Made by a program: the position numbers and the translations under genes. DNA of 64,000 bases from Sulfurimonas sp. UBA2011 (GTDB lineage: Bacteria; Campylobacterota; Campylobacteria; Campylobacterales; Sulfurimonadaceae): contig DDCH01000004.1 in NCBI GenBank assembly GCA_002335055.1, forward strand, positions 215,678 to 279,677. Reading direction: 5' to 3'. The notes under the pieces were generated by a model, which made no database searches, was not told the DNA's origin, and saw only the letters and a list, made by a program, of their open reading frames with translations. How positions within the stretch are numbered: the first letter of the stretch is position 1; each line of letters begins with the position of its first letter. Shown one piece after another: positions 1-64,000 of this stretch.

Positions 1-1188
1 TTTATAGTTCCAGATGTAGGCTTTGAAGTTTTTAATATCTTGCCATTTCGAATTTATGGAATTATGAACAATACAACTCTTATGGCAGTACCTCTTTTTA
101 TCATGATGGGACTCATTTTAGAAAAGTCAGGCATGGCTGAGAAGTTACTTATATCTATGAGTAAACTCTTTAAGGGTGTCCGTGGTGGACTTGGTGTGAG
201 TGTAGTTATCGTAGGTGCAATTCTAGCAGCTTCAACAGGTATAGTCTCAGCTTCGGTTGTAATGATGAGTGTTATAGCCTTACCACTTATGATAAAAGCA
301 GGATATGATAAATCCCTTGCAAGTGGAACTATCGCCGCTTCAGGAACTTTAGGTCAGATTATTCCACCTTCTATCATTCTTATCATTTTAGGTGATGTTA
401 TGAGTGTTAGTGTTGGTGACTTATTTGTAGGAGCCGTACTTCCTGGACTAACACTAGTAAGTCTTTATATCCTTTACATTCTAATCCGTGCTTATATAAG
501 AGAAGAAGATGCACCAGCTTTAGTAAGTGATGAAAAAATAAATATTTTTGAAATCATAAAAGCAATAATTCCACCACTTCTTTTAATGGTTTCAGTGTTA
601 GGAAGTATCTTTGCCGGGATAGCTTCTCCTACTGAGTCTGCTGCGTTTGGAGTAGTGGGTGGTCTTATACTCTCCAGCCTTAACAAGACATTTTCTCTAA
701 ATATGCTGAAGTATGTACTGTCTGAGACTATGAAACTCACAGGTATGATTTTTATGATTCTAATAGGTGCTACTGCATTTAGTCTAGTTTTTAATGAACT
801 AGGCGGTAGTGATTTAATTCTAGAGTTTTTTAGTGAAGATATAGGTGATGTGTGGGTTTTTATAGGTCTATCAATGCTCGCTATTTTTATTCTTGGTTTT
901 TTCATAGACTTTATAGAGATAAGTTTTATCATAGTCCCTATTTTAATACCGGTAACGGAGGCTTTTGGTATAGACCCTATCTGGTTTGCCATTTTAATAG
1001 CGATGAACCTTCAAGCCTCATTTCTCACCCCGCCTTTTGGTCTTTCACTCTTCTTTTTAAAGGGTGCAGCAGGAGATAGTGTAAGTACGATGCAGATATA
1101 TAAAGGTATTATTCCTTTTATACTTTTACAGTTATTAGCACTCTCTCTTGTTGTGATTTTTCCTGATTTAGTCTTTGCATTTTTATAG
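1..1188 (+). CDS. TRAP transporter large permease (DctM family), 5' end outside the window
   Basis: Frame 1 is open from base 1, with no stop before the listed TTG at 40. The product is a polytopic hydrophobic protein with DctM-like segments LMAVPLFIMMG, GGLGVSVVIVGAILAASTG and GQIIPPSIILI. Confidence 0.85.
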   Translation, partial: FIVPDVGFEVFNILPFRIYGIMNNTTLMAVPLFIMMGLILEKSGMAEKLLISMSKLFKGVRGGLGVSVVIVGAILAASTGIVSASVVMMSVIALPLMIKAGYDKSLASGTIAASGTLGQIIPPSIILIILGDVMSVSVGDLFVGAVLPGLTLVSLYILYILIRAYIREEDAPALVSDEKINIFEIIKAIIPPLLLMVSVLGSIFAGIASPTESAAFGVVGGLILSSLNKTFSLNMLKYVLSETMKLTGMIFMILIGATAFSLVFNELGGSDLILEFFSEDIGDVWVFIGLSMLAIFILGFFIDFIEISFIIVPILIPVTEAFGIDPIWFAILIAMNLQASFLTPPFGLSLFFLKGAAGDSVSTMQIYKGIIPFILLQLLALSLVVIFPDLVFAFL

Positions 1189-1200
1189 TCTCTAGTCTTT

Positions 1201-1589
1201 TCATTCAAATATAAAACAACTAGGGAGTAAATCCTTAGAATGAAGATATTTTACTGTAAAAAATTCTGAAACCATTATAGAACTTATAGATAAAACTGAT
1301 GCAAATGTAAGTATTGAAAGTCCACTAAGTCCTTGTCCAACTGTACACCCTATAGTTAACACACCACCTACACCCATAAGAGCACCACCAAGCATATTGT
1401 TTTTTATAGTATGTTCTTTTACCTGAGAGATACAGCCAAACTTATGCCAAATGATAAGTCATATCTTTCATAGTATGTAAAGAGCTCGAGTGTTTGAGCA
1501 CTTGGGTATACAAAAGAGAGGCTTGAGCATCCATCAGCTATCATCATAGCTATACTAAAAAGTATCCCACCAAAAACTATACTAAAATA
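1201..1589 (-). pseudogene. YeeE/YedE-family sulfur-compound transporter, frameshifted and without a start codon
   Basis: Minus-strand translation from 1589 reads YFSIVFGGILFSIAMMIADGCSS...GISLAVSLR and then hits TAA at 1419-1421. Another frame continues VKEHTIKNNMLGGALMGVGGVLTIGCTVGQGLSG (ORF 1201..1395). Both halves carry the YeeE/YedE G..G...GC repeat. No ATG/GTG/TTG precedes the first half. Confidence 0.55.
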
Positions 1590-1736
1590 TTAATAATTTT
1601 ATATATTTCAATGTCAAGAAAATCAAACAACTTCACACCTTCTAAATTTTATTATGAGTATATTACTATTTTATTTGTATAGTTTTTATTATGCATAATT
1701 TTGATACAATTCATGAAAAATATAAAGGTATAGCCT

Positions 1737-2066
1737 ATGTTAAGTGTTTTAGTAGAATTTAGTATGTTTCCAACTTCAAGTGATGGTCGTGAAGGTAGTG
1801 CTTCTGTTTCAAAACAGGTAAGTAAAATTATAGATGCGATAGATAAGTCTGGAGTTCCTTACCAGTTAACACCTATGGGAACTGTTATAGAGGCTTCAAG
1901 TATGAAAGAAGCTCTAAGTGTAATAGAACTTGCTTATGAGCAGGTAAGTGACTGTGAGAGAGTTTACTCATCTTTAAAGTTTGACATTCGTCATAACACA
2001 GAAGATAGATTAAAAACAAAAATAGCATCTGTAGAGAAAGTGCTAAACAGAAAAGTAAGCCACTAA
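1737..2066 (+). CDS. MTH1187/YkoF-like thiamine-binding family protein (DUF77)
   Basis: The 109-aa product resembles this family as I remember it: VEFSMFP...VSKQVSKIIDAIDKSGVPYQLTPMGTVIEA...ERVYSSLKFDIR. Size and layout are typical. Confidence 0.65.
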   Translation: MLSVLVEFSMFPTSSDGREGSASVSKQVSKIIDAIDKSGVPYQLTPMGTVIEASSMKEALSVIELAYEQVSDCERVYSSLKFDIRHNTEDRLKTKIASVEKVLNRKVSH

Positions 2067-2084
2067 TTTTTTAGGAGTATAAGA

Positions 2085-2576
2085 ATGGAAGATATTTTAT
2101 ATGCACCTTGGCGTACTGAGTATATCTCAGGTGAAAAGATAGAAGGTTGTGTGTTTTGTCATATCTCAAACAATGCAGATAAAGATGAAGACTTCCATAT
2201 CTTACATCGCGATGAGAAGTGCTTTATTGTGATGAATAAATATCCATATACTCCTGGACACTTTATGATTATTCCTCATCTTCATACAGATAAATTAGAA
2301 GAATTAAATGCAGAGACTTGGTTACATATGTCAGTATTAGCACAAAAGAGTGTAAGACTTTTAAAAGAAGGTTTTGGTGCGCATGGTGTTAACATCGGTA
2401 TGAACCTTGGAGCGGCAGCTGGAGCAGGGATAGCAGAGCATATACATATGCACCTAGTCCCGCGTTTCAACCGTGATACCAACTTTATGACAAGTATAAC
2501 TGAGACTCGTATTTACTCAACAGACTTTGAGAAAATTTATAAAAAGATAAAAAGTTTAATACCAAAGTATTTTTAG
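2085..2576 (+). CDS. HIT-family nucleotide hydrolase/transferase
   Basis: It carries the histidine-triad motif HIHMHLVPR, an N-terminal APWRTEYI segment and the PYTPGHFMIIP core. A Shine-Dalgarno AGGAG lies upstream. Confidence 0.85.
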   Translation: MEDILYAPWRTEYISGEKIEGCVFCHISNNADKDEDFHILHRDEKCFIVMNKYPYTPGHFMIIPHLHTDKLEELNAETWLHMSVLAQKSVRLLKEGFGAHGVNIGMNLGAAAGAGIAEHIHMHLVPRFNRDTNFMTSITETRIYSTDFEKIYKKIKSLIPKYF

Positions 2577-2786
2577 TGTTATTAAAGTTTTTACTTATTT
2601 TTACCCTTTTAATGGACTTTTCGTAAATACACATTTGTGTAACAAAGCTATCACTTTTTATGCCAAACATAAAAATGAGAATAACTTAGAGTGTTTGGTT
2701 ATAGAAAAAATATGGCTGATGAGAAGTTGTCTAATGAAACACAAGAACTCTTTGCTGCTGAGATATAGCACTCTTCTTATAACTCT

Positions 2787-3050
2787 GTGACACAAATAAA
2801 TTCAAAAAAAAGTGTCACGATTACTACAAAAAGGGTTAAAAATACAATAGAAGTATATTTACATAATAAAAATATTTATGATCTTACTATAAAAGTAAGG
2901 CATAATGTTAAAAATATCATTATGAGTATAAAACCACATAAAGAATTTGTTTTAGAAGCTAAGGCTACAAGTTCGGCTAAACACGAAACAATTTCTACAA
3001 AATTTTCTACACTTAATGGTATTTTAGAAAATCCGATTAAAGCAATTTAA
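2787..3050 (+). CDS. hypothetical protein (GTG start)
   Basis: This is an ORF only. It is Lys/Asn-rich, I recognise no motif, and an in-frame stop lies 21 nt upstream of the GTG. Confidence 0.3.
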   Translation: MTQINSKKSVTITTKRVKNTIEVYLHNKNIYDLTIKVRHNVKNIIMSIKPHKEFVLEAKATSSAKHETISTKFSTLNGILENPIKAI

Positions 3051-3122
3051 CTTTTTTAACTAAAAGTGATATAATACTTTTTGTAATAATATTTATAATA
3101 AATTTTAATAGGATAAGATAAA

Positions 3123-4319
3123 ATGCAAAGAAGAGAATTTTTTAAAACTTCAATAGTCGCATCTGCAGCACTTATAGGTACAAAGCTTAGTGCTGGACAA
3201 ACACATCAACCTAAAGATGGACAGAAAATATCAGATATGGCATTTCCTGAAAAACGTCCAATGATTACTTATTGAGATAGACCACCACTTTTAGAGTCAC
3301 CACGATCAGTATTTGCTAAGGGTATTACTTCAAATGATGACTTCTTTGTACGTTGGCACCTTCCAGATATTCCAACAAAGATAGACTTAGAGTCTTTTAC
3401 CATTAAAATTGATGGACTAGTTGAAAAAGAAATTAACATTACACTCAAAGAACTGAGAAATGACTTTGAACAAGTTGAAGTTACTGCCATACTTCAGTGT
3501 GGTGGTAATAGCCGTTCTGCATTTACTCCAATGGCTGGTGGTATTCAGTGGGATAGCGGAGCTATGGGTTGTGCTAAGTGGAAAGGGGTTAGACTCTCTG
3601 ACTTACTTAACAAAGCAGGACTTAAAAAAGATGCACATTGGATAGGTTTTAACGGTAAAGATAAGGCTGCTTATTATGAAACACCAAACTTTGTTCGTGA
3701 ACTTGAACTTGAAGAGTTAGATGACCATGTTATCGTGGCTTATGAGATGAACGGAGAAGACTTACCATACTTAAATGGTTTTCCTCTACGTTTAGTTATA
3801 CCTGGATACTATTCTGATTCTTGGGTGAAAATGCTCAGTAATATAACTGTTACAAACAAGTACAAGTCTCTTTTCTTTATGGATGTTGCTTACCGTGTAC
3901 CTGATAATGCAACTGAGAGTGAAACTCCAGAGAATAAGGCCAAAAAGACGAAACCTATTACTAACATGAATGTTAAGTCTATTATAGGCTATCCTGAGAA
4001 TGGTATGAAACTTTATCATAATGCACATCTTGTTATTCGTGGTGTTGCTTTTGATGATGGACATGGTATTCGTCAAGTTATGATTTCTACGGACGAGGGA
4101 AAAACTTGGAATGAAGCACTGCTAAAACAAGAAGATGGACGATATGCTTTTACTGAATTTAGATTTACTTATAAACCAACAAAGTATGGAAAACTAAATA
4201 TAATGGCAAAAGCGATTAATCGCTTAGGTAATGAACAGCCTTTATCCAAAGATATACTATGGAATCATGGTGGATATAAGTACAACGGTATAGATGTTGT
4301 TGAAGTTGAAGTGGTATAA
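3123..4319 (+). pseudogene. sorA: sulfite dehydrogenase molybdopterin subunit (SorA / sulfite-oxidase family) interrupted by one in-frame TGA at 3273-3275
   Basis: A single frame reads from ATG 3123. It gives a Tat signal (MQRREFFKTSIVASAALIG), then ...EKRPMITY*DRPPLLESPRSVF..FFVRWHLPDIP..., the Moco-cysteine motif ILQCGGNSR, and a C-terminal dimerisation-like domain. The listed ORF 3531..4319 is only the part after the first internal Met. Confidence 0.75.
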
Positions 4320-4328
4320 GGAAAAAAT

Positions 4329-4637
4329 ATGAAAAAAATATTATTTATAAGTTTATTAGCATTCGGTTCACTATTTGCACAAGTCCAAGAAGATATTGAA
4401 GTTCCTTATATTTCTTATGAAATTAAAATGGGAAAAGGTTTTGATACAGTGCAAGCAAACTGTTTAATGTGTCACTCATTTGGTTATATCATAAATCAAG
4501 GTCCACAATCACGTGAATTTTGGCTTAAAAAAACTGAAAAGATGATCACACACTTTAAATCTCCAATGATGGAAGAAGATATAGACACTGTAGTTGAGTA
4601 TCTTTTTGAGCATTATGGAAATGGAAAAGAAAAATAA
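4329..4637 (+). CDS. sorB: monoheme cytochrome c, SorB-like partner of SorA
   Basis: It has a signal peptide (MKKILFISLLAFGSLFA) and a single CxxCH site (CLMCH). It starts 10 nt after the sorA stop. Confidence 0.7.
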   Translation: MKKILFISLLAFGSLFAQVQEDIEVPYISYEIKMGKGFDTVQANCLMCHSFGYIINQGPQSREFWLKKTEKMITHFKSPMMEEDIDTVVEYLFEHYGNGKEK

Positions 4638-4662
4638 AGAGAGTTAATTCTCTTTATTTTTC
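4636..4662. terminator. stem-loop plus T-run after sorB, possibly bidirectional
   Basis: AAAGAGA-gttaat-TCTCTTT forms a 7-bp stem and is followed by ATTTTTC. Confidence 0.5.
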
Positions 4663-4754
4663 TTACTCTTTAGTACAAAATAAAATATTCCCACAATTAC
4701 TACAAATATAAGTATCCTTACTGTCAGTGTAGTTATGTCTACAGTATCATTCAT
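4644..4754 (-). CDS. possible 36-aa single-pass membrane peptide
   Basis: It reads MNDTVDITTLTVRILIFVVIVGIFYFVLKSKKNKEN, with GGAGA 6 nt upstream of the ATG. It is below the ORF-track size cut-off and no homology could be assessed. Confidence 0.3.
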   Translation of the reverse strand: MNDTVDITTLTVRILIFVVIVGIFYFVLKSKKNKEN

Positions 4755-4912
4755 ATAATATCTCCAGTTTAATTTTTAAATCCTAACATGAAACTATACT
4801 CTTAAAAAGATTATTTTTTTATAACAAGAGAAGCTGATATGAATAGAACATATACAAAAATAAATAAAGAAGTTGAAATAGATGAAGATATATTTTTTTA
4901 GAAGTGTAAAAA

Positions 4913-4987
4913 TGGATGGGGTGGAGGGACTCGAACCCCCGAATACCAGTACCAAAAACTAGTGCCTTACCACTTGGCGACACCCCA
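4913..4987 (-). tRNA. tRNA-Gln (anticodon UUG)
   Basis: The reverse complement TGGGGTGTCGCCAAGTGGTAAGGCACTAGTTTTTGGTACTGG...GGTTCGAGTCCCTCCACCCCATCCA folds as a cloverleaf. It has a U1-A72 acceptor, anticodon loop TTTTGGT and an encoded CCA. It closely resembles E. coli tRNA-Gln as I remember it. Confidence 0.9.
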
Positions 4988-5010
4988 TCATATATGTATA
5001 AATTAAATTG

Positions 5011-5087
<77 letters not shown>

Positions 5088-5207
5088 ACATTTAAAGTAT
5101 ATCTTTCTAAGAAGTTTAACTTATTAGATGGCGAAATTATAACAGTAAAAAGTTAGAAAAAGCTTAAAAAGTAGGGCACTACTTACTTTTTAGCTAAATT
5201 CTTTTTT

Positions 5208-5543
5208 TTAGTCGATTTTAATAGTAGAAGCGACTATATATAGGGGTGCACTATGTACATGTAGCATTGATGTACCTTTACCTAAAGCAAAACCATATAA
5301 GTCATTTTCTTTGATAAGTGTTATACCACTTGCCATATCAAGATAGGCTAGTACACTTTGTTCTAGTATTTTAGAAGACTGTATATCACTGAATCGTATT
5401 TTCACAGAGTACATATCTTCTCCATCTTCATCTTCATCTCCAAGTGTTACAATTCTTTCAGTAAGACTTATATACTCTACTGAACGAATCTGAGCACCTT
5501 TAAAGTTGTTGTATTTTTCTAATAGTGTATTAATTTCTTGCAT
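5208..5543 (-). CDS. hypothetical protein
   Basis: This 111-aa ORF has an acidic DEDEDGED stretch and no recognisable motif. It is the last gene of the tig-LRR-globin string. Confidence 0.45.
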   Translation of the reverse strand: MQEINTLLEKYNNFKGAQIRSVEYISLTERIVTLGDEDEDGEDMYSVKIRFSDIQSSKILEQSVLAYLDMASGITLIKENDLYGFALGKGTSMLHVHSAPLYIVASTIKID

Positions 5544-5581
5544 TATTTTCCTTTTTATAATTATAGCTAAAGTAGTTATGT

Positions 5582-5980
5582 CTAATCATCGTCATCGTCA
5601 TCATTTAACCCAAGGTTTTCGATAAATTGCTCAGCTATTATGTCTGCTTTTTTATAAAACTTGTCAGCGATACTAGGTATAAAATACTTTGTAGTAGTTT
5701 CTTTAAATAGTTTTAACCACTGCTCAAATGTTTCTTTATAAATTGGTCCAAGAAATGCATGAGGAGGAAAAGGGTCACCTTTGTACCCAGGTTTACCAAT
5801 CATCATTAGGAGCCAAAAGTCATCTAGTGTATGAAGATGTTCGTGCCATTTACCATTTTCTAGGTCACTTCCAAGTGAATTAGTAAAGTAAGGCCCAAGT
5901 ACATCATCTTTGAGTACAATAGCGTAAAACTCATGCACTAAGTGGTGTACACTATCTCTAGTAACTGTTTCATATAGCAT
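5582..5980 (-). CDS. group III truncated haemoglobin (Ctb-like)
   Basis: VHEFYAIVLKDDVLGPYF...WHEHLHTLDDFW...GDPFPPH...FEQWLKLFKET matches the Campylobacter Ctb-type trHb pattern from memory. The protein ends in an unusual DDDDDD tail. Confidence 0.7.
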   Translation of the reverse strand: MLYETVTRDSVHHLVHEFYAIVLKDDVLGPYFTNSLGSDLENGKWHEHLHTLDDFWLLMMIGKPGYKGDPFPPHAFLGPIYKETFEQWLKLFKETTTKYFIPSIADKFYKKADIIAEQFIENLGLNDDDDDD

Positions 5981-6003
5981 TATATATCCTAATTTTAATT
6001 TGT

Positions 6004-6711
6004 TTAAAGTGAAACATCACAGTCATTGTTGCTTATTAAGCCATCTAACCAATGAAGGTGGTTTTGTGTAAACTCTATCTTATTGTAAAGGCAGTCAAAC
6101 ACTCGAAGTTTTTTGAGATGGATAATCTCATCTTCTAGTTGTGTTAGTCTATTTTTCCAAATTGTTAGTACTTCTAAGTTTTCAAGTTGTCCTATCTCAC
6201 GAGGAAGAAATGTAATGGCATTCTTACCTAGTTCTAATGTTTTTAGCTTCTTTAAGTTTCCTACCTCTTTTGGGATAGAAGTAAGGAGATTTTCTTGCAC
6301 CAAAAGAAGTTTTAGGTTGAGTAGTTGACCTATCTCAATAGGCAACTCTTTAAGGGCATTACCTGAGACATAGAGCTCTTCTAAGTTTGTAAGTTGACCT
6401 ATCTCAGAGGGTAAGCTTTCAAGCTTATTATCAAGAAGATAGAGTTTCTTTAGGTTTTTTAAGTTCGCTATCTCTTTAGGTAACTCAGAAATTTGAGAAC
6501 CCAAGAGGTTTAACTCTACTAGGTTTTCTAACTTAGTTTTATCTCTTGGTAAACCACGATAGTACCCTGCGTTTAAGTAAGAATCATGTTCAATCCACTC
6601 TAACTCAGATATACTATTTTTATCTGCCCATGCAAAGATAGTATCAGCCCACTGAGTGTCTATATCTCTACTTATGGAATCCAAGCATAATTCCAAATAA
6701 TTTGTCCTCAA
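6004..6711 (-). CDS. leucine-rich repeat (LRR) protein; TTG start uncertain
   Basis: It has six full 23-residue repeats and one partial repeat of the form LxxLxLxxNxLxxLPxEIGxLxN (for example LKKLYLLDNKLESLPSEIGQLTN). No signal peptide is visible. The 5' end overlaps the tig 3' end by 17-44 nt, depending on which TTG is used. Confidence 0.85.
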   Translation of the reverse strand: MRTNYLELCLDSISRDIDTQWADTIFAWADKNSISELEWIEHDSYLNAGYYRGLPRDKTKLENLVELNLLGSQISELPKEIANLKNLKKLYLLDNKLESLPSEIGQLTNLEELYVSGNALKELPIEIGQLLNLKLLLVQENLLTSIPKEVGNLKKLKTLELGKNAITFLPREIGQLENLEVLTIWKNRLTQLEDEIIHLKKLRVFDCLYNKIEFTQNHLHWLDGLISNNDCDVSL

Positions 6712-7924
6712 TGAGTCCCATTTTTGCAGAAGTCATTAAGTTGTTCTCTTGATAGTACTTCAGTAGCTCTTGTGCATCTTGACCAGCCATCATTGCTTGG
6801 TATCCAAGGGCCGCATGTACTTCGTTTTCAAGAACTTCTACATTTTCTTTGGCTGCTAAAGCTTCAACAATAAGAGCTATTTTTATACTGTCACGTGAAG
6901 CTTGACGAACAGACTCACGTATCTCCATAAACTTACCCTTATCTTCCATAAATTCTTTATGTTGCTCCTGGGTATAAGCTCTAGTTTTTTCACGAACCTT
7001 CGCATCTATCTCTTGTTCTACTATGTTATTAGGAAGTGTAAAATCATACTTAGAAAGTAGTGCTTCAATCATCTTAGGTTTGATCTCATTCATATAAACA
7101 CGTGAGAGTTCTTCTGAAGTGATTTGATCTGCAAATTTTTCTTTTAGTGTAGCTAGTGTTGCCTTATCATCACTCAATATATTTTTTGCAAAAGAATCAT
7201 CTGGAGTAATAGGGTGTTGTTCTTGAATCTCATGAAGAGTAACAACAAACTTAGCTTCTTTACCTGCTAAGTCTTCAGCTTGATAATCATCTGGAAAATT
7301 AAGAACTACATCTCTAGTCTCACCGTACTCCATACCAATAAGTTTCTCTTCAAATCCAGGAATAAATGAATCTGAACCTATTTTAAGATTAAAATTCTTT
7401 GCACTACCACCTTCAAATGCTTTACCGTCAATAAAACCTTCAAAGTCGATTACAGTTACATCATCATTTTCAATTGCTTTAGGTGTTGGTATAGTTGTAA
7501 AAGGAGCTTGTTTAAGTGCAAATTCTGCAAGTTTCTTTTCTATGTCTGCGGACGAAGCAACAGGTTTAGTAAACACAGGAGTTATTTCTTTATAGTCTAC
7601 ATCTGTATGAACTACAGGACTAATTGAAAGTTCTACCTCAAAAAATACTTCATCTTTTCTCTGCTCATATTTTTTAAGACCAGGTTGACCTAGGATAGTC
7701 TCAACAGCAATATTTGCCTCTTTGACACCTGCCGCAATAAAGTCTTTAAAAACTTCTCCAGCTGCATCTTGCTCGATTTTTTCGTCAGTTGGAGTATCGT
7801 CTTTTTTATCTTCTTTAGCTATTGCGGCTTTTCTTATCTCAACTTTTTCTTTTATAAGAGAGTTCTCAACTGTACCACTTAAAATAAAGTTTATATCATC
7901 TATTTTTTCTACTGTTACTTTCAC
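6668..7924 (-). CDS. tig: trigger factor
   Basis: The 418-aa product has the MKVTVEKIDD... N-terminus, a central FKBP-like segment (FEGFIDGKAFEGGSAKNF..IPGFEE) and a C-terminal chaperone arm. Confidence 0.9.
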   Translation of the reverse strand: MKVTVEKIDDINFILSGTVENSLIKEKVEIRKAAIAKEDKKDDTPTDEKIEQDAAGEVFKDFIAAGVKEANIAVETILGQPGLKKYEQRKDEVFFEVELSISPVVHTDVDYKEITPVFTKPVASSADIEKKLAEFALKQAPFTTIPTPKAIENDDVTVIDFEGFIDGKAFEGGSAKNFNLKIGSDSFIPGFEEKLIGMEYGETRDVVLNFPDDYQAEDLAGKEAKFVVTLHEIQEQHPITPDDSFAKNILSDDKATLATLKEKFADQITSEELSRVYMNEIKPKMIEALLSKYDFTLPNNIVEQEIDAKVREKTRAYTQEQHKEFMEDKGKFMEIRESVRQASRDSIKIALIVEALAAKENVEVLENEVHAALGYQAMMAGQDAQELLKYYQENNLMTSAKMGLIEDKLFGIMLGFHK

Positions 7925-8010
7925 TAGAGTCCTTTTTAGTTTTAATTACGCAATTTTAACATTATTGTCTAAAAATAACTTTTTAATTGAGATAAGTTTG
8001 ATTATATTGA

Positions 8011-8050
8011 TTTTTTGTAAGTTTTTGTAAGTTTTTGTAAGAGTTGTAAA
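8011..8050. repeat. 10-bp tandem repeat (GTTTTTGTAA x3 plus one degenerate unit) in the tig upstream region
   Basis: It reads ttttttgtaa gtttttgtaa gtttttgtaa gagttgtaaa. The helical-phase spacing suggests intrinsic bending rather than coding. Confidence 0.6.
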
Positions 8051-8093
8051 ATAAGGGGAGGGTATAAAGGTGATAAATAAATGATGAAATATA

Positions 8094-8110
8094 CTCACCC
8101 AAAAGGGTGA
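8094..8110 (-). terminator. putative terminator of oxidoreductase operon 1
   Basis: CTCACCC-aaa-GGGTGAG lies 17 nt after the delta-1 stop. On the minus strand it is followed by TATATTTCATCATTT. Confidence 0.5.
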
Positions 8111-8126
8111 GAAATATTGAAAGTGA

Positions 8127-8351
8127 CTACTCTTCGTGACCAGCCATTTCCATTGTGATACAGTTACGATCAAGCATATCAGTACAAACGTATACACATA
8201 GTGCACACCCTTTACATCTATCTTCATCTACCCAAGATGTGTTACCATCTTTGTTGAACATAAGCGTATTTGCTTCTGGACAATATAATGTACAAGTGTT
8301 ACACTTGTACTCAGCACACATATCTGAATTAACTTTTGCTACATAATACAT
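8127..8351 (-). CDS. 2-oxoacid:ferredoxin oxidoreductase delta subunit (2x[4Fe-4S] ferredoxin-like), operon 1
   Basis: The 74-aa product has CAEYKCNTCTLYCP and CKGCALCVYVC cluster motifs. It is the last gene of operon 1 and is identical in protein sequence to 18883..19107. Confidence 0.85.
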   Translation of the reverse strand: MYYVAKVNSDMCAEYKCNTCTLYCPEANTLMFNKDGNTSWVDEDRCKGCALCVYVCTDMLDRNCITMEMAGHEE

Positions 8352-8362
8352 TTATAAAATCC

Positions 8363-9064
8363 TTATACTTTTAGTCTAACGATTAACTCGTTACCAGTAA
8401 TATCAACAGTATCAGCCATTTTGAATGTTTCATTGATAACATTCATGTTAGCTTCAAGTAGTTGCTCTTTTTTCTTGAACTTTTTCTCAATAGCAGAGTC
8501 AAGTGCAGCAGTACCACCAGATGCAACGAAAGAGTTTCCAAGGAATCTCTCACGAACTGCAGCTTCGATATGCTCTGTATTAACAAGCTTAGTAAGACCA
8601 AGAACCATACCCATCATTGCCATGTTTGTTGCAAGCTCAGTACCAGCAATTTTCATTGCTAGTCTAGTTGCGTCAAACTGAACAACAGTTGCGTTTTTTT
8701 CTTCAAGTACTGCTCTGTCATCTTCATTAAGAACATCAAAGTCAGTATTGATGATGATTAGTGCATTTGGCTTAAGACCAGTATAAAATGGCATAGTATA
8801 AGACTTACCATGAGTTACAACTTGTGAGTGGTAAATCAGGATAATATCTGGGTAAATTACTTCACCTACTTCATAAATTGGATCTGTTGATGCTCTTACA
8901 TAAGCTTCAACAGGTGCCATTCTTTTCTCAGAACCAAAAAATGGAACTAGAGATGCATAGTTACCTGCATTATCAAGACATGAACCAAGGATGTGTGCAG
9001 TAGTTACAACACCTTGACCACCTAGACCAGAAATACGTATATTATATCTTTTCTTTTCAGCCAT
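8363..9064 (-). CDS. 2-oxoacid:ferredoxin oxidoreductase gamma subunit, operon 1
   Basis: It starts MAEKKRYNIRISGLGGQGV, the gamma GxGGQG motif. I prefer the ATG at 9064, which is 1 nt after the beta stop and matches the paralogue's N-terminus, over the listed start at 9091. Confidence 0.85.
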   Translation of the reverse strand: MAEKKRYNIRISGLGGQGVVTTAHILGSCLDNAGNYASLVPFFGSEKRMAPVEAYVRASTDPIYEVGEVIYPDIILIYHSQVVTHGKSYTMPFYTGLKPNALIIINTDFDVLNEDDRAVLEEKNATVVQFDATRLAMKIAGTELATNMAMMGMVLGLTKLVNTEHIEAAVRERFLGNSFVASGGTAALDSAIEKKFKKKEQLLEANMNVINETFKMADTVDITGNELIVRLKV

Positions 9065-9065
9065 T

Positions 9066-9983
9066 TTAGTTAACCGCCTCTGCTGCTGCAACTTTTGCTG
9101 CTTTTCTTGCTTTTCTTGCTACTTTTTCTTCGCCTTCAACACGCTCGATTACTATTTTAGCTTCATCAGTCATATACTCATCAAATTTGAATCTACCTTT
9201 ACCAAGCTCAATAGCATCAGCAAAAACATCTTCAGTAGGAATAGAATACTCAATGTTACAAGAAGTGTAAGCATGAATAAAAGTTGGACCAACTTCACGT
9301 GCAACGAAGATTGCTCTTCTAATAACTTTTGCAGCTTGTTTGATGTTAGTTGGTGACATTCTTACAATGTAAACACAACCAGCAGCTTTAGCTAAATCAG
9401 TCGCAGGCATTTTCTCGAAGTCTTTACCCATTGGAGCCATCTTAAGAACAGCACCTTTTGGAGACATACCAGATGATTGACCACCAGTGTTTCCGTATAC
9501 TTCATTGTCAAGCATGATTGTAGTAAATCTTTCACCACGAATCCATGAGTGCATAGTCATAGAGAAACCAATATCCATAGTACCACCGTCACCGGCAATA
9601 GTAAGAACATCTTTAGTCTTATCAGGGAAACGTAATCTAAATGCACGAGTAAGACCAGAAGCCATTGCATTTTGATCACCATAGTTACCATAGATAAATG
9701 GAACAGCAGCTTGAGAAATCGCAAGACGACCACAACCAGCAGTACCAATTGTTACTGTTTCTTCCGGGCATGGAAGTGCAGCAAAAATTAATCTAATATA
9801 GTAAGCCATCCAGCAACCTGAACACATAGGGTGCTCTTCCATTAATTCTTTAAACTGACCCATGTTACCTGGACCAGCTTCTTCTTGTGTCTTTCCAAAA
9901 GGACCGAAGTCGATTAACTCAACGTAGTCTTTTGGTAAATATTTCTTAAATCTCTCTGATGGAGTAATATATGCTAAACTCAT
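9066..9983 (-). CDS. 2-oxoacid:ferredoxin oxidoreductase beta subunit (TPP-binding), operon 1
   Basis: It carries the TPP motif GDGGTMDIG...DNEVYGNTGGQ and N-terminal cluster cysteines (CSGC...CP...GC). Confidence 0.9.
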   Translation of the reverse strand: MSLAYITPSERFKKYLPKDYVELIDFGPFGKTQEEAGPGNMGQFKELMEEHPMCSGCWMAYYIRLIFAALPCPEETVTIGTAGCGRLAISQAAVPFIYGNYGDQNAMASGLTRAFRLRFPDKTKDVLTIAGDGGTMDIGFSMTMHSWIRGERFTTIMLDNEVYGNTGGQSSGMSPKGAVLKMAPMGKDFEKMPATDLAKAAGCVYIVRMSPTNIKQAAKVIRRAIFVAREVGPTFIHAYTSCNIEYSIPTEDVFADAIELGKGRFKFDEYMTDEAKIVIERVEGEEKVARKARKAAKVAAAEAVN

Positions 9984-9998
9984 AGTTTTATCCTTTTA

Positions 9999-11183
9999 TT
10001 ATAATTTAATATTGTGCTCAATACCGAGCGCATCGTATAGTTCAACCATGATAAGTTCAACTGGAAGTGTCATACCACCGTAAACTCTTGGACCTTCAAC
10101 AACGATACCACCATTAGGGATAGTCGCTTGAATTTCCTTAGATAACCAACCAATAATGTTGTGCTCAGGAACGATAAGAGCTTTAGCATTTTTAGCAGCT
10201 TCACGGATTTCATCTTTAGGGAAAGGTCTGATTGCTTTAACTTTAATTAAACCAACTGATAAACCTTCCTCTTGTGCGTATCTCCATGCTTCTCTAGCTT
10301 GTGCAGCAGCACAACCAGATGCAACAACAAATACATCAGCTTCAGGGTTTTGAACTTCAATTGGTCCACCAAGATACTCATAGATATATTTCATTGCACG
10401 AGAGTTAGAATCCCAAATCTCTTGTTGCCATACTGAGTGAATTAAATAACTCATAAAGTTTGACTTTTGAACAGGAGCATCACGTTGAATTCTTGCTGGA
10501 GGAGTTTCATTGTCCATTGCTGGAACTGGTGAAGCTACTGGATCAAATTCTTTGTAAACTAAGTCTTCAGACATCATGTCTACATAACCCTTAGCGTGTG
10601 TTACGAAGAAACCTTCTGTAGCAACTGCAACTGGAATATAAACGTCAACTTTTTCAGCAATAGCGAATGCTGCAAGTGTGAAGTCAAATGTATCTTGCTG
10701 ATTTTCAGCATGTAACATAACTGCACCACAATGCATCATATAAGCCATTTCGATATTATCAGGTTGAATTGATAATGGAGCATTAATAACACGAGTAAGG
10801 ATACCAAGTACCGCTGGAACTCTGTGTCCTGGCCATGAAGCGATTGCCTCTAAACCACGGATAAGTCCTGGTCCTGAAGTAGCTGTAAATAGACGAACAC
10901 CAGCTCTTGATGCACCAGCGATTGCTGACATTGTACCAAGCTCTTCTTCCGCTCTATAATACTCTTTAATGTGACCTTGAGCAAAAACATCACCAACAAG
11001 GTGCATAACCTCTGATTGTGGTGTAATTGGGTAAGCAATAGCCATGTCAACATTTGCTCTTTTAACAGCTTCAGACATTGCTTGCGCACCTGTGATGAAG
11101 TGTTTCTCTCTTGGAGCCTCATGTAGAAGATAGTTCATCTCTACTTGTTTTTTATTTAATACTGGTCTTTGAACTGCACTCAT
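9999..11183 (-). CDS. 2-oxoacid:ferredoxin oxidoreductase alpha subunit, operon 1
   Basis: AYPITPQSE, SGPGL and the C-terminal IRPFP segment are typical of KorA/PorA-type alpha subunits. Confidence 0.9.
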   Translation of the reverse strand: MSAVQRPVLNKKQVEMNYLLHEAPREKHFITGAQAMSEAVKRANVDMAIAYPITPQSEVMHLVGDVFAQGHIKEYYRAEEELGTMSAIAGASRAGVRLFTATSGPGLIRGLEAIASWPGHRVPAVLGILTRVINAPLSIQPDNIEMAYMMHCGAVMLHAENQQDTFDFTLAAFAIAEKVDVYIPVAVATEGFFVTHAKGYVDMMSEDLVYKEFDPVASPVPAMDNETPPARIQRDAPVQKSNFMSYLIHSVWQQEIWDSNSRAMKYIYEYLGGPIEVQNPEADVFVVASGCAAAQAREAWRYAQEEGLSVGLIKVKAIRPFPKDEIREAAKNAKALIVPEHNIIGWLSKEIQATIPNGGIVVEGPRVYGGMTLPVELIMVELYDALGIEHNIKL

Positions 11184-11195
11184 TTAATTTCTCCC

Positions 11196-11909
11196 TTATT
11201 CCGCGTCAGTGATATGCTCACCCTTCTTAGTCATGATGAGACTTCTATACTCGCCATAATCAGCAGGTGATAATGTACTGTTGTCCTCTTTTGGTAAAGA
11301 TGGATTTTCAGGTGGTAAAGTAGTTTCCCACTTAATGCCTAATTTATTTCTTTCTTCAATCACTATTTCTTTGAACTTAGCGATATCTGAAGCATGTAAA
11401 TCTCTAATTGATGCCATAGCTTCTTCATGTCCCATATAAGCACATAATGCAACTGTATAACAGTTAGTACCAGCACGAATCATTCTAAGTGTAAGGTTAG
11501 CATAGTGACAATGCACACCAACAAAAATACAAGCTTCGATTCTATTATCAAGGATTGTTAAGTTGGGGTGATTTGGGTTAATCTCAGCCTTAACATCAAT
11601 CTTTGGATATTTAGGTCTGTAATCTGGCATTGGAATAATTTTACAATTAGGAATTTCAGATGCTAGATCTAAAATAGCTGCTGATTTTTCTGCAACATCT
11701 TCTTTCCAGTCCCAAAGAACTTGAGGCCCAGGGAATATTGTTGGATTTTTTCTTGTAAGTAATGCAATAGCTGCATCTCTCATCGCCTCTTCTGGTGTCA
11801 CAGTATTACCATAGAGTAAAGCTGAACCTTCTGGTGCTAGTTCAACCCCCATCGCTGGTGCGGACGTTGGCATATAGCCTGCGGGGCCTACTTCTACTAT
11901 TTTCGTCAT
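11196..11909 (-). CDS. fifth (epsilon-like) subunit of a five-subunit 2-oxoacid:ferredoxin oxidoreductase, operon 1
   Basis: It is the first gene of the operon and a paralogue of 19250..19819, sharing IFPGPQVL, DYRPKYPKID, INPNHPNLT and GVHCHYAN. A subunit of this size accompanies the For/Por five-subunit enzymes of Hydrogenobacter, as I recall. Confidence 0.65.
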   Translation of the reverse strand: MTKIVEVGPAGYMPTSAPAMGVELAPEGSALLYGNTVTPEEAMRDAAIALLTRKNPTIFPGPQVLWDWKEDVAEKSAAILDLASEIPNCKIIPMPDYRPKYPKIDVKAEINPNHPNLTILDNRIEACIFVGVHCHYANLTLRMIRAGTNCYTVALCAYMGHEEAMASIRDLHASDIAKFKEIVIEERNKLGIKWETTLPPENPSLPKEDNSTLSPADYGEYRSLIMTKKGEHITDAE

Positions 11910-12432
11910 ATTAACTCCTTATATTTAATGAAAAAGTTTTGTTTAATACACTCTAATAAGTATATAAAACATTTTAAATTCAATATCTAATTATACATTT
12001 ACAACTAGATATAAAGTCCTACAAAAGAGTATAGCATCAGCTACTCTCTCGAAAAACTTGAATTTGTGCCTAATTGTATCGAAATAATCTTTAAGTAGAT
12101 TAAAATAATCCTCTGAATTTTCTATTAAGGACATAGATACAGTGGATTTAAAAGGAATATAAAGGAGAAAAGAGAGCATAGTATTTCAGATTGTTAGTCT
12201 AATATATGGCTTTAAGCATAGTAAAATAGGGCTTTATCGAAGATATGTTACTTGTTTTGTGACATAGTAGGAGATAGTTCTAAATATCGAGGAAAATGCG
12301 ATTATGTCAGGAGCTTTAAATTGTCTTATGTGGGTATATTCGTTACACTAATATATGGAGAAAAACCATATATTAGCTAGGGTGAGTATATTTGTTACAC
12401 ACTGATATAATAAATGTGTGTTAAAAATCTAC

Positions 12433-12690
12433 TTAACAACCGCAAGAACCACAACTATCTGTACTACAACTATCTTCTGAACCATTATTAGCTGCTACTC
12501 TAATTAAATATTCATTATCATTTGACTTTTCAGCATAAAACATATGTGTTTTACAAAAATCTTCATTCATCATTTCCATGAGACTTATTGTGTATTTGTA
12601 AGCTTCTGGTTGAAATTGAAATGTAGACTCTTTTTTATATTCACTTTTTAGAAAACAAGCACATTCGCGCTCCATTGTAACTGTATACAT
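12433..12690 (-). CDS. small Cys-rich protein, CxC...CxxH family, with CSTDSCGSCGC tail
   Basis: The 85-aa ORF has AAGGA 5-6 nt upstream and a TATAAT hexamer (12728-12733) about 38 nt upstream. It is a paralogue of 12862..13179, sharing MYT..[MI].[RK]ECACF.KS and N..FC..H.F.A. Confidence 0.6.
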   Translation of the reverse strand: MYTVTMERECACFLKSEYKKESTFQFQPEAYKYTISLMEMMNEDFCKTHMFYAEKSNDNEYLIRVAANNGSEDSCSTDSCGSCGC

Positions 12691-12821
12691 AGTGTTCCTT
12701 TTGGGTATTATTAACGAAAGTATAGTTATTATAACTGAAATAGAGGTATTTTTAATATGTAGTTGTGGTTGATAAAGATTTTTTTATTTTAAAGAAGTGA
12801 AAGTTTAGAAAGATATGCAAG

Positions 12822-12840
12822 AAGTGAGGTATACTCACTT
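12822..12840 (-). terminator. putative terminator of the dab operon
   Basis: AAGTGAG-gtata-CTCACTT (7-bp stem) lies 22 nt after the stop of the 105-aa gene and is followed by a moderately T-rich tract. Confidence 0.4.
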
Positions 12841-12861
12841 GTTACATAGTGTACAGTGTGC

Positions 12862-13179
12862 TTAGTTTCCACCAGCATCTTTTGGTGGTTTTTCACCAGC
12901 ATCAAAGCCGATTACAACACCACTTCTACTAACAAGCTCACTTGCTGTCTCAATATCATCTTCATCGTCTTCAATAGGTCTAACATTACTATGAATAATA
13001 ATCTTATCTTGATAGTCAACAGCTTGGAAATAATGCTTCATACAAAAGTTTTGATTCATAAGGCATTCTATAACACGTGCTTTATTAATCATGTCCTCTC
13101 TTGTCTCAAATTCCATATTGTTTTTTATGTCACTTTTTATAAAACAAGCACATTCTTTGTCAATTTCTATTGTATACAT
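12862..13179 (-). CDS. small CxC...CxxH protein, last gene of the dab operon
   Basis: The 105-aa ORF has AAGGAG 5 nt upstream and lies 26 nt after dabA. C10, C12, C46 and H49 are at the same positions as in the 85-aa paralogue. The C-terminus is acidic and Gly/Pro-rich. Confidence 0.6.
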   Translation of the reverse strand: MYTIEIDKECACFIKSDIKNNMEFETREDMINKARVIECLMNQNFCMKHYFQAVDYQDKIIIHSNVRPIEDDEDDIETASELVSRSGVVIGFDAGEKPPKDAGGN

Positions 13180-13205
13180 TTATTCTCCTTGAATATTTTT
13201 TGAAA

Positions 13206-16073
13206 TTATATCTCTTTTATAACAATAAACTCACCATTTTCATAAGAATAGACTTTTTTAGCCTCTCTATCTATGATGACGGGGCGAATCCATTCATTTA
13301 AAATAAATTCTTTTGCGATAGAATTCTCTACTGCTTTACCTACCATTTCTAAAGGTGCCTCAACAAATGAGATAAGACGAACCGGTTCGTGGTATGCTTC
13401 ACCTTCTAAAAATACAGACTGAATAGGTAGCCCAATTTTTAAGTCACTGTAGTTACCACTAAATACACCGACTTTTGATACGACGTTGTGATACACTTTT
13501 GAACCTGCACCATAGACATGGTTATCAACTGTAGAGAAGTAATGTTCTAGATTAATCCACTCACCTACAATTAATGGTCCATCAAAAATAGCTGTAAGAA
13601 TTTCAGCATCTTGGTTATCTACTTTATAGTCATAAGAGTGCATAAAAAATCTATTGTTAAGTTCTAGGTGTTTAGTATAAGACCTTGGCCCTGCAAATAC
13701 ACCCATATTACGTGCTAGTCCCCACTCAGGTCTAGTCTCAGACCAGTCCATAGACTTTATAAGCATCTCTTCTTTTGTGTTTGTAAAAGGAAGAGTTTGT
13801 GATCTCTCCTCACGTGAAAGTTGTGATGCCTTGTTGAAGTCATCTTTAATTTTTGAAAACTTTTCAGACTGTTCATCATTTAAAATTTCAGTATCAAAAA
13901 ACTTAATTTCATCAGTTGATGTAATATGAAGACCAGGCATAAACCTTGTATTTTCTGGAAGATGAATGCCTTTTTCTTTGATTTTTTCTCTAACATCTGG
14001 AGTATTAGCAATCATACAAAGCGCACGTGTGTTTGGTAAACTAATATTTCCACCACAAGCACCACAATCAAGTGCTGATTCAAAAGGATTATTATCAGAA
14101 ACAGATCCATGTCCAATTATTGTAATAAATTCTGGAAAGTTTTTCACCTGTCCAATCATTGTTAAGTATTTATATAGATAAGAAACTTTTTCTTCTAAGG
14201 TAAAACCAACCATAGCAAGCTTTTTCTTTTGGTACTCATAATCTTCTGGTGTAATCTGATATGATGTTTTAAGCTCATCGATCAAAGTGTCAGGTAAGTC
14301 CTTTTTTAATGCTTCATTAAAAAGAAGGTGTTTACGAAGATTTTCTACATCATCATCAGTACAGTTTTTCTTATCATGATCATCTAAAACAGCATGAATA
14401 ATCTTAGTATGCAGTTTTTTAACATAAAATTCAATTTCATCTGATGAGAGTTTATCAAGTGTGTAAGTCGTTTTTGGCTTACTTGGTTTCATCTTAGAAA
14501 AGAACTTGTTTGTTTTGATCGGTGAAAATGTTTTACCAAATAAAGTAATACCAAAAATCCAACCAATGGCTTCTACCATTATATATGGAGTATATGGGTT
14601 GTTCTTTAAGTCACTTAAAACTTTTTTTGTCGTTTTGTAAGTTCCTTTTTTTGAACTGTACTCTTCATGTACTTCAACCGGTAATTCAAATACAACATTT
14701 TGTGGTTTAATGATAGCAGGTGCTAAAAAAAGCTCATGTGCTTTGTCAAACTCTACAAAGGCTATAGGAAGACCAAGAAAACCTCCCGCTCCAAAAGTTT
14801 CATAGGCACCTTGGCTTTCAATTGAGCGGCGCATAACTTCTGAACGAACATCTAAACAAAAAGTTGCTGAGGCTATTGCTTTTTCTTTTACAGGTACAAC
14901 ATTAACAACTTCATCTACATAATGACTAATATATGTGTCTTCTAAAGATTTAAGCCAGATATACCCTTCTTCTTCTCGTAACTTATCTAAAATAGGAGAG
15001 AGCTCAGTTAAAGGAAGTTTACTTTGCAGAACTTCATTTGAGTGTTGAATTTGAAGTGCATCTAAATGTAATTCATTTTTAACATGGTCTGCTAAGACCT
15101 TTGAAGTCTCTTCCTTGTCTTCTAACTCATCTAAAGCTATTCCAAATAGCATATTTTTATGTTTGAGTAGTTGTAAAATTACATCACTTAAGTTTGCTTC
15201 AGCATATGCAGCAAAAATCTTAAAAGTACTAATCTTATTCGTTTTTACTGCTTTGAGTTCATAGTAGAGTCTAATAGCCATATAGTCTATAAGCTCAGAT
15301 GGATACTCTTGTTGTGAAACATTATCTGGATCTTCTGAACGATACTTAATAAATCCTGCCCAACCATGAAGTTTAAGAAGGTGTGTTAAAAAGTAAGACT
15401 CAATGTCCTCTACTTGAAGTTCTTTAAATGCCTCTTCTACAAAACTCTCAGCATTTTTTGGATAATCCACAGCCTCAAAAAGTTTAAAAACCTCAAACAT
15501 ACCTAAGTTTCTGTTTGGCATAGGCATTGTAGTCTGGTCTTCATCTAGAAAACGAGAGATAAATTCAATAATACTCTTTTCAATTCCATCTTTATCATCA
15601 AGCCCAAAGAGTGCATCATTAATCTCATATAGAGTCATGTGTTTGATAAGTTGGGCTAACCATGCTTTCTCATCAGAATATAAAGAGTGTGACTGTAAGT
15701 ATGCATATAAATCATCATCAGTTTTTTCTACTTTAGAAATAAGTTCTACTCTAAGACTTGACCATAAAGGACTTACTTCCATTAAGAACTTCTTAGCAAA
15801 CTCTAAAGGAATATTAAAACCCTTGTCTGTGAGAACTTTTTTGATATTTTCTTCAAATATGCTATCGTTAATTTTACCTTCTTCATAAAGATCTTTGTAA
15901 TATGAAGAGTCCATGTAAACCTGACCACCAAAAATACTTTTAGCCTTACTCAGTCCATCTTTAAAGTGCATGTTTTCAAAACCCTTTAAAGGGTTATGAT
16001 GAATAAACGATCCAATAGGCCAATAATGCGGTACGGTGCTCTTTACAGCATTAAGTTTTTCTATAATACTCAT
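13206..16073 (-). CDS. dabA: DabA (DUF2309 family), catalytic subunit of a DAB inorganic-carbon pump
   Basis: The 955-aa product starts with HYWPIGSFIHHNPL. It has beta-carbonic-anhydrase-like metal-site motifs FCLDVRSE (C-x-D-x-R) and GHGSVSDNNPFESALDCGACGG. It is encoded next to a NuoL-like subunit. Confidence 0.85.
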   Translation of the reverse strand: MSIIEKLNAVKSTVPHYWPIGSFIHHNPLKGFENMHFKDGLSKAKSIFGGQVYMDSSYYKDLYEEGKINDSIFEENIKKVLTDKGFNIPLEFAKKFLMEVSPLWSSLRVELISKVEKTDDDLYAYLQSHSLYSDEKAWLAQLIKHMTLYEINDALFGLDDKDGIEKSIIEFISRFLDEDQTTMPMPNRNLGMFEVFKLFEAVDYPKNAESFVEEAFKELQVEDIESYFLTHLLKLHGWAGFIKYRSEDPDNVSQQEYPSELIDYMAIRLYYELKAVKTNKISTFKIFAAYAEANLSDVILQLLKHKNMLFGIALDELEDKEETSKVLADHVKNELHLDALQIQHSNEVLQSKLPLTELSPILDKLREEEGYIWLKSLEDTYISHYVDEVVNVVPVKEKAIASATFCLDVRSEVMRRSIESQGAYETFGAGGFLGLPIAFVEFDKAHELFLAPAIIKPQNVVFELPVEVHEEYSSKKGTYKTTKKVLSDLKNNPYTPYIMVEAIGWIFGITLFGKTFSPIKTNKFFSKMKPSKPKTTYTLDKLSSDEIEFYVKKLHTKIIHAVLDDHDKKNCTDDDVENLRKHLLFNEALKKDLPDTLIDELKTSYQITPEDYEYQKKKLAMVGFTLEEKVSYLYKYLTMIGQVKNFPEFITIIGHGSVSDNNPFESALDCGACGGNISLPNTRALCMIANTPDVREKIKEKGIHLPENTRFMPGLHITSTDEIKFFDTEILNDEQSEKFSKIKDDFNKASQLSREERSQTLPFTNTKEEMLIKSMDWSETRPEWGLARNMGVFAGPRSYTKHLELNNRFFMHSYDYKVDNQDAEILTAIFDGPLIVGEWINLEHYFSTVDNHVYGAGSKVYHNVVSKVGVFSGNYSDLKIGLPIQSVFLEGEAYHEPVRLISFVEAPLEMVGKAVENSIAKEFILNEWIRPVIIDREAKKVYSYENGEFIVIKEI

Positions 16074-16801
16074 AGTAGTATCTCCTTAAGTCCATATAGA
16101 CTAAACAATAGTAACATACCAACGATAAGCATGTGTGGTATTTTTTCTTTTATTGTCATATGTACATAATGTATGTTTGCGTTTGGTCTTCCAAAAAGTG
16201 TTTTTTTCATTACACCCATAGAAAGAAAAAAGTTACCAAAAAAGAGTGTTATAACAACAGCAAACCAAAGAGGATTCGACTCGCTTCCTAAAATATAGTG
16301 TAGAAAAAAGAGTGAATTTGGAAAAGGTGGATATAGCGCTACTGCAATCAGGTAAAAAGTTAAGTAACTACCAATGTATGGTCTCACTAGTGTGATCCCT
16401 GTTATGTAACGATAATTAGCACTACCATAGTTTTTCTCATAAAATCTTCCTATCAAGTAGAGACCTGAAAGGGATAAAAGAAGAGAAAGACTATATAAAG
16501 AACTCTCTCCTTCATAAAGAACAAAAAATGGAGCATTAACAAATATAAAATAATATGCAAGTTTATAAAAGTTTGTTGTTTTTGTTGCTCTATAGATAGT
16601 AAAGACTGCATTTATGAGTGAAATAATTACAAGTGATGTTTTATGCTCATTTGGTACATACAGTGAAAGCCCAATATTAGATAAAAGTGCAAAAGCACTC
16701 AGTAAAAATATATGCTTACTTTTAATAGCAGGAATTTTTTCCAATATAAGATAATAAGGAACTCCTGCGGCTAATATCAAAAATAGAATATTATAGATCA
16801 T
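16070..16801 (-). CDS. polytopic membrane protein resembling the C-terminal half of an antiporter-like (NuoM/N/L) subunit
   Basis: The 243-aa product has about 7-8 hydrophobic helices. The segment ALYPPFPNSLFFLHYILGSESNPLWFAVVITLFFGNFF recalls the PP.GF..K region of Nuo/Mrp antiporter subunits. Its start overlaps the dabB stop by 11 nt and its stop overlaps the dabA start (ATGA). Confidence 0.65.
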   Translation of the reverse strand: MIYNILFLILAAGVPYYLILEKIPAIKSKHIFLLSAFALLSNIGLSLYVPNEHKTSLVIISLINAVFTIYRATKTTNFYKLAYYFIFVNAPFFVLYEGESSLYSLSLLLSLSGLYLIGRFYEKNYGSANYRYITGITLVRPYIGSYLTFYLIAVALYPPFPNSLFFLHYILGSESNPLWFAVVITLFFGNFFLSMGVMKKTLFGRPNANIHYVHMTIKEKIPHMLIVGMLLLFSLYGLKEILL

Positions 16802-18422
16802 TTTTATTCCTTTTTAGGGCTTTAATAATATTAAAGAAGTAACCTTCTTTTGCTAGAAATTTATAAAATGACCATTTAAGGCTATTTTTGTTTTCGTTAG
16901 TTTTAAGGACTTTTGCAAAGTGTTGTGTATACATAAATAACCACCCTACAATCATAATAGCGGCTAAGATAACAAGTAACATAATAGTAGTTATGTTAAA
17001 TGTTGCTGCTTCATAAAAGAGAATTGCATTTTCTCCGTAGATAAAATGTTCTAATGATAAACCAATAAACTCATATGTAAAAAGAATAATAACAAATGAA
17101 CTTACAAGTGCTAATATAACCTTGAATGAGTCGGCTTTAGATACTTTAAAGAATGAGAGAAAAAGTTGTGTACCAGTTAACCAAGCAAAGGCCAATATAA
17201 TGATAGAAGCATTAAGCTCAAAGAAGTCATCAGTTAATACCATTTTTACACCTACAAAAGTCACAACAGGTAAGATAGTGAAAAAAGCTAAGTAGTTAAA
17301 CAGTTTTTTACTATTACTTTTAATCTTTTCTTCCCAAAAGAGCTCATATGTAAGGCGTTTAGGTAGGTTTGAGTCATGACGCGCTAACTTAATCAATGCT
17401 CCTGACTCTAAAAAGAGTGTAGCTTTGAATATACCATGGACTATGAGGTGATAAATAGCAAGAGAGAAAGCACCAAGGCCTATCTCCATAATCATATATC
17501 CCATCTGTCCAACTGTGGAGTATCCTAAAGAGCGTTTGATATCAGAGACAACAAGCATAATCAAAGAGGCAAAAATTGCTGTTACTAAACCAACTACAAA
17601 AGCGATGTTAAGTACAGCAGGTGCAAGTAGTAAAAGAAAAGCGAGTTTGTTAAGTAAAATTCCTCCTACATTAACTACACCAGCATGCATAACAGCAGAT
17701 ACAGGAGTAGGGGCTTCTGATGTATATGGTAACCAGATATGAAAAGGCATAATAGCTGACTTCATCATAGCCGCTATTAAAAAGAGTAAACCAATAACAA
17801 AAATCATTGGATTATCTACTGGTTCATGCGACATAGCTAACCATTTCTCACTTAATATAGTTAAGTCTAAACTATCAAATGTTTGATATGTTAAGATAAT
17901 AGCGATTATAAAGACTAAATCGGCAGCTTTATGAATTATCATAACCCATTTTGCATTTTTTACAGCAGTGTTTGAGCCGACATTAAATGAAACAAGCAGA
18001 TATAAACTAATACTAAGTAGTTGCCAAGCAAGAGCAAGTACTATAAGGTTGTTACTCATTACAAATAGATATATAGAAGCGAAGATAAAGTTTAAAAGAA
18101 TAAAAAATCTTCTATAACCTGCTTCATCCCACATATACTTAGTTGCATACTTTCTTATGACAAGACCGAGTATAGCAACATAAGGGACTAGTATCGCTGA
18201 GAGTTCATTATATACAAGAAGGCCATCAAAGCCAATAATCTGTGTATCATTACTTATGACATAATATGTACCATACAATGCAAGTAGTGCTATCATACTT
18301 GAAAGCATGATACTAACCCTTGGTATAAGTTCTTTTTTTCCGATAAATAGCAATAAGAATGCTATGAAAATTGGGATACCCGGAATGAGTAATATTATTT
18401 TTTCCACTGTAACTCCTGACAT
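16791..18422 (-). CDS. dabB: DabB (NuoL/ND5-like proton-conducting membrane subunit)
   Basis: The 543-aa product carries KSAIMPFHIWLPYTSEAPTPVSAVMHAGVVNVGG and DIKRSLGYSTVGQMGYM...HGIFKATLFL, the PF00361-type signature as I remember it. Confidence 0.85.
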   Translation of the reverse strand: MSGVTVEKIILLIPGIPIFIAFLLLFIGKKELIPRVSIMLSSMIALLALYGTYYVISNDTQIIGFDGLLVYNELSAILVPYVAILGLVIRKYATKYMWDEAGYRRFFILLNFIFASIYLFVMSNNLIVLALAWQLLSISLYLLVSFNVGSNTAVKNAKWVMIIHKAADLVFIIAIILTYQTFDSLDLTILSEKWLAMSHEPVDNPMIFVIGLLFLIAAMMKSAIMPFHIWLPYTSEAPTPVSAVMHAGVVNVGGILLNKLAFLLLLAPAVLNIAFVVGLVTAIFASLIMLVVSDIKRSLGYSTVGQMGYMIMEIGLGAFSLAIYHLIVHGIFKATLFLESGALIKLARHDSNLPKRLTYELFWEEKIKSNSKKLFNYLAFFTILPVVTFVGVKMVLTDDFFELNASIIILAFAWLTGTQLFLSFFKVSKADSFKVILALVSSFVIILFTYEFIGLSLEHFIYGENAILFYEAATFNITTIMLLVILAAIMIVGWLFMYTQHFAKVLKTNENKNSLKWSFYKFLAKEGYFFNIIKALKRNKNDL

Positions 18423-18882
18423 TTTTTATTAATAGTATAAGACTTTTAGCATTTATATTTTTAAGTTAAGTTAAATATATAAATGAATTTAGATAGTAAA
18501 GCTAATATTTAGTGACTCTATCAGTTTACCATATTTGTAATACATTTCGACAGACTATTGTTAAAGGTGTAAAAAGTAATACTGTTTTGAAAATAAAAGA
18601 TAAATTTTACATGACTTGTTACACTTTGTAGCACAAGTATAGTGAACCTAAAAATAAAATCTGATTGATTTAATTAAATCATCGACAAATTTGTGTTTAT
18701 ATTAGGTAAAATCTTAACTAAATAGATAAAATAAGATTGTAATGTCTTAAATTAAAGAGAATTAAAAGGTTATTTGAGTAAAGTGCTATTCGAGAAACAT
18801 AAATTATAGTTTAAAACTATTGTTAGGTCTTATTTATATAAGAACTGATACCAATGTTTAAGTCATCATTAAGGAGTAAATA
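18423..18882. promoter_or_regulatory. 460-bp divergent control region between dabB and oxidoreductase operon 2
   Basis: This is the longest intergenic spacer of the locus and is extremely AT-rich. It must contain the dab promoter and the delta-2 promoter. SD AAGGAG lies 7 nt before ATG 18883. Confidence 0.5.
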
Positions 18883-19107
18883 ATGTATTATGTAGCAAAA
18901 GTTAATTCTGACATGTGTGCTGAATATAAATGTAACACTTGTACTTTATATTGTCCAGAAGCGAATACGCTAATGTTCAATAAGGATGGTAACACATCTT
19001 GGGTCGATGAAGATAGATGTAAGGGGTGTGCACTATGTGTGTACGTATGTACTGATATGCTTGATCGTAACTGTATTACGATGGAAATGGCTGGTCACGA
19101 AGAGTAG
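18883..19107 (+). CDS. 2-oxoacid:ferredoxin oxidoreductase delta subunit (2x[4Fe-4S]), operon 2
   Basis: The protein is 100% identical to that of 8127..8351. There are 16 nucleotide differences, all synonymous. It is followed by a 142-nt spacer. Confidence 0.85.
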   Translation: MYYVAKVNSDMCAEYKCNTCTLYCPEANTLMFNKDGNTSWVDEDRCKGCALCVYVCTDMLDRNCITMEMAGHEE

Positions 19108-19249
19108 ACTCAGTAGTGTTGTACACATTGTGTATTATGTATGAGGTTATTTAGTAACAGTGAAAACTGTGTTTAGATAGTTGAAATACAAGAAAATAAA
19201 TCTATAGTTAGTATTTAATTATAATATATAAAAATTTATAGGAGAACTT

Positions 19250-19819
19250 ATGGCAAATCAAGGCCCCGCGTATTATTCACCGTATCCTGCGGCATTATAT
19301 GAAGGTGTAATTACACCACCAGAAGGAAAAGCACTTTTATTAGAAGAAGTGGTAGACGAAGAAATTGCAATGAGAGAAATCGCAAAGCAAATGTTAACTA
19401 AAGAAAATGCAACAATTTTCCCTGGTCCACAAGTGTTATATGGTTACAATGAAGAAGCAAAGAAAAAAGCTACTCTAATTAAAGAGATGGCTGAAGTTCT
19501 TAATGCTAAAATGATTCCAATGTATGACTACAGACCAAAGTATCCTAAAATTGATGCTGAAGTTGAAATCAATCCAAATCACCCGAACTTAACAATTTGG
19601 CATAACAACATTAAAGCAGCAATTTTTATTGGTGTTCACTGTCACTATGCTAACGTTGCATTAAAAATGGTTAGATGTGAAACAGATTGTTACACTATCG
19701 CTATTTGTGGTTTGTCAGGGCATGAAGATGCTATGGCTACATTAAGAGATCAGCATTCTTCAGAACTTGAGAAATTTATCAAGATAGCTAGAGAAGTAAA
19801 AGCAGAACTAAAATTATAA
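19250..19819 (+). CDS. fifth (epsilon-like) subunit, operon 2
   Basis: This 189-aa protein is a paralogue of 11196..11909 and lacks that protein's roughly 45-aa C-terminal extension. Confidence 0.65.
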   Translation: MANQGPAYYSPYPAALYEGVITPPEGKALLLEEVVDEEIAMREIAKQMLTKENATIFPGPQVLYGYNEEAKKKATLIKEMAEVLNAKMIPMYDYRPKYPKIDAEVEINPNHPNLTIWHNNIKAAIFIGVHCHYANVALKMVRCETDCYTIAICGLSGHEDAMATLRDQHSSELEKFIKIAREVKAELKL

Positions 19820-19834
19820 GAAAAGGAGAACTAA

Positions 19835-21034
19835 ATGGCATCAATTAAAGATATGACAGATACACATAACTGGTCTGGACAGAAATTAGTTACAGCAGAT
19901 CACATGCTTTTCGAAGCACCACGTGAAAAGCACTTCATGACTGGTTCTGAAGTTTTAAAAGAAGCGGTAAAAAGATGTACAGTAGATGCATCAGTATCTT
20001 ACCCAATTACACCACAATCAGAAGCAGCTCACCTTATCGGTGAACTATGGGCTGAAGGTTATGTTGGTACATACTTCCGTGGAGAAAATGAGTTCGGTGT
20101 TATGTCAGAAGTTGCTGGTTGTGCAATGGCTGGAGCAAGAACTATTACTACGACTTCAGGTCCTGGTACACTTAGAGCAATGGAAAACTTTCCACAATGG
20201 TCTGGTACAAGAATTCCTTGTCAACTAATCCTTATGGCTCGTGGTATTAACTCACCACTTACTATTCAACCTGATAATCTTGAAGTTACATTCATGTTAG
20301 AAACTGGTTGTATGATTTGGTATGCTGAAAATGTTCAAGAGTTATTTGACATGAGTATCGCTGCATTTATCGTTGCTGAAAAGCCTGATGTACATGTGCC
20401 TATCGTTACTGTTGTTGATGGTTTCTTTGTATCTCATACACGTGAGTCTGTAATGTTACCAGCTGATGATATCGCTCTTTTACCTTACGAGCCATACAAA
20501 TCTCCATTACCTCCGATTGATTCTGAAACTCCTCCAGGTCGTTTCTTAAGAGATCCATTTGTAATGAAGTCTAACTATATTTCTTATGCAACTCACGCTT
20601 CATGGCAGTGGGAAGTGAGATCTGCAGTTGAGCGTTCACGTCCATATGCTAAGCACTTCCTTAACGGTCTTGTTCATGTAACTGGAGCTCCTGACGCTGA
20701 AATCGCATTTGTTACTTGTGGTACTGCTTCTCATCAAGCAAAAGAAGCTGAAAGAGAGTTAATGAAACTTGGTGTTAAAACTAAGGTTATTAAACTTAGA
20801 ACTATCAGACCATTTCCAAAAGAAGAACTTCTTGCTGAGCTTGAAGGCGTTAAACATATTTTCGTACCAGAATTCAACGTTGTTGGTTGGTTAGAAAAAG
20901 AAGTTAAAACTGCTCTTCATAACAATCACACAGCTGAAGTTGTTGGTGGCCCTAGAGTTGCTGGTGGTATGAGTATGCCTGCTGAAGCGATTCTTAAAGA
21001 AGTGTTTGAACACATTAACGTAGAAGGAAAATAA
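19835..21034 (+). CDS. 2-oxoacid:ferredoxin oxidoreductase alpha subunit, operon 2
   Basis: It carries the SYPITPQSE, SGPGT and IRPFP motifs. Confidence 0.9.
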   Translation: MASIKDMTDTHNWSGQKLVTADHMLFEAPREKHFMTGSEVLKEAVKRCTVDASVSYPITPQSEAAHLIGELWAEGYVGTYFRGENEFGVMSEVAGCAMAGARTITTTSGPGTLRAMENFPQWSGTRIPCQLILMARGINSPLTIQPDNLEVTFMLETGCMIWYAENVQELFDMSIAAFIVAEKPDVHVPIVTVVDGFFVSHTRESVMLPADDIALLPYEPYKSPLPPIDSETPPGRFLRDPFVMKSNYISYATHASWQWEVRSAVERSRPYAKHFLNGLVHVTGAPDAEIAFVTCGTASHQAKEAERELMKLGVKTKVIKLRTIRPFPKEELLAELEGVKHIFVPEFNVVGWLEKEVKTALHNNHTAEVVGGPRVAGGMSMPAEAILKEVFEHINVEGK

Positions 21035-21035
21035 G

Positions 21036-21905
21036 ATGGCAATTGATATATACAAAATCAACCCTGAATTCCGTGACATTATGCCTAAAGAGATTATTGA
21101 TCTTGAGGAAAATGCAACATGGGCTCAAAACCGAATAAAACCACGTGGTATTAAAGAAATGCCAGATACTAAAGAGATTCTAGAAGAACACTCTTTATGT
21201 GCTGGTTGTCCTGAATCTGCTGCACTTAGATATGTTCTAGCAGCATTACCATGTCCAGAAGAGACTATAATTGTTAACTCAACTGGTTGTACTTCTTTGA
21301 TGTTCCCACACATCGCACTTCATACTGTTCACTCACTTTTTGGTAATCAAAATGCTGTTGCAACTGGTATTAAGCGTGTTCTTGACTGGAGATTTCCAGA
21401 TAAGCAAAAAGATGTTATGGTTCTAGCTGGAGACGGTGCTACTGTTGATATCGGTCTTGACTATACACTTCAGTCTTTCTTTAGACAAGAAAATATCACT
21501 ACAATTTGTTTTGATAATGAAGTTTATGCAAATACTGGTGGACAAGAATCAGGTGCAACTCCAAAAGGTCAAGTTTTCAAAATGGCACCTTTAGGTAAGA
21601 AATTTGAAAAAGTTAAAATGTGGGAATTAGCTACTACTGCTGGTTGTCATTATACTATGAACATGACTGCTTCTGCTCCTAAAGCAGTTGCTAAAGCTGT
21701 TCGTGAAGCTATTTTAGTTGCAAGAGAAATCGGACCAACATTCCTTAACATTTATACTCCTTGTATTCTTGAAATTGGACTTAGTGCAAATGAAGGTCTT
21801 GGCGAAATGAAAGATCAAGATAAAGATAGATTTGCATCTTACAAGTTTGTTTCTCCAGAAGCAGAAGAATACTTGAAAAAATGTAAAGCAGAAGGAAAGT
21901 TATAA
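21036..21905 (+). CDS. 2-oxoacid:ferredoxin oxidoreductase beta subunit (TPP-binding), operon 2
   Basis: It carries GDGATVDIG...DNEVYANTGGQ and the CAGC...CP...GC cysteines. Confidence 0.9.
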   Translation: MAIDIYKINPEFRDIMPKEIIDLEENATWAQNRIKPRGIKEMPDTKEILEEHSLCAGCPESAALRYVLAALPCPEETIIVNSTGCTSLMFPHIALHTVHSLFGNQNAVATGIKRVLDWRFPDKQKDVMVLAGDGATVDIGLDYTLQSFFRQENITTICFDNEVYANTGGQESGATPKGQVFKMAPLGKKFEKVKMWELATTAGCHYTMNMTASAPKAVAKAVREAILVAREIGPTFLNIYTPCILEIGLSANEGLGEMKDQDKDRFASYKFVSPEAEEYLKKCKAEGKL

Positions 21906-22627
21906 TGGCTAAAGATTCAATCAAAGTAAGACTTCCGGGTCTTGGTGGTCAAGGTGCAGTTACAGCTGCACACATCGCAGCTACTGCTGCTGATACTGAA
22001 GGATACTTCGCTGTGTCTAATCCATTTTTTGGTGCAGAAAAGCGTATGGCTCCATCTGAGTCTTATGCAAGAATAGGTACTGTGCCTATTTACGATAGAG
22101 GGGAAGTAATTTATCCTGATATCGTTATGATTTTCCACCCACAAGTTATTACTATGGGTAAATCATACACTATGCCTTTTTATGCTGGTATTAAAGATAA
22201 TGGTCTTGTTATTATTAACTCTGATATTGATCTTTTAACTGATGTTGATAAGAGAATTCTTGCTGACAAAAATGTTAAAGTACTTACTCGTGACTTTACT
22301 AAGTTTGCAATTGAGCAAGCTGGTACTGAACTTGCTACAAACATGGCTATGCTTGGTGCATTATTTGGTGCTCTTGGTACAATCTCTAAGTCTGCTATTG
22401 AAGAGGGAATCAAAGATAGATTCCTTAAGAAATATACAGCTTCTGGTGGTACTGCTACACTCGATTCAGTTATTGAAAAGAAATTTAAGAAAAAGAAAGA
22501 ACTTATTCAAAAAAATCTTGATACTGCATCAGCTGCTTATGATTTAACTGCTGCTTGGGCTAAAGAAGTAGGACTAGAACAAATTCTAGAACCTTCTAAG
22601 CACAACAACGGTAACATCGTAAAGTAA
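21905..22627 (+). CDS. 2-oxoacid:ferredoxin oxidoreductase gamma subunit, operon 2
   Basis: It starts MAKDSIKVRLPGLGGQGAV and is collinear with 8363..9064. Confidence 0.85.
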   Translation: MAKDSIKVRLPGLGGQGAVTAAHIAATAADTEGYFAVSNPFFGAEKRMAPSESYARIGTVPIYDRGEVIYPDIVMIFHPQVITMGKSYTMPFYAGIKDNGLVIINSDIDLLTDVDKRILADKNVKVLTRDFTKFAIEQAGTELATNMAMLGALFGALGTISKSAIEEGIKDRFLKKYTASGGTATLDSVIEKKFKKKKELIQKNLDTASAAYDLTAAWAKEVGLEQILEPSKHNNGNIVK

Positions 22628-22634
22628 TAATTTT

Positions 22635-22661
22635 AACTGTGCCTTTGGCACAGTTATTTAT
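22635..22661 (+). terminator. rho-independent terminator of operon 2
   Basis: AACTGTGCC-ttt-GGCACAGTT (9-bp perfect stem) is followed by ATTTAT. Confidence 0.7.
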
Positions 22662-22746
22662 CCTCCTCACCAAACACTCACAAACTTTTTTTATAAACAC
22701 TTAAAGCCAAGCGCTTATTAAATAAGTTTAGCACCAAGGAATACAT

Positions 22747-23721
22747 ATGATACAGTCATTTATAATTACAGGATTTTTAGGCGTTGGTAAAACAACTATG
22801 TTAACTAATACAGTTAAAGAGCATTTCGCTGATAAAAAAGTAGCTATTGTAGTTAATGAGTTTGGCGATATTGGAATCGATGGAGATATACTCAGTAATG
22901 TATATAGTGAAGTCCTTGAAATTTCAGAGGGTTGTATCTGTTGTCAACTCTCAGAAGAGTTTGAAAGCGGTGTAATGGAAATTATTGAGAAGTATAAGCC
23001 TGAAATTATCTTCGTAGAGACTTCAGGAGCATCTGAGCCTTTTCCTATTTTTATGTCTATGCAAAACCTTGGTGTTACAGTCGAGGGTATTATTTGTGTG
23101 ATTGATTCTAAAAACTTAGACTCTTACAAAGATAATTCTACTGCAAAGTATCAGGTTGGTGGGTCAAATATAATTGTTTTAAATAAAACAGACCTAGTAA
23201 ATGATGAAGAGTTAGCAGTAGTTAAACAGCAAGTTATAGAGATGAAAGACTCACATAATATAAAGAATAATCTTACTGGTGAAACAGTTTTTAATAACTA
23301 TGTAATTACTGAAGCTTCAGAGGGTCTTGTAAAGAAAGATATCTTTGAAGGTGTATATAAAATTGATGAGATTATTGGACTTGCTAAAGACTATCAACAT
23401 CCAGATCATACTCATGATGACTCTATAACTCAGCAAATAGCTTACCTCAAAGAAGATATCAAATTTGAAGATGTTGACATAATACTAAAGAATATTCCAA
23501 AGAGTGTTTATAGAGTAAAGGGAGTGGTTAAGGTGACAGATGTACCTAACCCAATAGTTGTAAACTACTCTTTTGGTAATGTTTCATTTGAAGAGCTTGA
23601 TGAGTATGCCCACCCATCTATCATGATATTTATCGGAGAGTCTATACTTGATGATGTAGAAACATTATGTGAGCAGTACTCTTATATAAATATACCGAAG
23701 TTTAAACTGACTTCATTTTAA
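22747..23721 (+). CDS. COG0523/CobW-family G3E GTPase (putative metallochaperone)
   Basis: It has Walker A GFLGVGKTT, the CxCC motif EGCICCQ, NKTD, and a His-rich stretch DYQHPDHTHDD. Confidence 0.85.
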   Translation: MIQSFIITGFLGVGKTTMLTNTVKEHFADKKVAIVVNEFGDIGIDGDILSNVYSEVLEISEGCICCQLSEEFESGVMEIIEKYKPEIIFVETSGASEPFPIFMSMQNLGVTVEGIICVIDSKNLDSYKDNSTAKYQVGGSNIIVLNKTDLVNDEELAVVKQQVIEMKDSHNIKNNLTGETVFNNYVITEASEGLVKKDIFEGVYKIDEIIGLAKDYQHPDHTHDDSITQQIAYLKEDIKFEDVDIILKNIPKSVYRVKGVVKVTDVPNPIVVNYSFGNVSFEELDEYAHPSIMIFIGESILDDVETLCEQYSYINIPKFKLTSF

Positions 23722-23766
23722 TACAATTTTTTATATAATGAATACAAAATAATTAAAAGAGAATTT

Positions 23767-24795
23767 ATGACACCTATTCAAAGAGTACTAGAAGCTATTG
23801 ATGAGATAAAAAAAGGCAATATGGTCATCATGATTGATGATGAGGATAGAGAGAACGAGGGGGACTTAGTGTATGCCGCTGCGTTTAGTACTCCTAAACA
23901 TGTTAACTTTATGGCTACACATGCAAGAGGACTTATTTGTGTTGCTCTTTCTAAAGCAATAGCAACTCGTTTAGACTTAAACCCTATGGTAAGCTCAAAC
24001 ACATCTTCGTATGAAACAGCGTTTACTGTCTCAGTTGATGCAAAAGATGCACTTACTGGTATATCGGCAGGTGAGAGAGATGATACTATTCGTATACTTG
24101 CAAATCCTATAGCAAAACCGATGGAACTCGTTAAACCTGGACATATATTTCCCCTTATCGCTAAAGATGGTGGAACACTTATTCGAACTGGACATACTGA
24201 AGGTTCAGTTGATATCTGTCGTTTAGCAGGGCTTAGTGAAGCAGGTGTAATCTGTGAAATCATTAAAGAAGATGGAAGTATGGCTCGTCGTGATGATTTA
24301 GATATTTTTGGAGATAAGCATAATCTTAAAACTATTTTTATCTCAGACATAGTTGAGTACAGACTTGCAAACGAGTCTTTAGTAAATGAGACATCAGTAG
24401 AAGAGATAGAGTTTTTTGGTGTTAAAGTTAAAAAACATATATTTACAGACCATGATGGTATAGAACATACTGCTATAGAGTTTTATTCTACTGGTAGTAT
24501 TGCAAATGTACGTGTGCATAATGTTGTGCCAGATATGGAACTTTTATTACATCAAGAAAAATACAATAACTTAATAAAATCAATAGAGTATCTCAAAACA
24601 AATAGCGGTATTTTAGTCTTTATAAATAAAACACACCATCAAGATAACTCTGCACCTAAAGAGCTTGGTATTGGTGCTCAGATAATCAAATCTTTTGGAA
24701 TTGATAAAATGAACCTTATTACACCACTTAAATCTACAGAGTTTGGTGGATTAAGTGGATTTGGTTTAGAGGTAAATGAAACTATAGACATCTAG
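23767..24795 (+). CDS. ribB: 3,4-dihydroxy-2-butanone-4-phosphate synthase with a degenerate GTP-cyclohydrolase-II-like C-terminal domain (RibBA-type)
   Basis: The N-terminal half has DDEDRENEGDLV...GHTEGSVD, the RibB signature. The C-terminal half aligns to RibA around RVHN but contains no cysteine where the RibA zinc ligands (RVHSEC...CDC) would lie. Confidence 0.8.
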   Translation: MTPIQRVLEAIDEIKKGNMVIMIDDEDRENEGDLVYAAAFSTPKHVNFMATHARGLICVALSKAIATRLDLNPMVSSNTSSYETAFTVSVDAKDALTGISAGERDDTIRILANPIAKPMELVKPGHIFPLIAKDGGTLIRTGHTEGSVDICRLAGLSEAGVICEIIKEDGSMARRDDLDIFGDKHNLKTIFISDIVEYRLANESLVNETSVEEIEFFGVKVKKHIFTDHDGIEHTAIEFYSTGSIANVRVHNVVPDMELLLHQEKYNNLIKSIEYLKTNSGILVFINKTHHQDNSAPKELGIGAQIIKSFGIDKMNLITPLKSTEFGGLSGFGLEVNETIDI

Positions 24796-24798
24796 TAG

Positions 24799-25725
24799 AT
24801 GAAACTTCTCTTCGTACTCTTTATATTTCTTTGTTTAAATGCAGAAGAAGCCTTACAAACAAGAACAAAGGTACTTATGAGTACTTTTGCTACGATTAGC
24901 CTTAACGAGTCTAATAAGGGCTTCTTTAAAGGTGCTTTTACTATTTTAAGCACAGTAGATACATCTCTATCCTCATATAATCAAAACTCTCCAATATATA
25001 AACTCAATAAAAATAAAAAAGCTGATATTAACCTTTATGCTTATGAGGCACTTTTATTGAGTCAAAAGTATTATATAAAGAGTGCAGGGTACTTTAATAT
25101 AGCTATTGGCAGTGTGACAAAAGATTTGTATCGTTTTGGAGAAGATGAGAGAGTCCCTAGAGATTGGGAATTAAATGCGAGTGATACCTCATTTGACACT
25201 TTGACTTTTGATAAACACAGTGCAAAACTAGGTCAAGGTGTAAAAATCGACTTGGGTGGTTTTGGCAAAGGTTATGGTGTTGATAGAGTAGTCGAGTATC
25301 TCAAAATCAATAATGTTAAAAAAGCCAGGGTGGCACTCAGTGGTGATATCCGTTGTCTTGGAATCTGTGAGATAAGTATAAATAACCCTTACTCAGATAT
25401 AGCTCTACTGCGTTTTATTACAAGAAAAGAAGAGATGGCTACATCAACAAGTGGAAATTACAATCATTTTGTAGGTACAGAGAATAATAATCATCTAATT
25501 AATCCAAAAACAAAACAATCACAAAAAACCTTTATATCCATTACACTTATTTCTACACTCCCAAACTCTGATGTAGATGCATATGCAACAGCTGCTAGTG
25601 TGATGCCAAAAGAGTTGGCTTATAAGTTTTTAGACTCTTTAGACCTAGCCTATGTTATTTTAGAGAGTGATAGAAAACTGGTGATAAGTGAAAATATAAG
25701 TTTATATGTTAACGTTCAAAAATAG
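24799..25725 (+). CDS. apbE: FAD:protein FMN transferase (ApbE)
   Basis: It has KIDLGGFGKGYGVDRV and TSGNY motifs and an N-terminal signal-like sequence. Confidence 0.8.
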   Translation: MKLLFVLFIFLCLNAEEALQTRTKVLMSTFATISLNESNKGFFKGAFTILSTVDTSLSSYNQNSPIYKLNKNKKADINLYAYEALLLSQKYYIKSAGYFNIAIGSVTKDLYRFGEDERVPRDWELNASDTSFDTLTFDKHSAKLGQGVKIDLGGFGKGYGVDRVVEYLKINNVKKARVALSGDIRCLGICEISINNPYSDIALLRFITRKEEMATSTSGNYNHFVGTENNNHLINPKTKQSQKTFISITLISTLPNSDVDAYATAASVMPKELAYKFLDSLDLAYVILESDRKLVISENISLYVNVQK

Positions 25726-26155
25726 AAGAGAGTAAGAGCCAAAAAACATACAATAAGAGTAACTCTAATGATATAAAAGAGATAAGTTTTACATACGCAA
25801 AAAATTCTAAACCCATGATAATAAAATAGGGACTAAACATTTCTAAAAACCCCATAAAAAAGATAGCATAAATAAGTCTAATAAATAGTTTTGATGTTTT
25901 ATGTTTTGTAAAAAGTAAGAAATGGAGTACAACCATAAAAAAAAGTCCAAAAGCAAAAATATGCGGTAGGATTATTTTTAAAATTGTGGACCATGACTTC
26001 TGAACTAAAAATTTATCTTCATTCCCAAGGTAGTACTCTAAAACAGAACTTACGGAAAAACCTATTTTATTTTCAAATAGTAATAATGAACTGCCTAAAA
26101 GAAGTAGACTAAAGCTTAAAAAATAAAAAACTGCGTATTTATATGCTTGTTGCAA
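25709..26155 (-). CDS. 4-TM membrane protein with intramembrane His residues, paralogue of 26139..26621
   Basis: The 148-aa product shares the pattern G.s...v..y.GN.D.f...(13-20 aa)...H with its neighbour. It has HIFAFGLFFMVVLHF. Confidence 0.55.
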   Translation of the reverse strand: MQQAYKYAVFYFLSFSLLLLGSSLLLFENKIGFSVSSVLEYYLGNEDKFLVQKSWSTILKIILPHIFAFGLFFMVVLHFLLFTKHKTSKLFIRLIYAIFFMGFLEMFSPYFIIMGLEFFAYVKLISFISLELLLLYVFWLLLSSIFER

Positions 26156-26621
26156 AGTTTAGGTTCCATAAAGAGTGTAGGGCCATAATAAATGCTGTGA
26201 TATGCCAGATAAAGTATGAAAGAACATAAACACTTAAGAAGCTTGGAGCATAAAAGTAGCTAATCGCTAAACTTATGAGTGCGAGTAGGGCACTGAGCAT
26301 TAAAATATTTATAATTATAATAGAGTAGTTTTTTATGGAGCAGAGTCTTGCATACACTGTACTTAGTGTTAAAAGAATCATCATCATAAAAAAGATCTCT
26401 CCGTGAATGTACTCTAAAAACACTGACTTATCTATTGGGTCTATGTACTCATCTATATTTCCAAAAAGAGTCATTTTAATATCTTCAACTAGGAGACCTA
26501 GTGTGGTATCTATAACAAAAATATCAGCTATTAAATACATTAGCATAAATATCAATAAACCATTGAGTAAAGGTTTCATCGTGATGTCTTGTTTGAGGTC
26601 TTTTATGAGAGTAAAACGCAA
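26139..26621 (-). CDS. 4-TM membrane protein with intramembrane His residues
   Basis: The 160-aa product has FGNIDEY...LEYIHGEIFF and WHITAFIMALH. It overlaps the downstream paralogue by 17 nt. Confidence 0.55.
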   Translation of the reverse strand: MRFTLIKDLKQDITMKPLLNGLLIFMLMYLIADIFVIDTTLGLLVEDIKMTLFGNIDEYIDPIDKSVFLEYIHGEIFFMMMILLTLSTVYARLCSIKNYSIIIINILMLSALLALISLAISYFYAPSFLSVYVLSYFIWHITAFIMALHSLWNLNFATSI

Positions 26622-26623
26622 AC

Positions 26624-27148
26624 TTATTTTCCTTTTACTAGCTCGTTATATACAGCAAAAGCAATACGAGAACTTTCAACTACACTTCGAGCACTCATCG
26701 TAGCACCAGTTATACTTGGGATATCACGGTTGAGTCTAAGCATTTTAGCTGTGTTAATATCTTCAAACTGTGAGTTCCATCTATCTGTTGTGAGGTACTC
26801 GAGTGCTTCGTTAAAAGCAATGACTTCAATACCTAGAAGATTGTTATTTTTTATGAAGTAGAGGACAACTCCATTTTTTGAACGAACCTTTCTACTTACT
26901 AAAACACCATAACCAAGGATTTTATCATCTTTTTTAGCTGTAAATATTCTATAGATTTTTGTATCTAGTTTTGTTTTTGCATTTTTTTGTATATTTTTGT
27001 ATTTTGTATTTGAGAGTAAAAAATTCTTTTTTGTAATTGTTGCATTTAGGTCATAGGCCTCTTTCATTGCATCTATTGGTGAGATAAGCATCTGTGCTTG
27101 AAGTGTGCTAAAAGAAAGAAAAAGAAAAAGTGTAAATATTGTTTTCAT
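26624..27148 (-). CDS. periplasmic FMN-binding-domain protein (flavinylation target)
   Basis: It has a signal peptide MKTIFTLFLFLSFSTLQA. The C-terminal SITGATMSARSV matches the (S/T)GA(T/S) flavinylation motif of NqrC/RnfG/NosR-type FMN_bind domains. Confidence 0.7.
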   Translation of the reverse strand: MKTIFTLFLFLSFSTLQAQMLISPIDAMKEAYDLNATITKKNFLLSNTKYKNIQKNAKTKLDTKIYRIFTAKKDDKILGYGVLVSRKVRSKNGVVLYFIKNNNLLGIEVIAFNEALEYLTTDRWNSQFEDINTAKMLRLNRDIPSITGATMSARSVVESSRIAFAVYNELVKGK

Positions 27149-27261
27149 GGTTATTATCTTTAATGTTTAGTTGTGAAAGTGTAGCAAAAAAATATGAGTT
27201 TTGTACTGAAATTATGTACAAAACCCTATATAAGGAGGAAGAAAGTATATGCGTGTGTTCT

Positions 27262-28512
27262 CTAGAAAATGAAACCCATTGAAATACTTGCAATGTTATT
27301 GTCTGGTTCCCCTTTTTCAGTAACCATTGCATAGTCTGCTTTTAATACAACTTGTGGGTGTGGGAAAAAGTTTGCTCCGATAGTTATTGTATCTATACTA
27401 TCACCATCTACTTCACCTACCGTAGATGCTTCAGGTGTAATTGTCTCATATTGAACAAATAAAGGAAGAGCTTGTTCCATTGAAGTGAGAGATAAGACAT
27501 CAAAACTAGCATTTAAGTATCCACCATTTGCACTATCAACCTGACCAGCTGTTGCATCAGAACGAGTTGTTGCTGTATATACACCATATACTCTTGCACC
27601 ACTAACTTTATAGTCAATATGTGCATCATACATTAGTAGTTGTTCGTCATTATATACTGATACACCTGTATTAAGTCCATCTAAACCAGTATAGTCAATT
27701 CTAGCTGTCACACCTGGTTTTATATCTTTATTTTTGTATGCTGCACCACGACCATTTCTTATCCATTTTGTACCTGAGTCTTTGGGCTTAAGAGCCGTTT
27801 GTACAAAAAATTTATACACTAGCCCATCTACAATATTACCATATGCCATAATACCAGACTCATGCCAAGTTGATGGTATAAGATATTTAGAAGTTCCAGG
27901 GCGTTGTACAGTAGTAAATAGTGTAGGTTCATGTCTCTCATTTATTATACCCATTGGTACTAGCATGTTACCTAGTCTTAAATTAAAACTCTTATTAATA
28001 AGGAAGTCAAGATACATAAATTCAACTTTTGCATACTCACCTTTTTGGCTTAAGCTTGCATCTGTAACAAATCCATCACTGTCTTTTTCTACATTAAGTG
28101 ATGTTATTTGAGAACCACCATGTTCAAATTCTAACTCAACATTTAGGATGATATTGTCAGTAAATTTATAACCAATATAAGGAACAAATCTATAAACATC
28201 TACAATAGATTTACCATTACCACCATCTGATGCATACATCTCACCATAACCACCAATACTTAGTGGTGATTTAGAGAAGTAAACTTTTGAAGCAGCTGCT
28301 CCAAGTCCACTATATGATTTTTCAGGATCAACAGTTGTATAGTTAAAACCAGTTTTAAGATCACTAGTCTCATCTGTTAAAGTTTGAGCCATTTCTTGAA
28401 GCTCTTTAACTTGTTGTTTAAGTTCTGCGATGTCTGATTTGTCATCTGCAAAAGAAGAAGTACTAAGTGCTAGTAGACTAGCTAATATTAAAGATAGTTT
28501 TGTATTTTTCAT
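27262..28512 (-). CDS. outer-membrane porin-like beta-barrel with N-terminal coiled coil
   Basis: It has a signal peptide, a coiled-coil segment (IAELKQQVKELQEMAQTL), alternating beta-strand-like sequence, and a C-terminal ...ISMGFIF ending in Phe. Confidence 0.65.
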   Translation of the reverse strand: MKNTKLSLILASLLALSTSSFADDKSDIAELKQQVKELQEMAQTLTDETSDLKTGFNYTTVDPEKSYSGLGAAASKVYFSKSPLSIGGYGEMYASDGGNGKSIVDVYRFVPYIGYKFTDNIILNVELEFEHGGSQITSLNVEKDSDGFVTDASLSQKGEYAKVEFMYLDFLINKSFNLRLGNMLVPMGIINERHEPTLFTTVQRPGTSKYLIPSTWHESGIMAYGNIVDGLVYKFFVQTALKPKDSGTKWIRNGRGAAYKNKDIKPGVTARIDYTGLDGLNTGVSVYNDEQLLMYDAHIDYKVSGARVYGVYTATTRSDATAGQVDSANGGYLNASFDVLSLTSMEQALPLFVQYETITPEASTVGEVDGDSIDTITIGANFFPHPQVVLKADYAMVTEKGEPDNNIASISMGFIF

Positions 28513-28698
28513 TTTTGTTTCCTATTTATATTTATGATATTTATTATCACAATCATGTTTTGGTGGAATTATAAACAAATAGTTAATGAATGTCAATAGC
28601 TTTGAGAGTTATTATCAGTAAGTTTTTAAATTTAGCTTTGAAGTTCGTAAAATAGGGGACTTAAGAAAGAAAGAATATATCAGTTTTGAGAAAAAACT

Positions 28699-28950
28699 CT
28701 ATTTTTCCACTCTTTTTTGCTTCATACATGTATTTTCAGTTCCTGAGACAACCAGAACAGGTAGTTCTTCAAATGAGTATTTTGTATGAATGTTGTTTAC
28801 AAGGTCGTAACCATTCATATCGGTGAGGTGTTTCCATGCTTACTCTCCATCTAAACACTGTATGCAGTTAAGGTTTTGAGAACTTAAAAGAATGGATAAC
28901 TGTGTTAAAACTAATGTTGAATCATCTACTAGTAGAATAGTTTTTCTATA
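28699..28950 (-). pseudogene. remnant of a response-regulator receiver domain
   Basis: The minus strand reads YRKTILLVDDSTLVLTQLSILLSSQNLNCIQCLDGE*AWKHLTDMNGYDLVNNIHTKYSFEELPVLVVSGTEN... There is no start codon. An in-frame TAA lies at 28840-28842. The segment that should hold the phospho-acceptor Asp is missing. Confidence 0.5.
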
Positions 28951-29229
28951 ATAGTATCAGTCTTCTCATCTAGTCGTATAATATACAAGTCATAGTTTAG
29001 TAAACATTATATATCTTGATTTAAATTGTTAATAGCTGATATAGTACTCATGAGAGAATACTTTATACTTTGCTGAAGACTTAGATTAAATCAAGTGTCA
29101 TCATCTAGTATAAATATTTTTTTGAATATTGATTCTTCTTATCATTTTATGTTAATTTTAATCTTTATACAATTTGAGTATTCACAGTATAATTTGATAT
29201 AATGTAAAAAAATAATAAATAGAGAGATT

Positions 29230-29976
29230 ATGAGAGAATATTTTACAAGAATAGAAGATAACAGTACCGTTCATATAGAAATCGAGCTTAATGCTTTTGC
29301 CTTTAGTGGTGAGAACCCTTGGTTATTTAGTATCTTTATAAAGTTCGATGGTATAGATGAGAGTAAAAATGGTTTTGAAGAATTTCTAGAGACTAAAGAG
29401 TCACTTATTATTGCAATAGAACACGAGGATAAAGCTAAGTATGTTGGAGCACGTAATGTAGATGGCTGGAGTGAGCTTTACTTTTATGCAAAAGACTCTA
29501 AAGAACTTGAACATGTAGCACAACATATACTAAGAGAGAGTAACTATGTGTATGAGAGTAGTGCTGTTAAAGATGCAAAATGGAACTTTCATCATAAAAA
29601 CCTTATTCCATCAGAACTTGAACAGTGTCATATTCAAAGTGAGAAGATAATTTTTATGCTTAAAGAAGAAGAAGACGATTTAAGTATAGTGCGTCCAGTA
29701 GAACACTATATCTCTTTTGAATTGCCTACACAAAAAAATCGTTTTATAAATACACTTAATATGGAAGGTTATACACTTAAAGATGAGATAAGTACTGAAG
29801 AGTTTGAAAATGGAATTGCACTTGTTAAAGAGCATAATGTACAAAGCCAAACACTCAAAGATGAGATAGATAAACTTTTTGTAGAGATTAAAAAGTGTCA
29901 AGGCTATTATGAAGGTTGGAGCACTACTTTAGTTGTAGACGAAATAGAAGAAGAAGAAACAGAAGAAGAAATATAG
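29230..29976 (+). CDS. DUF695 / RraB-like two-domain protein
   Basis: The 248-aa product has an acidic C-terminus. The overall pattern (N-terminal DUF695-like, C-terminal RraB-like HYISF...GWST) is recalled from memory only. Confidence 0.45.
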   Translation: MREYFTRIEDNSTVHIEIELNAFAFSGENPWLFSIFIKFDGIDESKNGFEEFLETKESLIIAIEHEDKAKYVGARNVDGWSELYFYAKDSKELEHVAQHILRESNYVYESSAVKDAKWNFHHKNLIPSELEQCHIQSEKIIFMLKEEEDDLSIVRPVEHYISFELPTQKNRFINTLNMEGYTLKDEISTEEFENGIALVKEHNVQSQTLKDEIDKLFVEIKKCQGYYEGWSTTLVVDEIEEEETEEEI

Positions 29977-29977
29977 T

Positions 29978-31813
29978 ATGTATAAAATAGTAGGTGTCAT
30001 AAACTACATTATTGTTATATTTTTAAATGCTTTTACGGATTTAGGTCATAAAATCATCATTCAAAATACTATTTTTAAAGTATATGATGGTGATATGCAA
30101 GTTGTTCTTACAGCTGTTGTAAATGCACTTATACTACTACCTTTTATTTTAGTCTTTTCTCCTTCAGGGTTTTTAGCAGATAGATTCCCCAAAAATAAAA
30201 TCATGGAATACTCATCTGTTTTTGCAGTTTTGATCACACTTGGTATTACCTATTCTTACTACAATGGTTATTTTACACTAGCTTTTATTATGACATTTAT
30301 ACTTGCTCTTCAAAGTGCTATTTATGGACCTGCAAAATATGGTTATATTAAAGAACTTGTTGGTGAAAAGTATATAAGTTCAGGAAATGCAGCAATTCAA
30401 GCAACAACTATAGTAGCTATTCTTGGTGGTATTATTTTTTATACAGTTTTATTTGAAGGAATGTATAGTGACTCATTTGTTGATGAGAGCCAAATACTCA
30501 AGGCAATTGCTCCATTAGGATGGCTTTTAGTTATTAGTTCAATAGTAGAATGGTTTTATGCTTCTAAACTTCCAAATAAAATGAAAGAAGCTAGTAAGCG
30601 TGAGTTTAAAGTGAAACGTTACCTTAGTGGTGCTTATCTTAGAAAAAACATGAAATTACTAACACGAAAACGAGAGATTTTTAATGCAATTATTGCGCTA
30701 AGTCTTTTTTGGTCTATTTCTCAAGTTGTTTTAGCAATTTTTGGAGAATATGCAAAAAGTAACTTGGGTGTTACAAACACTATCTATGTACAAGGTGTAA
30801 TGGCTCTAGCAGGTATAGGTATAGTTCTTGGGTCTATAATGGCTTCTAGGTACTCAAAATATTATATAAACCTAGGTTTAGTCGGTCTAGGTGCAAGTGG
30901 TATAACAATCGTTGTTTTCCTTGTTCCGTTTGTAGACTCAATTGCTTTAATGGCACCTCTTTTTATGCTTTTTGGTGTCTTTTCTGCGTTTTTAATGGTT
31001 CCCCTTAATGCTCATATTCAGTTACTCGCTTCTCGTGTTCATTTAGGTATCATTCTTGCAGGAAACAATTTTATACAAAATATTTTTATGGTGACATTTT
31101 TAGCACTTACTACAGTTTTTGCTTATAATGGTATGGATACTGAGATTCTTTTTTATCTTATGGGTATTGTTGGAATTTATTTAAGTTTTATGACACTTAG
31201 ACATTATTTTGTAGATACATTTTGGGCGAAAATGTTTATACTAGGTTCTTTGAGACACAAGTATATTTATCATGGTTTAGAAAATGTACCAAAAGAGGGT
31301 GCTGCACTTCTTTTAAGTAATCATGTTAGTTGGTTAGATTGGATTGTTTTACAGTTACCTTTTAATCGTTATCTCAACTATATGATGGAAAAAGATATAT
31401 ATAACTGGCCTGTATTTCATGTATTTTTTAAAAAAGGTGAAGCTATTCCTATCTCTAGTAAAGCAAGTAAAGATGCTTTTAAAGAAGCATATAAAAGACT
31501 CAAAAATGGAAAACTTGTGGCTATGTTTCCAGAAGGTAGCATAAGTAGAGATGGAAAACTCTCACGATTTCGCGAAGGTTATGAGTGCATAGAAAGTGAT
31601 TATGAAGGTTGTATAATTCCTGTATTTATAGATGGTGTTTTTGGAAGTCTATTTTCTCGTTATAAAACAAGTAATAAAAAGTATTTCTGGCAACGTAGAG
31701 TTATAAATGTTTACTATGGAGCACCTTTGAGTACACAGACTAACTCTGAAGAACTAAGAGAAGTTATACAAAGTATGAAGGACAAGTATGAAATTAAACA
31801 AACCCAAGCATAA
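29978..31813 (+). CDS. lysophospholipid transporter (MFS, LplT-like) fused to a PlsC-type acyltransferase
   Basis: About 12 TM helices are followed by acyltransferase motifs NHVSWLDW (HX4D) and FPEGSISRDG. Confidence 0.8.
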   Translation: MYKIVGVINYIIVIFLNAFTDLGHKIIIQNTIFKVYDGDMQVVLTAVVNALILLPFILVFSPSGFLADRFPKNKIMEYSSVFAVLITLGITYSYYNGYFTLAFIMTFILALQSAIYGPAKYGYIKELVGEKYISSGNAAIQATTIVAILGGIIFYTVLFEGMYSDSFVDESQILKAIAPLGWLLVISSIVEWFYASKLPNKMKEASKREFKVKRYLSGAYLRKNMKLLTRKREIFNAIIALSLFWSISQVVLAIFGEYAKSNLGVTNTIYVQGVMALAGIGIVLGSIMASRYSKYYINLGLVGLGASGITIVVFLVPFVDSIALMAPLFMLFGVFSAFLMVPLNAHIQLLASRVHLGIILAGNNFIQNIFMVTFLALTTVFAYNGMDTEILFYLMGIVGIYLSFMTLRHYFVDTFWAKMFILGSLRHKYIYHGLENVPKEGAALLLSNHVSWLDWIVLQLPFNRYLNYMMEKDIYNWPVFHVFFKKGEAIPISSKASKDAFKEAYKRLKNGKLVAMFPEGSISRDGKLSRFREGYECIESDYEGCIIPVFIDGVFGSLFSRYKTSNKKYFWQRRVINVYYGAPLSTQTNSEELREVIQSMKDKYEIKQTQA

Positions 31814-32159
31814 TCTTTTTCGTAATGCTGGTTATGCAGTAGAAGGTTTTATAGATATCGTGAAGAATGAGACATCTTTTAAATGGCAACTACTTATGCT
31901 CGTAGTTATGGGAACGCTCTCTTGGAGTTTACCAATTGAGTTTGCTTACTCTGCGATTCTTTTTATCTCTCTTTTTATTCCTGTTATCTGTGAAGTTATA
32001 AACTCAGCGATAGAGAGGGTCGTAGATCTTGTTACACAAGACTATCACATACTAGCAAAGCAGGCGAAAGATGTGGGTGCTACTATCGTTTTACTTTCTC
32101 TCATTATAACTACTCTTATATGGTTAAGTGTTTTAGCACTAGCTTACGAGATAGTATAA
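31788..32159 (+). CDS. dgkA: diacylglycerol kinase
   Basis: The 123-aa product has three TM helices and the GYAVEGF...ETSFKWQL...NSAIERVVDLV pattern. Confidence 0.85.
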   Translation: MKLNKPKHNLFRNAGYAVEGFIDIVKNETSFKWQLLMLVVMGTLSWSLPIEFAYSAILFISLFIPVICEVINSAIERVVDLVTQDYHILAKQAKDVGATIVLLSLIITTLIWLSVLALAYEIV

Positions 32160-32167
32160 GAAAATTT

Positions 32168-32554
32168 ATGAAGTTTATTTTACTTGTTTCCGTTTTACTT
32201 ACATTTTATGGTAAGTATGGAAATACATATAAACAAGATGATATTCTAAGATTATCTGGAAAATTTAACTTAGGTGGTTTGTTTAACCTTTCATGATATA
32301 CACCATACTCTTTTCTTGGAGCTAATGTAGCATTAGCTATTTTTCGATACACTTATGAAATCAAAGATGGTGTTTTTTCTGTAGAAATAGGCAATACATG
32401 GAACGGAGATGACGAAGTGAATTACAATATGATGAAAAAGTCTGCTTCAATTTATGTAGCAGCAGATACATTACTTGGTCCATTGTATTTAGCATTTGCT
32501 TCTTGCTTAAATGGACACATGAGTGGATATTTATACTTAGGTGAGAAATTTTAA
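32168..32554 (+). pseudogene. small signal-peptide-bearing outer-membrane beta-barrel-like protein interrupted by in-frame TGA at 32294-32296
   Basis: It reads MKFILLVSVLLTFYGKYGNTYKQDDILRLSGKFNLGGLFNLS*YTPYSFLGANVALAIFRYTYEIKDGVFSVEIGNTWNGDD...GPLYLAFASCLNGHMSGYLYLGEKF. One frame is used throughout and the protein has an OMP-type C-terminal Phe. It is absent from the ORF track because both pieces are short. Confidence 0.45.
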
Positions 32555-32555
32555 A

Positions 32556-33752
32556 ATGATAAAAAGTGAACGAACAACATTAATAATTGGTGCAGGTGGA
32601 GTAGGTCGGGTTGTAGTACATAAGTGTGTACAAAATGCCGGAGTATTTGGTAGAATAATTTTAGCGAGTAGAAATATAGAATCTTGTGTAAACATAAAAA
32701 AAGAGCTACCTACTGCTGATATATTTGTAACACAGCTTGATGCAGATATTACAGATGATGTAATTAAACTTATAGAAAAAATTAATGCAGATATTGTTAT
32801 CAATGTAGCACTTCCATATCAGGATTTGACTATTATGGATGCATGTATAGCTACTTCGACTCCTTATCTTGACACTGCAAACTATGAGCATCCAGATGAG
32901 GCCAAGTTTGAGTATAAGTTGCAATGGGCTAGAGATGAGAAGTTTAAAGAAGCTGGAATAATGGGACTACTTGGAAGTGGTTTTGACCCCGGTGTTACAA
33001 ATGTATTTTGTGCATTTGCCCAAAAACATTACTTTGACACTATCGATACCATAGATATTTATGACTGTAACGATGGAAATAATGGTTATATCTTCGCAAC
33101 TAACTTTAATCCTGAGATAAACTTACGCGAGGTTTCAGCAAAAGGACGATACTGGGATGCTGGGCGTTGGTTTGAAACAGAACCTCTTCAGATGAGAAAA
33201 ACTTGGGACTACCCTGAGATAGGAGAGCGAGACTCATATCTCATGTACCATGAAGAGATGGAATCACTTACTAAAAATATCACAGGCTTAAAGCAGATTA
33301 AGTTTTATATGACTTTTACAAAAGCTTATCTAGACCATATGCATGTGCTGCAAAATGTTGGAATGCTTGGTATTAAAGAGATAGAGCACAAGGGACAAAA
33401 AATTATACCCATTGAGTTACTAAAAACACTACTTCCAGACCCATCAACTCTTGGTAAACGTACTAAGGGTAAGACAAATATTGGTGTAGTTGTAACTGGG
33501 ATGAAAAATGCTAAACGCAAGCGCATATATATCTACCAAGTAAGTGATCATCAAAAATGCTATAAAGAGGTAAACTCACAAGCTATATCCTATACAACAG
33601 GTGTTCCAGCTATGATCGGTGCGAAACTTATGCTTGAAGGTAAGTGGAGTGGCTCTGGTGTCTTTAATATGGAAGAATTTGACCCTGATCCTTTTATGGA
33701 AGAGTTAGTAAGTCAAGGTTTACCTTGGAAAGTAAAAGAGTTAGAGGTTTAA
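32556..33752 (+). CDS. carboxynorspermidine synthase/dehydrogenase (saccharopine dehydrogenase family)
   Basis: It has the Rossmann motif IIGAGGVGRVV and is adjacent to nspC. I prefer the ATG at 32556 over the listed GTG at 32541, which overlaps the previous gene. Confidence 0.8.
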   Translation: MIKSERTTLIIGAGGVGRVVVHKCVQNAGVFGRIILASRNIESCVNIKKELPTADIFVTQLDADITDDVIKLIEKINADIVINVALPYQDLTIMDACIATSTPYLDTANYEHPDEAKFEYKLQWARDEKFKEAGIMGLLGSGFDPGVTNVFCAFAQKHYFDTIDTIDIYDCNDGNNGYIFATNFNPEINLREVSAKGRYWDAGRWFETEPLQMRKTWDYPEIGERDSYLMYHEEMESLTKNITGLKQIKFYMTFTKAYLDHMHVLQNVGMLGIKEIEHKGQKIIPIELLKTLLPDPSTLGKRTKGKTNIGVVVTGMKNAKRKRIYIYQVSDHQKCYKEVNSQAISYTTGVPAMIGAKLMLEGKWSGSGVFNMEEFDPDPFMEELVSQGLPWKVKELEV

Positions 33753-33753
33753 C

Positions 33754-33984
33754 ATGAACTTTAGAAGTATAGTACATCATATAGATTCTTTACCACCACT
33801 CTCTGACACAACGCAAGTAGTTAGAAAACTCTATCAAGCAGATCCTGAAAATGTAGCCAATGTTTTTACAGACGATTCGATAAATGATGCAGCAGAAATA
33901 GTTTCTGATATGAGACTTGATGTAGAACAGTTTAAGACTGTTTGTGTAAAAATGAAAGAGATATATTTAGAGAAAAATGCTTAA
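33754..33984 (+). CDS. small hypothetical protein wedged between the two polyamine genes
   Basis: This 76-aa ORF starts 2 nt after the upstream stop and ends 2 nt before the nspC ATG. The N-terminus IVHHIDSLPPLSDTTQVV faintly resembles the start of HDOD domains. Confidence 0.4.
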   Translation: MNFRSIVHHIDSLPPLSDTTQVVRKLYQADPENVANVFTDDSINDAAEIVSDMRLDVEQFKTVCVKMKEIYLEKNA

Positions 33985-33986
33985 TT

Positions 33987-35126
33987 ATGCAAAATATAGA
34001 AACACCATATTACCTTTGTGATGAAAGCTTATTAGAAAATAACCTTAAAATACTTGATGATGTACAAAAACGTAGTGGTGCAAAAATAATTGTAGCACTG
34101 AAAGGTTTTGCAATGTTTGCTACATTTGCTTTAGTATCTAAGTATCTTAAAGGGTGTAGTGCAAGTGGACTCTATGAGGCACACCTTGCAAAAGAAGAAT
34201 TTTTGAAGTACAATAGTGAAGCCGAGGTACATACATACTCACCTGCGTTTAAAGAATCAGAGATAGAAGCCATAGCAAAAATCTCAAGTCATATAGTATT
34301 CAATTCACCTAATCAATTAAACAAATTTCTTTTAAAAACCAAAGAAATAAATCCAAAAATTCTAGTTTCCTTACGGATAAATCCGGAAGTTTCAAGCTCT
34401 CCTAAGGATATATATAATCCCTGTGGACTCTATTCTCGTTTAGGAACTACACTCTCAAATATCGATAAGGAGTCCTTAAATAGGATAGATGGACTAAACT
34501 TTCATGCTTTGTGTGAACAAAATGTAGATGCACTTGAAGAGGTATTACTAGCATTTGAAAGAGATTTTGGTATATATTTTAAAAATTTAAAATATATCAA
34601 TTTTGGTGGTGGACATCACATAACTAAAAAAGGTTATGATATAGATAGATTAGTTTGTATAATCAAAGATTTTTCTTTGAAATACCAAATAGATGTCTAT
34701 TTAGAACCGGGTGAAGCTGTTGGATGGGAAACAGGTTATTTAGTCTCGAGTGTTTTAGATGTTTTTGAAAATGGAATGAATGTCGCCATCTTAGATACTT
34801 CAGCAGAAGCACATATGCCAGATACACTAGCTATGCCCTATAGAGCAGAAGTTAGAGGTGCTGGAGTGAGTGGAGAGAAAAAGTATACATATCGTTTGGG
34901 TGGAAATACTTGTCTCGCTGGTGATATTATGGGAGACTACTCATTTGATGAACCTTTAAAAATAGGGGATACTATAATCTTTGAAGATCAGATACATTAT
35001 ACATTTGTGAAAAACACTACATTTAATGGTATAAAACTTCCATCCTTAGTTATAAAACGACTCGATGGAACTGTTGAAATTGTTAAAGAGTTTGGATATG
35101 AAGCTTATAAAAGTCGCTTAAGTTAA
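33987..35126 (+). CDS. nspC: carboxynorspermidine decarboxylase
   Basis: MQNIETPYYLCDE..., FGGGHHITK and EPGEAVG are PLP-dependent decarboxylase (NspC-type) features. The ATG at 33987 is preferred to the listed 33942. Confidence 0.85.
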   Translation: MQNIETPYYLCDESLLENNLKILDDVQKRSGAKIIVALKGFAMFATFALVSKYLKGCSASGLYEAHLAKEEFLKYNSEAEVHTYSPAFKESEIEAIAKISSHIVFNSPNQLNKFLLKTKEINPKILVSLRINPEVSSSPKDIYNPCGLYSRLGTTLSNIDKESLNRIDGLNFHALCEQNVDALEEVLLAFERDFGIYFKNLKYINFGGGHHITKKGYDIDRLVCIIKDFSLKYQIDVYLEPGEAVGWETGYLVSSVLDVFENGMNVAILDTSAEAHMPDTLAMPYRAEVRGAGVSGEKKYTYRLGGNTCLAGDIMGDYSFDEPLKIGDTIIFEDQIHYTFVKNTTFNGIKLPSLVIKRLDGTVEIVKEFGYEAYKSRLS

Positions 35127-35312
35127 CTCTTTTATGGATGCAGCTAAAGAGCCTGACTTTAAAATTACGGCATCACCATTTTTAATGTCAGTTGCAACTG
35201 CTCTAAAAGGAATACTGAGTTTATCAAAGTCTCTAATATCACATACACTTTGAGTTAATTCATCAAACTTTTCAACCATATACTCTTTTAAAATTTGCAA
35301 TATTGCTATCAT
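35118..35312 (-). pseudogene. fragment of a patatin-like phospholipase
   Basis: DFDKLSIPFRAVATDIKNGDAVILKSGSLAASIKEL matches the central patatin/RssA block (IPF.AVATDL.TGE.V.L..G.L..AI.AS). The N-terminal GxSxG and C-terminal parts are absent. Confidence 0.45.
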
Positions 35313-35456
35313 AAAAAAAACTACAATGACTATGATACTTAAAACAGTGATGGAAATTGTGGTATGTACGAGTACACTATTAATGATAAATGCAAGGAAA
35401 TTAGAGAGATTATTATATAGTTCTACAATTATGTAACCAAGCTATGAGGATAAAGA

Positions 35457-36011
35457 ATGATAGAAGATAAACAACGCTGGAACAAACGCCATATAGAAAA
35501 ACCAATGCGACATAACATTGAGCCAATTTTACAAAAGTATATAGATGAGGCTCAAGTAGGTGAGGCATTAGATATCGCATGTGGTACAGGAAGAAACACT
35601 CACTTTATGGCAGAAAAAGGTTTTATAGTTGATGCTGTAGACATAAGTGATTATGCACTAGGAGAGATTAAAGATACAAAAAATATAAAGAAGTTTGAAG
35701 TTGATTTAGATACTTATAATTTAGAGATAAACAAGTATGATCTTATTGTAAATATTAACTTTCTCTCAAGGCGTTTATTCCCTCAGATAAAAGAGGCACT
35801 TCGTGATGGTGGCCTTGTGATATTTGAGACATTTATTATAGCTCATGGAGATTTTACTCAACCTGTAAACCCTGAATTTCTTCTTCGAAAGAATGAGCTC
35901 TTACATGCCTTTATAGGGCTTGATGTTATCTACTATGAAGAACGAAGAGATACGAATTTAAGAGGTGAAGATACTATGGTTGCCTCACTTATAGCTAGAA
36001 AATCTTCTTAG
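35457..36011 (+). CDS. class I SAM-dependent methyltransferase (TehB-like)
   Basis: It has SAM motif I, ALDIACGTGRNTHFMAEKGF.VDAVDIS. Confidence 0.75.
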   Translation: MIEDKQRWNKRHIEKPMRHNIEPILQKYIDEAQVGEALDIACGTGRNTHFMAEKGFIVDAVDISDYALGEIKDTKNIKKFEVDLDTYNLEINKYDLIVNINFLSRRLFPQIKEALRDGGLVIFETFIIAHGDFTQPVNPEFLLRKNELLHAFIGLDVIYYEERRDTNLRGEDTMVASLIARKSS

Positions 36012-36082
36012 TCTTTTCAAAGGAGTCTGAACTACTCAGGTTTACGACCTGTGATTTAAAAGTATCAATGTAGTATTTCGTT

Positions 36083-37522
36083 ATGAATATAGATAACATG
36101 ATACTGCAAACTCCTTACCTCACACTTGATGAAGAGTTTTACAACTTAACTAAGAGTGATCCACTTGAAGAGCCTTACCTTATAAGCTTTAATCCCAATG
36201 CTGCAAAACTAATAAACCTTGACGAAGAGAGTGCTACTGACCCTCTTTTAGTTTCATTACTAAATGGTACTTTTATTCCTAAGGGTGCATCTCCTTTTGC
36301 TATGTGTTATGCTGGACATCAGTTTGGACACTATAACCCATGGCTTGGAGATGGCAGGGCAAATAACCTTGGAACTCTAAATGGTTGGAATCTCCAGACT
36401 AAAGGTTCAGGGGAGACTCTCTACTCAAGATCAGCTGATGGAAGAGCAGCTATCCGTTCTTCAATTAGAGAATATTTAATGAGTGAGTCTATGTTTCATC
36501 TAGGCATCGCTACAACAAGAGCATTAGGTATCATAGGCTCAAAAACAAAAATCATCCGAAATACAGTAGAAAATGCAGCAGTTGTTATGCGAATGTCTAC
36601 TAGTTGGGTGCGTTTTGGGACTTTTGAATACTTTTACTATAGACGAGAGTATGATAAGCTTCATTCACTTGCAGAGTATGTTATAGAAGAGTCGTATCCA
36701 CATCTACAAAGTGATGAAGATAGACTGCTGAAGATGTTTTGTGAAGTTGTTGATAGAACAGCTACACTTATAGCTCAATGGCAGGGTATAGGCTTTAACC
36801 ACGGTGTAATGAATACGGATAATATGTCCATAGCAGGACTAACAATCGATTATGGTCCTTTTGCTATGATGGATGACTTTAATTTTGGTTATATCTGTAA
36901 CTGCTCAGACACAGTTGGTCGTTATAGTTATGCAGAACAACCAAATGTAGCCTACTGGAACCTGACAATGCTTGCTAAAGCACTCTCACCAATCATCTCA
37001 AAAGATAAAATGGATAAAAAGTTAGAAGAGTATGGCACTTCTTTATATCCAAATGCCTACATAGATGTGATGTGTAAAAAAATCGGTCTTACTCAAAAAC
37101 TAGATAGTGATGCACAACTTGTTGAAGACCTTATTGTAGCACTGCATGATGCTTTTGTTGATTACACTCTTTTCTTTAGAACTTTGAGTCATTATGATGG
37201 CAATAGAGAAGATTTATATGACATTGCTATGAATCCTATAGTGATTGATAAATGGTTAGCACTCTATGACAAAAGACTTGTGTTTGAAGAGTTTACACAT
37301 GAACAGCGTAGCAGCCAAATGCTACAAGAAAATCCAAAATATGTCTTAAAAAACCATATGATTCAAGAGGCTATAGTTTTAGCAGAAGATGGTGACTTTT
37401 CTAGGGTAGAACAACTTTTATATCTAGCAGCTCACCCATATGATGAACTACCAGAGTTTGAACACTTTGCAGGGGATACTCCTGAAGAGTATAAAAATAT
37501 AGGACTTTCTTGCTCCTCTTAA
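36083..37522 (+). CDS. selO: protein adenylyltransferase SelO (YdiU/UPF0061)
   Basis: It has YAGHQFG, LGDGRA, KGSG.T.YSR and HGVMNTDNMSI motifs. Confidence 0.9.
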   Translation: MNIDNMILQTPYLTLDEEFYNLTKSDPLEEPYLISFNPNAAKLINLDEESATDPLLVSLLNGTFIPKGASPFAMCYAGHQFGHYNPWLGDGRANNLGTLNGWNLQTKGSGETLYSRSADGRAAIRSSIREYLMSESMFHLGIATTRALGIIGSKTKIIRNTVENAAVVMRMSTSWVRFGTFEYFYYRREYDKLHSLAEYVIEESYPHLQSDEDRLLKMFCEVVDRTATLIAQWQGIGFNHGVMNTDNMSIAGLTIDYGPFAMMDDFNFGYICNCSDTVGRYSYAEQPNVAYWNLTMLAKALSPIISKDKMDKKLEEYGTSLYPNAYIDVMCKKIGLTQKLDSDAQLVEDLIVALHDAFVDYTLFFRTLSHYDGNREDLYDIAMNPIVIDKWLALYDKRLVFEEFTHEQRSSQMLQENPKYVLKNHMIQEAIVLAEDGDFSRVEQLLYLAAHPYDELPEFEHFAGDTPEEYKNIGLSCSS

Positions 37523-38632
37523 CTACACTAGTTCAAATGTGACCTCTTTAAAAACTACACCATTTATAAGTATGGAGAGCTTTTGCTCCCCTTTGTAGTA
37601 AACCCTAGTGCTTATAGGCCTAAAAGAGTAGGTTTTGGAGACTGCTTTAGTCATCTCTTTATAAGTACCTTCGGCTATTTTAAATACTTTTTTATTGTGT
37701 TGATTATTTTTGCGTAAAAACCCCATAACAAATTCTATTCGTAATTTTTTTAGTTCAACTGGACTGATAATATCAAAAGAAAACTCTACTTCCTCACCCA
37801 TTCTTACATTATGAGTATGCGTGAAATTTTCTAAAGTGATACGGGAGGGTTTAGTAAAACCAAAAAGGGCTAAAACTTCGCTGTCACTTGCTTTAAGTAA
37901 TGTCCTGCAGCCATGTTTTAAAAGAGCATCTCTCTCTTTAGAAAAGCCTAGCCACTTTTTTGTAAGTCCTTTAACAAGTTCAGGGTTGTCTTTGGAAATA
38001 TCATTTAAGTTATTAGCCACACTTTTACGAACATAAGGACTAATATCATCCTTTAAAAAGTCTAAAATCTTTAAAACTGATGCAGGATTACTTTTAAACG
38101 CAGGAAGTGCAATTGCCCATGGTAAATGTGGACGACAACCTTCAGAGGATAAACGTCTGAGATGTTCATCTTCACGAGTAGCCCATATACACATCTGTGC
38201 CATCGTTTTTTCTTCATACTTAAGTATAAACTGTCTAATTGCAAACTCTGAAGAGCACTTATGTGTAAAAACCTCTAGTGCTTTCATAGAAGTATCAAAG
38301 GAATCTAAACCAAACACTTCAACAAAATCTTGAAATACCATATTCTCAAGTCCATATTTATGATTAAAATTAGTAAATATCAATTTAAGGATATCTATTG
38401 CCTTAGCATACTCTTTAGGTAAGAACTCCCCAAGAGTAGTACTTATATGCCGCATTCTTTCTTTTAGTTCATAGTCTTTGAAGTCTACATTAAAAATGGC
38501 TACTTTAAAAGAAGTTTGCTGAAAACTTGAGTACTCAAGACTTATATTTTTACAAAGAAGTTCTATGTACTCCTCGTTATATAAGTCTTTTAGTAGTGGT
38601 GCCACTATAAACCTTCCAAAATTACATTCCAA
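37523..38632 (-). CDS. DNA alkylation repair (AlkD-like HEAT-repeat) family protein
   Basis: EHLRRLSSEGCRPHLPW...SPYVRKSVANNLNDISKDNPELV is typical of this family. Confidence 0.7.
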   Translation of the reverse strand: MECNFGRFIVAPLLKDLYNEEYIELLCKNISLEYSSFQQTSFKVAIFNVDFKDYELKERMRHISTTLGEFLPKEYAKAIDILKLIFTNFNHKYGLENMVFQDFVEVFGLDSFDTSMKALEVFTHKCSSEFAIRQFILKYEEKTMAQMCIWATREDEHLRRLSSEGCRPHLPWAIALPAFKSNPASVLKILDFLKDDISPYVRKSVANNLNDISKDNPELVKGLTKKWLGFSKERDALLKHGCRTLLKASDSEVLALFGFTKPSRITLENFTHTHNVRMGEEVEFSFDIISPVELKKLRIEFVMGFLRKNNQHNKKVFKIAEGTYKEMTKAVSKTYSFRPISTRVYYKGEQKLSILINGVVFKEVTFELV

Positions 38633-39222
38633 AGTCTATCGACCTCTTTATCACTTAAAAATAGAGTGGACTTGTTCTCATAAAGTTCATCTAAGGAATT
38701 GCGTTTAATACCATAAGTATGTGTGCAGTTATAGTGTGTTGGTAAAAATGCTCGTATAAGTGAGATATCACCTACTATCTCCTTAGAACATAAAAAACAG
38801 TAATGCTCTTTATGCAGACGACCCTCATGTTCTAGAAGTTTTGTATAGAGTTCTATAGCTACTCTTTTAGGGTTTTGTTTGTTCCACTGGGTTTGAGCCT
38901 CTTGAAATAGATCAAAATAAAAAGAGCCAAGTTCTTCAGCATCTTTGAGGTGTTTATAAAAAAGCCCTGTAAAGTCTTGCCAAAAACGCAGGAGTTTATA
39001 GTCATTTATCCATGGGTAACCGATGTGTAGAACATCTTTGAGTCGTCCAATCGTACTCTTAGAAGATGGCTCTATTTCATAATCTATCTTAAAGCCAATA
39101 TTTATAGTTCCATGACGAGCACCGTAGAACCGGTAAAGGGTCTCTAACTTATCTTTAGATAAAATGGTTACTATTAAGTCCTCATCTTTAACTTTATTAA
39201 TGTTTATGATAAAACCTTGCAT
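38605..39222 (-). CDS. recO: DNA repair protein RecO
   Basis: This is the roughly 200-aa epsilonproteobacterial-size RecO. It has an OB-fold N-terminus (MQGFIININKVKDEDLIVTIL...LYRFYGARH) and a Cys-containing C-terminal region. Confidence 0.75.
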   Translation of the reverse strand: MQGFIININKVKDEDLIVTILSKDKLETLYRFYGARHGTINIGFKIDYEIEPSSKSTIGRLKDVLHIGYPWINDYKLLRFWQDFTGLFYKHLKDAEELGSFYFDLFQEAQTQWNKQNPKRVAIELYTKLLEHEGRLHKEHYCFLCSKEIVGDISLIRAFLPTHYNCTHTYGIKRNSLDELYENKSTLFLSDKEVDRLWNVILEGL

Positions 39223-39334
39223 GCCGAGATTATACCAAATTAACCTTATTTTAATGCTTCTTTAGATATCCTTCCATACTTATAATATTCATAAAATATA
39301 AAAGAATTACCTCTCATAATTACGAAGGATTACA

Positions 39335-42300
39335 ATGGCATGCAATTTAGATTTATTAACTTCTTTTAAAGACAACTGTGGATTTGGACTTTTAGCTTCA
39401 ATAGACAATAAACCTACACATAAAAACTTAGAAGATGCAATAACTTCATTATCAAGAATGATGCACAGGGGTGCAGTCGCGGCAGATGGTATAACAGGAG
39501 ATGGATCAGGTTTATTACTTTCCATTCCAAAATCATTCTTTGAAAAAGAGCTTTCACAAGATGGTGTAAATATTCCCCAAGAGTATGCTATAGCAATGGT
39601 GTTTTCAAATAATGAAAGCGATTTTGATATTATAGAATCTATATGTAAAAATAATGATCTTAAAGTTGTTTATACAAGAGATGTGCCTATCAATACTAAT
39701 GCACTAGGTGCTCAAGCATTAGAGTCACTTCCAAGTATTAAGCAGCTTTTTGTTGTACCAAATTCTCCAGTTGCAACTGAAAGACTAGATGCACTTGTAT
39801 ATCTTTCAAGAAAGGAGATAGAAGCGAAGCTTAAAGATGATGCAACATTTTACATCCCATCATTTTCAACAACCGTAGTATCATACAAAGGTCTTGTTAT
39901 GCCAACGCATATCAAAGAGTTTTATACAGATTTAGCATCAGAGGATTTTAAAATATCTTTTTGTCTGTTTCACCAAAGATTCTCTACAAACACTTTACCA
40001 CAATGGAAACTCGCACAACCATTTAGAACTATTGCACATAATGGTGAGATCAACTCTGTTACAGCAAATCGATTTAATGTAAAAATGAAAATGGCTGCCG
40101 TTAAGTCTGAAATATTTACAGATGAAGAGATGACAAAACTAATGGATGTTATTCAAGATGGTATGAGTGATTCTGCTAGTTTAGATAACTTTATGGAGTT
40201 TTTACATGTAAATGGAGTGGACTTCTTTAAAGCAGCACGTTCTCTTATCCCTGCACCTTGGCATAATGACCATGCTATGGATTCAAAGCTTAGAGCCTTT
40301 TATGAGTATGCAAGTGCTTGTTTTGAGCCATGGGATGGACCAGCTGCCGTAAGTATGACAGATGGAAGATTTATCGGATGTGTGATTGATAGAAATGGAT
40401 TAAGACCATCTAAATATATTCTTACAACTGACAATAGAATACTTATCTCATCAGAATATGGTGTACTAGAATTACCTGAAGAGGAAATTGTTGAGAGAGG
40501 ACGCCTTCAGTCTGGAGAAATGATCGGAATCGACCTTAAGTATGGAAAAGTACTTAAAAATGAAGATATCAACGAGCATCTTAAATCTATGCATAATTAT
40601 GATAAATGGCTATCTGAAAATATGTCTTACCTTCAAGAGCATGCTATTACAGCTGATTTTGAAGATTGTGAGTTCCAAGAGAGTGAAATGGAAGCAAAAC
40701 AGCGATACTTCAACTACACTCAAGAGTTAAATAAACAAGTAATCGGACCAATGTTAAAAGAGGGTAAAGAGACAACGGGTGCAATGGGTGATGATACACC
40801 AATTGCAGCTTTCTCAGCTGAGCAAAGAAACTTTACAGACTTTTTCAAGCAAAAATTTGCACAAGTAACAAATCCACCAATTGACTCAATTAGAGAAAAA
40901 ATTGTAATGAGTTTAAATACTGGTTTTGGAGAAAAAAGAAATATTCTTGCAGATGATGCGGAACATGCGAAGAGACTTAAAACTGTACTTCCTATTATGT
41001 CAAAAGAAAAATTCTTAATTTTACAAGAGTTTGGTGATAAAACATCTTCAAAATATGATTCAGCTTATAAGGTTGGTAAATATTCAACAACATATACTAA
41101 TGATCTTAAAGGCTCTCTAGATGCTTTAATTGAAAAGATTATAGTGGATGTAAGAGATAATGGTGTAAGAACTATTATTTTAGATGATAGAGAGTTAGAT
41201 GCAAACAATAAAGTAATTCCAATGCTAATGCTAATTGGTTGTGCGAGCCAAAGACTACTAGATGTAAAGCTAAGACACCTTGTAAGTATGGTAGCCGTTA
41301 CCGGAGAAGTTTACGATCCACATTCAGCCGCTTGTATGATAGCATATGGTGCAGTGGCAATTTTTCCTTATCTTCTATACTATACAGTTGAGCAAATAGC
41401 AGAAGGTACAGAATATGCAGAGGATATGCCTCATAATCTAAGAAGATTCAGACGTGCTATGGGTGCAGGTCTTTCAAAAATTATGTCTAAAATGGGAATT
41501 GCAACTATTTCTTCATACAAAAACTCTCGTCTTTTTGATGTCATTGGCTTAAGTGAAGAAGTTGTAAATGATTGTTTTAATGGAAGTATTTCATTGTTAG
41601 CAGGGCTAGGTTATGAAGATATTGACGAGAGATTAAATTCTAATCATAAAAGAGCATTTACAGATGAATTTGAAGGTAAAGACAAAGCACTATACAAAGG
41701 TGGTTACTACAAGTATAGAAAAGGTGAAGAGTTCCATGATCTTTCTAAACCAACGATTGCAGCAATTCAAAATGCTGGGGCATCTGGTAAAAAAGAAGAC
41801 TGGAATAAACTAAAAGAGTTAGTAGATGGAAGAGATAAAAAGTTTATTAGAGATTTCTTTGAACTTAAAAGTGATAGAAAAGCGATTCCAGTTGATGAAG
41901 TTGAGCCCTTATCAGAAATTTTTAAAAGATTCTCTACAGCAGCAATGTCTATGGGATCTATTTCACAAGAAGCTCATGAAACTTTAGCCGTAGCTATGAA
42001 TACAATCGGTGGAAAATCAAACTCAGGTGAGGGTGGTGAAGCAAAAGAGAGACTTAAAAGTAATAGAAACTCTAAGATTAAACAGGTTGCATCAGGTAGA
42101 TTCGGTGTTACTCCGGAGTATTTACAATCTGCTGAGGAGATACAAATTAAGGTTGCTCAAGGTGCTAAGCCTGGTGAGGGTGGACAGTTACCAGGATCAA
42201 AGGTTTCTCCACTTATTGCAACACTTAGATTTACAAAACCTGGTGTGACGTTGATTTCACCTCCACCACACCACGATATTTACTCAATTGAAGATTTAGC

Positions 42301-43768
42301 TCAGCTTATTTATGATCTCAAACAAGCTAACCCTAGAGCAAAAATTGCAGTTAAACTTGTATCTTCTGCCGGTGTTGGAACAATTGCTTCTGGTGTTGCT
42401 AAAGCATACGCTGATAAGATCATTATCTCAGGCGGAGATGGTGGTACTGGTGCTGCACCTATAGGATCAGTTAGATTTGCAGGTAACCCATGGGAATTAG
42501 GTCTCTCTGAAGCACATAATGCTCTAAAAGTAAATAACCTAAGAGGACAAGTTACACTTGAAACTGATGGTGGGCTAAAAACTGGCTTAGATGTTATTAA
42601 AGCTGCTATATTTGGTGCTGAACAGTATGCATTTGGTACTGGTGCACTTGTAATTGTTGGGTGTATTATGCTTAGAGTCTGTCACTTGAATACATGTGCT
42701 GTTGGTGTTGCCACGCAAGATGAAACATTACGAGCAAAATTCAATGGTAATGTTGAGAAGGTTATTAACTATTTCACACTATTAGCTGAGGATGTTAGAG
42801 AAATTCTTGCATCACTTGGATATAAATCTTTAGAAGAGATTGTCGGTCAAGATCAGCTTCTTAAAGTTATTGATGATGAGTTTGCTAAGAAATTTGACTT
42901 TGAATCATTAATTTATAGAATAGAGGGTGTTAATACGTGTCAAGTAGAGTTTAATGAACCCTACGATAAAAATGAGTATGAAAAAGAGCTTATTAAAGAG
43001 TTACTTCCTACAATTGAAAATCCACAAAAACCAATAGTATTAGAAAAAAATATCTCTAACTTAAATAGAAGTTTTGCTACAAGAATATCAGGTGAGATTG
43101 CTAAGAGATATGGAAATGATGGATTACCTGACAACACAATTACATTAAATATGAAAGGTGTAGCAGGACAATCACTTGGTGCGTTTATGACTAAGGGAAT
43201 CAACATCAACATAGATGGTGCAGGTAATGACTATATCGGTAAAGGTATGAATGGTGGAAACATTGTAATTACTGCAAAAAATAGCGGGCAAAATTTTGCA
43301 CTTGGTGGAAATACTTGTCTTTACGGTGCAACTGGTGGTTCTCTTTACATCAATGGTCAAGTTGGTGAGAGATTTGCTGTAAGAAACTCTGGTGCTACAA
43401 CTATTGTTGAGGGTACTGGAGATCATCCATGTGAATATATGACAGCTGGAACAGTGGTAATACTTGGTAAAACAGGTGTTAACTTTGGTGCTGGTATGAC
43501 AGGTGGTAAAGCATTTGTTTATGATGAAGATAGAACATTCTACGAAAAGATCAATACAGAGCTTGTAGAAGCAATCAGAATTGATAATGATGAGTTTGAT
43601 GCAGACATGTTTGAGCTTAAAAATCTTCTTAAAGACTTTGTAGAGAAGACAGGAAGTAAAATAGCACAAGATATTTTGAATAATTTTAGAAGTGAAGTTC
43701 GAAAAATATGGATGATAATTCCTATAGGTGCTAGACCTTCATTAGAAGCCAGTAAAAGAGGGGAATAG
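39335..43768 (+). CDS. gltB: glutamate synthase large subunit
   Basis: The 1477-aa product has an Ntn amidotransferase N-terminus (CGFGLLA), an FMN/3Fe-4S central domain and a C-terminal GXGXG beta-helix domain. Confidence 0.95.
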   Translation: MACNLDLLTSFKDNCGFGLLASIDNKPTHKNLEDAITSLSRMMHRGAVAADGITGDGSGLLLSIPKSFFEKELSQDGVNIPQEYAIAMVFSNNESDFDIIESICKNNDLKVVYTRDVPINTNALGAQALESLPSIKQLFVVPNSPVATERLDALVYLSRKEIEAKLKDDATFYIPSFSTTVVSYKGLVMPTHIKEFYTDLASEDFKISFCLFHQRFSTNTLPQWKLAQPFRTIAHNGEINSVTANRFNVKMKMAAVKSEIFTDEEMTKLMDVIQDGMSDSASLDNFMEFLHVNGVDFFKAARSLIPAPWHNDHAMDSKLRAFYEYASACFEPWDGPAAVSMTDGRFIGCVIDRNGLRPSKYILTTDNRILISSEYGVLELPEEEIVERGRLQSGEMIGIDLKYGKVLKNEDINEHLKSMHNYDKWLSENMSYLQEHAITADFEDCEFQESEMEAKQRYFNYTQELNKQVIGPMLKEGKETTGAMGDDTPIAAFSAEQRNFTDFFKQKFAQVTNPPIDSIREKIVMSLNTGFGEKRNILADDAEHAKRLKTVLPIMSKEKFLILQEFGDKTSSKYDSAYKVGKYSTTYTNDLKGSLDALIEKIIVDVRDNGVRTIILDDRELDANNKVIPMLMLIGCASQRLLDVKLRHLVSMVAVTGEVYDPHSAACMIAYGAVAIFPYLLYYTVEQIAEGTEYAEDMPHNLRRFRRAMGAGLSKIMSKMGIATISSYKNSRLFDVIGLSEEVVNDCFNGSISLLAGLGYEDIDERLNSNHKRAFTDEFEGKDKALYKGGYYKYRKGEEFHDLSKPTIAAIQNAGASGKKEDWNKLKELVDGRDKKFIRDFFELKSDRKAIPVDEVEPLSEIFKRFSTAAMSMGSISQEAHETLAVAMNTIGGKSNSGEGGEAKERLKSNRNSKIKQVASGRFGVTPEYLQSAEEIQIKVAQGAKPGEGGQLPGSKVSPLIATLRFTKPGVTLISPPPHHDIYSIEDLAQLIYDLKQANPRAKIAVKLVSSAGVGTIASGVAKAYADKIIISGGDGGTGAAPIGSVRFAGNPWELGLSEAHNALKVNNLRGQVTLETDGGLKTGLDVIKAAIFGAEQYAFGTGALVIVGCIMLRVCHLNTCAVGVATQDETLRAKFNGNVEKVINYFTLLAEDVREILASLGYKSLEEIVGQDQLLKVIDDEFAKKFDFESLIYRIEGVNTCQVEFNEPYDKNEYEKELIKELLPTIENPQKPIVLEKNISNLNRSFATRISGEIAKRYGNDGLPDNTITLNMKGVAGQSLGAFMTKGININIDGAGNDYIGKGMNGGNIVITAKNSGQNFALGGNTCLYGATGGSLYINGQVGERFAVRNSGATTIVEGTGDHPCEYMTAGTVVILGKTGVNFGAGMTGGKAFVYDEDRTFYEKINTELVEAIRIDNDEFDADMFELKNLLKDFVEKTGSKIAQDILNNFRSEVRKIWMIIPIGARPSLEASKRGE

Positions 43769-43796
43769 TAAAAATAACTCTGTTATAATGTAATTA

Positions 43797-43918
43797 GGGT
43801 TTGATCCTGTGGTAGCATCTTTCTTAGCAGAAAATGGAATCGAGACTAACTCTTCGTTACGGCTGCGTTTGATGGTCGTGAAGCTGCAAGAAGTATCTCT
43901 GAATCTTTACTAAAGTAA
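43797..43918 (+). pseudogene. gltD: remnant of glutamate synthase small subunit gene (gltD)
   Basis: Two short frames survive. GFDPVVASFLAENGIETN lies in frame 0. LFVTAAFDGREAARSISESLLK* lies in another frame and resembles the conserved C-terminus of GltD-type flavoproteins (..AI..GR.AA..I..YL). G+C is higher than in true spacers. Confidence 0.4.
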
Positions 43919-43938
43919 AACTTACAAAGTATCAGTTT

Positions 43939-43955
43939 GTACATTTTTCATGTAC
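43939..43955 (+). terminator. stem-loop after the gltB/gltD remnant
   Basis: GTACAT-ttttc-ATGTAC is followed by a T-rich tract. Confidence 0.35.
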
Positions 43956-44051
43956 GAATTGATATTCTTCTTTGATTAAAAACTACATTTCTTTCCTAAA
44001 ATAAGTATAAATAAGCTATAATAATAGCTATATATAATTTAAGGATTTTTT

Positions 44052-44894
44052 TTGAACCTACTCGATCTATTTCATAAAACTTTTGATAACAAACCAGCTA
44101 TAAAAGAAGAGGCATCTTCACACTGGATTACATGTAAATCTTGCAATTCAACTATGTACTATAAAGAAGTTGAGAACCAAAATTATGTATGTCCTAAATG
44201 TGGATACCATATCCGTATCGGTGTAAAAGAGAGAATAGAACTTCTTTCAGACGAAGGAACTTTTGTTGAGTTTGATGCTAATTTAGAACCAGTTGATCCA
44301 TTGAAGTTTGTTGATAAGAAACCTTATAAGCAAAGAATCGAAGAGGGCTTTAAAAAAACAGGACGTAAATCATCGGTAGTTTCAGGTAGTTGTAAAATGA
44401 ATGGAGTATCTATCCAAATAGTGATTTTTGACTTTGCTTTTATGGGTGGAAGTTTAGGCTCCGTAGAGGGTGAAAAAATAGTTCGTGCAGTAGGTCGTGC
44501 TATAGAAAATAGAGAAGGCCTTGTAATACTTTCTGCTTCTGGTGGTGCACGTATGCAAGAGTCTACATTTTCATTACTTCAGATGAGTAAAACATCAGCT
44601 GCTTTAGCAAAATTAGCAAAACAGAATCTACCTTATATTTCTGTACTTACTGACCCAACAATGGGTGGTGTATCTGCATCATTCGCAACACTTGGTGATA
44701 TTATCATAGCTGAGCCTGGTGCACTTATTGGATTTGCAGGACAGCGAGTTATCGAGCAGACTATTGGTTCAGCACTTCCTGATGGTTTTCAACGTGCAGA
44801 ATTTTTACTTGAAAAAGGTTCTATTGATATGATAGTAAATAGAAATGAGCTTAAAAAAACACTCTCAGATCTTTTTACACTTTTAAAAGTATAA
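44052..44894 (+). CDS. accD: acetyl-CoA carboxylase carboxyltransferase beta subunit
   Basis: It has a TTG start, a zinc ribbon (CKSCNS...CPKCGYH) and the carboxyltransferase core GGSLGSVEGEK...GGARMQE. Confidence 0.9.
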   Translation: MNLLDLFHKTFDNKPAIKEEASSHWITCKSCNSTMYYKEVENQNYVCPKCGYHIRIGVKERIELLSDEGTFVEFDANLEPVDPLKFVDKKPYKQRIEEGFKKTGRKSSVVSGSCKMNGVSIQIVIFDFAFMGGSLGSVEGEKIVRAVGRAIENREGLVILSASGGARMQESTFSLLQMSKTSAALAKLAKQNLPYISVLTDPTMGGVSASFATLGDIIIAEPGALIGFAGQRVIEQTIGSALPDGFQRAEFLLEKGSIDMIVNRNELKKTLSDLFTLLKV

Positions 44895-44897
44895 AGG

Positions 44898-45461
44898 ATG
44901 AGACTCTATGCCCTCTGTGATCAAGATATGCTTGATACAAAAGGGGTTAGTATCGAAGAATATATTACTGCAGCTAAAGAACATAATGCTGAGATAATTC
45001 AGTACCGTAATAAAAATGCTGATATGGAGTTTATTAAAGAACAACTTATTTTTATCAGAAAAATATATGATGGTTTTTTAATCGTTAATGATGCTATTGA
45101 ACTAGTTGAGTACTGCGATGGAGTACATCTTGGACAAGAAGATCTTTTAAAAATTGATGAAGATATCCATAAGGCTGTTAAACTTGTTCGTAGTGTGGTA
45201 ACCGGAGATAAAATTTTAGGTATATCAACACATAACAAAGAAGAAGTACTCCAAGCTAATAGTCTTGACTTAAACTACATTGGTTTAGGGGCATATAGAA
45301 GTACTGACACTAAAAAAGACATCACTGGTATACTAGGAGACTCTTTAGAAGATATCGCCTCAGAATCTAAGCATTTGGTTGGAGCTATTGGTGGTGTGAG
45401 ACTTGATGATGAGTTTACTCATGTTACTTATAATGTTATAGGAAGCGGTCTTCTCAAATGA
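44898..45461 (+). CDS. thiE: thiamine-phosphate synthase
   Basis: It has [19 protein letters not shown] and GAIGG motifs. The TGA stop overlaps the rlmH ATG. Confidence 0.8.
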
Positions 45462-45916
45462 ATATAGAAATCATCAGTATTGCTAAAAAAGAGAAAACTA
45501 TTTACGATCCTCTCTATAAAGAGTTAACAAAAATGATTTCTCGCTTCGCAAATGTAAAAGATATTGAAATTTTTAACAAAGATGTAACAAAAGCACACAC
45601 TATTTCCAAAAAGTCAGCACAGGTGGTATATACAAAGGTACTAGAACCTCATATTAGCTCTACTTATAGTGTTGTTTTACACCCAGATGGTAAAATAATC
45701 GATAGTTTTGAATTTAGTAAGCTTTTAGATGGTAGAATGTCAATTAAATTTTTCATAGGTGGTGCATACGGTTTTGAAGATGACTTTTTAAACAAAAGTG
45801 ATGTTGTCATAAGCCTAGGAAAAATCACGATGAGCCATAAGATTGCTAAAGCAGTTTTGCTCGAACAGATATATCGTGGTTTTTCTATTTTAACAAATCA
45901 TCCATATCATAAGTAA
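45458..45916 (+). CDS. rlmH: 23S rRNA (pseudouridine1915-N3)-methyltransferase RlmH
   Basis: It has the SPOUT C-terminus FFIGGAYGF...[22 protein letters not shown]...NHPYHK. Confidence 0.85.
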
Positions 45917-45928
45917 AGGGATATATAA

Positions 45929-46279
45929 GTGCAAGCAAGTGAGTTAAGTTATTTTAAAGAAATACTAGAAAATCGTAAAAAACAGATAAATAGTAATATT
46001 GACGGTGTTAACAGAGAGTTAAGTCAATTAAACGAATTAGAGTTAAATGATGAGGGTGACCATGCCGCAGTTAATAATAACTCGATGGTAGAGAGTGCTA
46101 TAATTATACAACAAACACAGGAACTCCATGAGATTGAAGTTACTTTAGGTAAAATATCATATGGTGACTACGGTATTTGCGAAATGTGTGAGGACGATAT
46201 AGGTTTTCAACGTTTAAAAGTAAAATCACATGCAATATATTGCATTGACTGTAGAGAGATAGTAGAAAAAACTCAATAA
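45929..46279 (+). CDS. DksA/TraR-family C4 zinc-finger protein
   Basis: It has a GTG start, a coiled-coil N-terminus and CEMCEDDI...CIDCRE. Confidence 0.8.
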   Translation: MQASELSYFKEILENRKKQINSNIDGVNRELSQLNELELNDEGDHAAVNNNSMVESAIIIQQTQELHEIEVTLGKISYGDYGICEMCEDDIGFQRLKVKSHAIYCIDCREIVEKTQ

Positions 46280-46290
46280 TAGGAAAAAGA

Positions 46291-47310
46291 ATGTACATCA
46301 AAAGATATACAATAACTGCACTCATTTTAATGGCTTCATTAGGAGCCTTTGTTTATACATATGTGACGCAGGAAACAACATCAATTGATTTGTTTGGTAT
46401 ACCTTTACCTGCTTTATCTATAGCAGTATGGATAGTAGTTCCAGTTTTTATTCTTTATGTGGCAAGTGTCTTGCATATGTCTTTTTATTCTCTTCTTGGA
46501 AGTATGAGTTTACGTAAGTACGAAAAAGATTATGACAAAATTATTAATGCAATCGTTGACGCTTATTTAGGAAAAAAATCTAGAAGTCACACTTTTAAAA
46601 CTGATAGATATGCACTTCTTGGTAAACTACTAGAAAACACTACAATGTTTCCGGTGGGTAATGTTGTAGGACTTACTTCAAATGAAAAAGTTGATGGCGT
46701 TTTACAAATCATCGAAGATATTAAAAATGGTGATGTTGTTGATTTAAAACCGTACAATCTTTTAAAAGATAATGAACTTGTAGTTCAAAATGAACGTAAT
46801 CAGTATAAAAAAGGAATTCTTACAGCTGAAAGTATCCTTTCTAACTCTAGTAAATATGCTGATGTGCTTAGAGAAGAAGCTTATATTGATTATGTTCAAA
46901 CTGCTTCAATATCTAACCTACTAAAATATAAGGGACTTTTAACTAAAGAGTCTTTATACATAATTTTAGCCCGTGTAAATACGAATGAATTTGCTCTAGA
47001 ACTTAAAAATGAAGAACTACTCTCTCTTATTAACTCACTTAATTTAAGTGTAGCCGATTATATAAAACTATCGGCTGTAATTGCTAGTGGTGGTATGCTT
47101 CCAGAACAACGCATAAAACTTTTTGAAATGTTAAGTGATGAGAAAGAAGATGCAATAGACTCCTATCTTTATACACTATTTGATTTAGAAATGTTCGCTC
47201 CTGTTGATAGTATTCTTGATAACTCTTCGGATAAAGAGTACCAAAATTTTAAAGCATATCGTGCTTTGAAATCATGTAATAAAAACTTTAGTATAGAAAT
47301 ATTTGTCTAG
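46291..47310 (+). CDS. conserved membrane-anchored hypothetical protein
   Basis: It has two N-terminal TM helices and a soluble helical domain. It sits between dksA-like and dus, an order I recall from Campylobacter genomes (not checked). Confidence 0.55.
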   Translation: MYIKRYTITALILMASLGAFVYTYVTQETTSIDLFGIPLPALSIAVWIVVPVFILYVASVLHMSFYSLLGSMSLRKYEKDYDKIINAIVDAYLGKKSRSHTFKTDRYALLGKLLENTTMFPVGNVVGLTSNEKVDGVLQIIEDIKNGDVVDLKPYNLLKDNELVVQNERNQYKKGILTAESILSNSSKYADVLREEAYIDYVQTASISNLLKYKGLLTKESLYIILARVNTNEFALELKNEELLSLINSLNLSVADYIKLSAVIASGGMLPEQRIKLFEMLSDEKEDAIDSYLYTLFDLEMFAPVDSILDNSSDKEYQNFKAYRALKSCNKNFSIEIFV

Positions 47311-47313
47311 TTC

Positions 47314-48264
47314 ATGTTAAAGAAGCTTTCCTTTGATCAACCCCTTTATGTATTGGCTCCTTTAGCTGGTTTTACTGATCTTCCATTTCGTAGTGTAGTA
47401 AAAAAGTTTGGAGCAGATCTTACTATTAGTGAGATGCTTAGCTCAAATGCTCTTGCCCATGGTTCAGAAAAAACACTACATATGTTAGAAAAGTCAATTA
47501 ATGAAGACCCTTACTCTGTACAGATTTCTGCTTCACAAGTAGACATAGCTAGACGTGCAGTTGAAGTTCTTAATGAGCAAGCTGGTATAGATATCATAGA
47601 CCTTAACTGTGGTTGTCCTGTACCTAAGGTTACAGGGCATGGAAGCGGTAGTTCCCTTCTTTTAGATTTACCACTTATGGGCGATATTATTAGAACTATA
47701 AAAGATACTTCAAACAAGTCTATGACATCTGTAAAAATTCGTCTTGGTTTTGAAGAAAAAAACCATGTTGATATTGCTAAAATGGTTGAAGATAGTGGTG
47801 CAGACTTTATAGCTGTGCATGGTCGTACTCGCATGGGAAAATTTAAAGCACCTGTTGATTATGACGCCATTAGAGAGATAAAAGAGGCTGTTAATATTCC
47901 TGTAATTGCAAACGGTGATATAGACTCTTACGAAAAAGCTAAATGGGTTACTGAGCATACTGGTGCTGATGGTATTATGATAGGACGCGGTGCTGTTGGT
48001 GCTCCTTGGATTTTTCATCAACTGCGCTCAGGTGAAGAGTATATAGATTTTGCTCTAAAACATGAGATAATCATGGAACATTTTGATAAGATGATAGAGT
48101 TTTATGGTGCCCATGGTGTACCGATGTTTAGAAAACACACTCACACATACTCTAAGGGCTATAAAGGCGCTTCGGTACTTAGAAATGATGTGAATTCAAT
48201 TACTGACATACAAGAGTATAGAAACTTACTAGATGATTTTTTTAGAAACGGAGAGTTTGCATAA
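47314..48264 (+). CDS. dusB: tRNA-dihydrouridine synthase
   Basis: It has LAPLAGFTDLPFR, DLNCGCP, HGRTR and GRGA..PWIF motifs. Confidence 0.9.
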   Translation: MLKKLSFDQPLYVLAPLAGFTDLPFRSVVKKFGADLTISEMLSSNALAHGSEKTLHMLEKSINEDPYSVQISASQVDIARRAVEVLNEQAGIDIIDLNCGCPVPKVTGHGSGSSLLLDLPLMGDIIRTIKDTSNKSMTSVKIRLGFEEKNHVDIAKMVEDSGADFIAVHGRTRMGKFKAPVDYDAIREIKEAVNIPVIANGDIDSYEKAKWVTEHTGADGIMIGRGAVGAPWIFHQLRSGEEYIDFALKHEIIMEHFDKMIEFYGAHGVPMFRKHTHTYSKGYKGASVLRNDVNSITDIQEYRNLLDDFFRNGEFA

Positions 48265-49425
48265 ATGTCACAAATACACCCTTTAGATATGAGTGAATCA
48301 ATTAGGCTTTTAGAAACTGGTGATATAGCTGATAACCTCTATCACTATGATTACAATACAAAACATTTACTTTCACTTTTAGCAAAAAACATACAAGTAG
48401 ACGATCCAGCATATATGAGTTCATTTCGTTCATTTGAAGGTGAAGTATTTGAGAACTTTATATATGAAAAGTTACTACGTTATGCACAAGATAATGATTA
48501 CATAGATAAGTTTGTGCTCAAAGGTTTTCATCAAAATAAACATAAGGCATTTGCAAATACTCTCTCTATAAGTGAAAAAGAGCAGATAGTATATAGAACA
48601 AAATCACGTGAGATTAGTGAGTTTGATGCGATGTTTATAACTGTAAAGAATGAGTTATACTTTGTAGAGATGACACTTGTTAAGTCAGTACTTAAGCTAA
48701 GACGTCGTTTACGTAAGAAAAAAGCGCTCTTAGAGATTGCCTTCCCTAACTATGTGATAAAGGCTTTAATCATCTTAAATGATGGTGCAACAGGTGCAAA
48801 ACAGTTTCCAGGTTTTTGTAAGGTCTGGTTTACTAAAGAGTTTTCAGCAGGTGATGTCTTAGATCAAATCATCGCAAAAAATAAACGCCAGTTGACTCCT
48901 AAAGATATAATTAGTGGTGGATGTATGATAGAAGCTCATGAGCTAAAGTTACACCCATTTAGATACTATAATACTATGTCATGGATTACTAAAACTATTA
49001 GAAGTAATAAAAAACATATATTAGATATGTCATTTTTGATGAACTTTAAAGTACAGCGTTATCATAACCTTTACAATAAGTTTTATGTTGGTTATTTAAA
49101 TATTGAAGATGCAAAGAGTCTTCTTAAGCTTGATGGTGAATATCCAGATACACAGCGTGTGATGGTTGCTCTAGAGAAGAAGCACTCTGATGAGATAGTT
49201 CTTACATACTATATTCAAACAGGCCGTAAGAAATTATATCTTTATACTATAGAAAATGGAAAAATCACCAAAGAGAAAAAAGATCCCTATGGTATCACGG
49301 TAACAGAAGTATTTCATATTAATAAACAAATGGATAACTCATATGAGATGAACTTAACTCATATCGGAGTTGTAAAGAAGCTTTTAAAAGACTGTTTTAG
49401 TTCTGCTGTAACAAAGGAAGACTAA
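48265..49425 (+). CDS. hypothetical protein, possible N-terminal PD-(D/E)xK/NERD-like nuclease fold
   Basis: GEVFENFIYEKL...EISEFDAMFITVKNELYFVEMTLVKS loosely fits an E...D...E.K nuclease core. The rest is unrecognised. Confidence 0.5.
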   Translation: MSQIHPLDMSESIRLLETGDIADNLYHYDYNTKHLLSLLAKNIQVDDPAYMSSFRSFEGEVFENFIYEKLLRYAQDNDYIDKFVLKGFHQNKHKAFANTLSISEKEQIVYRTKSREISEFDAMFITVKNELYFVEMTLVKSVLKLRRRLRKKKALLEIAFPNYVIKALIILNDGATGAKQFPGFCKVWFTKEFSAGDVLDQIIAKNKRQLTPKDIISGGCMIEAHELKLHPFRYYNTMSWITKTIRSNKKHILDMSFLMNFKVQRYHNLYNKFYVGYLNIEDAKSLLKLDGEYPDTQRVMVALEKKHSDEIVLTYYIQTGRKKLYLYTIENGKITKEKKDPYGITVTEVFHINKQMDNSYEMNLTHIGVVKKLLKDCFSSAVTKED

Positions 49426-50348
49426 GCTTCATCTGCATAAATCAGTGAAGCAGCTCTTTCCTTATATGCCTCAAGAGGCTCTTTATACTGAGGCTTAGAG
49501 TATGTTTGTTTACTCTCATCTATACCTAAAAAATCCTCTAACTCTTGGTTTCTCTCTTGTAGTATAGAATCAAACTCACTTTGTGATGTAGGTTTGTTGT
49601 CTTTAAATTTATCAAGTAAAATATTACTATTTCCCATTAAAACTAAATAACTTTCATGTCCAAAGTCTAACATAACAACACTATTTTGATTGTCAATAGC
49701 CTTTTGAAAGCGGATAGAGACTATAGAATCAGAACTGTTTGGCTTAAATGCTAGGTCTACTTTTTTATCTTCAGTTGGTTTAGCATCATTAGAGTTAAAC
49801 AACCATGACTTATTTTGTTTTGTATTGCCTGGTAGCATCATTCTCTTCTTTAAAACGAGTAAAATAATAATCCCAATAATTAATATAGTCACTACGATAT
49901 AATAACTCGTAGACATTTCTCCATTCTTTTTAGTCGGTAACTTTGATAAGCTATTATTTATAGTGCTTGCCTGTGCAGTTTTTGTTTTTGCAATTTTGGC
50001 AGATGTAAATCTAAGTCTTAGTCCATAAGCATCAGATGTTTTTGAGGCAATTAGTCTAACATTTGGAGAGATAGATGCAACAATCTGTGTTTGACCCTTT
50101 AAGGGTGTTATTGTGAGTGAATGTAGGAAGTCAGAATTTACTCGTTTTGTACGTGATGATTCAATAGAAGCATTTTCTAGTTTTATAATAATTTTATTTG
50201 TACTTTTACTCTGTTTTATAACACCTTTAAAGGGTGTATCAAATGTTATCATCACATCAGCACGATTACTTCTCTCATAAATATTATAAGATAAAATTTT
50301 AGAAGCATAGAGAGAAAACGGAAGTAGAAAAAGAAGTAGGTATTTCAT
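49422..50348 (-). CDS. FliO-like flagellar export protein with large periplasmic N-domain (tentative)
   Basis: It has a signal peptide, a roughly 130-aa periplasmic domain, one TM helix (YYIVVTILIIGIIILLVL) and a cytoplasmic tail. It lies immediately downstream of fliN, as I recall for Helicobacter fliO. Confidence 0.4.
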   Translation of the reverse strand: MKYLLLFLLPFSLYASKILSYNIYERSNRADVMITFDTPFKGVIKQSKSTNKIIIKLENASIESSRTKRVNSDFLHSLTITPLKGQTQIVASISPNVRLIASKTSDAYGLRLRFTSAKIAKTKTAQASTINNSLSKLPTKKNGEMSTSYYIVVTILIIGIIILLVLKKRMMLPGNTKQNKSWLFNSNDAKPTEDKKVDLAFKPNSSDSIVSIRFQKAIDNQNSVVMLDFGHESYLVLMGNSNILLDKFKDNKPTSQSEFDSILQERNQELEDFLGIDESKQTYSKPQYKEPLEAYKERAASLIYADEA

Positions 50349-50686
50349 TAAAGGCGCTCTTTTGATAGGTGGTAAAGTACAGCACTTGAGTCTAGTATCT
50401 CATTTATACGAATAGCAAGGTTCTTCTCATGCACCATAACCTCGCCTTTACCTAAAATACGACCATTTACATAAGACTCAACAGACTCACCTGCTGGTTT
50501 TTTTAAGTCAATTATAGAACCTTTTTCAAGTTTAAGAATTTCCCCTACTGAGAGTTTAGTTTCACCTAGATCTGAAACAAATTCTACTTCCATATCTAAG
50601 ATACCTGAATAGTCCATCCAGTCTAGTTCATCTTTATTGTATGGTTCTTCTTTACCTGATTTATATTGTCTAGTAGGTTTAGTCAT
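50348..50686 (-). CDS. fliN: flagellar motor switch protein FliN
   Basis: It has the SpoA domain VGEILKLEKGSIIDLKKPAGESVESYVNGRILGKGEVMV. Confidence 0.85.
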   Translation of the reverse strand: MTKPTRQYKSGKEEPYNKDELDWMDYSGILDMEVEFVSDLGETKLSVGEILKLEKGSIIDLKKPAGESVESYVNGRILGKGEVMVHEKNLAIRINEILDSSAVLYHLSKERL

Positions 50687-51107
50687 GTAGTTCCTTGATA
50701 GCTATAGTTATTTCATCTTCGTTAATTGTAATAGTTTGTGCACTGTCATGCTCTAAGTCAAAAGTCCCTATTTTTATAAAATGAGGTGTACAAATAGTGT
50801 ATGGATTCTCGGCTAATTCTTCAGCGATGACTTTTGCACTTCCTATAATAAGGTTAGCTGTCTCTAATGTCATATCTATAAGTGTCTCTTCATCACTCGC
50901 TTCTTCTTCTAAAAAAAGATATGAAACTCTCTGCATAAAAGCCTCATCTGAAGCGATATATACACGGTGCGAAGTACCATCCTGGACATCTATGTCTATA
51001 TAAGCAATTAGTGTTCTCTTTTTGGAGAAACCTTCACTGACACTATGAGATTCCCTAATTTGGTGTATACAAAAATTTTCTGTTGCTTTTTTAATAGTTG
51101 TTAACAT
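50679..51107 (-). CDS. CheX/CheC-like phosphatase-fold protein
   Basis: It carries the D-x3-E-x2-N motif (DMTLETAN) followed by Pro about 17-23 residues later. Confidence 0.55.
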   Translation of the reverse strand: MLTTIKKATENFCIHQIRESHSVSEGFSKKRTLIAYIDIDVQDGTSHRVYIASDEAFMQRVSYLFLEEEASDEETLIDMTLETANLIIGSAKVIAEELAENPYTICTPHFIKIGTFDLEHDSAQTITINEDEITIAIKELHD

Positions 51108-51201
51108 TTACGAAGCCTTTAAATTATTCTAATAGATTATACTTTAACAAAACACAAAGCAAAATAAAATGGTATAATTCCCGAAAAAATATAGGTGATA
51201 T

Positions 51202-51933
51202 ATGCTTGAACTAAGCTTTATAGGGATTATTGTCGGTATTCTATCTGGTTTTTTTGGTATTGGTGGTGGCACTGTTCTTATACCACTCCTACTGCTTTTA
51301 GGTTATGAGATAAAAGTAGCCATTGGTATTTCAGTAATACAGATGGCTTTTAGTTCTGTTTATGGATCTTATCTTAACAACAAAAAAGGTAGTTTAGATA
51401 TATCAATGGTTTTGTATATTGGTATAGGTGGTTTTATCGGAGCACTTTTTAGTGGAGTACTTACAGCTGTATTTAGTGCGAGAACTTTAGAGTTTATATT
51501 TTTAGCTTTTGCTATTTTTGCACTGCTGAGACTTTTTTTAAAAACGCAAGAGCATCAAGAGCAAAAAGAGGTACATAAACTTTTACTACTTCTTATAGGT
51601 TTTTTACTTGGTGCTTTGAGTATGACTATCGGAGTAGGTGGAAGTATTATTCTTATTCCAGTTTTAGTTGGGTTTTTACATGTGCCTCTTAAGAAGGCAG
51701 TTTCAGCAGGACTCTTTTTTGTTATGTTCTCCTCAGTGTCTGGTTTAATTGCCCACTCTATAGAAGAGCATGTAGATTATGAGAGTGGAATTATCATTGG
51801 TATGGCCTCTTTAGTGGGGGTTTATGCAGGTATACATTTAAAAGATACTGTAGGTGTTAAACTACAAAAAAATCTATTAGTAATATTTTACATGCTTGTG
51901 GTAGCATATTTAATACAGAGAATATTTATATAA
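51202..51933 (+). CDS. TauE/SafE (TSUP) family anion exporter
   Basis: It has eight TM helices and a duplicated GIGGG/VGGS motif. Confidence 0.8.
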   Translation: MLELSFIGIIVGILSGFFGIGGGTVLIPLLLLLGYEIKVAIGISVIQMAFSSVYGSYLNNKKGSLDISMVLYIGIGGFIGALFSGVLTAVFSARTLEFIFLAFAIFALLRLFLKTQEHQEQKEVHKLLLLLIGFLLGALSMTIGVGGSIILIPVLVGFLHVPLKKAVSAGLFFVMFSSVSGLIAHSIEEHVDYESGIIIGMASLVGVYAGIHLKDTVGVKLQKNLLVIFYMLVVAYLIQRIFI

Positions 51934-51951
51934 GTTTATAGGATAAATGAT

Positions 51952-54780
51952 TTGAAAAAACAAGATAGTATAGTTATAACGGGTGCAAGAGAAAATAATT
52001 TAAAAAATATTAATTTAACGATTCCAAAAAACCAGTTAGTTGTAATGACAGGTATAAGTGGTAGCGGAAAATCTACACTTGCGTTTGACACTCTTTATGC
52101 TGAAGGACAACGTCGTTATATGGAGTCTCTCTCCTCATATGCTAGACAGTTTTTAGATCGTGTTGGAAAGCCTGATGTAGATAAGATAGAGGGTCTTACA
52201 CCAGCTATCGCGATAGACCAAAAAACTACAAGTAAAAATCCACGTTCAACTGTTGGAACTATCACAGAAATATATGACTACTTTAGACTTCTTTATGCCC
52301 GTGTTGGGATACAGCACTGTCATAAATGTCATAAGGTTATTTCACAAATGTCAGCTGCCGATATCATTGGTGAAGTGCATAAACTCCCACAAAATGCAAA
52401 ACTAGTACTCTTAGCTCCACTAGTACGTGAGAAAAAAGGTTCATATGCAGATATGCTTGAATCACTTGTTCATAAAGGGTATGTTAGAGCTATGATTGAT
52501 GGTGTAATGGTTCGTCTTGATGAAGAGATAGAACTAAGTAAGACAAAAAAACATACTATTAAAGTTGTAGTTGACCGTGTTGTTGTGAAACCTGAGAACA
52601 TAGAAAGAATCGCTGCTGATGTTGAAAAAGCACTTAAAGAGTCTTATGGTGAGTTAGAGATAGATATCTTAAACCACGAAGAACTTGACTGTAAAGCACA
52701 TATGCATTACTCAGAACATAATGCTTGTTTTGATTGTAAGATAAGTTTTGATCCACTCGAACCACTCTCTTTCTCGTTTAACTCTCCTAAGGGTGCCTGT
52801 TCTGAATGTGATGGTTTGGGTCTGCGTTATGCTTTAGACCAAGAGAAGATAATTGACCAAGATTTAAGTATAGAAAAGGGTGCTGTTAAAATTGTATATG
52901 GTTTTAATAAGGGTTATTATTTTACATTTTTAAAAGGCTTCTGTGCTCATAATGGCATAGATATTACTGTGCCATATTCATCACTTGAGGAGTATCAGAA
53001 AAAGGCTATTTTACATGGAAATATTGATGAAGTTACTTTTCTTTGGAAAAAGCATGAAGTAAAACGCCTCTTTCCCGGAATCATTCGTATTGCCTACGAT
53101 ATGTTCAAAGATGAAAAAGAACTTCAAGACTACATGAGTGAAAAGATATGTAATATTTGTGACTCAAATCGTTTAAAACTCGAGAGTTTAGCTGTTAGAG
53201 TTGCAAACAAAGGTATATCGGAACTTCTTAAAATGCCTATTGCAAAAACTTATGAGTGGTTTGCAAATGAGGAACACTTTGCAGGTATGAATGCACAAGA
53301 TGCACAGATATCTGCTCCTATACTTAATGAAATTCGTGAGCGTTTATACTTTTTGTTTGATGTTGGCTTAGGCTACCTTACTTTAGGTCGAGATGCTCGA
53401 ACTATCTCTGGTGGAGAAGCTCAACGTATACGAATAGCATCTCAAATCGGTTCTGGTTTAACAGGTGTTTTATATGTACTTGATGAACCAAGTATTGGGC
53501 TACATGAACGTGATACTCAAAAGCTTATAAGAACACTGCGTTCGCTACAAGAAAAGGGAAACAGTGTAATAGTTGTAGAACATGATAAAGAGACCATTGA
53601 AAATGCAGACTTTATTATCGATATTGGTGAGGGTGCTGGTAAGTTTGGTGGAAATGTTGTTTTCGCTGGAACACTAGATGAGCTTAAAAAGGCTAAAACT
53701 CTTACTGCTGATTATCTTTATGGTCGTAAAAAGATAGAGTATTTTTATAGGCGTAAACAAGATAAATATATAGAGATAAAAAATGTTACTGTTAATAATA
53801 TTGTAGATTTAAGTGTAAAAATTCCACTGAACAACTTTGTATGTATCACGGGTGTAAGTGGAAGTGGTAAAAGTTCTCTTATGTTGCAAACACTGCTTCC
53901 AACTGCACGTGAGCTTTTAAACCATGCAAGGAAGGTAAATAAGGTTGCGGGTGTTGAGATAACAGGATTAGAACATGTAGATAAGGTTATTTACCTTGAC
54001 CAAAGTCCAATAGGGCGAACACCTCGTTCAAACCCTGCAACATACACAGGGGTAATGGATGAAATCCGTAACTTGTTTTCTCAAACAAAAGAGTCACAGA
54101 TAAGAGGCTACACAACATCACGTTTTTCTTTTAATGTTAAAGGTGGACGTTGTGAGAAGTGTCAAGGAGAAGGACAGATAAAGATAGAGATGCACTTCCT
54201 TCCAGACATTTTAGTCAAATGTGATGCTTGTTATGGAACTCGTTATAACCAGCAGACATTAGAAGTATTTTACAAGGGTAAAACCATATCTGATGTTTTA
54301 AACATGTCAGTGGATGAAGCATATGAGTTTTTTGCTCCAATTCCTAAGATAAATTTGAAGATGAAAACACTTGTAGATGTTGGTTTAGGTTACATCACCT
54401 TAGGTCAGAATGCAGTAACACTTTCAGGTGGTGAAGCACAGAGAATTAAACTAAGTAAAGAGTTAAGTCGTAAAGATACTGGTAAAACACTTTATATCTT
54501 AGATGAACCTACAACAGGACTCCATTTCGCAGATGTAGATAGACTTACTAATGTTCTGCATAAGTTTGTTGAGTTAGGTAACTCAATGCTTATCATCGAG
54601 CATAATTTAGACATGATTAAAAATGCTGATTATGTCATAGATATGGGTCCTGAAGGTGGTTCTGGTGGTGGACTTATCATCGCGGAAGGTTCTCCTGAGA
54701 AACTAGCAGAAGAACATGAAAAAACAGGTTCTTTTACAGGAGAATATCTTAAAAAAGAGTTAGCTTTACATAATAACTAG
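51952..54780 (+). CDS. uvrA: excinuclease ABC subunit A
   Basis: It has a TTG start, two ABC modules (GISGSGKST, GVSGSGKSS, LSGGEAQR twice) and zinc-finger cysteines. Confidence 0.95.
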   Translation: MKKQDSIVITGARENNLKNINLTIPKNQLVVMTGISGSGKSTLAFDTLYAEGQRRYMESLSSYARQFLDRVGKPDVDKIEGLTPAIAIDQKTTSKNPRSTVGTITEIYDYFRLLYARVGIQHCHKCHKVISQMSAADIIGEVHKLPQNAKLVLLAPLVREKKGSYADMLESLVHKGYVRAMIDGVMVRLDEEIELSKTKKHTIKVVVDRVVVKPENIERIAADVEKALKESYGELEIDILNHEELDCKAHMHYSEHNACFDCKISFDPLEPLSFSFNSPKGACSECDGLGLRYALDQEKIIDQDLSIEKGAVKIVYGFNKGYYFTFLKGFCAHNGIDITVPYSSLEEYQKKAILHGNIDEVTFLWKKHEVKRLFPGIIRIAYDMFKDEKELQDYMSEKICNICDSNRLKLESLAVRVANKGISELLKMPIAKTYEWFANEEHFAGMNAQDAQISAPILNEIRERLYFLFDVGLGYLTLGRDARTISGGEAQRIRIASQIGSGLTGVLYVLDEPSIGLHERDTQKLIRTLRSLQEKGNSVIVVEHDKETIENADFIIDIGEGAGKFGGNVVFAGTLDELKKAKTLTADYLYGRKKIEYFYRRKQDKYIEIKNVTVNNIVDLSVKIPLNNFVCITGVSGSGKSSLMLQTLLPTARELLNHARKVNKVAGVEITGLEHVDKVIYLDQSPIGRTPRSNPATYTGVMDEIRNLFSQTKESQIRGYTTSRFSFNVKGGRCEKCQGEGQIKIEMHFLPDILVKCDACYGTRYNQQTLEVFYKGKTISDVLNMSVDEAYEFFAPIPKINLKMKTLVDVGLGYITLGQNAVTLSGGEAQRIKLSKELSRKDTGKTLYILDEPTTGLHFADVDRLTNVLHKFVELGNSMLIIEHNLDMIKNADYVIDMGPEGGSGGGLIIAEGSPEKLAEEHEKTGSFTGEYLKKELALHNN

Positions 54781-55014
54781 TATAAACTTTATGAGAGAGA
54801 TAAGTATTAGGAACTGTTAGTTTAATCCTATTTTCACTAATACAAGGGTATGCAATAGGTTTGTTAGTGTAATTTTCATAGGAATTATTAGAAAAAATAG
54901 AGTTATTTTATCTTGAGACTATTACTAGTATGATGTAAGAGTATAGTACAAAAATAAAACGACCTAAAAACCTCTAAAATATAGTATAATTTCAAAAAAT
55001 CTTAAAGGCTATAT

Positions 55015-55938
55015 ATGTCAGTTTATGTTTTTGGACACAGAAATCCTGATAGTGACTCTATTGTAGGCGCTATTGCAGTATCATACTTAAAAAATCAATT
55101 AGAAAATGAAGAATATATTGCTTGTCGTCAAGGTGATATATCTGATGAAACAGCATTTATTTTAGATCACTTTAACGGTGTTCTTCCTATCCTTAAAACA
55201 TCAGTAGCTGGTGAGAAAGTTTACCTTGTTGACTCAACAGACAAAGTGCACTTTCAAGATGACATAGATGAAGCTACTATTCTTGGTATCATAGACCACC
55301 ATAAACTAGGTGATATTATGACATCCACTCCTTTAGAGTGCTGGATACGTCCTATTGGGTGCTCAAACACTGTTGTTAAAGAAGTGTATGATGCTTTAGG
55401 TGTAACTATTCCTAAAGATATCGCCGGTATGATGATGATGGCTATTTTAAGTGATACTGTTATCTTTAAATCCCCTACATGCACAAAAGCAGATACAAAA
55501 GCTGTAAAAGAACTTGCAATAATTGCAGGGATAGAAAAGTATAAAGAACTTGCTATGGAGATGTTTATTGTTAAGTCGGCAACTAAAGGTGCAAGTGCTA
55601 GAGACCTTAACACAAAAGACTACAAACCTTTTGTTATGAATGGAGAAAAAGTAGGTGTAAACCAGTTAGAAATGATAGACATCTCAGCACTTGATGATAG
55701 AATAGATGAGATTTATGCAGATATGGTAAAAATGAAAGCAGAAGAGGGTCTACATACTATGATCGTTTTACTTACTGACATTATGAAAGAGGGTTCTCAA
55801 CTTTATTGTGTGAGTGATGATGCTAGTAAAATAGAAGCTGCATTTGATAAAAAACTAGTTAATAACCAAATGTGGTTAGAGGGTGTCCTTAGTCGTAAAA
55901 AACAAGTTATCCCTTTCGTGCAACCCCAATTTAACTAA
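55015..55938 (+). CDS. ppaC: family II (Mn-dependent, DHH) inorganic pyrophosphatase
   Basis: It has GHRNPDSDS, IIDHHKLG and the DHHA2 C-terminus SRKKQVIP. Confidence 0.9.
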   Translation: MSVYVFGHRNPDSDSIVGAIAVSYLKNQLENEEYIACRQGDISDETAFILDHFNGVLPILKTSVAGEKVYLVDSTDKVHFQDDIDEATILGIIDHHKLGDIMTSTPLECWIRPIGCSNTVVKEVYDALGVTIPKDIAGMMMMAILSDTVIFKSPTCTKADTKAVKELAIIAGIEKYKELAMEMFIVKSATKGASARDLNTKDYKPFVMNGEKVGVNQLEMIDISALDDRIDEIYADMVKMKAEEGLHTMIVLLTDIMKEGSQLYCVSDDASKIEAAFDKKLVNNQMWLEGVLSRKKQVIPFVQPQFN

Positions 55939-57006
55939 TCTTTTTATAATCTCTGTTTTTATAGTTTTGAAGTTGAGTGCATTCTCACCTTCAAGCTGAT
56001 AAATTAAACTATCCAAGTCCTTATCTCTTCGTAAATAAACAACAATAACTTTATATAATTCATTTCTTTTAAGAGAAGACTTTAGTAGTGATATAAATGG
56101 TAGTCTTTTTTTTCTTTTTTTTCTTCTTAATACTTTATATAGAGACAAAAGTACAAGGATAGATATGGCCCCCAAGAAAAAGAAAATATACTTGTCATAA
56201 TTGTTTAAACCTTGTGTCTGCTTTTGCACATAATCATCTATACTAATTTGTATGAGAGAGGTACTACTCTTTTTCACAAGGTTTTCCTCTTTGTCAAAAT
56301 AGTGTAGTTCAAGTGAGGGAATAATAAAGGGTGTGTCCGAAATAATTTCATAGACTTTAGTTTGAAGGTGTTGACGTTTACTTTTAGTTGAATAGATTAA
56401 GTAAATAGTTGCATTTTGTATATTTAGCTCTATAGCATCTAAGTTTTGAATATTTCCATCTCCATTGAGAGAAATACTAAGTGTAAGAAGTTCTCCCCTT
56501 TTAACATGGCTCTTATCTACTGTAGCTGTGAGTGTATAGTTCCCTATGGCAGATATATTATCTGGAAGTTTTTTCACCTCTAGTTTGATTGGATTAGCTC
56601 TAACGGAGAACCTTTTTGTATATTTACTTCTATTATCAAAGTTCTTATAATTAGCATCGATTATTTGAGTTTCTACATATAAGTTAGAAAGGGAGAAGTT
56701 CCCTTCATGTTGGGCTAAAAGCGAGTAGTTAACCTCTTCAACTGTATAAACATTCGTATCAGTATAATCTTTAGAATATAACTCCTTTACTGTGATACCT
56801 GAGAACTCAGGCTCAACTATTGCATAGTCTTCTACATCTTTATATTTATAGATGAGTTTTAATTGTACTGTCTCACCAAGGAGTATACTTGTGTCTGAGA
56901 GTTGTGCCTCTAAAGTATAACCCTTTGGTGTACTGATAATTTGAGATGCATACAAAAAAGATGAAAAAATTGATAATAAAAGTAGGGTACTAATCTTGTA
57001 AAACAT
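55876..57006 (-). CDS. BatD-like (oxygen-tolerance family) membrane-anchored protein
   Basis: It has a signal peptide, a beta-rich ectodomain, a TM helix and a basic RRKKRKKR stretch. It is the last gene of the Bat-like operon. Its 3' end overlaps ppaC convergently by 63 nt. Confidence 0.55.
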   Translation of the reverse strand: MFYKISTLLLLSIFSSFLYASQIISTPKGYTLEAQLSDTSILLGETVQLKLIYKYKDVEDYAIVEPEFSGITVKELYSKDYTDTNVYTVEEVNYSLLAQHEGNFSLSNLYVETQIIDANYKNFDNRSKYTKRFSVRANPIKLEVKKLPDNISAIGNYTLTATVDKSHVKRGELLTLSISLNGDGNIQNLDAIELNIQNATIYLIYSTKSKRQHLQTKVYEIISDTPFIIPSLELHYFDKEENLVKKSSTSLIQISIDDYVQKQTQGLNNYDKYIFFFLGAISILVLLSLYKVLRRKKRKKRLPFISLLKSSLKRNELYKVIVVYLRRDKDLDSLIYQLEGENALNFKTIKTEIIKRLVKLGLHERDNLFFTTKDTL

Positions 57007-58465
57007 TATTGCTTCTCCTGTGTATAGTAAGCTTATGTAAAAATATAATTGGTTTTTGTTTTTTTATTGTTTTGAGTATTTTTTCCTCTTCACTTAAAAC
57101 AATTTTATTGAGGGTGACAATATAGTCAGAATTGACAGTCTCAAGTGGTTCTTTTTTATTTATAGATATCCTCTGTGGAAGTTTATAGTTATCTTCTTTA
57201 GAGCGTTTTTGTTTTGATAATATGTCAACAATTTGTGCTAAATTCTCTTGTGTTTGTATGTTTTGGACGAGTTTAAGTGACTTCTTATAATACTTTTTTG
57301 CTAGAGATAGTTTGTGTAGTTTTGCATAAGCATTTGCAATATTATAATAAATCTTCGCATTAAAAATATCATCTGTGCCAAGAGAATGTACATAGTTTTT
57401 AATAGCTTTATCAAAGAGTCCAAGTTTGTACTGTGTATTTGCCGTGTTGTAGAGTACTTCCTGCGTTTGTGAGAGCTTTTTGTAGGATAGCAAGGCATTT
57501 GTATAGTCTTGGTCCTTCAATGAGCTCTTCGCATCTGCTAGGTGATAAAAATCTAAAAGAGCTGCTTCTATTTGTGTAGTAGAAGTAAGATGAATAAGAG
57601 AAGCTATGAGGTTGAGGCTTTTATGCTTGAACTCCAAACGATAAGAATAGATAAAAAGAAGTAAGAAAAGAGCTAGTAATAAGGGAAAATAAAACAACTC
57701 AACTTGATTCTTAGTTTCTCTATTTTGTTCTGTCTGTCTTACTTCTTGAAGATTTTTTAAAATAGTATTTATATCCTTAGAAGAGTAGGTGAGAGACAGA
57801 GAATCTTTTGTAAAACTAAGGAGAGTGACATTTAACTTAGACTCTTTGATGTAAAGAGACTCTTCTTTAAAATTTTCTAAACTTCCAATATCACTAAGAA
57901 TAAGAAAGTTTTTCGTTTTATACTCTTTTAACATGAGTGTTGCCCCTTCTAATGCTGCAAAAAGATTTGTCTTATCTTCAATAACCTTTGTATAGTCTAT
58001 ACTCTGCGAGATAAAAAGAACTGAGCTTTTATCTTCGCTAAGAGGGTGGGCAAGATAAGCATTATTGGCAAAGAGAAGTAGACCTACTCTTAGGTTTGTG
58101 TCTGATTTCATAAGGGTATCTATTTTTGAGAGTGCGAATGCAAGTCTACTAGGATAAAGATTATCTTTTAACATAGACTTAGAAATATCTAGTGCTATTA
58201 CAAGTGGTATACTCTTTCGTTTATGAGTAAGTGAGTTGTGATTCCAAATAGGTTGTACTAAAGAAAAAACGAATAAAATAGCAACAAGTAAAAAAAGTTT
58301 ATACTTTAAAGCACTGTTTACAATCTGTGTATTTACACTAATAATTTTTAATATAGCTGGAGAAAAAACTGAGTCTAGTGTCTGCCTTTTTGAACGAAGT
58401 GAGTAGATAAATAAGAGAAGTGGAAAAATTAATAATAAGAGAAAAAAAGGATGATTAAAATACAT
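56990..58465 (-). CDS. vWA-domain plus TPR protein (BatB/BatC-like)
   Basis: It has the N-terminus MYFNHPFFLLLLIFPLL, a vWA MIDAS-like ALDISKSM, and C-terminal TPR repeats (YYNIANAYAKLHKLSLAKKYYKKSL). Confidence 0.7.
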   Translation of the reverse strand: MYFNHPFFLLLLIFPLLLFIYSLRSKRQTLDSVFSPAILKIISVNTQIVNSALKYKLFLLVAILFVFSLVQPIWNHNSLTHKRKSIPLVIALDISKSMLKDNLYPSRLAFALSKIDTLMKSDTNLRVGLLLFANNAYLAHPLSEDKSSVLFISQSIDYTKVIEDKTNLFAALEGATLMLKEYKTKNFLILSDIGSLENFKEESLYIKESKLNVTLLSFTKDSLSLTYSSKDINTILKNLQEVRQTEQNRETKNQVELFYFPLLLALFLLLFIYSYRLEFKHKSLNLIASLIHLTSTTQIEAALLDFYHLADAKSSLKDQDYTNALLSYKKLSQTQEVLYNTANTQYKLGLFDKAIKNYVHSLGTDDIFNAKIYYNIANAYAKLHKLSLAKKYYKKSLKLVQNIQTQENLAQIVDILSKQKRSKEDNYKLPQRISINKKEPLETVNSDYIVTLNKIVLSEEEKILKTIKKQKPIIFLHKLTIHRRSNNVLQD

Positions 58466-59190
58466 TATATTTTCTCACTATTTCTAGACTTATAGGCTAT
58501 GAGCAAAGCAAAGAATAGACTTAACACAAGTGGATAAAAGTAAAAGTACTCTATAACCTTGATAGTTGAGAGCTTATGAGTACTTAATTCTAATGAACTA
58601 ATCTCTTTATACACTTCATTTAAATTTTTTTTATTATTGGCTATAAAACTTTTTGCATTAGTTTTACTAGAGATAAGTTGCAGTAAATTATTATTACTCT
58701 CACCTATAGCGATTGTATAGACTTTTATATGATGTTTTTGTAGTAGTGTAAGTACTATCTCTAGTGGAAGTTTACTTGCTGTATCATCACCATCGCTCAG
58801 AAGAATGATGAGTTTTGAAGAGCTAAGAGAATACTGAAGAAGTGAGGTAGCTGTTGCAAGTGAGTCTATAAGTGCGGTACTTCTACCAACAAGACCTATA
58901 CTAATGTTTTGTAGAGTACTTAGAGGCGAAGTATTATCATAAGAGAGAGGTGAGACTATAGCACTTGTATCTCCAAAAATCACCATGGATATTCTGTCTT
59001 TTGTGCGCTTTTTTATAAAGTCACTTGCAACATCTTGTACAACACTCCAACGAGATTGATTGTAGTCAAATTCATTAAAACCGTTTAAACTCATAGATCC
59101 ACTAGTGTCTAGACTCAGAACTATGTCTAATGAGTGTTGTGTATCATCTGGTATTTGTTTAATAAGAGTTGGACTTGCTAGAGAAATCAA
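58465..59190 (-). CDS. vWA-domain protein (BatA-like), apparently 5'-truncated
   Basis: It has the MIDAS motif LDTSGSMS. The only in-frame start is a TTG that removes the usual N-terminal TM region. The frame stays open upstream to about 59316 without a start codon. Confidence 0.55.
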   Translation of the reverse strand: MISLASPTLIKQIPDDTQHSLDIVLSLDTSGSMSLNGFNEFDYNQSRWSVVQDVASDFIKKRTKDRISMVIFGDTSAIVSPLSYDNTSPLSTLQNISIGLVGRSTALIDSLATATSLLQYSLSSSKLIILLSDGDDTASKLPLEIVLTLLQKHHIKVYTIAIGESNNNLLQLISSKTNAKSFIANNKKNLNEVYKEISSLELSTHKLSTIKVIEYFYFYPLVLSLFFALLIAYKSRNSEKI

Positions 59191-59252
59191 AAGAGTTATA
59201 AGTATAGAGTACTTTAGTATTGTATTTGGAATTGTAGTCTTACTTGTTAATG

Positions 59253-59840
59253 CTAACTTTGTAATGATATTTTGAATATAATAAGCACCACCTCGTGTTT
59301 GTGTGCTAAAGATCCTATTTCTAGCCTATGCGTATCTAATAAATCACCGACAAAAAAAAATGAGTGATCGCTTTTGCAGTATTTTATAAAAAGATCTAGT
59401 GAGGTTTTCGTAGTTGACACTTTGCCCAAGCAGGAGTGTATCGTTTATCTTCTCTAACATTTCACGAACACTAAAGATATGCTTACTCTTTTGTGTATAT
59501 TTTGATTATAGATATAACTCTCATATGAATCTTGCTGTTTAACACATGAAAAAGTAAGAAGAGCTATAGTCTCTTTTAGGACATCAAATTTTAGCTTTTG
59601 TGTTCCAAAATTTAGTGAAGTGTTTAGTATGGGTACAATGACAATATTGAGCTCTTTTTGATCTATAAAAACTTTTACATGTGCTTTATTCATCTTTGAA
59701 CTGATAATCCAGTCAATATGCTTGATATCATTACCACTTGTATACTCTCGCAACTCTATAAAGTCAGAACTAAGGCCTTTGAAAAAAGTACTGTTTTCTC
59801 CAATACTAGAGCTAAAAACATTCTTTTGAGCCTTAAACAT
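59253..59840 (-). pseudogene. DUF58-family protein, at least two frameshifts
   Basis: Frame 1 reads ...FIELREYTSGNDIKHIDW... and stops at 59454-59456. A second frame reads KSKHIFSVREMLEKINDTLLLGQSV...KRSLIFF. A third frame follows the A9 run (59352-59360) and reads GDLLDTHRLEIGSLAHKHEVVLIIF...*. Confidence 0.6.
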
Positions 59841-59852
59841 AAACCTATCAAG

Positions 59853-60329
59853 TTATGCTTCAGGAAGTGAGTATGCTCCTTCTTGTTCTATAGGGTTTTG
59901 TGTAGCAAGCACTAAAAATGGTTTATCTATCTTAAAACTTTCATCTCCGATAGTCACTTGGTTTTCTTGTATAACTTCGAGTAGAGCAGACTGAACTTTA
60001 GCAGGTGCGCGGTTAATCTCATCTGCTAAAAGGAGATTTGTAAAAACTGGACCGTGTTTGATTTTAAAATTACCACTTTTTACATCATATATCTCAGCAC
60101 CTATGATATCAGAAGGGAGTAGGTCTGGTGTAAACTGTACTCGTTTAAAGTTTAGGTTAAGTGCTTGTGAGAGTGCATTAACGGCTGTTGTTTTTGCTAA
60201 ACCTGGAACACCTTCAAGAAGTATGTGTCCATCTGTAAAAAGACCGATGAGAAGAGCATCAACCATATCACTATGGCCGATAACTTGCTTTGCTATCTCA
60301 AGTTTTAAAAGGGAGAGTTTATTTTTCAT
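59853..60329 (-). pseudogene. MoxR-type AAA+ ATPase, nonsense codon plus loss of the C-terminal half
   Basis: It has Walker A GVPGLAKT, Walker B LLADEINRA and sensor ATQNP. It then reads LPEA-TAA(59853-59855)-LDRFMFK, where MoxR proteins have LPEAQLDRF. The frame then runs straight into DUF58 sequence, so the lid domain is deleted. Confidence 0.7.
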
Positions 60330-60368
60330 ATTGTTAAGGGTATCTTATTAGTGTAAAGTTTATATAAA

Positions 60369-62039
60369 CTACTCAGTATATATAAAACGCTTTATTTTTT
60401 TAGTAGGTGTTTTAATAAATGGTTCTATCTGTTCTACAAACTTCACCATTTTAGAGTAAGAAGCTACTTGTGTATTTACATCTTGACGCATTTCCTCAAG
60501 TAAGGCATTTATCTTTACTTTAACCTCAGCATCTGGTACATTATGAGCTTCAAACATTTTATCTATAAGTTCGTAATCTAAGTGAATTTTTGCAATAAGT
60601 TTATCATCGCGCATCATCATAAGTGAATCAAGAACAGCTTCATGTTGGTTTATTGTCGCTTCTATCTGTTCAGGGAAGATATTTTCTCCACCACTACCGA
60701 TGATGACATTTTTACTACGTCCATTGATAAATATATATCCGTCCTCATCAACATACCCTAAGTCTCCTGAGTGGAACCAACCATCTTTATCTATAACTTC
60801 AGCACTCTGTTTTTCATCTTTATAATAACCCATCATAAGACTTGGTGATTTAAACAGAAGTTCACCTGAACCTGTATCATCATCAGGGTCTTTTACTTTT
60901 ACCTCAACATATGGGAAGGTTGTTCCTGTTGACTTTAACTTTACTTTACTACCTAAAACTGTTCCTGCAAGAAGAGGAGCAGTTTCTGTTAAACCATAAC
61001 CAATGATATAAGGAAATTCTGCTTCTTTTAAAAAATTCTCAACATAAGGAGATATTCCAGCACCACCAATACCAAAGAAACGCAGTCTTCCACCAAAAGT
61101 CTCTATTAGCTTCTTCCCCGCTATTTTGTTAAGTTTTTTTCTAAAGAAAGCAATACCATAGAGTGCTCTCAGAATAAATGAACCTGTAAACTTTGGTAAT
61201 ACTTTGTTTTTATATATTTTTTCAATGATAAGTGGAACACTTATCATCATAGTAGGTTTAACTATACTAAAGGCTTTTAGTAAAACACTCGGTGTTGGAA
61301 CCTTGTCAATATATACAACACTTGAACCATGAAGAATTGGTACTAAAAAACCAACGGTACATTCTAGTGTATGGGCAAGTGGCAAGATAGATAAAAAGAC
61401 ATCACTTGGTAATATTTCTATTTTAGAGTAAGTTGAGAGAGCATTTGTTGTAAGGTTCTTATGTGAAAGCATAACACCTTTAGAGTTTCCTGTAGTTCCA
61501 GAAGTATACAGAAGTGCTGCCATATCATCTTCTTTTGGTACACTTAACTCTTTAGCTGATCTAAGTTTTTGTTTGATTTTTGAGATATAACTGTGGTTAG
61601 TAAGTGATGTGACTATCTCTAAGTCATCAAGTTTGATAACAAAATGAAGTTTAGAATCATTAAGCTCTTCTATTGTAGAAAGGTGTTTATCTGAGACAAA
61701 AATTGCCTTAGCTTCTGAGTGATGAATTATGTGATGTACATCAGACATATGAAAGTCAGGTAGTATTGGGACAGCAACAGCTCCAAAATATGTAATACTG
61801 AGATAAGCAACTCCCCAGTTTGGCATATTTTCACTCAAAATAGCTACTTTATCACCTTTTTTTATACCATTAGCATGAAGCATTATAATAGTATCTTGGA
61901 TATTTTGTCGTAACTCATCATAGCTCATTGGATCTTGACCAACTTTTGCTAATGCAGGCTCATTAGGATACAGAGTAACAGAACGGTCTATAAGACTTTT
62001 TAACGTAAAGTTTTCTAAGTTATCATAAGGGTAAATCAT
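60369..62039 (-). CDS. long-chain-fatty-acid--CoA ligase (AMP-binding family)
   Basis: It has the AMP-binding motif YTSGTTGNSKGV, plus GYGLTE and GDLGYVDEDGY. Confidence 0.85.
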   Translation of the reverse strand: MIYPYDNLENFTLKSLIDRSVTLYPNEPALAKVGQDPMSYDELRQNIQDTIIMLHANGIKKGDKVAILSENMPNWGVAYLSITYFGAVAVPILPDFHMSDVHHIIHHSEAKAIFVSDKHLSTIEELNDSKLHFVIKLDDLEIVTSLTNHSYISKIKQKLRSAKELSVPKEDDMAALLYTSGTTGNSKGVMLSHKNLTTNALSTYSKIEILPSDVFLSILPLAHTLECTVGFLVPILHGSSVVYIDKVPTPSVLLKAFSIVKPTMMISVPLIIEKIYKNKVLPKFTGSFILRALYGIAFFRKKLNKIAGKKLIETFGGRLRFFGIGGAGISPYVENFLKEAEFPYIIGYGLTETAPLLAGTVLGSKVKLKSTGTTFPYVEVKVKDPDDDTGSGELLFKSPSLMMGYYKDEKQSAEVIDKDGWFHSGDLGYVDEDGYIFINGRSKNVIIGSGGENIFPEQIEATINQHEAVLDSLMMMRDDKLIAKIHLDYELIDKMFEAHNVPDAEVKVKINALLEEMRQDVNTQVASYSKMVKFVEQIEPFIKTPTKKIKRFIYTE

Positions 62040-62127
62040 AACTAATCTCTTCTTTTGGATTTATTTAGTATTATTATACATATAAATAGTGTACATATAA
62101 TAATGTTTCACAAAAAAAGGCAAATTC

Positions 62128-63909
62128 TTGAGCAGACGTCACAAAAGCAATCAACCTAAACATGATACTGTTAACTTTACACAAGCAGATTTTCTCCCAA
62201 CAACACGAGCTGATATGGATGCAAGAGGATGGGATTATTGTGATATTATCCTAGTAAGTGGCGATGCTTATATTGATTCACCTTTTATAGGTGTAGCAAT
62301 GGTCGGTCGTATGCTTGAGCGTATGGGTTACAAGGTAGGAATGATAGGACAACCTGACATTAAAAGCCCTGATGACATTAGACGTTTAGGTGAGCCGCGC
62401 CTGTACTGGGGAGTAAGTGGTGGAAGTGTTGATAGCATGGTTTCTAACTACACTGCGACAAAAAAGTTTAGAAACTCAGATGATTATACTCCAGGTGGAA
62501 AGAATACTAAACGTCCAGATAGGGCTATAAGTGTTTACTGTAATCTTATTCGTCAACACTTTAAAAATACTGTTCCTTTAGTTCTAGGTGGAATTGAAGC
62601 GAGTTTAAGACGAGTAACACACTATGACTACTGGTCAGATAAACTAAAAAAACCAATCCTTTTTGATGCAAAAGCAGATGTTCTTATTTATGGAATGGGT
62701 GAGACTGCTATAGAAGAGTTAACACGCGCTATGGATGAAAAACGCGACTATAGAGAGGTAAAAGGAATTTGTTATATTTCTAAAGAACCTGTAGAAAGAT
62801 TTCATCAAATGCCTTCACACCAAGACTGTTTAGATGATAAAGAGAAGTATATAGACCTCTTTGACCTTTTTTATGATAACAATGACCCTATCGCTGCAAA
62901 TGGTTTATGTCAAGCAGTAGATAAACGCTACCTTATCCAAAATCCACCTTGTAATCACCTCAATGAAAAAGAGATGGATGCAAACTCTAACCTTCCTTTT
63001 ACAAGAGAGTTACACCCTCACTATGCAAAAGAAGGAAAGGTCAAATGTTTAGAAACTATTAAGTTCTCTATCATGACACACCACGGTTGTTGGGGAGAGT
63101 GTAACTTCTGTGCTATTGGTGTGCATCAAGGGCGTAGTATTCGTACTCGTAGTGAAGAGAACATACTTGCAGAAGCAAATGACTTTAACAAGTATAAAGA
63201 CTATAAGGGAATTATCTCTGATGTAGGTGGACCAACTGCAAATATGTACGGTTATGAGTGTAATAAAAAAGAAAAACTCGGTACATGTGATCATCAGCGT
63301 TGTGTAGATGCTTCTCATCTTTGTCAGTCTATGAAACCAGACCACTCTCGCAATATTAACCTTCTAAGACAGATTCGTGAAGTACCAGGAGTACGTAAAG
63401 CCTTTGTAGCATCTGGTGTTCGTTATGATCTTATCACGGCTGACAAAGAGCATGGGTACTCTTACTTAAAAGAGATGGTCAAACACCATATATCTGGACA
63501 GATGAAAGTAGCACCTGAGCATACACAGCAGCATGTTCTAGAACTTATGGGTAAACCTGGTAAACAGACACTTATAGACTTTAAAAAGTTATACGATAAG
63601 CTAAACGCAGAAGAGGGTAAAAAACAATTTTTAACTTACTACCTTATAGCCGCACACCCTGGTTGTGAAGAAAAAGACATGCATGAGTTAAAACGCTTTA
63701 CTACAGAAGAGTTACAGATGAACCCTGAACAGGCTCAGGTCTTCACTCCAACACCTGGAACTTACTCTGCTGTTATGTACTATACAGAAATGGACCCTAA
63801 GACTAGAAAGAAAATCTTTGTTGAAAAAGACACTAAACGCAAAGAAAAACAAAAAAATATCGTTGTAAATAAAGAACACTTCTCTTCTGCAAGTGGATTT
63901 GCTTCTTAA
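62128..63909 (+). CDS. YgiQ-family radical SAM protein (UPF0313)
   Basis: It has a TTG start, the cluster motif CWGECNFC, an N-terminal YgiQ-type domain (DIILVSGDAYIDSPF) and a basic C-terminal tail. Confidence 0.85.
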   Translation: MSRRHKSNQPKHDTVNFTQADFLPTTRADMDARGWDYCDIILVSGDAYIDSPFIGVAMVGRMLERMGYKVGMIGQPDIKSPDDIRRLGEPRLYWGVSGGSVDSMVSNYTATKKFRNSDDYTPGGKNTKRPDRAISVYCNLIRQHFKNTVPLVLGGIEASLRRVTHYDYWSDKLKKPILFDAKADVLIYGMGETAIEELTRAMDEKRDYREVKGICYISKEPVERFHQMPSHQDCLDDKEKYIDLFDLFYDNNDPIAANGLCQAVDKRYLIQNPPCNHLNEKEMDANSNLPFTRELHPHYAKEGKVKCLETIKFSIMTHHGCWGECNFCAIGVHQGRSIRTRSEENILAEANDFNKYKDYKGIISDVGGPTANMYGYECNKKEKLGTCDHQRCVDASHLCQSMKPDHSRNINLLRQIREVPGVRKAFVASGVRYDLITADKEHGYSYLKEMVKHHISGQMKVAPEHTQQHVLELMGKPGKQTLIDFKKLYDKLNAEEGKKQFLTYYLIAAHPGCEEKDMHELKRFTTEELQMNPEQAQVFTPTPGTYSAVMYYTEMDPKTRKKIFVEKDTKRKEKQKNIVVNKEHFSSASGFAS

Positions 63910-64000
63910 GTTTTAAAGTACTCTAACTTAGTATTGAGTTCTTGTGCTGAGCCATTTAGTTGATTCGCTATTTGTGCAAGTTCTTGCATACTTGTATTAT
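63906..64000 (-). CDS. C-terminal end of a methyl-accepting chemotaxis protein (rest outside the window)
   Basis: The minus strand reads ...NTSMQELAQIANQLNGSAQELNTKLEYFKT*, a typical MCP signalling-domain tail. Its stop overlaps the ygiQ stop. Confidence 0.45.
   Translation of the reverse strand, partial: NTSMQELAQIANQLNGSAQELNTKLEYFKT

Follow-up and report, generated by a model that had tools for sequence, protein, structure and literature searches.

One ferredoxin-like subunit, encoded twice, probably serves both CO2-fixing enzymes of Sulfurimonas

The 64,000-nucleotide stretch of DNA analyzed here (the window) comes from a Sulfurimonas within the S. pluma group and contains two predicted operons for five-subunit 2-oxoacid:ferredoxin oxidoreductases (Table 1). 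Each operon carries a gene for a 74-amino-acid (aa) ferredoxin-like subunit, D1 in operon 1 and D2 in operon 2, and the two genes encode the same protein. The question is whether this identity is the trace of a recent copying event or whether the protein is kept uniform for both enzymes. We lean toward the second answer, in which one interchangeable subunit would serve both enzymes and would be held uniform by selection together with gene conversion.

Two five-subunit operons and their 74-residue subunit

Both operons encode an alpha subunit with POR_N/PFOR_II domains, a beta subunit with a TPP_enzyme_C domain, and a gamma subunit with a POR domain. Each operon also had one subunit of the PF02552 family (CO dehydrogenase beta/ACS epsilon family; E1 and E2), an extra subunit of a type specific to five-subunit oxidoreductases (PMC10052474). 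In Aquifex aeolicus, the gene orders and subunit masses of OGOR and PFOR are known and the clusters were assigned biochemically (PMC10052474). The gene orders and subunit sizes in the window match these, with E1 of 237 aa and E2 of 189 aa compared with 27.6 and 21.3 kDa. This synteny suggests that operon 1 encodes an Aquificales-type five-subunit 2-oxoglutarate:ferredoxin oxidoreductase (OGOR) and operon 2 its pyruvate counterpart (POR). By kinship with the Hydrogenobacter/Aquifex type, both predicted enzymes would have oxygen-tolerant carboxylating activity. The nearest solved structure to A1 was 9bt4_B. Homologues of both five-subunit operons have already been reported in Sulfurimonas pluma (PMC10052474; PMC10066037; bioRxiv 10.64898/2026.09.02.748891). 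The genes between the operons (DabA, the 243-aa ORF, and the DabB-like gene) showed synteny with Aquificota loci, and they also lay between the clusters at loci L071 and L078. Aquificota are the apparent source of the locus.

Table 1. Positions of the operon genes, spacer genes, and hairpins in the window
Feature	Description	Coordinates	Strand	Profile matches
Hairpin 3' of D1	Intrinsic-terminator-like, CTCACCC-TTTT-GGGTGAG, T-rich tail	8094..8111	-	
D1	74-aa subunit, two [4Fe-4S] sites, end of operon 1 (OGOR), 11 nt 3' of gamma	8127..8351	-	
Hairpin within D1	9-bp hairpin in coding sequence, codons 14-21, T-rich run next; not in D2; terminator-like	8290..8310	-	
G1	Operon 1 gamma subunit	8363..9064	-	Pfam POR; TIGR02175 above cut-off
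B1	Operon 1 beta subunit, TPP-binding	9066..9983	-	Pfam TPP_enzyme_C
A1	Operon 1 alpha subunit, 394 aa	9999..11183	-	Pfam POR_N + PFOR_II
E1	Operon 1 fifth subunit, CO_dh-like, 237 aa	11196..11909	-	Pfam PF02552, 1e-43
Spacer genes	DabA, 243-aa ORF, DabB-like; separate operons 1 and 2	13206..18422	-	
DabA		13206..16073	-	Pfam DabA, 5e-204
243-aa ORF	Between DabA and DabB-like genes	16070..16801	-	
DabB-like	Membrane protein, proton-conducting	16791..18422	-	Pfam Proton_antipo_M
D2	Second 74-aa subunit copy, opens operon 2 (POR), 142 nt 5' of E2	18883..19107	+	
E2	Operon 2 fifth subunit, CO_dh-like, 189 aa	19250..19819	+	Pfam PF02552, 3e-48
Segment after E2		19835..22627	+	Pfam + NCBIfam profile searches

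Both D1 and D2 translate to MYYVAKVNSDMCAEYKCNTCTLYCPEANTLMFNKDGNTSWVDEDRCKGCALCVYVCTDMLDRNCITMEMAGHEE. The sequence contains eight cysteines in the motifs C-x4-C-x2-C-x3-CP and C-x2-C-x2-C-x3-C, the two [4Fe-4S] motifs expected of a small ferredoxin-like subunit. Profile matches of D1 to Pfam Fer4_21 (just under cut-off) and NCBIfam PorD_KorD were both below the curated cut-offs. An AF2 model (mean pLDDT 68) gave weak Foldseek matches to dicluster ferredoxin domains (E ≥ 0.03, TM 0.55 to 0.68) and none at E below 0.001. From Aquificota through Campylobacterota, 28 columns do not vary. The original prediction named the 74-aa subunit delta and the CO_dh-like subunit epsilon, which inverts the Hydrogenobacter/Aquifex usage, where epsilon is the 74-aa ferredoxin-like subunit and delta the CO_dh-like one (PMC10052474).

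The window contains two copies of the gene only, and alignment of D2 with the reverse complement of the D1 interval reproduced the predicted 209 identical nucleotides of 225. The 16 differences (11 transitions and 5 transversions) were all third-position and synonymous. They fall in codons 9, 10, 14, 15, 16, 21, 27, 30, 33, 34, 41, 47, 53, and 55, as originally listed, and in codons 65 and 66 rather than 64 and 65. Among the possible single-base changes in this gene, 18.5% are synonymous, and the chance that all 16 differences would be so was 2e-12, or 7e-11 with transitions and transversions weighted separately (P about 1e-11). The likeness stops precisely at the start and stop codons. The flanks are unrelated, as predicted (32% identity over 100 nt on the 5' side and 25% on the 3' side), and a search of the neighboring spacers found no remnants of the 74-aa gene. 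The spacings originally given for the two copies relative to their neighbors were both correct.

An assembly or consensus artefact, with a single real locus or with copies made alike by polishing, would be conceivable because MAG assembly can go wrong at short repeats. However, the copies are told apart by 16 sites and by distinct, well-defined contexts, and an artefact would erase differences without regard to whether they are synonymous. The same two-copy layout was seen again in more than 15 independent assemblies, single-cell genomes among them, many with both copies on one contig. An artefact is therefore excluded for practical purposes.

The other subunit pairs, put very roughly at half identical by eye in the original prediction, were 40 to 53% identical: 53.2% for the CO_dh-like subunit, 42.5% for alpha, 40.3% for beta, and 49.4% for gamma. 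Codon comparison gave a pS of 0.39 and a dN of 0 for D1 and D2, compared with a pS of 0.61 to 0.65 and a dN of 0.40 to 0.58 for the other four pairs. Together with the sharp ends of the likeness, this lower pS fits the reading of the original prediction, in which a single recent event (duplication, replacement, or conversion of the whole gene) would have been succeeded by ordinary purifying selection only, with no selection for uniformity. That reading is already strained by the distribution of the differences, since those at codons 10, 14-16, 30, 33, 53, 55, 65, and 66 were also present in genome C21 and in much more distant genomes. The split between D1 and D2 is therefore older than the species radiation.

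Uniform proteins and diverged silent sites in related species

The clade comparison covered 16 species-level genomes of related species, each with both copies. In all two-copy genomes compared, D1 lay after G1 and D2 before E2, and paralogues were assigned by this conserved synteny. Over a gene of only 74 codons and about 41 synonymous sites, D1 and D2 of one genome differed on average at 17.9 synonymous sites and 0.12 residues, whereas orthologues of different species differed at 15.1 to 17.1 synonymous sites and 5.3 residues. Paralogues within a genome were closer than orthologues at the protein level but not at synonymous sites, and in 14 to 15 of the 16 genomes the genome's own paralogue was less close at these sites than another species' orthologue. 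The ratio of residue to synonymous differences was 0.007 within genomes and 0.31 to 0.35 between orthologues, with the closest species pairs at about 0.13. Only 2 residue differences were observed in total, whereas the permutations of a permutation test averaged 79 and never gave fewer than 36 (P < 5e-5).

The third-position tree clustered the copies by genomic context, and the amino-acid tree clustered them by genome; at the protein level, the two genes evolve in concert across the clade. The context signal was significant in a label-swap test over the whole gene (P < 2e-4) and from codon 23 to the end (P = 0.0004). The original prediction that the two genes coalesce later than the rest of their operons stands insofar as their likeness far exceeds that of the other pairs, but the event was not recent, because the context-specific synonymous states of D1 and D2 are common to many species. 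Its statement that the copies have tolerated no amino acid change is true of this genome; across the clade, 13 columns varied with at least 23 state changes, which were mirrored in both copies (D1 and D2 states agreed in 206 of 208 cells).

These counts bear on a recent copying event in two ways. Orthologues gained 5.3 residue differences over the radiation while within-genome paralogues gained 0.12, and the rate in close species pairs would predict about 37 residue changes within genomes, where 2 were seen. We regard recent copying with purifying selection only as unlikely, and on these sequence comparisons the identity of D1 and D2 is not the product of a recent, one-off conversion.

Purifying selection alone, by which constrained old paralogues would stay identical without exchange as in histone-type birth-and-death evolution, agrees with the dN of 0 in the window and with the 28 invariant columns. 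However, the 16 genomes encoded 12 distinct proteins, and D1 and D2 products were the same in 15 of them. In addition, the D genes of Faavne and Ca. S. ponti have an extra codon and a rewritten C-terminal tail common to both copies, which cannot occur twice independently. We consider this explanation very improbable; as a sole cause, purifying selection is refuted by the protein variation between genomes.

Conversion tracts, parallel mutation, and the hairpin in D1

The proposal of gene conversion was borne out by mosaic tracts in relatives. The copies of Ca. S. ponti were identical over nt 1-146 (P = 0.005), and tract tests gave P values of 0.047 for MFD10247 and 0.04 for Faavne; P was below 0.01 in only 1 of 16 pairs, the gene being short and the tests having little power. 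Marker painting showed D2-type markers in the D1 genes of MFD10247 and N2Bin, and the D1 gene of MAG158 had a 3' end of D2 type. The near-complete conversion in MFD10247, N2Bin, and Ca. S. ponti is also what recent whole-gene conversion would leave. The uniform protein is itself a mosaic, with residues 1-48 nearer to the Sulfurovum-type D1 and residues 49-69 99% D2.

Matching residues were also reached by different mutations. The replacement T57S was encoded by TCT in three copies linked to OGOR and by AGT in three linked to POR, and relatives had ACT in both copies; such a pair is not obtainable by conversion. E74D (GAC/GAT) and E74A (GCA/GCG) likewise used different codons in the two copies, and of the cells in which both copies shared a minority state, 11 of 53 had different codons. 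Other members of the family also switch between T and S at position 57, so the TCT/AGT case taken singly could be a coincidence. Neutral conversion with purifying selection cannot give the within-genome ratio of 0.007 against 0.31 to 0.35, nor the TCT/AGT pair, so that selection for uniformity would be needed too.

The hairpin within D1 had a predicted dG of -11.2, compared with -4.3 for the equivalent codons of D2, and only 4% of synonymous encodings reached its stability. It occurred in 19 of 37 OGOR-linked copies, in none of 34 POR-linked copies, and in none of 11 single copies. Codons 14, 15, 16, and 19, the most diagnostic synonymous sites, make up its stem. Part of the context-specific synonymous signal lies in this stem (codons 14-19), where selection may preserve it instead of ancestry, and the hairpin region is therefore weaker as a clock.

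The hairpin accordingly gives weight to a further possibility, in which whole-gene conversion is frequent and copy-specific selection on silent sites, through mRNA structure, translation initiation, or regulation, restores the differences. Also in its favor, exchanging the first 63 nt between contexts produced a consistent shift in predicted folding energy (Wilcoxon P = 0.005 to 0.006). The context signal, however, extends outside the hairpin: from codon 23 to the end, synonymous differences between D1 and D2 numbered 11.4 within and 12.2 between genomes, and residue differences 0.12 and 4.2. Restoration would need at least a dozen silent sites, scattered rather than clustered, to be under selection, and it leaves TCT/AGT at codon 57 unexplained. 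We consider it decidedly unlikely.

A shared subunit in relatives and in known systems

We propose that OGOR and POR would each depend on a small two-cluster ([4Fe-4S]) subunit to carry electrons between free ferredoxin and the catalytic core. In the Sulfurimonas lineage, the 74-aa subunit may have become a common module, with D1 and D2 feeding one pool that serves either core. Both products would then have to suit one set of partners, made up of the two cores and a common set of external ferredoxins, so that a replacement in one copy would be either purged or matched in the other, by short-tract gene conversion or by a separate mutation fixed by selection. Synonymous sites would be free of this pressure and would retain older, context-specific divergence, part of which the OGOR-linked hairpin may maintain. 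From these patterns we infer both the common pool and selection as the cause of uniformity; exchange of the subunit between the enzymes is suggested by gene content.

The idea of a shared ferredoxin-like module, raised in the original prediction, is strongly backed by a Sulfurovum clade, where one D gene lies between both gene sets in a nine-gene cluster (E1-A1-B1-G1-D-E2-A2-B2-G2). This cluster was present at 11 or more Sulfurovum-group loci (L055, L057-L061, and L063-L067), counted among the best 80 of 194 matches, mostly from incomplete MAGs. Three Hydrogenothermaceae loci (L070, L071, and L073) had a POR cluster without its own D gene. In contrast, two diverged copies (dN 0.05 to 0.16) are retained in Sulfurovum-like genomes of a sister group (CB6, GLR145, BB9, co3_354, and Co_bin127), and uniformity is therefore not obligatory for the enzyme pair. 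In Aquificota, the two D proteins were only 62 to 68% identical (S. azorense and KC_006), thereby indicating that homogenization took place inside Campylobacterota.

The subunit set (alpha, beta, gamma, dicluster ferredoxin-like, and CO_dh-like) is that of the five-subunit O2-tolerant POR and OGOR of Hydrogenobacter thermophilus and A. aeolicus. The A. aeolicus gene orders, [CO_dh-like]-alpha-beta-gamma-[Fd-like] for OGOR and [Fd-like]-[CO_dh-like]-alpha-beta-gamma for PFOR, are also the same, and the neighbors DabA, DabB-like, and CobW match those of Hydrogenothermaceae and S. azorense. The Fd-like subunits of Aquificota are distinct, however (Fd2 and Fd3 in A. aeolicus), whereas they are identical here, and the clusters of the Sulfurovum clade have a single gene. 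The published accounts of the operons and their synteny make no mention of an identical or single Fd-like subunit (PMC10052474; PMC10066037; bioRxiv 10.64898/2026.09.02.748891).

In Thermococcales, POR and VOR use one common gamma gene, Por/VorG, and the sharing was shown biochemically (PMC4058850). There, too, two adjacent paralogous 2-oxoacid:ferredoxin oxidoreductases have one common small subunit, and the direct gene-order analogue is the single-D cluster of Sulfurovum. The shared subunit is gamma in Thermococcales but would be the Fd-like electron-transfer subunit here, as the genes suggest. The window has two genes with identical products, hence no single gene for both enzymes as in Thermococcales; in the Sulfurovum-group loci, a single gene is indicated by gene order.

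Long-lasting prokaryotic duplicates mostly show high similarity at synonymous and nonsynonymous sites alike (PMC6053082). Here, unlike in most such cases, synonymous divergence reaches the level seen between species, and uniformity is confined to the protein. Histones likewise have identical paralogous proteins with many synonymous differences, but histone proteins scarcely vary across species, whereas the 74-aa subunit varies across species and not within a genome, a pattern that purifying selection alone cannot produce.

The tuf duplicates are old, lie in differing genomic contexts, often inverted, and are kept alike by gene conversion, and selection for uniform products has been argued. The D genes are likewise old duplicates in different contexts that are alike within a genome, although they are tiny (225 nt) and their homology stops at the start and stop codons. 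Tests for tuf-like selection for uniform duplicates found a deficit of residue differences between paralogues relative to orthologues and the same replacement reached through different mutations. One subunit probably serves both CO2-fixing enzymes of Sulfurimonas, as sequence evidence suggests. With the tuf duplicates and the shared POR/VOR gamma of Thermococcales as known kindred cases, the Sulfurimonas pair is a further example of these kinds of sharing and uniformity.

Two five-subunit operons and their delta genes

Each operon encodes an alpha subunit (POR_N, PFOR_II), a beta subunit (TPP_enzyme_C) and a gamma subunit (POR); its remaining two products are a small subunit with two four-cysteine motifs and a fifth one that belongs to the CO_dh family (PF02552). 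Both operons are of the five-subunit enzyme type first described from Hydrogenobacter thermophilus. In Aquifex aeolicus, in-gel activity and mass spectrometry identified a cluster with the order CO_dh-like (27.6 kDa)-alpha-beta-gamma-Fd-like as OGOR and a cluster with the order Fd-like-CO_dh-like (21.3 kDa)-alpha-beta-gamma as PFOR (PMC10052474). The operons in the window matched these clusters in gene order and sizes (CO_dh-like subunits of 237 aa and 189 aa), and on this synteny operon 1 most likely encodes OGOR and operon 2 POR. The A. aeolicus literature names the Fd-like subunit epsilon and the CO_dh-like subunit delta (PMC10052474), which is the opposite of the labels in the original prediction. 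Here, delta is kept for the 74-aa protein, with D1 for the OGOR-linked and D2 for the POR-linked gene; E, A, B and G denote the CO_dh-like, alpha, beta and gamma subunits, numbered by operon.

Five-subunit enzymes of Sulfurimonas pluma, with Aquificales-like synteny and a proposed role in oxygen tolerance, have been published (PMC10066037; bioRxiv 10.64898/2026.09.02.748891), and neither report mentions the identity of the two Fd-like subunits. A sequence search of the PDB returned no five-subunit enzyme of this type, the nearest entries being a four-subunit PFOR (9bt4) and an OGOR (8ys5), and no match to the CO_dh-like subunit. The predicted delta structure was of moderate confidence (pLDDT 68) and matched only generic dicluster ferredoxin domains in Foldseek (E>0.01). 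A ninth cysteine at delta residue 63 (R-N/D-C-I) was conserved in all Campylobacterota copies and in the OGOR-linked copies of Aquificota, and was alanine in the POR-linked copies of Aquificota.

Re-alignment confirmed that both 225-nt ORFs encode the same 74-aa protein and that their 16 nucleotide differences are all third-position and synonymous (11 transitions, 5 transversions). The codon list reported earlier was correct except for its last two entries, which are codons 65 and 66 rather than 64 and 65. Because only 18.5% of the possible single-base changes in the delta gene are synonymous, 16 of 16 synonymous differences have a probability of ~2e-12, or 7e-11 when transitions and transversions are treated apart. 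The identity of the two proteins is thus far beyond chance. The flanks are unrelated, as had been claimed (32% and 25% identity over 100 nt), and no delta remnants were found in the spacers adjoining the two genes. The other four subunit pairs showed 40-53% protein identity between the operons, with pS of 0.61-0.65 and dN of 0.40-0.58, compared with pS of 0.39 and dN of 0 for the delta pair; synonymous sites of these four pairs were near saturation. A runs test for a conversion tract was not significant for the window pair (P=0.62), and no recent tract was found in the window.

Features of the window and of related loci
Feature	Positions	Strand	Remarks
LRR protein (LRR_14, LRR_8)	6004-6711	-	235 aa; overlaps the end of the trigger-factor gene
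Trigger-factor gene	6668-7924		
D1	8127-8351	-	last gene of operon 1
Hairpin in D1	8290-8310	-	codons 14-21
DabA, 243-aa ORF, DabB-like membrane protein	13206-18422	-	between operons 1 and 2
D2	18883-19107	+	first gene of operon 2
D2 region compared with the hairpin	18919-18954	+	
Promoter-like site	19181-19208	+	TTGAAA-16-TATAGT, 10/12 matches
CobW GTPase	22747-23721	+	after operon 2 (POR)
Uptake neighbourhood, locus L071	10600-17200		adds hemerythrin
Uptake neighbourhood, locus L078	1500-9965		adds SbtA and P-II
POR cluster with delta, locus L074	870-4665		uncultured Sulfurospirillum
D-E2-A2-B2-G2 blocks, locus L044	2310-5943; 9998-13631		7.7 kb apart

The closest genomes among the matches listed were Sulfurimonas single-cell genomes and MAGs, including SAG-AH-194-C21 (C21), which showed 85-86% DNA identity to the window over ~21 kb. 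The two operons flank a DabA/DabB-type inorganic-carbon uptake system. This neighbourhood, with its 243-aa ORF and CobW, was also present in Hydrogenothermaceae and in Sulfurihydrogenibium azorense, a distribution that fits movement of the locus as one block. Because the uptake genes are kept beside both operons in these lineages, genes for carbon fixation and carbon uptake appear to travel as a single module. Some 1.4 kb downstream of D1 lies the gene for the LRR protein, a domain type unusual for free-living Campylobacterota. A promoter-like site lies between D2 and E2, in their 142-nt spacer, so D2 may be transcribed apart from the rest of the POR operon; the count of such sites was not above shuffled controls. 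A spacer of ~145 nt occurred only among the closest relatives of the window, and those of other two-copy genomes were 36-84 nt.

One protein from diverged DNA

The two copies were compared in 16 species-level genomes of the Sulfurimonas/Sulfuricurvum clade with both copies present. Within a genome, D1 and D2 differed on average by 17.9 synonymous nucleotides and 0.12 residues, compared with 15.1 and 5.3 for D1 between genomes and 17.1 and 5.3 for D2 between genomes. Residue differences within genomes totaled 2, whereas permutations gave 79 on average and never fewer than 36 (P<5e-5). The 16 genomes encoded 12 different proteins, and D1 and D2 encoded the same one in 15 of them; at 13 variable columns with at least 23 state changes, the copies of one genome agreed in 206 of 208 cells. 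Every protein change during the species radiation ended up in both copies. The third-codon-position tree grouped the genes by genomic context, whereas the amino-acid tree grouped them by genome. When context labels were swapped within genomes, the silent-site signal was significant for the whole gene (P<2e-4) and from codon 23 to the end (P=0.0004), and in 14-15 of the 16 genomes an orthologue of another species was nearer at silent sites than the paralogue in the same genome. C21 and much less closely related genomes also had the window differences at codons 10, 14-16, 30, 33, 53, 55, 65 and 66, so the silent divergence of the copies predates the species radiation. The original prediction had proposed one late copy replacement or conversion, after which no amino acid change was tolerated. 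Neither a recent event nor a frozen protein was borne out, given this older silent divergence and the variable columns whose changes are matched within genomes.

Two other causes of this pattern were rejected. Synonymous saturation would equalize silent divergence within and between genomes, but orthologues of close species pairs differed little (at 4 and 7 sites between the window and C21, compared with 16-19 between paralogues), and the context labels carried signal. A mutation bias of strand or replication orientation was rejected because the same copy-specific silent states were found where both copies share one strand (D-E2A2B2G2...E1A1B1G1-D).

Gene conversion, as proposed earlier, does play a role, and its tracts and markers were visible in several genomes. 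The copies of Ca. S. ponti were identical over nt 1-146 and then differed at 8 sites (P=0.005); D1 of MFD10247 and of N2Bin carried D2-type markers, and D1 of MAG158 had a 3' end of D2 type. In Faavne and S. ponti, both copies had the same inserted codon and the same rewritten C-terminal tail. Compared with a diverged Sulfurovum-type pair, the uniform protein was a mosaic, nearer D1 in residues 1-48 (0.89-0.90 vs 0.81-0.84) and essentially D2 in residues 49-69 (0.99 vs 0.77); the C-terminal third of D2 is the part nearer the Aquificota POR-linked subunit.

However, conversion alone is insufficient for the uniformity of D1 and D2. The ratio of residue to silent differences was 0.007 for paralogues within genomes, compared with 0.31-0.35 for orthologues overall and ~0.13 for the closest species pairs. 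Shared replacements lay 1-5 codons away from retained copy-specific silent states. The last codon encoded E, A, D or G depending on the genome, yet was matched within genomes, in several cases with differing codons (GCA/GCG, GAC/GAT, GGA/GGC), and homology stops three bases later. For T57S, serine was encoded by TCT in three OGOR-linked copies and by AGT in three POR-linked copies, with ACT in both copies of relatives; neither conversion nor silent steps can interchange these serine codons. From these results, we conclude that heterogeneity between the two products is probably removed by selection, which would act on variation supplied by conversion patches or by recurrent mutation.

Frequent conversion, with silent sites restored afterwards by selection, deserves some weight as an alternative in view of a hairpin inside D1. 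This 9- to 11-bp hairpin, followed by a T-rich stretch, occurred in 19 of 37 OGOR-linked copies but in none of the 34 POR-linked or 11 single copies, and only 4% of the synonymous encodings of the peptide reach such stability. Campylobacterota D1 genes without it were mainly those whose 5' half appears to have been converted by D2 (S. ponti, MFD10247, N2Bin, L026, L029); in a few others the stem was weaker or the peptide altered (L028, L034, L043, L050, L053). The stem is made up of precisely those codons (14, 15, 16 and 19) whose silent states are copy-specific, so selection on RNA or DNA structure probably maintains some of the silent-site signature. The hairpin could possibly act as an internal attenuator or as an element of mRNA processing or stability. 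Restoration of this kind leaves unexplained both the signal outside the hairpin and the TCT/AGT case.

Gene arrangements among relatives

A scan with one genome per species gave 77 loci (best 80 of 194 hits), onto which the nine proteins of the window were mapped. At least 11 loci of the Sulfurovum group (L055, L057-L061, L063-L067) had a single delta gene in the order E1-A1-B1-G1-D-E2-A2-B2-G2 on one strand, placed 16-23 nt after gamma (L063: 106 nt) and 170-193 nt upstream of the POR genes. Seven loci (L002, L004, L007, L017, L044, L050 and L047, the last ending at a contig edge) carried direct repeats, D-E2A2B2G2 followed after 1.3-1.8 kb by E1A1B1G1-D. A divergent layout, in which the copies are inverted, was found in the window and in seven or more other genomes. 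In Aquificota, E1A1B1G1-D was followed after 7-8 kb by D-E2A2B2G2, and the two subunits were clearly different (62% identity in S. azorense, 68% in KC_006). In the Hydrogenothermaceae loci L070, L071 and L073, no delta gene was found before the POR genes (~17.4 kb, upstream of E2). The sole delta within 20 kb in these loci was the one after the OGOR gamma gene, and the related loci L077 and L078 had two distinct copies.

Other observations concern single loci or groups. L074 showed a fourth arrangement, with delta past the gamma end of the POR cluster on the opposite strand. The two D-E2-A2-B2-G2 blocks of L044, whose delta copies had zero differences, arose very recently by tandem duplication or are an artefact of co-assembly. 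Most single-copy Sulfurovum deltas (L057-L068) contained an insertion of 5-7 residues (e.g., KHGNDHG) at residues ~35-42, in the loop between the cluster-binding motifs; it was absent from L055 and from all two-copy genomes. Where a single delta is present, the spacer between D and E2 showed no remnants of a deleted copy above shuffled controls. An inversion between inverted copies as the source of the nine-gene cluster is speculation; the orphan inverted copy that it predicts was not seen at any locus within 10 kb. In addition, the OGOR and POR operon trees conflicted in the placement of MAG092 (L002) relative to L004, L007, L050 and L017: it grouped with MAG158/MAG222 for OGOR (bootstrap 99) and with MAG243, ZodW and co3_354 for POR (bootstrap 82-95). 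Each operon was therefore exchanged between lineages independently of the other, and both delta proteins of MAG092 are still identical.

A proposed shared electron-transfer subunit

The single-gene clusters of the Sulfurovum group and the uniform protein support the earlier proposal of one shared module. The earlier interpretation thus stands for sharing and for conversion, and falls for the recent event and the frozen protein. One subunit can suffice for both enzymes, provided that single-delta genomes hide no second copy elsewhere. The delta subunit would carry two clusters joining the core to external ferredoxin. The products of both genes would enter a common pool for assembly with either core, and each copy would then meet identical partners and a common lineage-specific optimum. 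A Sulfurovum-like genome group keeps two diverged copies (dN 0.05-0.16), and uniformity is therefore a state of some lineages and not a requirement of the enzyme type.

A bolder joint reading is somewhat less likely than not. In it, delta is a free-exchange Fd-like module of the O2-tolerant POR and OGOR of Campylobacterota, selection enforces a single protein per cell, replacements pass between the two old gene copies in very short conversion tracts or arise again through independent mutation, the DNA itself remaining diverged, and the terminator-like D1 hairpin sets the relative output of both genes. If so, the lineages would show step by step how two enzyme-specific subunits merged, from distinct subunits (Aquificota) through diverged pairs (some Sulfurovum-like genomes) and identical pairs (Sulfurimonas/Sulfuricurvum) to a single gene (Sulfurovum clade).

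The five-subunit POR and OGOR are thought to permit CO2 fixation by rTCA autotrophs such as Sulfurimonas pluma in fully oxic water, and the role of their small subunits is poorly defined. One identical electron-entry subunit for both carboxylating enzymes, encoded in some lineages by a single gene, is a testable statement on the delivery of reducing power to two key steps of the cycle. The surface positions that co-vary with the rest of the cell are pointed to as residues 8-11, 33-36, 57, 61, 66 and the C-terminal tail. Represented in dozens of species and in three gene arrangements, the 74 codons also form a compact data set for molecular evolution in which concerted evolution of the protein is decoupled from homogenization of the DNA, which allows selection for uniformity to be told apart from neutral gene conversion. 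For annotators, the absence of a ferredoxin-like gene from a POR cluster is not in itself a sign that the cluster is incomplete.

Duplicate tuf genes evolve in concert, and selection for uniformity has been argued for them; the delta pair resembles tuf in combining concerted evolution, here of the protein, with probable selection for uniform products. In Thermococcales, POR and VOR have one gamma gene in common, a biochemical precedent for subunit sharing within this enzyme family, to which the sharing proposed here is a counterpart inferred from genomes (PMC4058850). An identical electron-transfer subunit for both rTCA carboxylating enzymes, kept at the protein level only and with a single-gene end state among relatives, appears undescribed in the literature examined. 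Altogether, the system is of known kinds, joining the five-subunit POR and OGOR reported for the genus, tuf-like concerted evolution and Thermococcales-like sharing, of which it is a new and directly testable example.

Follow-up and report, generated by a model that had tools for sequence, protein, structure and literature searches.

Five-subunit 2-oxoacid:ferredoxin oxidoreductase operons and DAB inorganic-carbon pump genes in a conserved gene block of Sulfurimonas sp. UBA2011

Closest described systems

[quoted passage not shown] 2024; PMC13147460, FEMS Microbes 2026). The original prediction for the locus analyzed here, that such a co-localization had not been described, is thus contradicted by these reports as far as the general pattern is concerned. 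In their available text, no particular attention is given to the five-subunit enzymes, the for-dab-por sandwich, cobW, the membrane protein gene X, or the small Cys proteins. Five-subunit Por/Oor operons have been reported in plume Sulfurimonas (PMC10066037, Molari et al. 2023) and in a preprint that covers surface-ocean Campylobacterota and describes the closeness of both operons in Sulfurimonas (10.64898/2026.09.02.748891). The clusters of “Sulfurimonas pluma,” Sulfurovum sp. AR, and surface-ocean Campylobacterota encode the same type of enzyme as this locus, with the same Aquificales affiliation; as here, a single contig carries both operons close to each other, “separated by a gap,” with a globin-like gene nearby. 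In our locus, this gap is filled by dabB-X-dabA-s1-s2. Neither of these two sources mentions DAB or DabA, and no mention of dab was found in the “Sulfurimonas pluma” paper (PMC10066037) or its supplements.

The enzymes ForDABGE and PorEDABG of Hydrogenobacter thermophilus TK-6 are made up of the same five types of subunit, one of them CO_dh-like (Pfam ID PF02552), encoded in the same gene orders, and the Hydrogenobacter for operon is also trailed by cobW and dabBA. In our locus, by comparison, the two ferredoxin subunits are identical, por is part of the block, two genes make up DabB, and two CxC...CxxH genes occupy the place after dabA that is taken by a P-II gene in Hydrogenobacter. The DAB2 system of Halothiobacillus neapolitanus (alias DAC; Desmarais 2019; cryo-EM structure in PMC13144422, PDB 9rd0), a proton motive force-driven one-way CO2 hydratase (PMC13144422), likewise combines, in one operon, a PF10070 subunit carrying a Cys-Asp-His-Cys Zn site with a NuoL-like PF00361 subunit. 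However, the DAB described here belongs to an rTCA organism without a carboxysome, is accompanied by other accessory genes, and includes a third gene for a membrane protein, X, whose Aquificaceae counterpart is fused to DabB; the overall identity between its DabA and DabA2 is low, with only the catalytic regions aligning well. Accordingly, the novelty of the locus is low: its parts and the general pattern have already been published, and the conservation of the block in two phyla is what our survey adds.

Gene content of the locus

The cluster extends from position 8127 to 23721 of the window (the whole 64-kb stretch of DNA that was analyzed) and consists of a five-subunit For-type operon, dabB-X-dabA, two small genes for Cys-rich proteins, another five-subunit operon, and a gene for a CobW-like GTPase (Table 1). 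All the genes named in the original prediction were found in their places, and the arrangement of two five-subunit operons bracketing dabB-X-dabA is real, with operon 1 and dab on the minus strand and operon 2 on the plus strand. The predicted end at 22627 has to be moved to ~23721 because the two small open reading frames and the CobW-like gene belong to the same conserved block. A weak match to a globin-like gene is found near the cluster, at 5582 to 5980.

Table 1. Features of the for-dab-por cluster (positions in the window)
Feature	Description	Position	Strand	Length (aa)	Domain match
Hairpin	Terminator-like; 7-bp stem, 5 G-C pairs; 16 nt downstream of forE stop codon	8094..8111	-		
forE	Ferredoxin-like subunit, two [4Fe-4S] motifs	8127..8351	-	74	Fer4_21, PorD_KorD
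forG	Gamma subunit	8363..9064	-	233	PF01558 (E=7e-35)
forB	Beta subunit (TPP and [4Fe-4S])	9066..9983	-	305	PF02775 (TPP_enzyme_C)
forA	Alpha subunit	9999..11183	-	394	POR_N, PFOR_II
forD	CO_dh-like fifth subunit	11196..11909	-	237	PF02552 (E=1e-43)
s2	CxC...CxxH motif, Cys-rich C-terminal tail; downstream of dabA	12433..12690	-	85	
s1	Paralogue of s2; immediately after dabA	12862..13179	-	105	
dabA	Cytoplasmic beta-carbonic-anhydrase-like DAB/DAC subunit	13206..16073	-	955	PF10070 (E=5e-204)
X	Membrane protein; separate gene, equivalent to C-terminal extension of long DabB	16070..16801	-	243	
dabB	NuoL-like membrane subunit	16791..18422	-		PF00361, PF00662
porE	Second ferredoxin subunit copy	18883..19107	+	74	
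porD	CO_dh-like subunit	19250..19819	+	189	PF02552 (E=3e-48)
porA	Alpha subunit	19835..21034	+	399	POR_N, PFOR_II
porB	Beta subunit	21036..21905	+	289	PF02775
porG	Gamma subunit	21905..22627	+	240	PF01558 (E=1e-37)
Hairpin	Terminator-like, after porG; 10-bp stem, then T-rich tail	22634..22656	+		
cobW	CobW-like COG0523 GTPase, candidate metallochaperone	22747..23721	+		PF02492 (E=1e-45)

Both operons had been assigned to the five-subunit Hydrogenobacter type, as opposed to the classical four-subunit type of Campylobacter and Helicobacter, and the domain composition and identities to For bear this out. Judging from sequence identity, operon 1 is the orthologue of the characterized, O2-tolerant 2-oxoglutarate:ferredoxin oxidoreductase ForDABGE of H. 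thermophilus TK-6, to whose subunits its products are 59 to 75% identical. Identities to the Hydrogenobacter For subunits in operon 1 versus operon 2 are 74.7% (to ForA, BAI69553.1) versus 45.8% for alpha, 63.8% versus 42.2% for beta, and 71.5% versus 53.0% for gamma; ForD is 66.2% identical over its full length to a 237-aa Hydrogenobacter protein, and ForE is 58.6% identical to the ferredoxin subunit. ForE carries the motifs Cx4Cx2Cx3CP and Cx2Cx2Cx3C, and ForB has the GDG...NE..GNTGGQ motif and the conserved Cys residues; the TPP motif and conserved Cys residues are also present in PorB. The length of ForG is counted from the ATG chosen by gene callers (and so called in identical contigs), an upstream TTG giving 242 aa. 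A protein 100% identical to ForA is encoded in Sulfurimonas metagenome-assembled genomes and in metagenome contigs that, judging by the names of their records, may come from hydrothermal-vent or plume samples; the Sulfurovum AR counterpart is 86% identical. Catabolic oxidoreductases are not the group into which these enzymes fall; such a grouping would have spoken against the original assignment.

In the Hydrogenobacter locus, the order CO_dh-A-B-G-Fd-97aa corresponds to the published forDABGEF, which makes the CO_dh-like subunit D and the small ferredoxin E. The 74-aa subunit, named delta in the original prediction, is epsilon in the Hydrogenobacter naming, in which delta is the CO_dh-like subunit. 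The supposed mismatch with both Hydrogenobacter gene orders is an artifact of this naming: operon 1 reads forDABGE and operon 2 (Fd-CO_dh-A-B-G) reads porEDABG, which is reportedly the order of the Hydrogenobacter por genes as given by Ikeda et al. in 2006. Operon 2 encodes the paralogous five-subunit enzyme, its PorA being 43% identical to ForA from the same window, and we infer from gene order, elimination, and published trees that it is a candidate pyruvate:ferredoxin oxidoreductase (POR). Thus, of the predicted For and Por pair, the former stands as an orthologue, whereas the latter is assigned by gene order and elimination.

The ForE and PorE proteins are 100% identical; their genes differ at 16 positions, all of them synonymous third codon positions, and lie in unrelated flanking DNA. 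In 10 of 22 complete loci, forG and porD are separated by a single ferredoxin gene, and the locus L047 has only one copy of this subunit. The ferredoxin-like epsilon subunit is probably common to both enzymes, and the use of one such gene by both operons in many relatives is possibly a new detail.

The identification of dabB-X-dabA as a DAB system has proved sound. DabA matches DabA2 (PDB 9rd0) with E=4e-78, and all four DabA2 Zn ligands (C351, D353, H524, and C539) are retained, as C406, D408, H655, and C670. DabB is 34.8% identical to residues 51 to 517 of Hydrogenobacter DabB. X, which has no Pfam match, is encoded by a gene whose start and stop overlap dabB and dabA; a hidden Markov model built from its orthologues matches residues 645 to 751 of the 753-aa Hydrogenobacter DabB (E=2e-6), and a BLASTP search links it to the 187-aa open reading frame that separates dabB from dabA in a contig of Hydrogenothermaceae (E=7e-15). 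The membrane part of this DAB is encoded by two separate genes, dabB and X, possibly a new detail. Another such detail may be the CxC...CxxH protein family within the dab operon. It is rare, with C10, C12, C46, and H49 invariant in every s1 family sequence listed; s1 is present in 61 of 72 loci and s2, which has no Pfam or NCBIfam match, is found downstream of dabA in 44 of 72. The gene for the CobW-like GTPase, which has GxxGxGKT and GCICC motifs, was detected in 41 of the 72 loci of the Campylobacterota type; it adjoins porG in nearly every case, but precedes forD in L015 and L016. In Aquificota, it lies between for and dab.

Conservation of the for/por-dab linkage

We surveyed 27 related dabA loci flanked by 7 kb or more of sequence in each direction. 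At least one five-subunit operon is present in 26 of them and both are present in 21, in several different arrangements. A reverse survey, starting from CO_dh-subunit loci of at least 15 kb, found dabA in 8 of 12 loci of the Campylobacterota type, 1 of 3 of the Aquificota type, and none of 15 high-GC loci. Hydrogenobacter contigs with an identical ForA protein show the order forDABGE-97aa-cobW-dabB-dabA-PII. The Hydrogenothermaceae contig L082 has mdh-fumAB-sucCD-forDABGE-cobW-dabB-X-dabA-porED on one strand, with a 189-aa CO_dh-like gene following the ferredoxin gene downstream of dabA, and L047 shows por, dabB-X-dabA, and cobW-for. The adjacency is thus widespread rather than unique to one genome, and conservation of the block extends over two bacterial phyla, to Aquificota and many Campylobacterota.

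Unlike the locus described here, the for operon of Sulfurovum AR, as well as that of TSL1, has no DAB genes within 10 kb. Neither do the five-subunit loci in the high-GC (Nitrospirota-like) sample, although the co-location reports include Nitrospirota. The enzymes are therefore not strictly dependent on an adjacent DAB.

Possible role in carbon fixation

We favor, with some reserve, the view that the block is a conserved rTCA carboxylation module that Aquificota have in common with many Campylobacterota and that was probably transferred between the two groups in one piece. Against it count the terminator-like hairpins that set the dab, for, and por units apart and the failure of a search to find a common motif upstream of them. 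An alternative that appears unlikely, if deserving of attention, is that DAB mainly feeds bicarbonate-dependent carboxylases (pyruvate carboxylase, acetyl-CoA carboxylase, PurK, and, in Aquificaceae, also 2-oxoglutarate carboxylase), its adjacency to for/por reflecting a general carbon fixation regulon and not a service to the oxidoreductases. DAB delivers bicarbonate only, while CO2 is the substrate of POR and the 2-oxoglutarate enzyme (OGOR) and bicarbonate that of pyruvate carboxylase (PMC10880623, Table 1), and the L082 block, beside the malate dehydrogenase, fumarase, and succinyl-CoA synthetase genes, resembles a general rTCA cluster. However, neither the window nor any of the loci examined has a gene for such a carboxylase next to the module (the window's sole one, accD, is 21 kb away), and the linkage is specific to for/por and persists through many rearrangements.

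Rather improbable is a passenger effect, whereby Campylobacterota received the genes jointly, on a single fragment of Aquificota origin, and these have not yet separated and are not functionally coupled. The preprint cited above infers that the five-subunit enzymes were gained by horizontal transfer from a donor related to Aquificota, the same block is found in Hydrogenothermaceae, insertion sequence elements surround the for operon of “Ca. S. marisnigri,” and the linkage has been lost in some Sulfurovum strains. Random decay of linkage, however, would have scattered the genes, whereas dab stays no more than a few kilobases from for/por in every one of at least four arrangements (flanking, tandem, inverted, or with a relocated cobW), a proximity that holds down to ~50% DabA identity and across two phyla. 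We give very little credence to the notion that dabB-X-dabA is a cation-translocating, membrane potential-generating (Mps-like) system or that the oxidoreductases run oxidatively, as catabolic enzymes. Homologues are named “Na-translocating system protein MpsB” in some databases, and the oxidoreductases are reversible in principle (PMC13147460); still, the carbonic anhydrase-like site keeps all its Zn ligands, structural and functional work (PMC13144422) favors CO2 hydration and argues against sodium coupling, operon 1 is orthologous to the anabolic For of H. thermophilus, and published accounts present the host lineage as an rTCA autotroph whose por/oor expression is very high.

If the block does act as a carboxylation module, DAB would use the proton motive force to hydrate CO2 diffusing into the cell and trap it as bicarbonate, enlarging the inorganic-carbon pool of the cytoplasm where the water is poor in CO2, as in the oxic habitats of near-neutral to alkaline pH that have been described for these lineages. 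This pool could supply bicarbonate-dependent steps, e.g., pyruvate carboxylation, directly, and its uncatalyzed or low-level catalyzed dehydration would provide CO2 for the slow, O2-tolerant OGOR and POR; the 64-kb window encodes no carbonic anhydrase or carboxysome protein, which counts against this step. DAB would also recapture CO2 that otherwise leaks out, and the gene linkage would favor co-inheritance and, probably, co-regulation. How a pump that delivers bicarbonate may serve carboxylases that use CO2 is, as the original prediction had asked, a legitimate mechanistic question.

Make-up and identity of the two oxidoreductases

All genes listed in the original prediction, in which two oxidoreductase operons bracket a DAB pump, were recovered by ORF listing and domain scans. 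Each operon encodes, as separate genes, all five subunit types (alpha, beta, gamma, a 2x[4Fe-4S] subunit, and a CO_dh-like subunit, Pfam ID PF02552), with a terminator-like hairpin 3' of the final gene. Judging from the translations, the beta subunit contains the TPP-binding GDG...N motif and the cluster Cys residues, the small subunit has two 4-Cys motifs, and the alpha subunit contains YPITP. The classical four-subunit PorCDAB/OorDABC enzymes of Campylobacter and Helicobacter were considered and rejected, given the extra CO_dh-like subunit found here. No four-subunit or catabolic equivalog of NCBIfam comes near its cut-off (OorA, NF007206, scores 70 bits where 579 are required, and the PorA models score 130 to 180 bits where 550 to 646 are required). 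Both operons are of the five-subunit Hydrogenobacter type. No structure of a five-subunit oxidoreductase was found in the PDB.

Features of the for-dab-por region, with identities of the encoded subunits to Hydrogenobacter For
Feature	Coordinates	Strand	Evidence	Identity to For
Operon 1 CO_dh-like subunit	11196-11909	-	PF02552	66.2% (equal length, 237 aa)
Operon 1 alpha	9999-11183	-	ORF listing, domain scan	74.7%
Operon 1 beta	9066-9983	-	ORF listing, domain scan	63.8%
Operon 1 gamma	8363-9064	-	ORF listing, domain scan	71.5%
Operon 1 ferredoxin-like subunit (74 aa)	8127-8351	-	two [4Fe-4S] motifs	58.6%
s2	12433-12690	-
s1	12862-13179	-
dabA	13206-16073	-	PF10070, E=5e-204
X (membrane protein, 243 aa)	16070-16801	-	ORF listing
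dabB	16791-18422	-	PF00361
Operon 2 ferredoxin subunit	18883-19107	+		58.6%
Operon 2 CO_dh-like subunit	19250-19819	+		60.2%
Operon 2 alpha	19835-21034	+		45.8%
Operon 2 beta	21036-21905	+		42.2%
Operon 2 gamma	21905-22627	+		53.0%
CobW-like COG0523 GTPase	22747-23721		PF02492, E=1e-45

A search seeded with the Aquificota orthologue led to the Hydrogenobacter thermophilus TK-6 protein BAI69553.1 (UniRef100_D3DIA1). Hydrogenobacter contigs that encode exactly this protein show a divergent korBA, followed by CO_dh(237)-A(389)-B(288)-G(227)-Fd(74)-97aa-cobW-dabB(753)-dabA(994)-P-II. The Hydrogenobacter for operon is named forDABGEF in print (PMC2607301), and reading the locus order against this name makes D the CO_dh-like subunit and E the small ferredoxin, in agreement with the eggNOG gene names given in a 2026 preprint (10.64898/2026.09.02.748891). 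Operon 1 has exactly the order forDABGE and, given also its subunit identities to For, encodes an orthologue of the biochemically characterised H. thermophilus ForDABGE, a For-type OGOR predicted to act on 2-oxoglutarate. In operon 2, every subunit but the ferredoxin has a clearly lower identity to For, 42 to 60%. The operon 2 order, Fd-CO_dh-A-B-G, corresponds to the porEDABG order of H. thermophilus; the original claim that the two operons match neither Hydrogenobacter order therefore has to be dropped, the mismatch having come from naming the 74-aa subunit "delta." The Fd-CO_dh order of por is also seen 3' of dabA in a Hydrogenothermaceae contig (L082). By gene order, by elimination, and by published trees, in which near-identical Sulfurimonas and Sulfurovum sequences separate into one Por and one Oor (PMC10066037; preprint 10.64898/2026.09.02.748891), we infer that operon 2 encodes POR. 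The operon 1 alpha subunit is 100% identical to a protein in Sulfurimonas MAGs and to proteins on the metagenome contigs PicMicro, MCRcombined, and supr47, which have the same gene layout and whose names suggest hydrothermal-vent or plume samples. Together with the DabA identity given below, this places the organism in Sulfurimonas.

The 74-aa ferredoxin subunits of the two operons are identical proteins, encoded by genes that differ at 16 nucleotides, all in third codon positions, and have unrelated flanks; recent gene conversion was rejected as the whole explanation because of these synonymous differences and flanks. In 10 of the 22 related loci with both operons complete, there is a single ferredoxin gene, located between forG and porD, and an Aquificota locus (L047) likewise has only one copy; the two copies in L082 are 64% identical to each other. 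The identical copies in the window, taken together with the single-copy relatives and L047, suggest that in Campylobacterota one ferredoxin subunit may serve both enzymes, which may be new.

The DAB pump and its accessory genes

The dabB, X, and dabA genes lie on one strand with overlapping stop and start codons, in an apparent operon. DabA from the window, which shares 93% identity with a protein of a Sulfurimonas MAG, matches Halothiobacillus neapolitanus DabA2 (PDB ID 9rd0) with E=4e-78, and the predicted Zn ligands C351, D353, H524, and C539 of the latter align with C406, D408, H655, and C670, four residues that are invariant in 10 Campylobacterota DabA sequences. Alignment with these Zn ligands is how the Scott laboratory judges DabA sequences (PMC13147460). 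According to recent cryo-EM work, DAB2 is a CO2 hydratase that is driven by PMF and runs one way (PMC13144422). The reading of dabB-X-dabA as a DAB/DAC inorganic-carbon pump is borne out by its two Pfam domains in an apparent operon and by the retention of all four Zn ligands; energy-coupled CO2 uptake and bicarbonate accumulation are its predicted activities.

The X family has no match in Pfam (E up to 10) or NCBIfam. An HMM built from 68 orthologues of X hits Hydrogenobacter DabB (753 aa) at residues 645 to 751 (E=2e-6; hhalign E=6e-4), and in Hydrogenothermaceae X matches a 187-aa ORF that lies between dabB and dabA (E=7e-15). This homology to the C-terminal ~110 residues of DabB indicates that the membrane part is split and not interrupted by an unrelated insert; the DAB membrane subunit is thus encoded by two genes in the window and in Hydrogenothermaceae and by a fused gene in Aquificaceae.

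The small Cys-rich genes s1 and s2 are paralogous and lie 3' of dabA, the position that in Hydrogenobacter is occupied by P-II; they are found in 61 and 44 of the 72 surveyed loci, respectively. A 59-nt direct repeat (12632-12690 and 13121-13179) corresponds to their homologous 5' ends. The motif C10-x-C12...C46-x2-H49 is kept in every sequence printed, and s2 has a Cys-rich tail. Neither protein belongs to a family in Pfam (E up to 10) or NCBIfam. Their own family comprises 96 representative clusters among 1.84 billion proteins, and all named members seen are "hypothetical protein" entries from Sulfurimonadaceae. The AlphaFold model of s1, built from a two-row alignment, has a beta-beta-alpha-beta-beta core with a pLDDT of ~80 and no significant Foldseek match in the PDB (best E=0.3); an HMA-like metallochaperone fold was considered for s1 and s2 and found to be unsupported. 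A CobW-like COG0523 GTPase, a candidate metallochaperone with the P-loop GFLGVGKTT and a GCICC motif, adjoins porG and does not reach the equivalog cut-offs for CobW or ZigA. It was detected in 41 of 72 related loci and lies between for and dab in Aquificota. Both the s1/s2 family and the association of a GCICC-containing GTPase with this block in the two phyla may be new.

Conservation of the linkage

Scanning a DabA alignment over 185,579 species-representative genomes yielded 72 loci from Sulfurimonas, Sulfuricurvum, Sulfurovum, other Campylobacterales MAGs, and one Hydrogenothermaceae MAG, to which the window proteins were compared by tblastn. In 27 of these loci, dab is flanked by 7 kb or more on each side; of the 27, 26 contain at least one five-subunit operon (L009 being the only one without any) and 21 contain both, one per side in 10 and on the same side in 11. 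The adjacency is therefore not unique to one genome, and the original observation holds up. The layout seen in the window, with por (cobW beyond) divergent from dab and for downstream, occurs in either orientation in 10 of 22 complete loci. In another 10 of 22, the two operons form the string forD-A-B-G-E-porD-A-B-G, with cobW next in 8 of the 10; the string converges on dab in 9, and in L048 it is transcribed divergently from dabB. Among Aquificota, Hydrogenobacter shows for-cobW-dabBA-PII, L047 shows por / dabB-X-dabA / cobW-for, and L082 shows mdh-fumAB-sucCD-forDABGE-95aa-cobW-278aa-dabB-X-dabA-porE-porD on a single strand.

The reverse survey scanned the CO_dh-like subunit over metagenome contigs, with counts limited to loci of at least 15 kb. 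It found dabA in 8 of 12 Campylobacterota-type loci and in 1 of 3 Aquificota-type loci (three shorter contigs show for-cobW-dabB). In the high-GC, Nitrospirota-like group, all 15 five-subunit loci of this length lack dabA within 10 kb. The linkage is thus a property of the Aquificota/Campylobacterota clade of five-subunit enzymes and has survived many rearrangements.

Some of these loci have further features. The Hydrogenothermaceae contig (L082 1-21170; MAG JAOABH010000003.1) carries a much larger rTCA-plus-DAB supercluster than the window, with genes for malate dehydrogenase, fumarase alpha and beta, and succinyl-CoA synthetase beta and alpha, and a 278-aa protein with a Glu_syn_central match. 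In the high-GC contigs (L135 to L163; presumably Nitrospirota-like, GC 0.47 to 0.62), the genes are arranged as G-Fd-CO_dh-A or CO_dh-A-G-Fd. In "Candidatus Sulfurimonas marisnigri" (L077; CP054493.1, 718129-739313), two IS/transposase genes of the rve family bracket a segment with the for operon and trigger factor, and dabA is ~9 kb downstream with IS elements between, which suggests that the module was recently rearranged in this genome. No DAB occurs within 10 kb of for in Sulfurovum AR or TSL1. In both, the for operon is followed by a trio of ORFs that in the window (5208-6711, minus strand) comes after the trigger factor gene (6668-7924). The first of them encodes an LRR-repeat protein (6004-6711), another, of 132 aa, weakly matches bacterial globins (E=0.013), and the remaining one has 111 aa. 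This trio fits the globin co-location described in the 2026 preprint (10.64898/2026.09.02.748891). Elsewhere in the window (3531-4637), a 262-aa sulfite-oxidase-type molybdoenzyme (Oxidored_molyb and Mo-co_dimer) and the 102-aa ORF that follows it, which weakly matches cytochrome c, may constitute a SorAB-like sulfite dehydrogenase pair.

Precedent and possible function

The main elements of this finding are already published, and its novelty is low. Molari et al. 2023 (PMC10066037) described OOR and POR of the five-subunit type in both "S. pluma" and Sulfurovum AR, including their Aquificales affinity, synteny, very high expression of the alpha-subunit genes, and the O2-tolerant but slow character of the five-subunit form; the preprint (10.64898/2026.09.02.748891) extends these enzymes to further Campylobacterota. 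Neither mentions DAB, and nothing on dab expression in S. pluma was found in the searched supplements of PMC10066037. Scott et al. 2024 (PMC10880623) and a 2026 survey from the Scott laboratory (PMC13147460) state that genes for inorganic-carbon transporters and carbonic anhydrases are often co-located with those for oxoacid:ferredoxin oxidoreductases in rTCA members of Nitrospirota, Aquificota, and Campylobacterota; they suggest that co-expression aids the carboxylases and flag the mechanism as unstudied. Since the 2023 to 2026 papers cover both the parts and the pattern, the locus is an instance of the latter. The enzymes, the pump, and their adjacency were correctly predicted, and the supposed lack of precedent, like the gene-order mismatch, was not. 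What is added here is how widely the linkage is conserved, together with a small number of accessory genes of uncharacterised function.

The identity of the parts, their intact catalytic motifs, and their conserved linkage are established here. In the proposed mechanism, DAB would spend proton-motive force to turn incoming or leaking CO2 into bicarbonate and so build an out-of-equilibrium inorganic-carbon pool; the bicarbonate would feed biotin carboxylases directly and, once dehydrated, would supply the CO2-using OGOR and POR. The return from bicarbonate to CO2 is the weak step. Neither carbonic anhydrase nor pyruvate carboxylase nor further rTCA genes were found in the window, only housekeeping genes and accD. 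Carboxysome shell proteins, carboxysomal carbonic anhydrase, and RubisCO were also absent from the window ORFs of at least 100 aa scanned (all but four). The bicarbonate pool would be lost if carbonic anhydrase were highly active in the cytoplasm, although modelling cited by Scott et al. (PMC10880623) allows low-level carbonic anhydrase co-expression.

Supply of bicarbonate to biotin enzymes only is a reading that we rank lower than supply to both kinds of carboxylase, as we do an Mps-like ion function of the dab genes, whose DabA has kept its Zn ligands. That the block is conserved in both Aquificota and Campylobacterota favours functional coupling and its spread as one unit; adjacency as hitch-hiking from block transfer is again ranked lower. 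Comparison of 9-mer conservation in ~50 loci revealed no convincing upstream motif shared by for, dab, and por. A bolder version of the coupling, which we consider improbable, is that for-cobW-dabB-X-dabA-(s1-s2)-por constitutes a self-contained rTCA CO2-concentrating mechanism without a carboxysome, with the CxC...CxxH proteins and the GTPase as dedicated parts. These proteins might then supply DabA with Zn, or else control the pump or hold it in place, and POR and OGOR would be coupled through the one ferredoxin-like subunit that they share. Inorganic carbon from DAB would pass locally to the two oxidoreductases instead of just entering the cytoplasm.

The conserved block points to tractable organisms, H. 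thermophilus and cultured Sulfurimonas or Sulfurovum, which could address the question raised in the literature of how a bicarbonate pump aids CO2-using carboxylases without a carboxysome. The module joins the two O2-sensitive rTCA steps, carried out by the five-subunit enzyme form described as O2-tolerant, to a CO2 trap driven by energy, a combination that may explain the presence of rTCA autotrophs, such as plume Sulfurimonas, in oxic, CO2-poor seawater.

Follow-up and report, generated by a model that had tools for sequence, protein, structure and literature searches.

Two small paralogous genes located downstream of dabA in the 64-kb window (the whole stretch of DNA analysed, 64,000 nucleotides) encode members of an undescribed protein family recognised by its predicted metal site. 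Their products are probably Campylobacterota-specific, cytoplasmic and non-essential accessories of the DAB1/DAC pump (DabB-DabC-DabA), and they are probably co-expressed with this complex. We tentatively favour a function as docking adaptor plus thiolate-tail metal carrier that would keep zinc in DabA, a redox-switch regulator being nearly as likely. DAB/DAC pumps are the chief CO2-uptake systems of chemoautotrophs and are under transfer into crops and industrial strains. The first DAB structures date from 2026 and the machine is described as composed of DabA, DabB and sometimes DabC. No mention of a small Cys3His component was found in the accessible DAB literature, in line with the initial sequence-only reading of this DNA, which knew of no DAB accessory of this kind.

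The genes are organised on the minus strand in the order dabB, a 243-aa membrane protein gene, dabA, the 105-aa gene (gene 1; 26 nt further on) and its 85-aa paralogue (gene 2; after another 171 nt). dabB (16791..18422), the gene of the DAC ‘M’ subunit, codes for a NuoL-like proton-translocating membrane protein of 543 aa (PF00361, E=4e-43; PF00662). Its NCBIfam matches are of the NuoL type and the gene is kept upstream of dabA in related loci. The polytopic membrane ORF of 243 aa (16070..16801) has no match in Pfam, NCBIfam or the PDB, and its position between dabB and dabA is maintained in nearly all loci. We infer from its position, its size and the comparison with the T gene of Sulfurovum sp. 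AR that it encodes DabC, the ‘T’ (tiny) subunit of DAC. The T gene of Sulfurovum sp. AR is 729 bp long (the other DAC genes have 1614 and 2880 bp), and T genes of DAC are placed between the M and C genes. According to the DAB1 preprint, DabC is a small transmembrane protein that lacks a Pfam family and is indispensable for function. dabA (13206..16073) encodes the cytoplasmic β-carbonic-anhydrase-like subunit of 955 aa (PF10070, E=5e-204), which matches DabA2 of PDB 9rd0 (E=4e-78) and carries the zinc-ligand motifs of β-carbonic anhydrases, C406-L-D408, H655 (in GHG) and C670 (in DCGAC). The operon is flanked on both sides by 2-oxoacid:ferredoxin oxidoreductase clusters.

The TAA stop codon of dabA is found 26 nt upstream of the gene 1 ATG. 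This spacer (13180..13205, minus strand) holds an AAGGAG ribosome-binding site 5 nt before the initiation codon, and no terminator-like site was seen on the minus strand between the two genes. Gene 1 occupies positions 12862..13179 and gene 2 positions 12433..12690, both on the minus strand; the limits of the two ORFs, the 26-nt gap and the AAGGAG site given by the sequence-only reading were all read again in the sequence. Gene 2 is preceded by an AAGGA-type ribosome-binding site and by the promoter-like sequence TTAAAA-16-TATAAT (12755..12728) in the 171-nt spacer that separates it from gene 1 (12691..12861, minus strand). The earlier attribution of its own TATAAT and Shine-Dalgarno sequence to gene 2 is correct for the presence of both sites, but the count of promoter-like sites in this AT-rich stretch equals the shuffle expectation and the TTAAAA-16-TATAAT sequence alone is no evidence for a promoter. 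In other genomes the spacer between genes 1 and 2 ranges from −1 to 2545 nt (median 152 nt). A search of the spacers against Rfam identified no family, the sole match (CRISPR-DR18, E=0.84) being at chance level.

The two proteins share a common core of 67 residues. They align by BLASTP over residues 1–53 (36% identity, E=3e-12) and carry Cys10, Cys12, Cys46 and His49 at the same positions. None of these four residues varies among 43 orthologues and paralogues, and they are the sole invariant columns across 104 diverse family members, which bears out both the paralogy and the Cys3His signature proposed at the outset. Their codons in gene 1 lie within 13033..13152 of the minus strand: C10 at 13150–13152 and C12 at 13144–13146 (checked against the sequence), C46 at 13042–13044 and H49 at 13033–13035 (computed from the start codon). 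The spacing CxC-x33-CxxH is found in 94 out of 108 motif-bearing representatives selected at 50% identity. AlphaFold2 predicts for both paralogues a β-β-α-β-β core with a pLDDT of ~95, the values in the two models lying at 90–97. The domain of ~67 residues would be held together by one metal ion bound to Cys10, Cys12, Cys46 and His49; Zn(II) is most likely at this predicted Cys3His site, in a choice among Zn, Fe-S, Ni and Cu that is not readable from sequence. Foldseek comparison of the two models to the PDB gave no match at E<0.3 (best E 0.34 and 0.44) and a best E of 0.11 in BFVD. Neither the single proteins nor the family profile matched a PDB sequence, and no match to the family was found in Pfam, NCBIfam or PHROG. 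This agrees with the initial view of the two proteins as candidates for a new family, and it defines a new small fold, confidently predicted and without entry in Pfam, in which the Cys3His site is invariant. Note that one source labels an Arcobacter member “phage protein”, while the search of PHROGs gave nothing.

The ligand pattern raised the question of a [2Fe-2S] centre. The order CxC...C...H matches the 3Cys-1His arrangement of CDGSH/NEET proteins and the CxC...CxxC of BFD, and all four residues are invariant, so that a labile [2Fe-2S] protein with a new fold can be envisaged in which the CxC and CxxH pairs each hold one iron. Such a protein would carry out electron or cluster transfer, or sense pH or redox state, in the vicinity of the pump. 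BFD kinship, suggested earlier from the spacing, did not survive closer comparison. The 33 residues do fit CxC-x(31–34)-CxxC, but the fourth ligand is here an invariant His, PF04324 gave no match at E≤1 with either window protein and is absent from the families listed for the 104 members, hhalign against E. coli Bfd yields a probability of 0.3%, and the predicted β-β-α-β-β fold is not the helical fold of BFD. The CDGSH/NEET signature is C-X-C-X2-(S/T)-X3-P-X-C-D-G-(S/A/T)-H. Its 3Cys-1His composition is the same as that of the site predicted here from sequence alone, but the CxC pair and the next Cys are spaced by 8 residues instead of 33, the second pair is CxxxH instead of CxxH, and the fold differs. 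Homology to this group was rejected as well (0.4% probability with mitoNEET by hhalign; no significant Pfam match in any member). DAB also has no known redox chemistry, and we consider the iron-sulfur assignment very unlikely.

The C-termini of the two proteins are unrelated, as noted before: gene 1 has an acidic tail and gene 2 a Cys-rich one. In the gene 1 protein the core (aa 1–67) is followed by an acidic run (aa 68–77), by the conserved motif EDA..LV..S.V.IGFD (aa 78–93) and by a short Pro/Gly end. The AlphaFold2 model assigns pLDDT values of ~96 to the core and 55–66 to the tail. The conservation of the tail motif (0.74) is nonetheless almost that of the core (0.82), as expected of a disordered peptide that folds on a partner. 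Of the 103 unique gene 1 orthologues, 102 have an additional Cys39, against only one of 68 unique gene 2-type sequences. The gene 2 protein combines the same core (aa 1–67; pLDDT 90–96) with the disordered Cys-rich tail SEDSCSTDSCGSCGC (pLDDT <50), whose CGSCGC end fits CxxCGC. A Cys cluster terminates 66 of the 68 gene 2-type products, the endings being CxxCGC in 12, Cx3-4CGC in 38 and CCGxGxC in 16. The median dN/dS is 0.14 for gene 1 and 0.32 for gene 2, which indicates purifying selection on both.

The association of the two genes with dab was assessed from both sides. A search with the small protein recovered loci with dabB, the dabC-like gene, dabA, gene 1 and optionally gene 2 on one strand in ~70 of 80 cases. 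The independent search with DabA, which covered Campylobacterota DabA only (59–89% identity), found a family member starting no more than ~170 nt downstream in all 40 evaluable loci. The gap between dabA and gene 1 measured over 111 loci is 2–189 nt (median 43 nt). The gene next to dabA is of the acidic-tail type in 108 cases; the IGFD motif is present in 75 of them, and the other 33 are of the Sulfurovum type, which has the acidic run only. This tail difference (IGFD versus none) is fully confounded with genus. The Cys-tail type takes the second place in 69 loci and the first in none, its products ending in CxxCGC or CCGGGHC. It is found beside dabA in ~60% of the loci and is missing in ~40%. 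In single proteins such as L052 and P0141, an acidic run and an IGF[DN] motif occur together with a CCGGGxC end, and because the two tails are combined in them we argue that the tails serve one process. Sulfurimonas, Sulfurovum and their relatives are major primary producers of vents and redoxclines. Every dabA examined in these bacteria is followed by a conserved small protein with a metal-site signature, which suggests that metallation or regulation of the pump in autotrophs that use the rTCA cycle includes a layer so far unrecognised.

The attachment to the DAB operon claimed earlier holds for the gene 1 and gene 2 sub-types, in both search directions, but not for the family at large. All named members belong to Campylobacterota, and most of the diversity consists of stand-alone proteins of ~68 aa encoded elsewhere in the genome in unrelated contexts. 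Members have mostly 65–115 aa, none is fused to another domain, and no further paralogue exists within the 64-kb window. Linkage to dab is confined to the acidic-tail and Cys-tail sub-types, and the family overall is not a DAB family. Stand-alone members with a CCGGGHC tail adjoin a Fdh-alpha/NasC-like molybdoenzyme and not dab. These distributions are what would be expected if the two proteins had no functional link to the pump, being metallothionein-like proteins that buffer or detoxify metals in vent and sediment Campylobacterota and that only happen to be transcribed together with dab. We regard this as improbable. Gene 1 is found at 40 of 40 dabA loci, across genera and at saturated synonymous divergence, the gaps are short, residues specific to the sub-type are kept, and chance hitch-hiking does not preserve order, strand and sub-type.

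Our preferred reading is a module of two parts, formed by the two proteins, that would handle metal for DabA. The gene 1 protein may dock on the pump through its acidic run and the L-V..S.V.IGFD peptide, one candidate docking site being a basic juxtamembrane stretch that is highly conserved in DabA. In the gene 2 protein the Gly/Ser-rich tail (CxxCGC or CCGGGHC) would offer its thiolates to a soft metal ion. The joint effect of the two proteins could be that DabA does not lose the metal of its buried Cys/Asp/His/Cys zinc site in sulfidic habitats, which are poor in free Zn. Catalysis itself would not depend on either protein, and the pump would run without them in Zn-replete heterologous hosts. 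The DAC of Sulfurovum sp. AR, expressed from three genes without the small ones, is reported to raise intracellular DIC in E. coli and to rescue a can deletion of C. necator (PMC11934965). The function of the three-gene DAC in these two hosts implies that the small genes code accessories and not required subunits.

A precedent for the tail is the CxxCGC motif of HypB, a picomolar Ni(II) site, and peptide maquettes of CxxCGC respond to Zn(II) (PMC12284835). HypB and the gene 2 protein both place this thiolate-rich motif at a flexible terminus, N-terminal in HypB and C-terminal here; the amine ligand that completes the square-planar Ni(II) site of HypB with three thiolates (PMC12284835) is excluded in the gene 2 protein because its motif is C-terminal. 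The gene 2 motif is moreover variable within the family (Cx3-4CGC, CCGGGHC), and there is neither a GTPase domain nor a hydrogenase context. The Cys/His-rich tail of the Ni chaperone SlyD is likewise a flexible, thiolate-rich terminal motif. HspA of H. pylori, another Ni chaperone, has a Cys/His-rich tail too. Several observations weigh against metal handling: a Cys-rich tail is lacking in the universal first protein, the second gene does not accompany dabA in the ~40% of loci mentioned above, and the core family is mostly not dab-linked. The known dedicated Zn chaperones are COG0523 GTPases, unlike these small proteins. The activity of the three-gene Sulfurovum DAC demonstrates no requirement for such a module.

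The same features could describe a thiol/zinc redox switch, a possibility we rate only slightly lower. The Cys3His-Zn site, Cys39 of the gene 1 protein and the Cys tail of the gene 2 protein would sense oxidants or reactive sulfur species, and their oxidation would lead to an Hsp33-like conformational change that gates or releases the pump. Costly CO2 uptake would in this way be matched to the O2-sensitive rTCA carboxylases encoded on either side of the operon, which is consistent with the two flanking 2-oxoacid:ferredoxin oxidoreductase clusters. Dispensability in heterologous hosts also fits a regulator, and so does the restriction of Cys39 to the dab-adjacent type. The C-terminal zinc redox-switch domain of Hsp33 is the nearest to CxC-x33-CxxH among ligand patterns: in E. 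coli Hsp33 the ligand pairs are spaced by ~30 residues (CxC-x(27–32)-CxxC), and both this domain and the family, in which metal binding is predicted, arrange CxC, a spacer of ~30 residues and Cxx[C/H] within ~60 aa. The motif is given as CxC...CxxC in a review. The fourth ligand is Cys in Hsp33 and His here, and Hsp33 fuses the domain to a chaperone and a linker whereas the family members are stand-alone. Alignment by hhalign pairs the CxC motifs over 44 columns at a probability of 6% only, with the second ligand pair in shifted register; with no Pfam or Foldseek match either, the case for homology to Hsp33 is weak. The Gly/Ser-rich CxxCGC and CCGGGHC tails are also a more usual feature of metal chelators than of sensors.

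The operon logic parallels that of cyanobacterial NDH-1MS, whose genes are arranged in the order ndhF3-ndhD3-cupA-cupS; cupS is the last gene of its operon, as gene 1 follows dabA. CupS is not known to have a Cys3His site or a Cys-rich tail. CupS binds CupA, is not catalytic and may stabilise the contact between CupA and NdhF3. CupS and the gene 1 protein are both small cytoplasmic proteins tied, in the latter case by gene linkage, to the zinc-dependent subunit that hydrates CO2 in an antiporter-coupled vectorial carbonic anhydrase. By analogy, the gene 1 protein might be a passive structural subunit that, on binding to DabA, makes the attachment of DabA to DabB/DabC more stable, with a purely structural metal site and with the gene 2 product as a spare or unrelated metal-binding protein. 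The strict synteny and the conserved tail motif of gene 1 are compatible with this role, which we find unlikely. The three-gene Sulfurovum DAC works without gene 1, DAB1 of T. albus yielded a stable DabA/B/C heterotrimer on purification, no similarity to CupS or any other PDB chain was found by sequence or by Foldseek, and the fixed pairing with a Cys-tail paralogue is left unexplained. Like DabC, the two proteins are lineage-variable extra components of DAB1-type operons that have no Pfam family. DabC is, in contrast, a required membrane protein encoded between dabB and dabA, while the gene 1 and gene 2 products are soluble, encoded downstream of dabA and dispensable heterologously.

A bolder combination of these elements, which we consider doubtful, is that the two proteins might be the first dedicated regulators of DAB-type pumps. 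A labile Cys3His centre, with redox-sensitive Zn or a NEET-like [2Fe-2S] cluster, would sense the redox or sulfide state and switch the proton-driven CO2 pump on or off by means of a tail inserted into DabA; the 68-aa relatives encoded on their own would then represent a wider thiol-switch family of Campylobacterota. SbtB, known from SbtA/SbtB pairs, and the carboxysome-associated PII proteins are small, soluble, non-essential regulators co-encoded with Ci uptake systems. Their fold is that of PII, they bind nucleotides and they lack a metal site, and the family described here shows no similarity to them. The small size and solubility of the two proteins, the existing assay in CA-free E. coli and the cloned Sulfurovum DAC make these proposals readily testable. 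A linkage of the small genes to the downstream oxidoreductase cluster was also considered and was rejected: the position or orientation of the cluster changes from one genome to another, whereas the small genes remain by dabA.

The dab genes and the two small genes that trail dabA are all encoded by the minus strand of the window. dabB (16791–18422; 543 aa, NuoL-like, PF00361) is followed by an ORF for a polytopic membrane protein of 243 aa (16070–16801), without a Pfam, NCBIfam or PDB match, and by dabA (13206–16073; 955 aa; PF10070, E=5e-204; DabA2 of 9rd0, E=4e-78), with the zinc ligands of beta-CA in place (C406/D408/H655/C670). Three genes of 1614, 729 and 2880 bp make up the DAC of Sulfurovum sp. 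AR (PMC11934965). These sizes match those of the window dabB, 243-aa ORF and dabA, which supports the assignment of the 243-aa ORF as DabC/T. DabC is described in the DAB1 cryo-EM preprint (2026), which reports a DabA/DabB/DabC heterotrimer, as a small membrane protein of no Pfam family that is needed for function.

Gene 1 (12862–13179; 105 aa) lies 26 nt past dabA, with an AAGGAG in the gap, and gene 2 (12433–12690; 85 aa) lies 171 nt past gene 1. The sequence-only reading had described both ORFs, their positions, the spacing and the ribosome binding site correctly in every detail. Its claim that the two are paralogues sharing Cys10, Cys12, Cys46 and His49 was confirmed as well (BLASTP E=3e-12), and no further family member is encoded in the window. 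The dabA-gene 1 and gene 1-gene 2 spacers have no minus-strand terminator-like site. A TTAAAA-16-TATAAT site is found upstream of gene 2, in an AT-rich DNA with no more promoter-like sites than expected by chance. A GC-rich hairpin (CCACCAGCATCTTTTGGTGG, 12865–12896) within the last codons of gene 1, which encode its PPKDAGG end, was scored as a plus-strand terminator-like site and matched CRISPR-DR18 at chance level (E=0.84); it is probably a coincidence.

Both genes are real and under selection, with median dN/dS relative to the window genes of 0.14 (gene 1) and 0.32 (gene 2). Homologues of gene 1 form at least 125 clusters and those of gene 2 form 19 clusters in a single-query search. Across 43 aligned members, drawn from both types, M1, C10, C12, S16, F24, N42, F45, C46, H49, F51 and I62 are invariant. 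Searching 1.84 billion representatives with a profile yielded 129 proteins, 108 of which have the CxC...CxxH motif, the remainder being mostly fragments. The two motif pairs are separated by exactly 33 residues in 94 of these 108, and C10, C12, C46 and H49 are the sole invariant columns across 104 diverse full-length members. The Cys3His signature of the family is invariant.

The linkage to dabA is strict and specific for each sub-type. With the small protein as query, the order dabB, dabC-like gene, dabA, gene 1 on the same strand was found in ~70 of the best 80 genome loci, the closest of them in Sulfurimonas genomes (DabA identity 91–93%; L001, L005). In the converse search, 47 metagenome loci were retrieved by DabA alone (59–89% identity), and in 40 of them the 3′ end of dabA is complete and the DNA behind it long enough; a family member starts within ~170 nt downstream of dabA in all 40, the gaps of −3 to −18 at four loci being coordinate artefacts. 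For Campylobacterota DabA of at least 59% identity, co-occurrence with the dab genes holds in both directions.

Classification of the tails at all 132 loci assigned to the first position after dabA 75 proteins of ~105 aa with an acidic run, LV..S.V.IGFD and a G-x-N end, and 33 of the Sulfurovum type (75–81 aa, acidic run only). The second position is occupied by proteins with a SC.TGSCGC-like (52) or a GGGCCGGGHC-like tail (17). None of the 132 loci has a Cys-tail protein in first position, and the acidic type is second at a single one, where dabA is broken. Of the 103 unique first-gene products, 102 have an additional Cys, placed seven residues ahead of C46, versus one of the 68 second-gene products; 66 of the latter have the Cys-cluster end. 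Median gaps are 43 nt (dabA-gene 1) and 152 nt (gene 1-gene 2; minimum −1). Hybrid proteins of ~110 aa have the acidic run and IGF[DN] in one chain with a CCGGGxC terminus (P0141 and, in a Sulfurospirillum bin, L052:3436–3768); the L052 hybrid directly follows dabA and no second paralogue was detected at its locus.

The family is wider than DAB. The attachment proposed in the sequence-only reading stands for the acidic-tail and Cys-tail sub-types, which are locked to dabA by synteny, but not for the family overall: core-only proteins of 65–70 aa account for 85 of the 108 motif-bearing representatives, the majority of its diversity, and occur singly in unrelated contexts (after trpA, beside trpS, 2 nt upstream of serS, after a MarR gene). 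The member preceding the seryl-tRNA synthetase gene serS has 68 aa (L133:4001–4207, L134:196–402). A single member matched Seryl_tRNA_N (PF02403, E=7e-22) in the Pfam scan, and a 180-aa representative on a 1-kb contig (P0148) has a long extra C-terminal region past the core; a frameshift or a real fusion could account for this. Sulfurovum stand-alone members of 82–84 aa with a GGCCGGGHCS end (L064:2003–2251, L072:3888–4139, L073:4983–5234, L075:9350–9604, L078:7193–7447) have no dabA nearby; in five loci the adjoining gene, in divergent orientation, codes for a molybdopterin oxidoreductase of the cytoplasmic Fdh-alpha/NasC-like type (TIGR01591, E=1e-136, which does not reach the cut-off of this model). 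Cys-tail members may thus pair with other metalloenzymes too. All organism-named members belong to Campylobacterota (Sulfurimonas, Sulfurovum, Sulfuricurvum, Arcobacter, Thiovulum, Hydrocurvibacter) with one exception, an acidic-tail member of 101 aa (...VYVHFD...; L053:10001–10306) whose contig was binned as Spirochaetia UBA6919. It has no dabA within 10 kb and is surrounded by restriction/modification-like genes, a FixC-like flavoprotein and a GGDEF-EAL protein; the contig could be mis-binned or the gene horizontally transferred.

An AlphaFold2 model of gene 1 built on a 104-sequence alignment shows a confidently predicted core (residues 1–70, pLDDT ~96) with the topology beta(2–6), short helix(11–15), beta(22–24), helix(27–44), beta(49–55), beta(59–66). 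The CxC pair is placed after strand 1, and C46 and H49 between the long helix and strand 3. The gene 1 tail is predicted without secondary structure (pLDDT 55–66), despite a tail motif conservation of 0.74 versus 0.82 for the core. Gene 2 has the same predicted core (pLDDT 90–96) and a tail below 50. Foldseek found no significant match for the two models, with best E-values of 0.34 and 0.44 against the PDB and 0.11 against BFVD, and the modelled fold is a new one. Sequence and profile searches of the PDB, Pfam, NCBIfam and PHROGs gave no match; by sequence comparison the family is new, without an entry in any of them.

The BFD-like resemblance initially proposed was abandoned (hhalign probability 0.3%, no PF04324 match, different fold class), as was mitoNEET kinship (0.4%). 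A [2Fe-2S] protein of new fold would suit three Cys and one His and is quite unlikely. The ligands on a 65-aa domain would most likely hold a structural Zn, as is usual for this size. In its motif the family comes closest to the zinc switch of Hsp33 (CxC...CxxC), with a similar CxC-to-CxxC spacing. The CxC pairs align over 44 columns, while the second ligand pair is out of register and the hhalign probability is 6%: a resemblance rather than established membership. A thiol/zinc redox-switch regulator is conceivable, and only slightly less probable than the metal-handling module proposed below.

The Sulfurovum three-gene DAC rescues a C. necator can deletion (PMC11934965) and, as cited there from Schmid et al. 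2021, is reported to raise DIC in E. coli. It works alone, so the core activity, in a heterologous host with ample Zn, does not need the small proteins. Gene 1 and gene 2 probably serve the DAB1 complex of Campylobacterota as accessories that are not essential. More tentatively, they may form a two-part metal-handling module: each would bind one metal on its four invariant residues, gene 1 would dock to the pump by its conserved tail, gene 2 would bind a soft metal by its thiolate tail, and together they would keep DabA supplied with its zinc in habitats that are sulfidic and poor in Zn. A CxxCGC motif forms the picomolar Ni(II) site in HypB, and peptides with this motif respond to Zn(II) as well (PMC12284835). 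The docking surface might, speculatively, be DabA segment 481–540, which takes in the membrane elbow and a basic stretch (+7). Conservation in the middle of DabA is highest in this segment (0.93 and 0.82) and lowest in the arm that follows (0.49).

The closest functional analogue is CupS of the cyanobacterial NDH-1MS, encoded last in the order ndhF3-ndhD3-cupA-cupS. CupS binds CupA and may stabilise the CupA-NdhF3 contact. A passive stabiliser of this kind is unlikely. A metal-buffer protein unrelated to the pump, merely on the same transcript as dab, would be in line with the scattered core-only genes; set against the 40 of 40 loci linked to dabA it is similarly improbable. The DAB system is already known. 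Of the conserved soluble metal-site pair attached to it, no description was found in the literature searched, and neither the DAB1 and DAB2 preprints nor two surveys of DIC toolkits of rTCA autotrophs mention a soluble fourth DAB protein. For the DAB-pump field the pair would come as a clear surprise, testable at once; its importance is limited by the restricted lineage, pump activity without the pair and a conjectural mechanism.

The dab operon is flanked by two 2-oxoacid:ferredoxin oxidoreductase gene sets (8127–11909, minus strand; 19250–22627, plus strand), which embeds the CO2 pump between rTCA carboxylases. The downstream set codes a CO_dh epsilon-like subunit with POR_N, TPP_enzyme_C, POR gamma and 2x[4Fe-4S] ferredoxin; the second, ~43–54% identical to it, recurs on the far side of dabB in many related loci. 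Linkage of the small genes to the downstream set instead of dabA was rejected, as other loci lack this set or have it at a distance or in reverse orientation. Gene 2 and the oxidoreductase cluster are separated by a 250-nt spacer with a 17-nt direct repeat (12193–12209 and 12342–12358) and a 15-nt inverted repeat (12199–12213 and 12362–12376), built around CTAATATATGG, a candidate operator or promoter of the downstream cluster. Downstream of the trigger factor gene (6668–7924), a minus-strand ORF of 235 aa (6004–6711) consists nearly entirely of leucine-rich repeats (L..L..L.L..N.L..LP.EI), a type of protein that is uncommon among free-living Campylobacterota.
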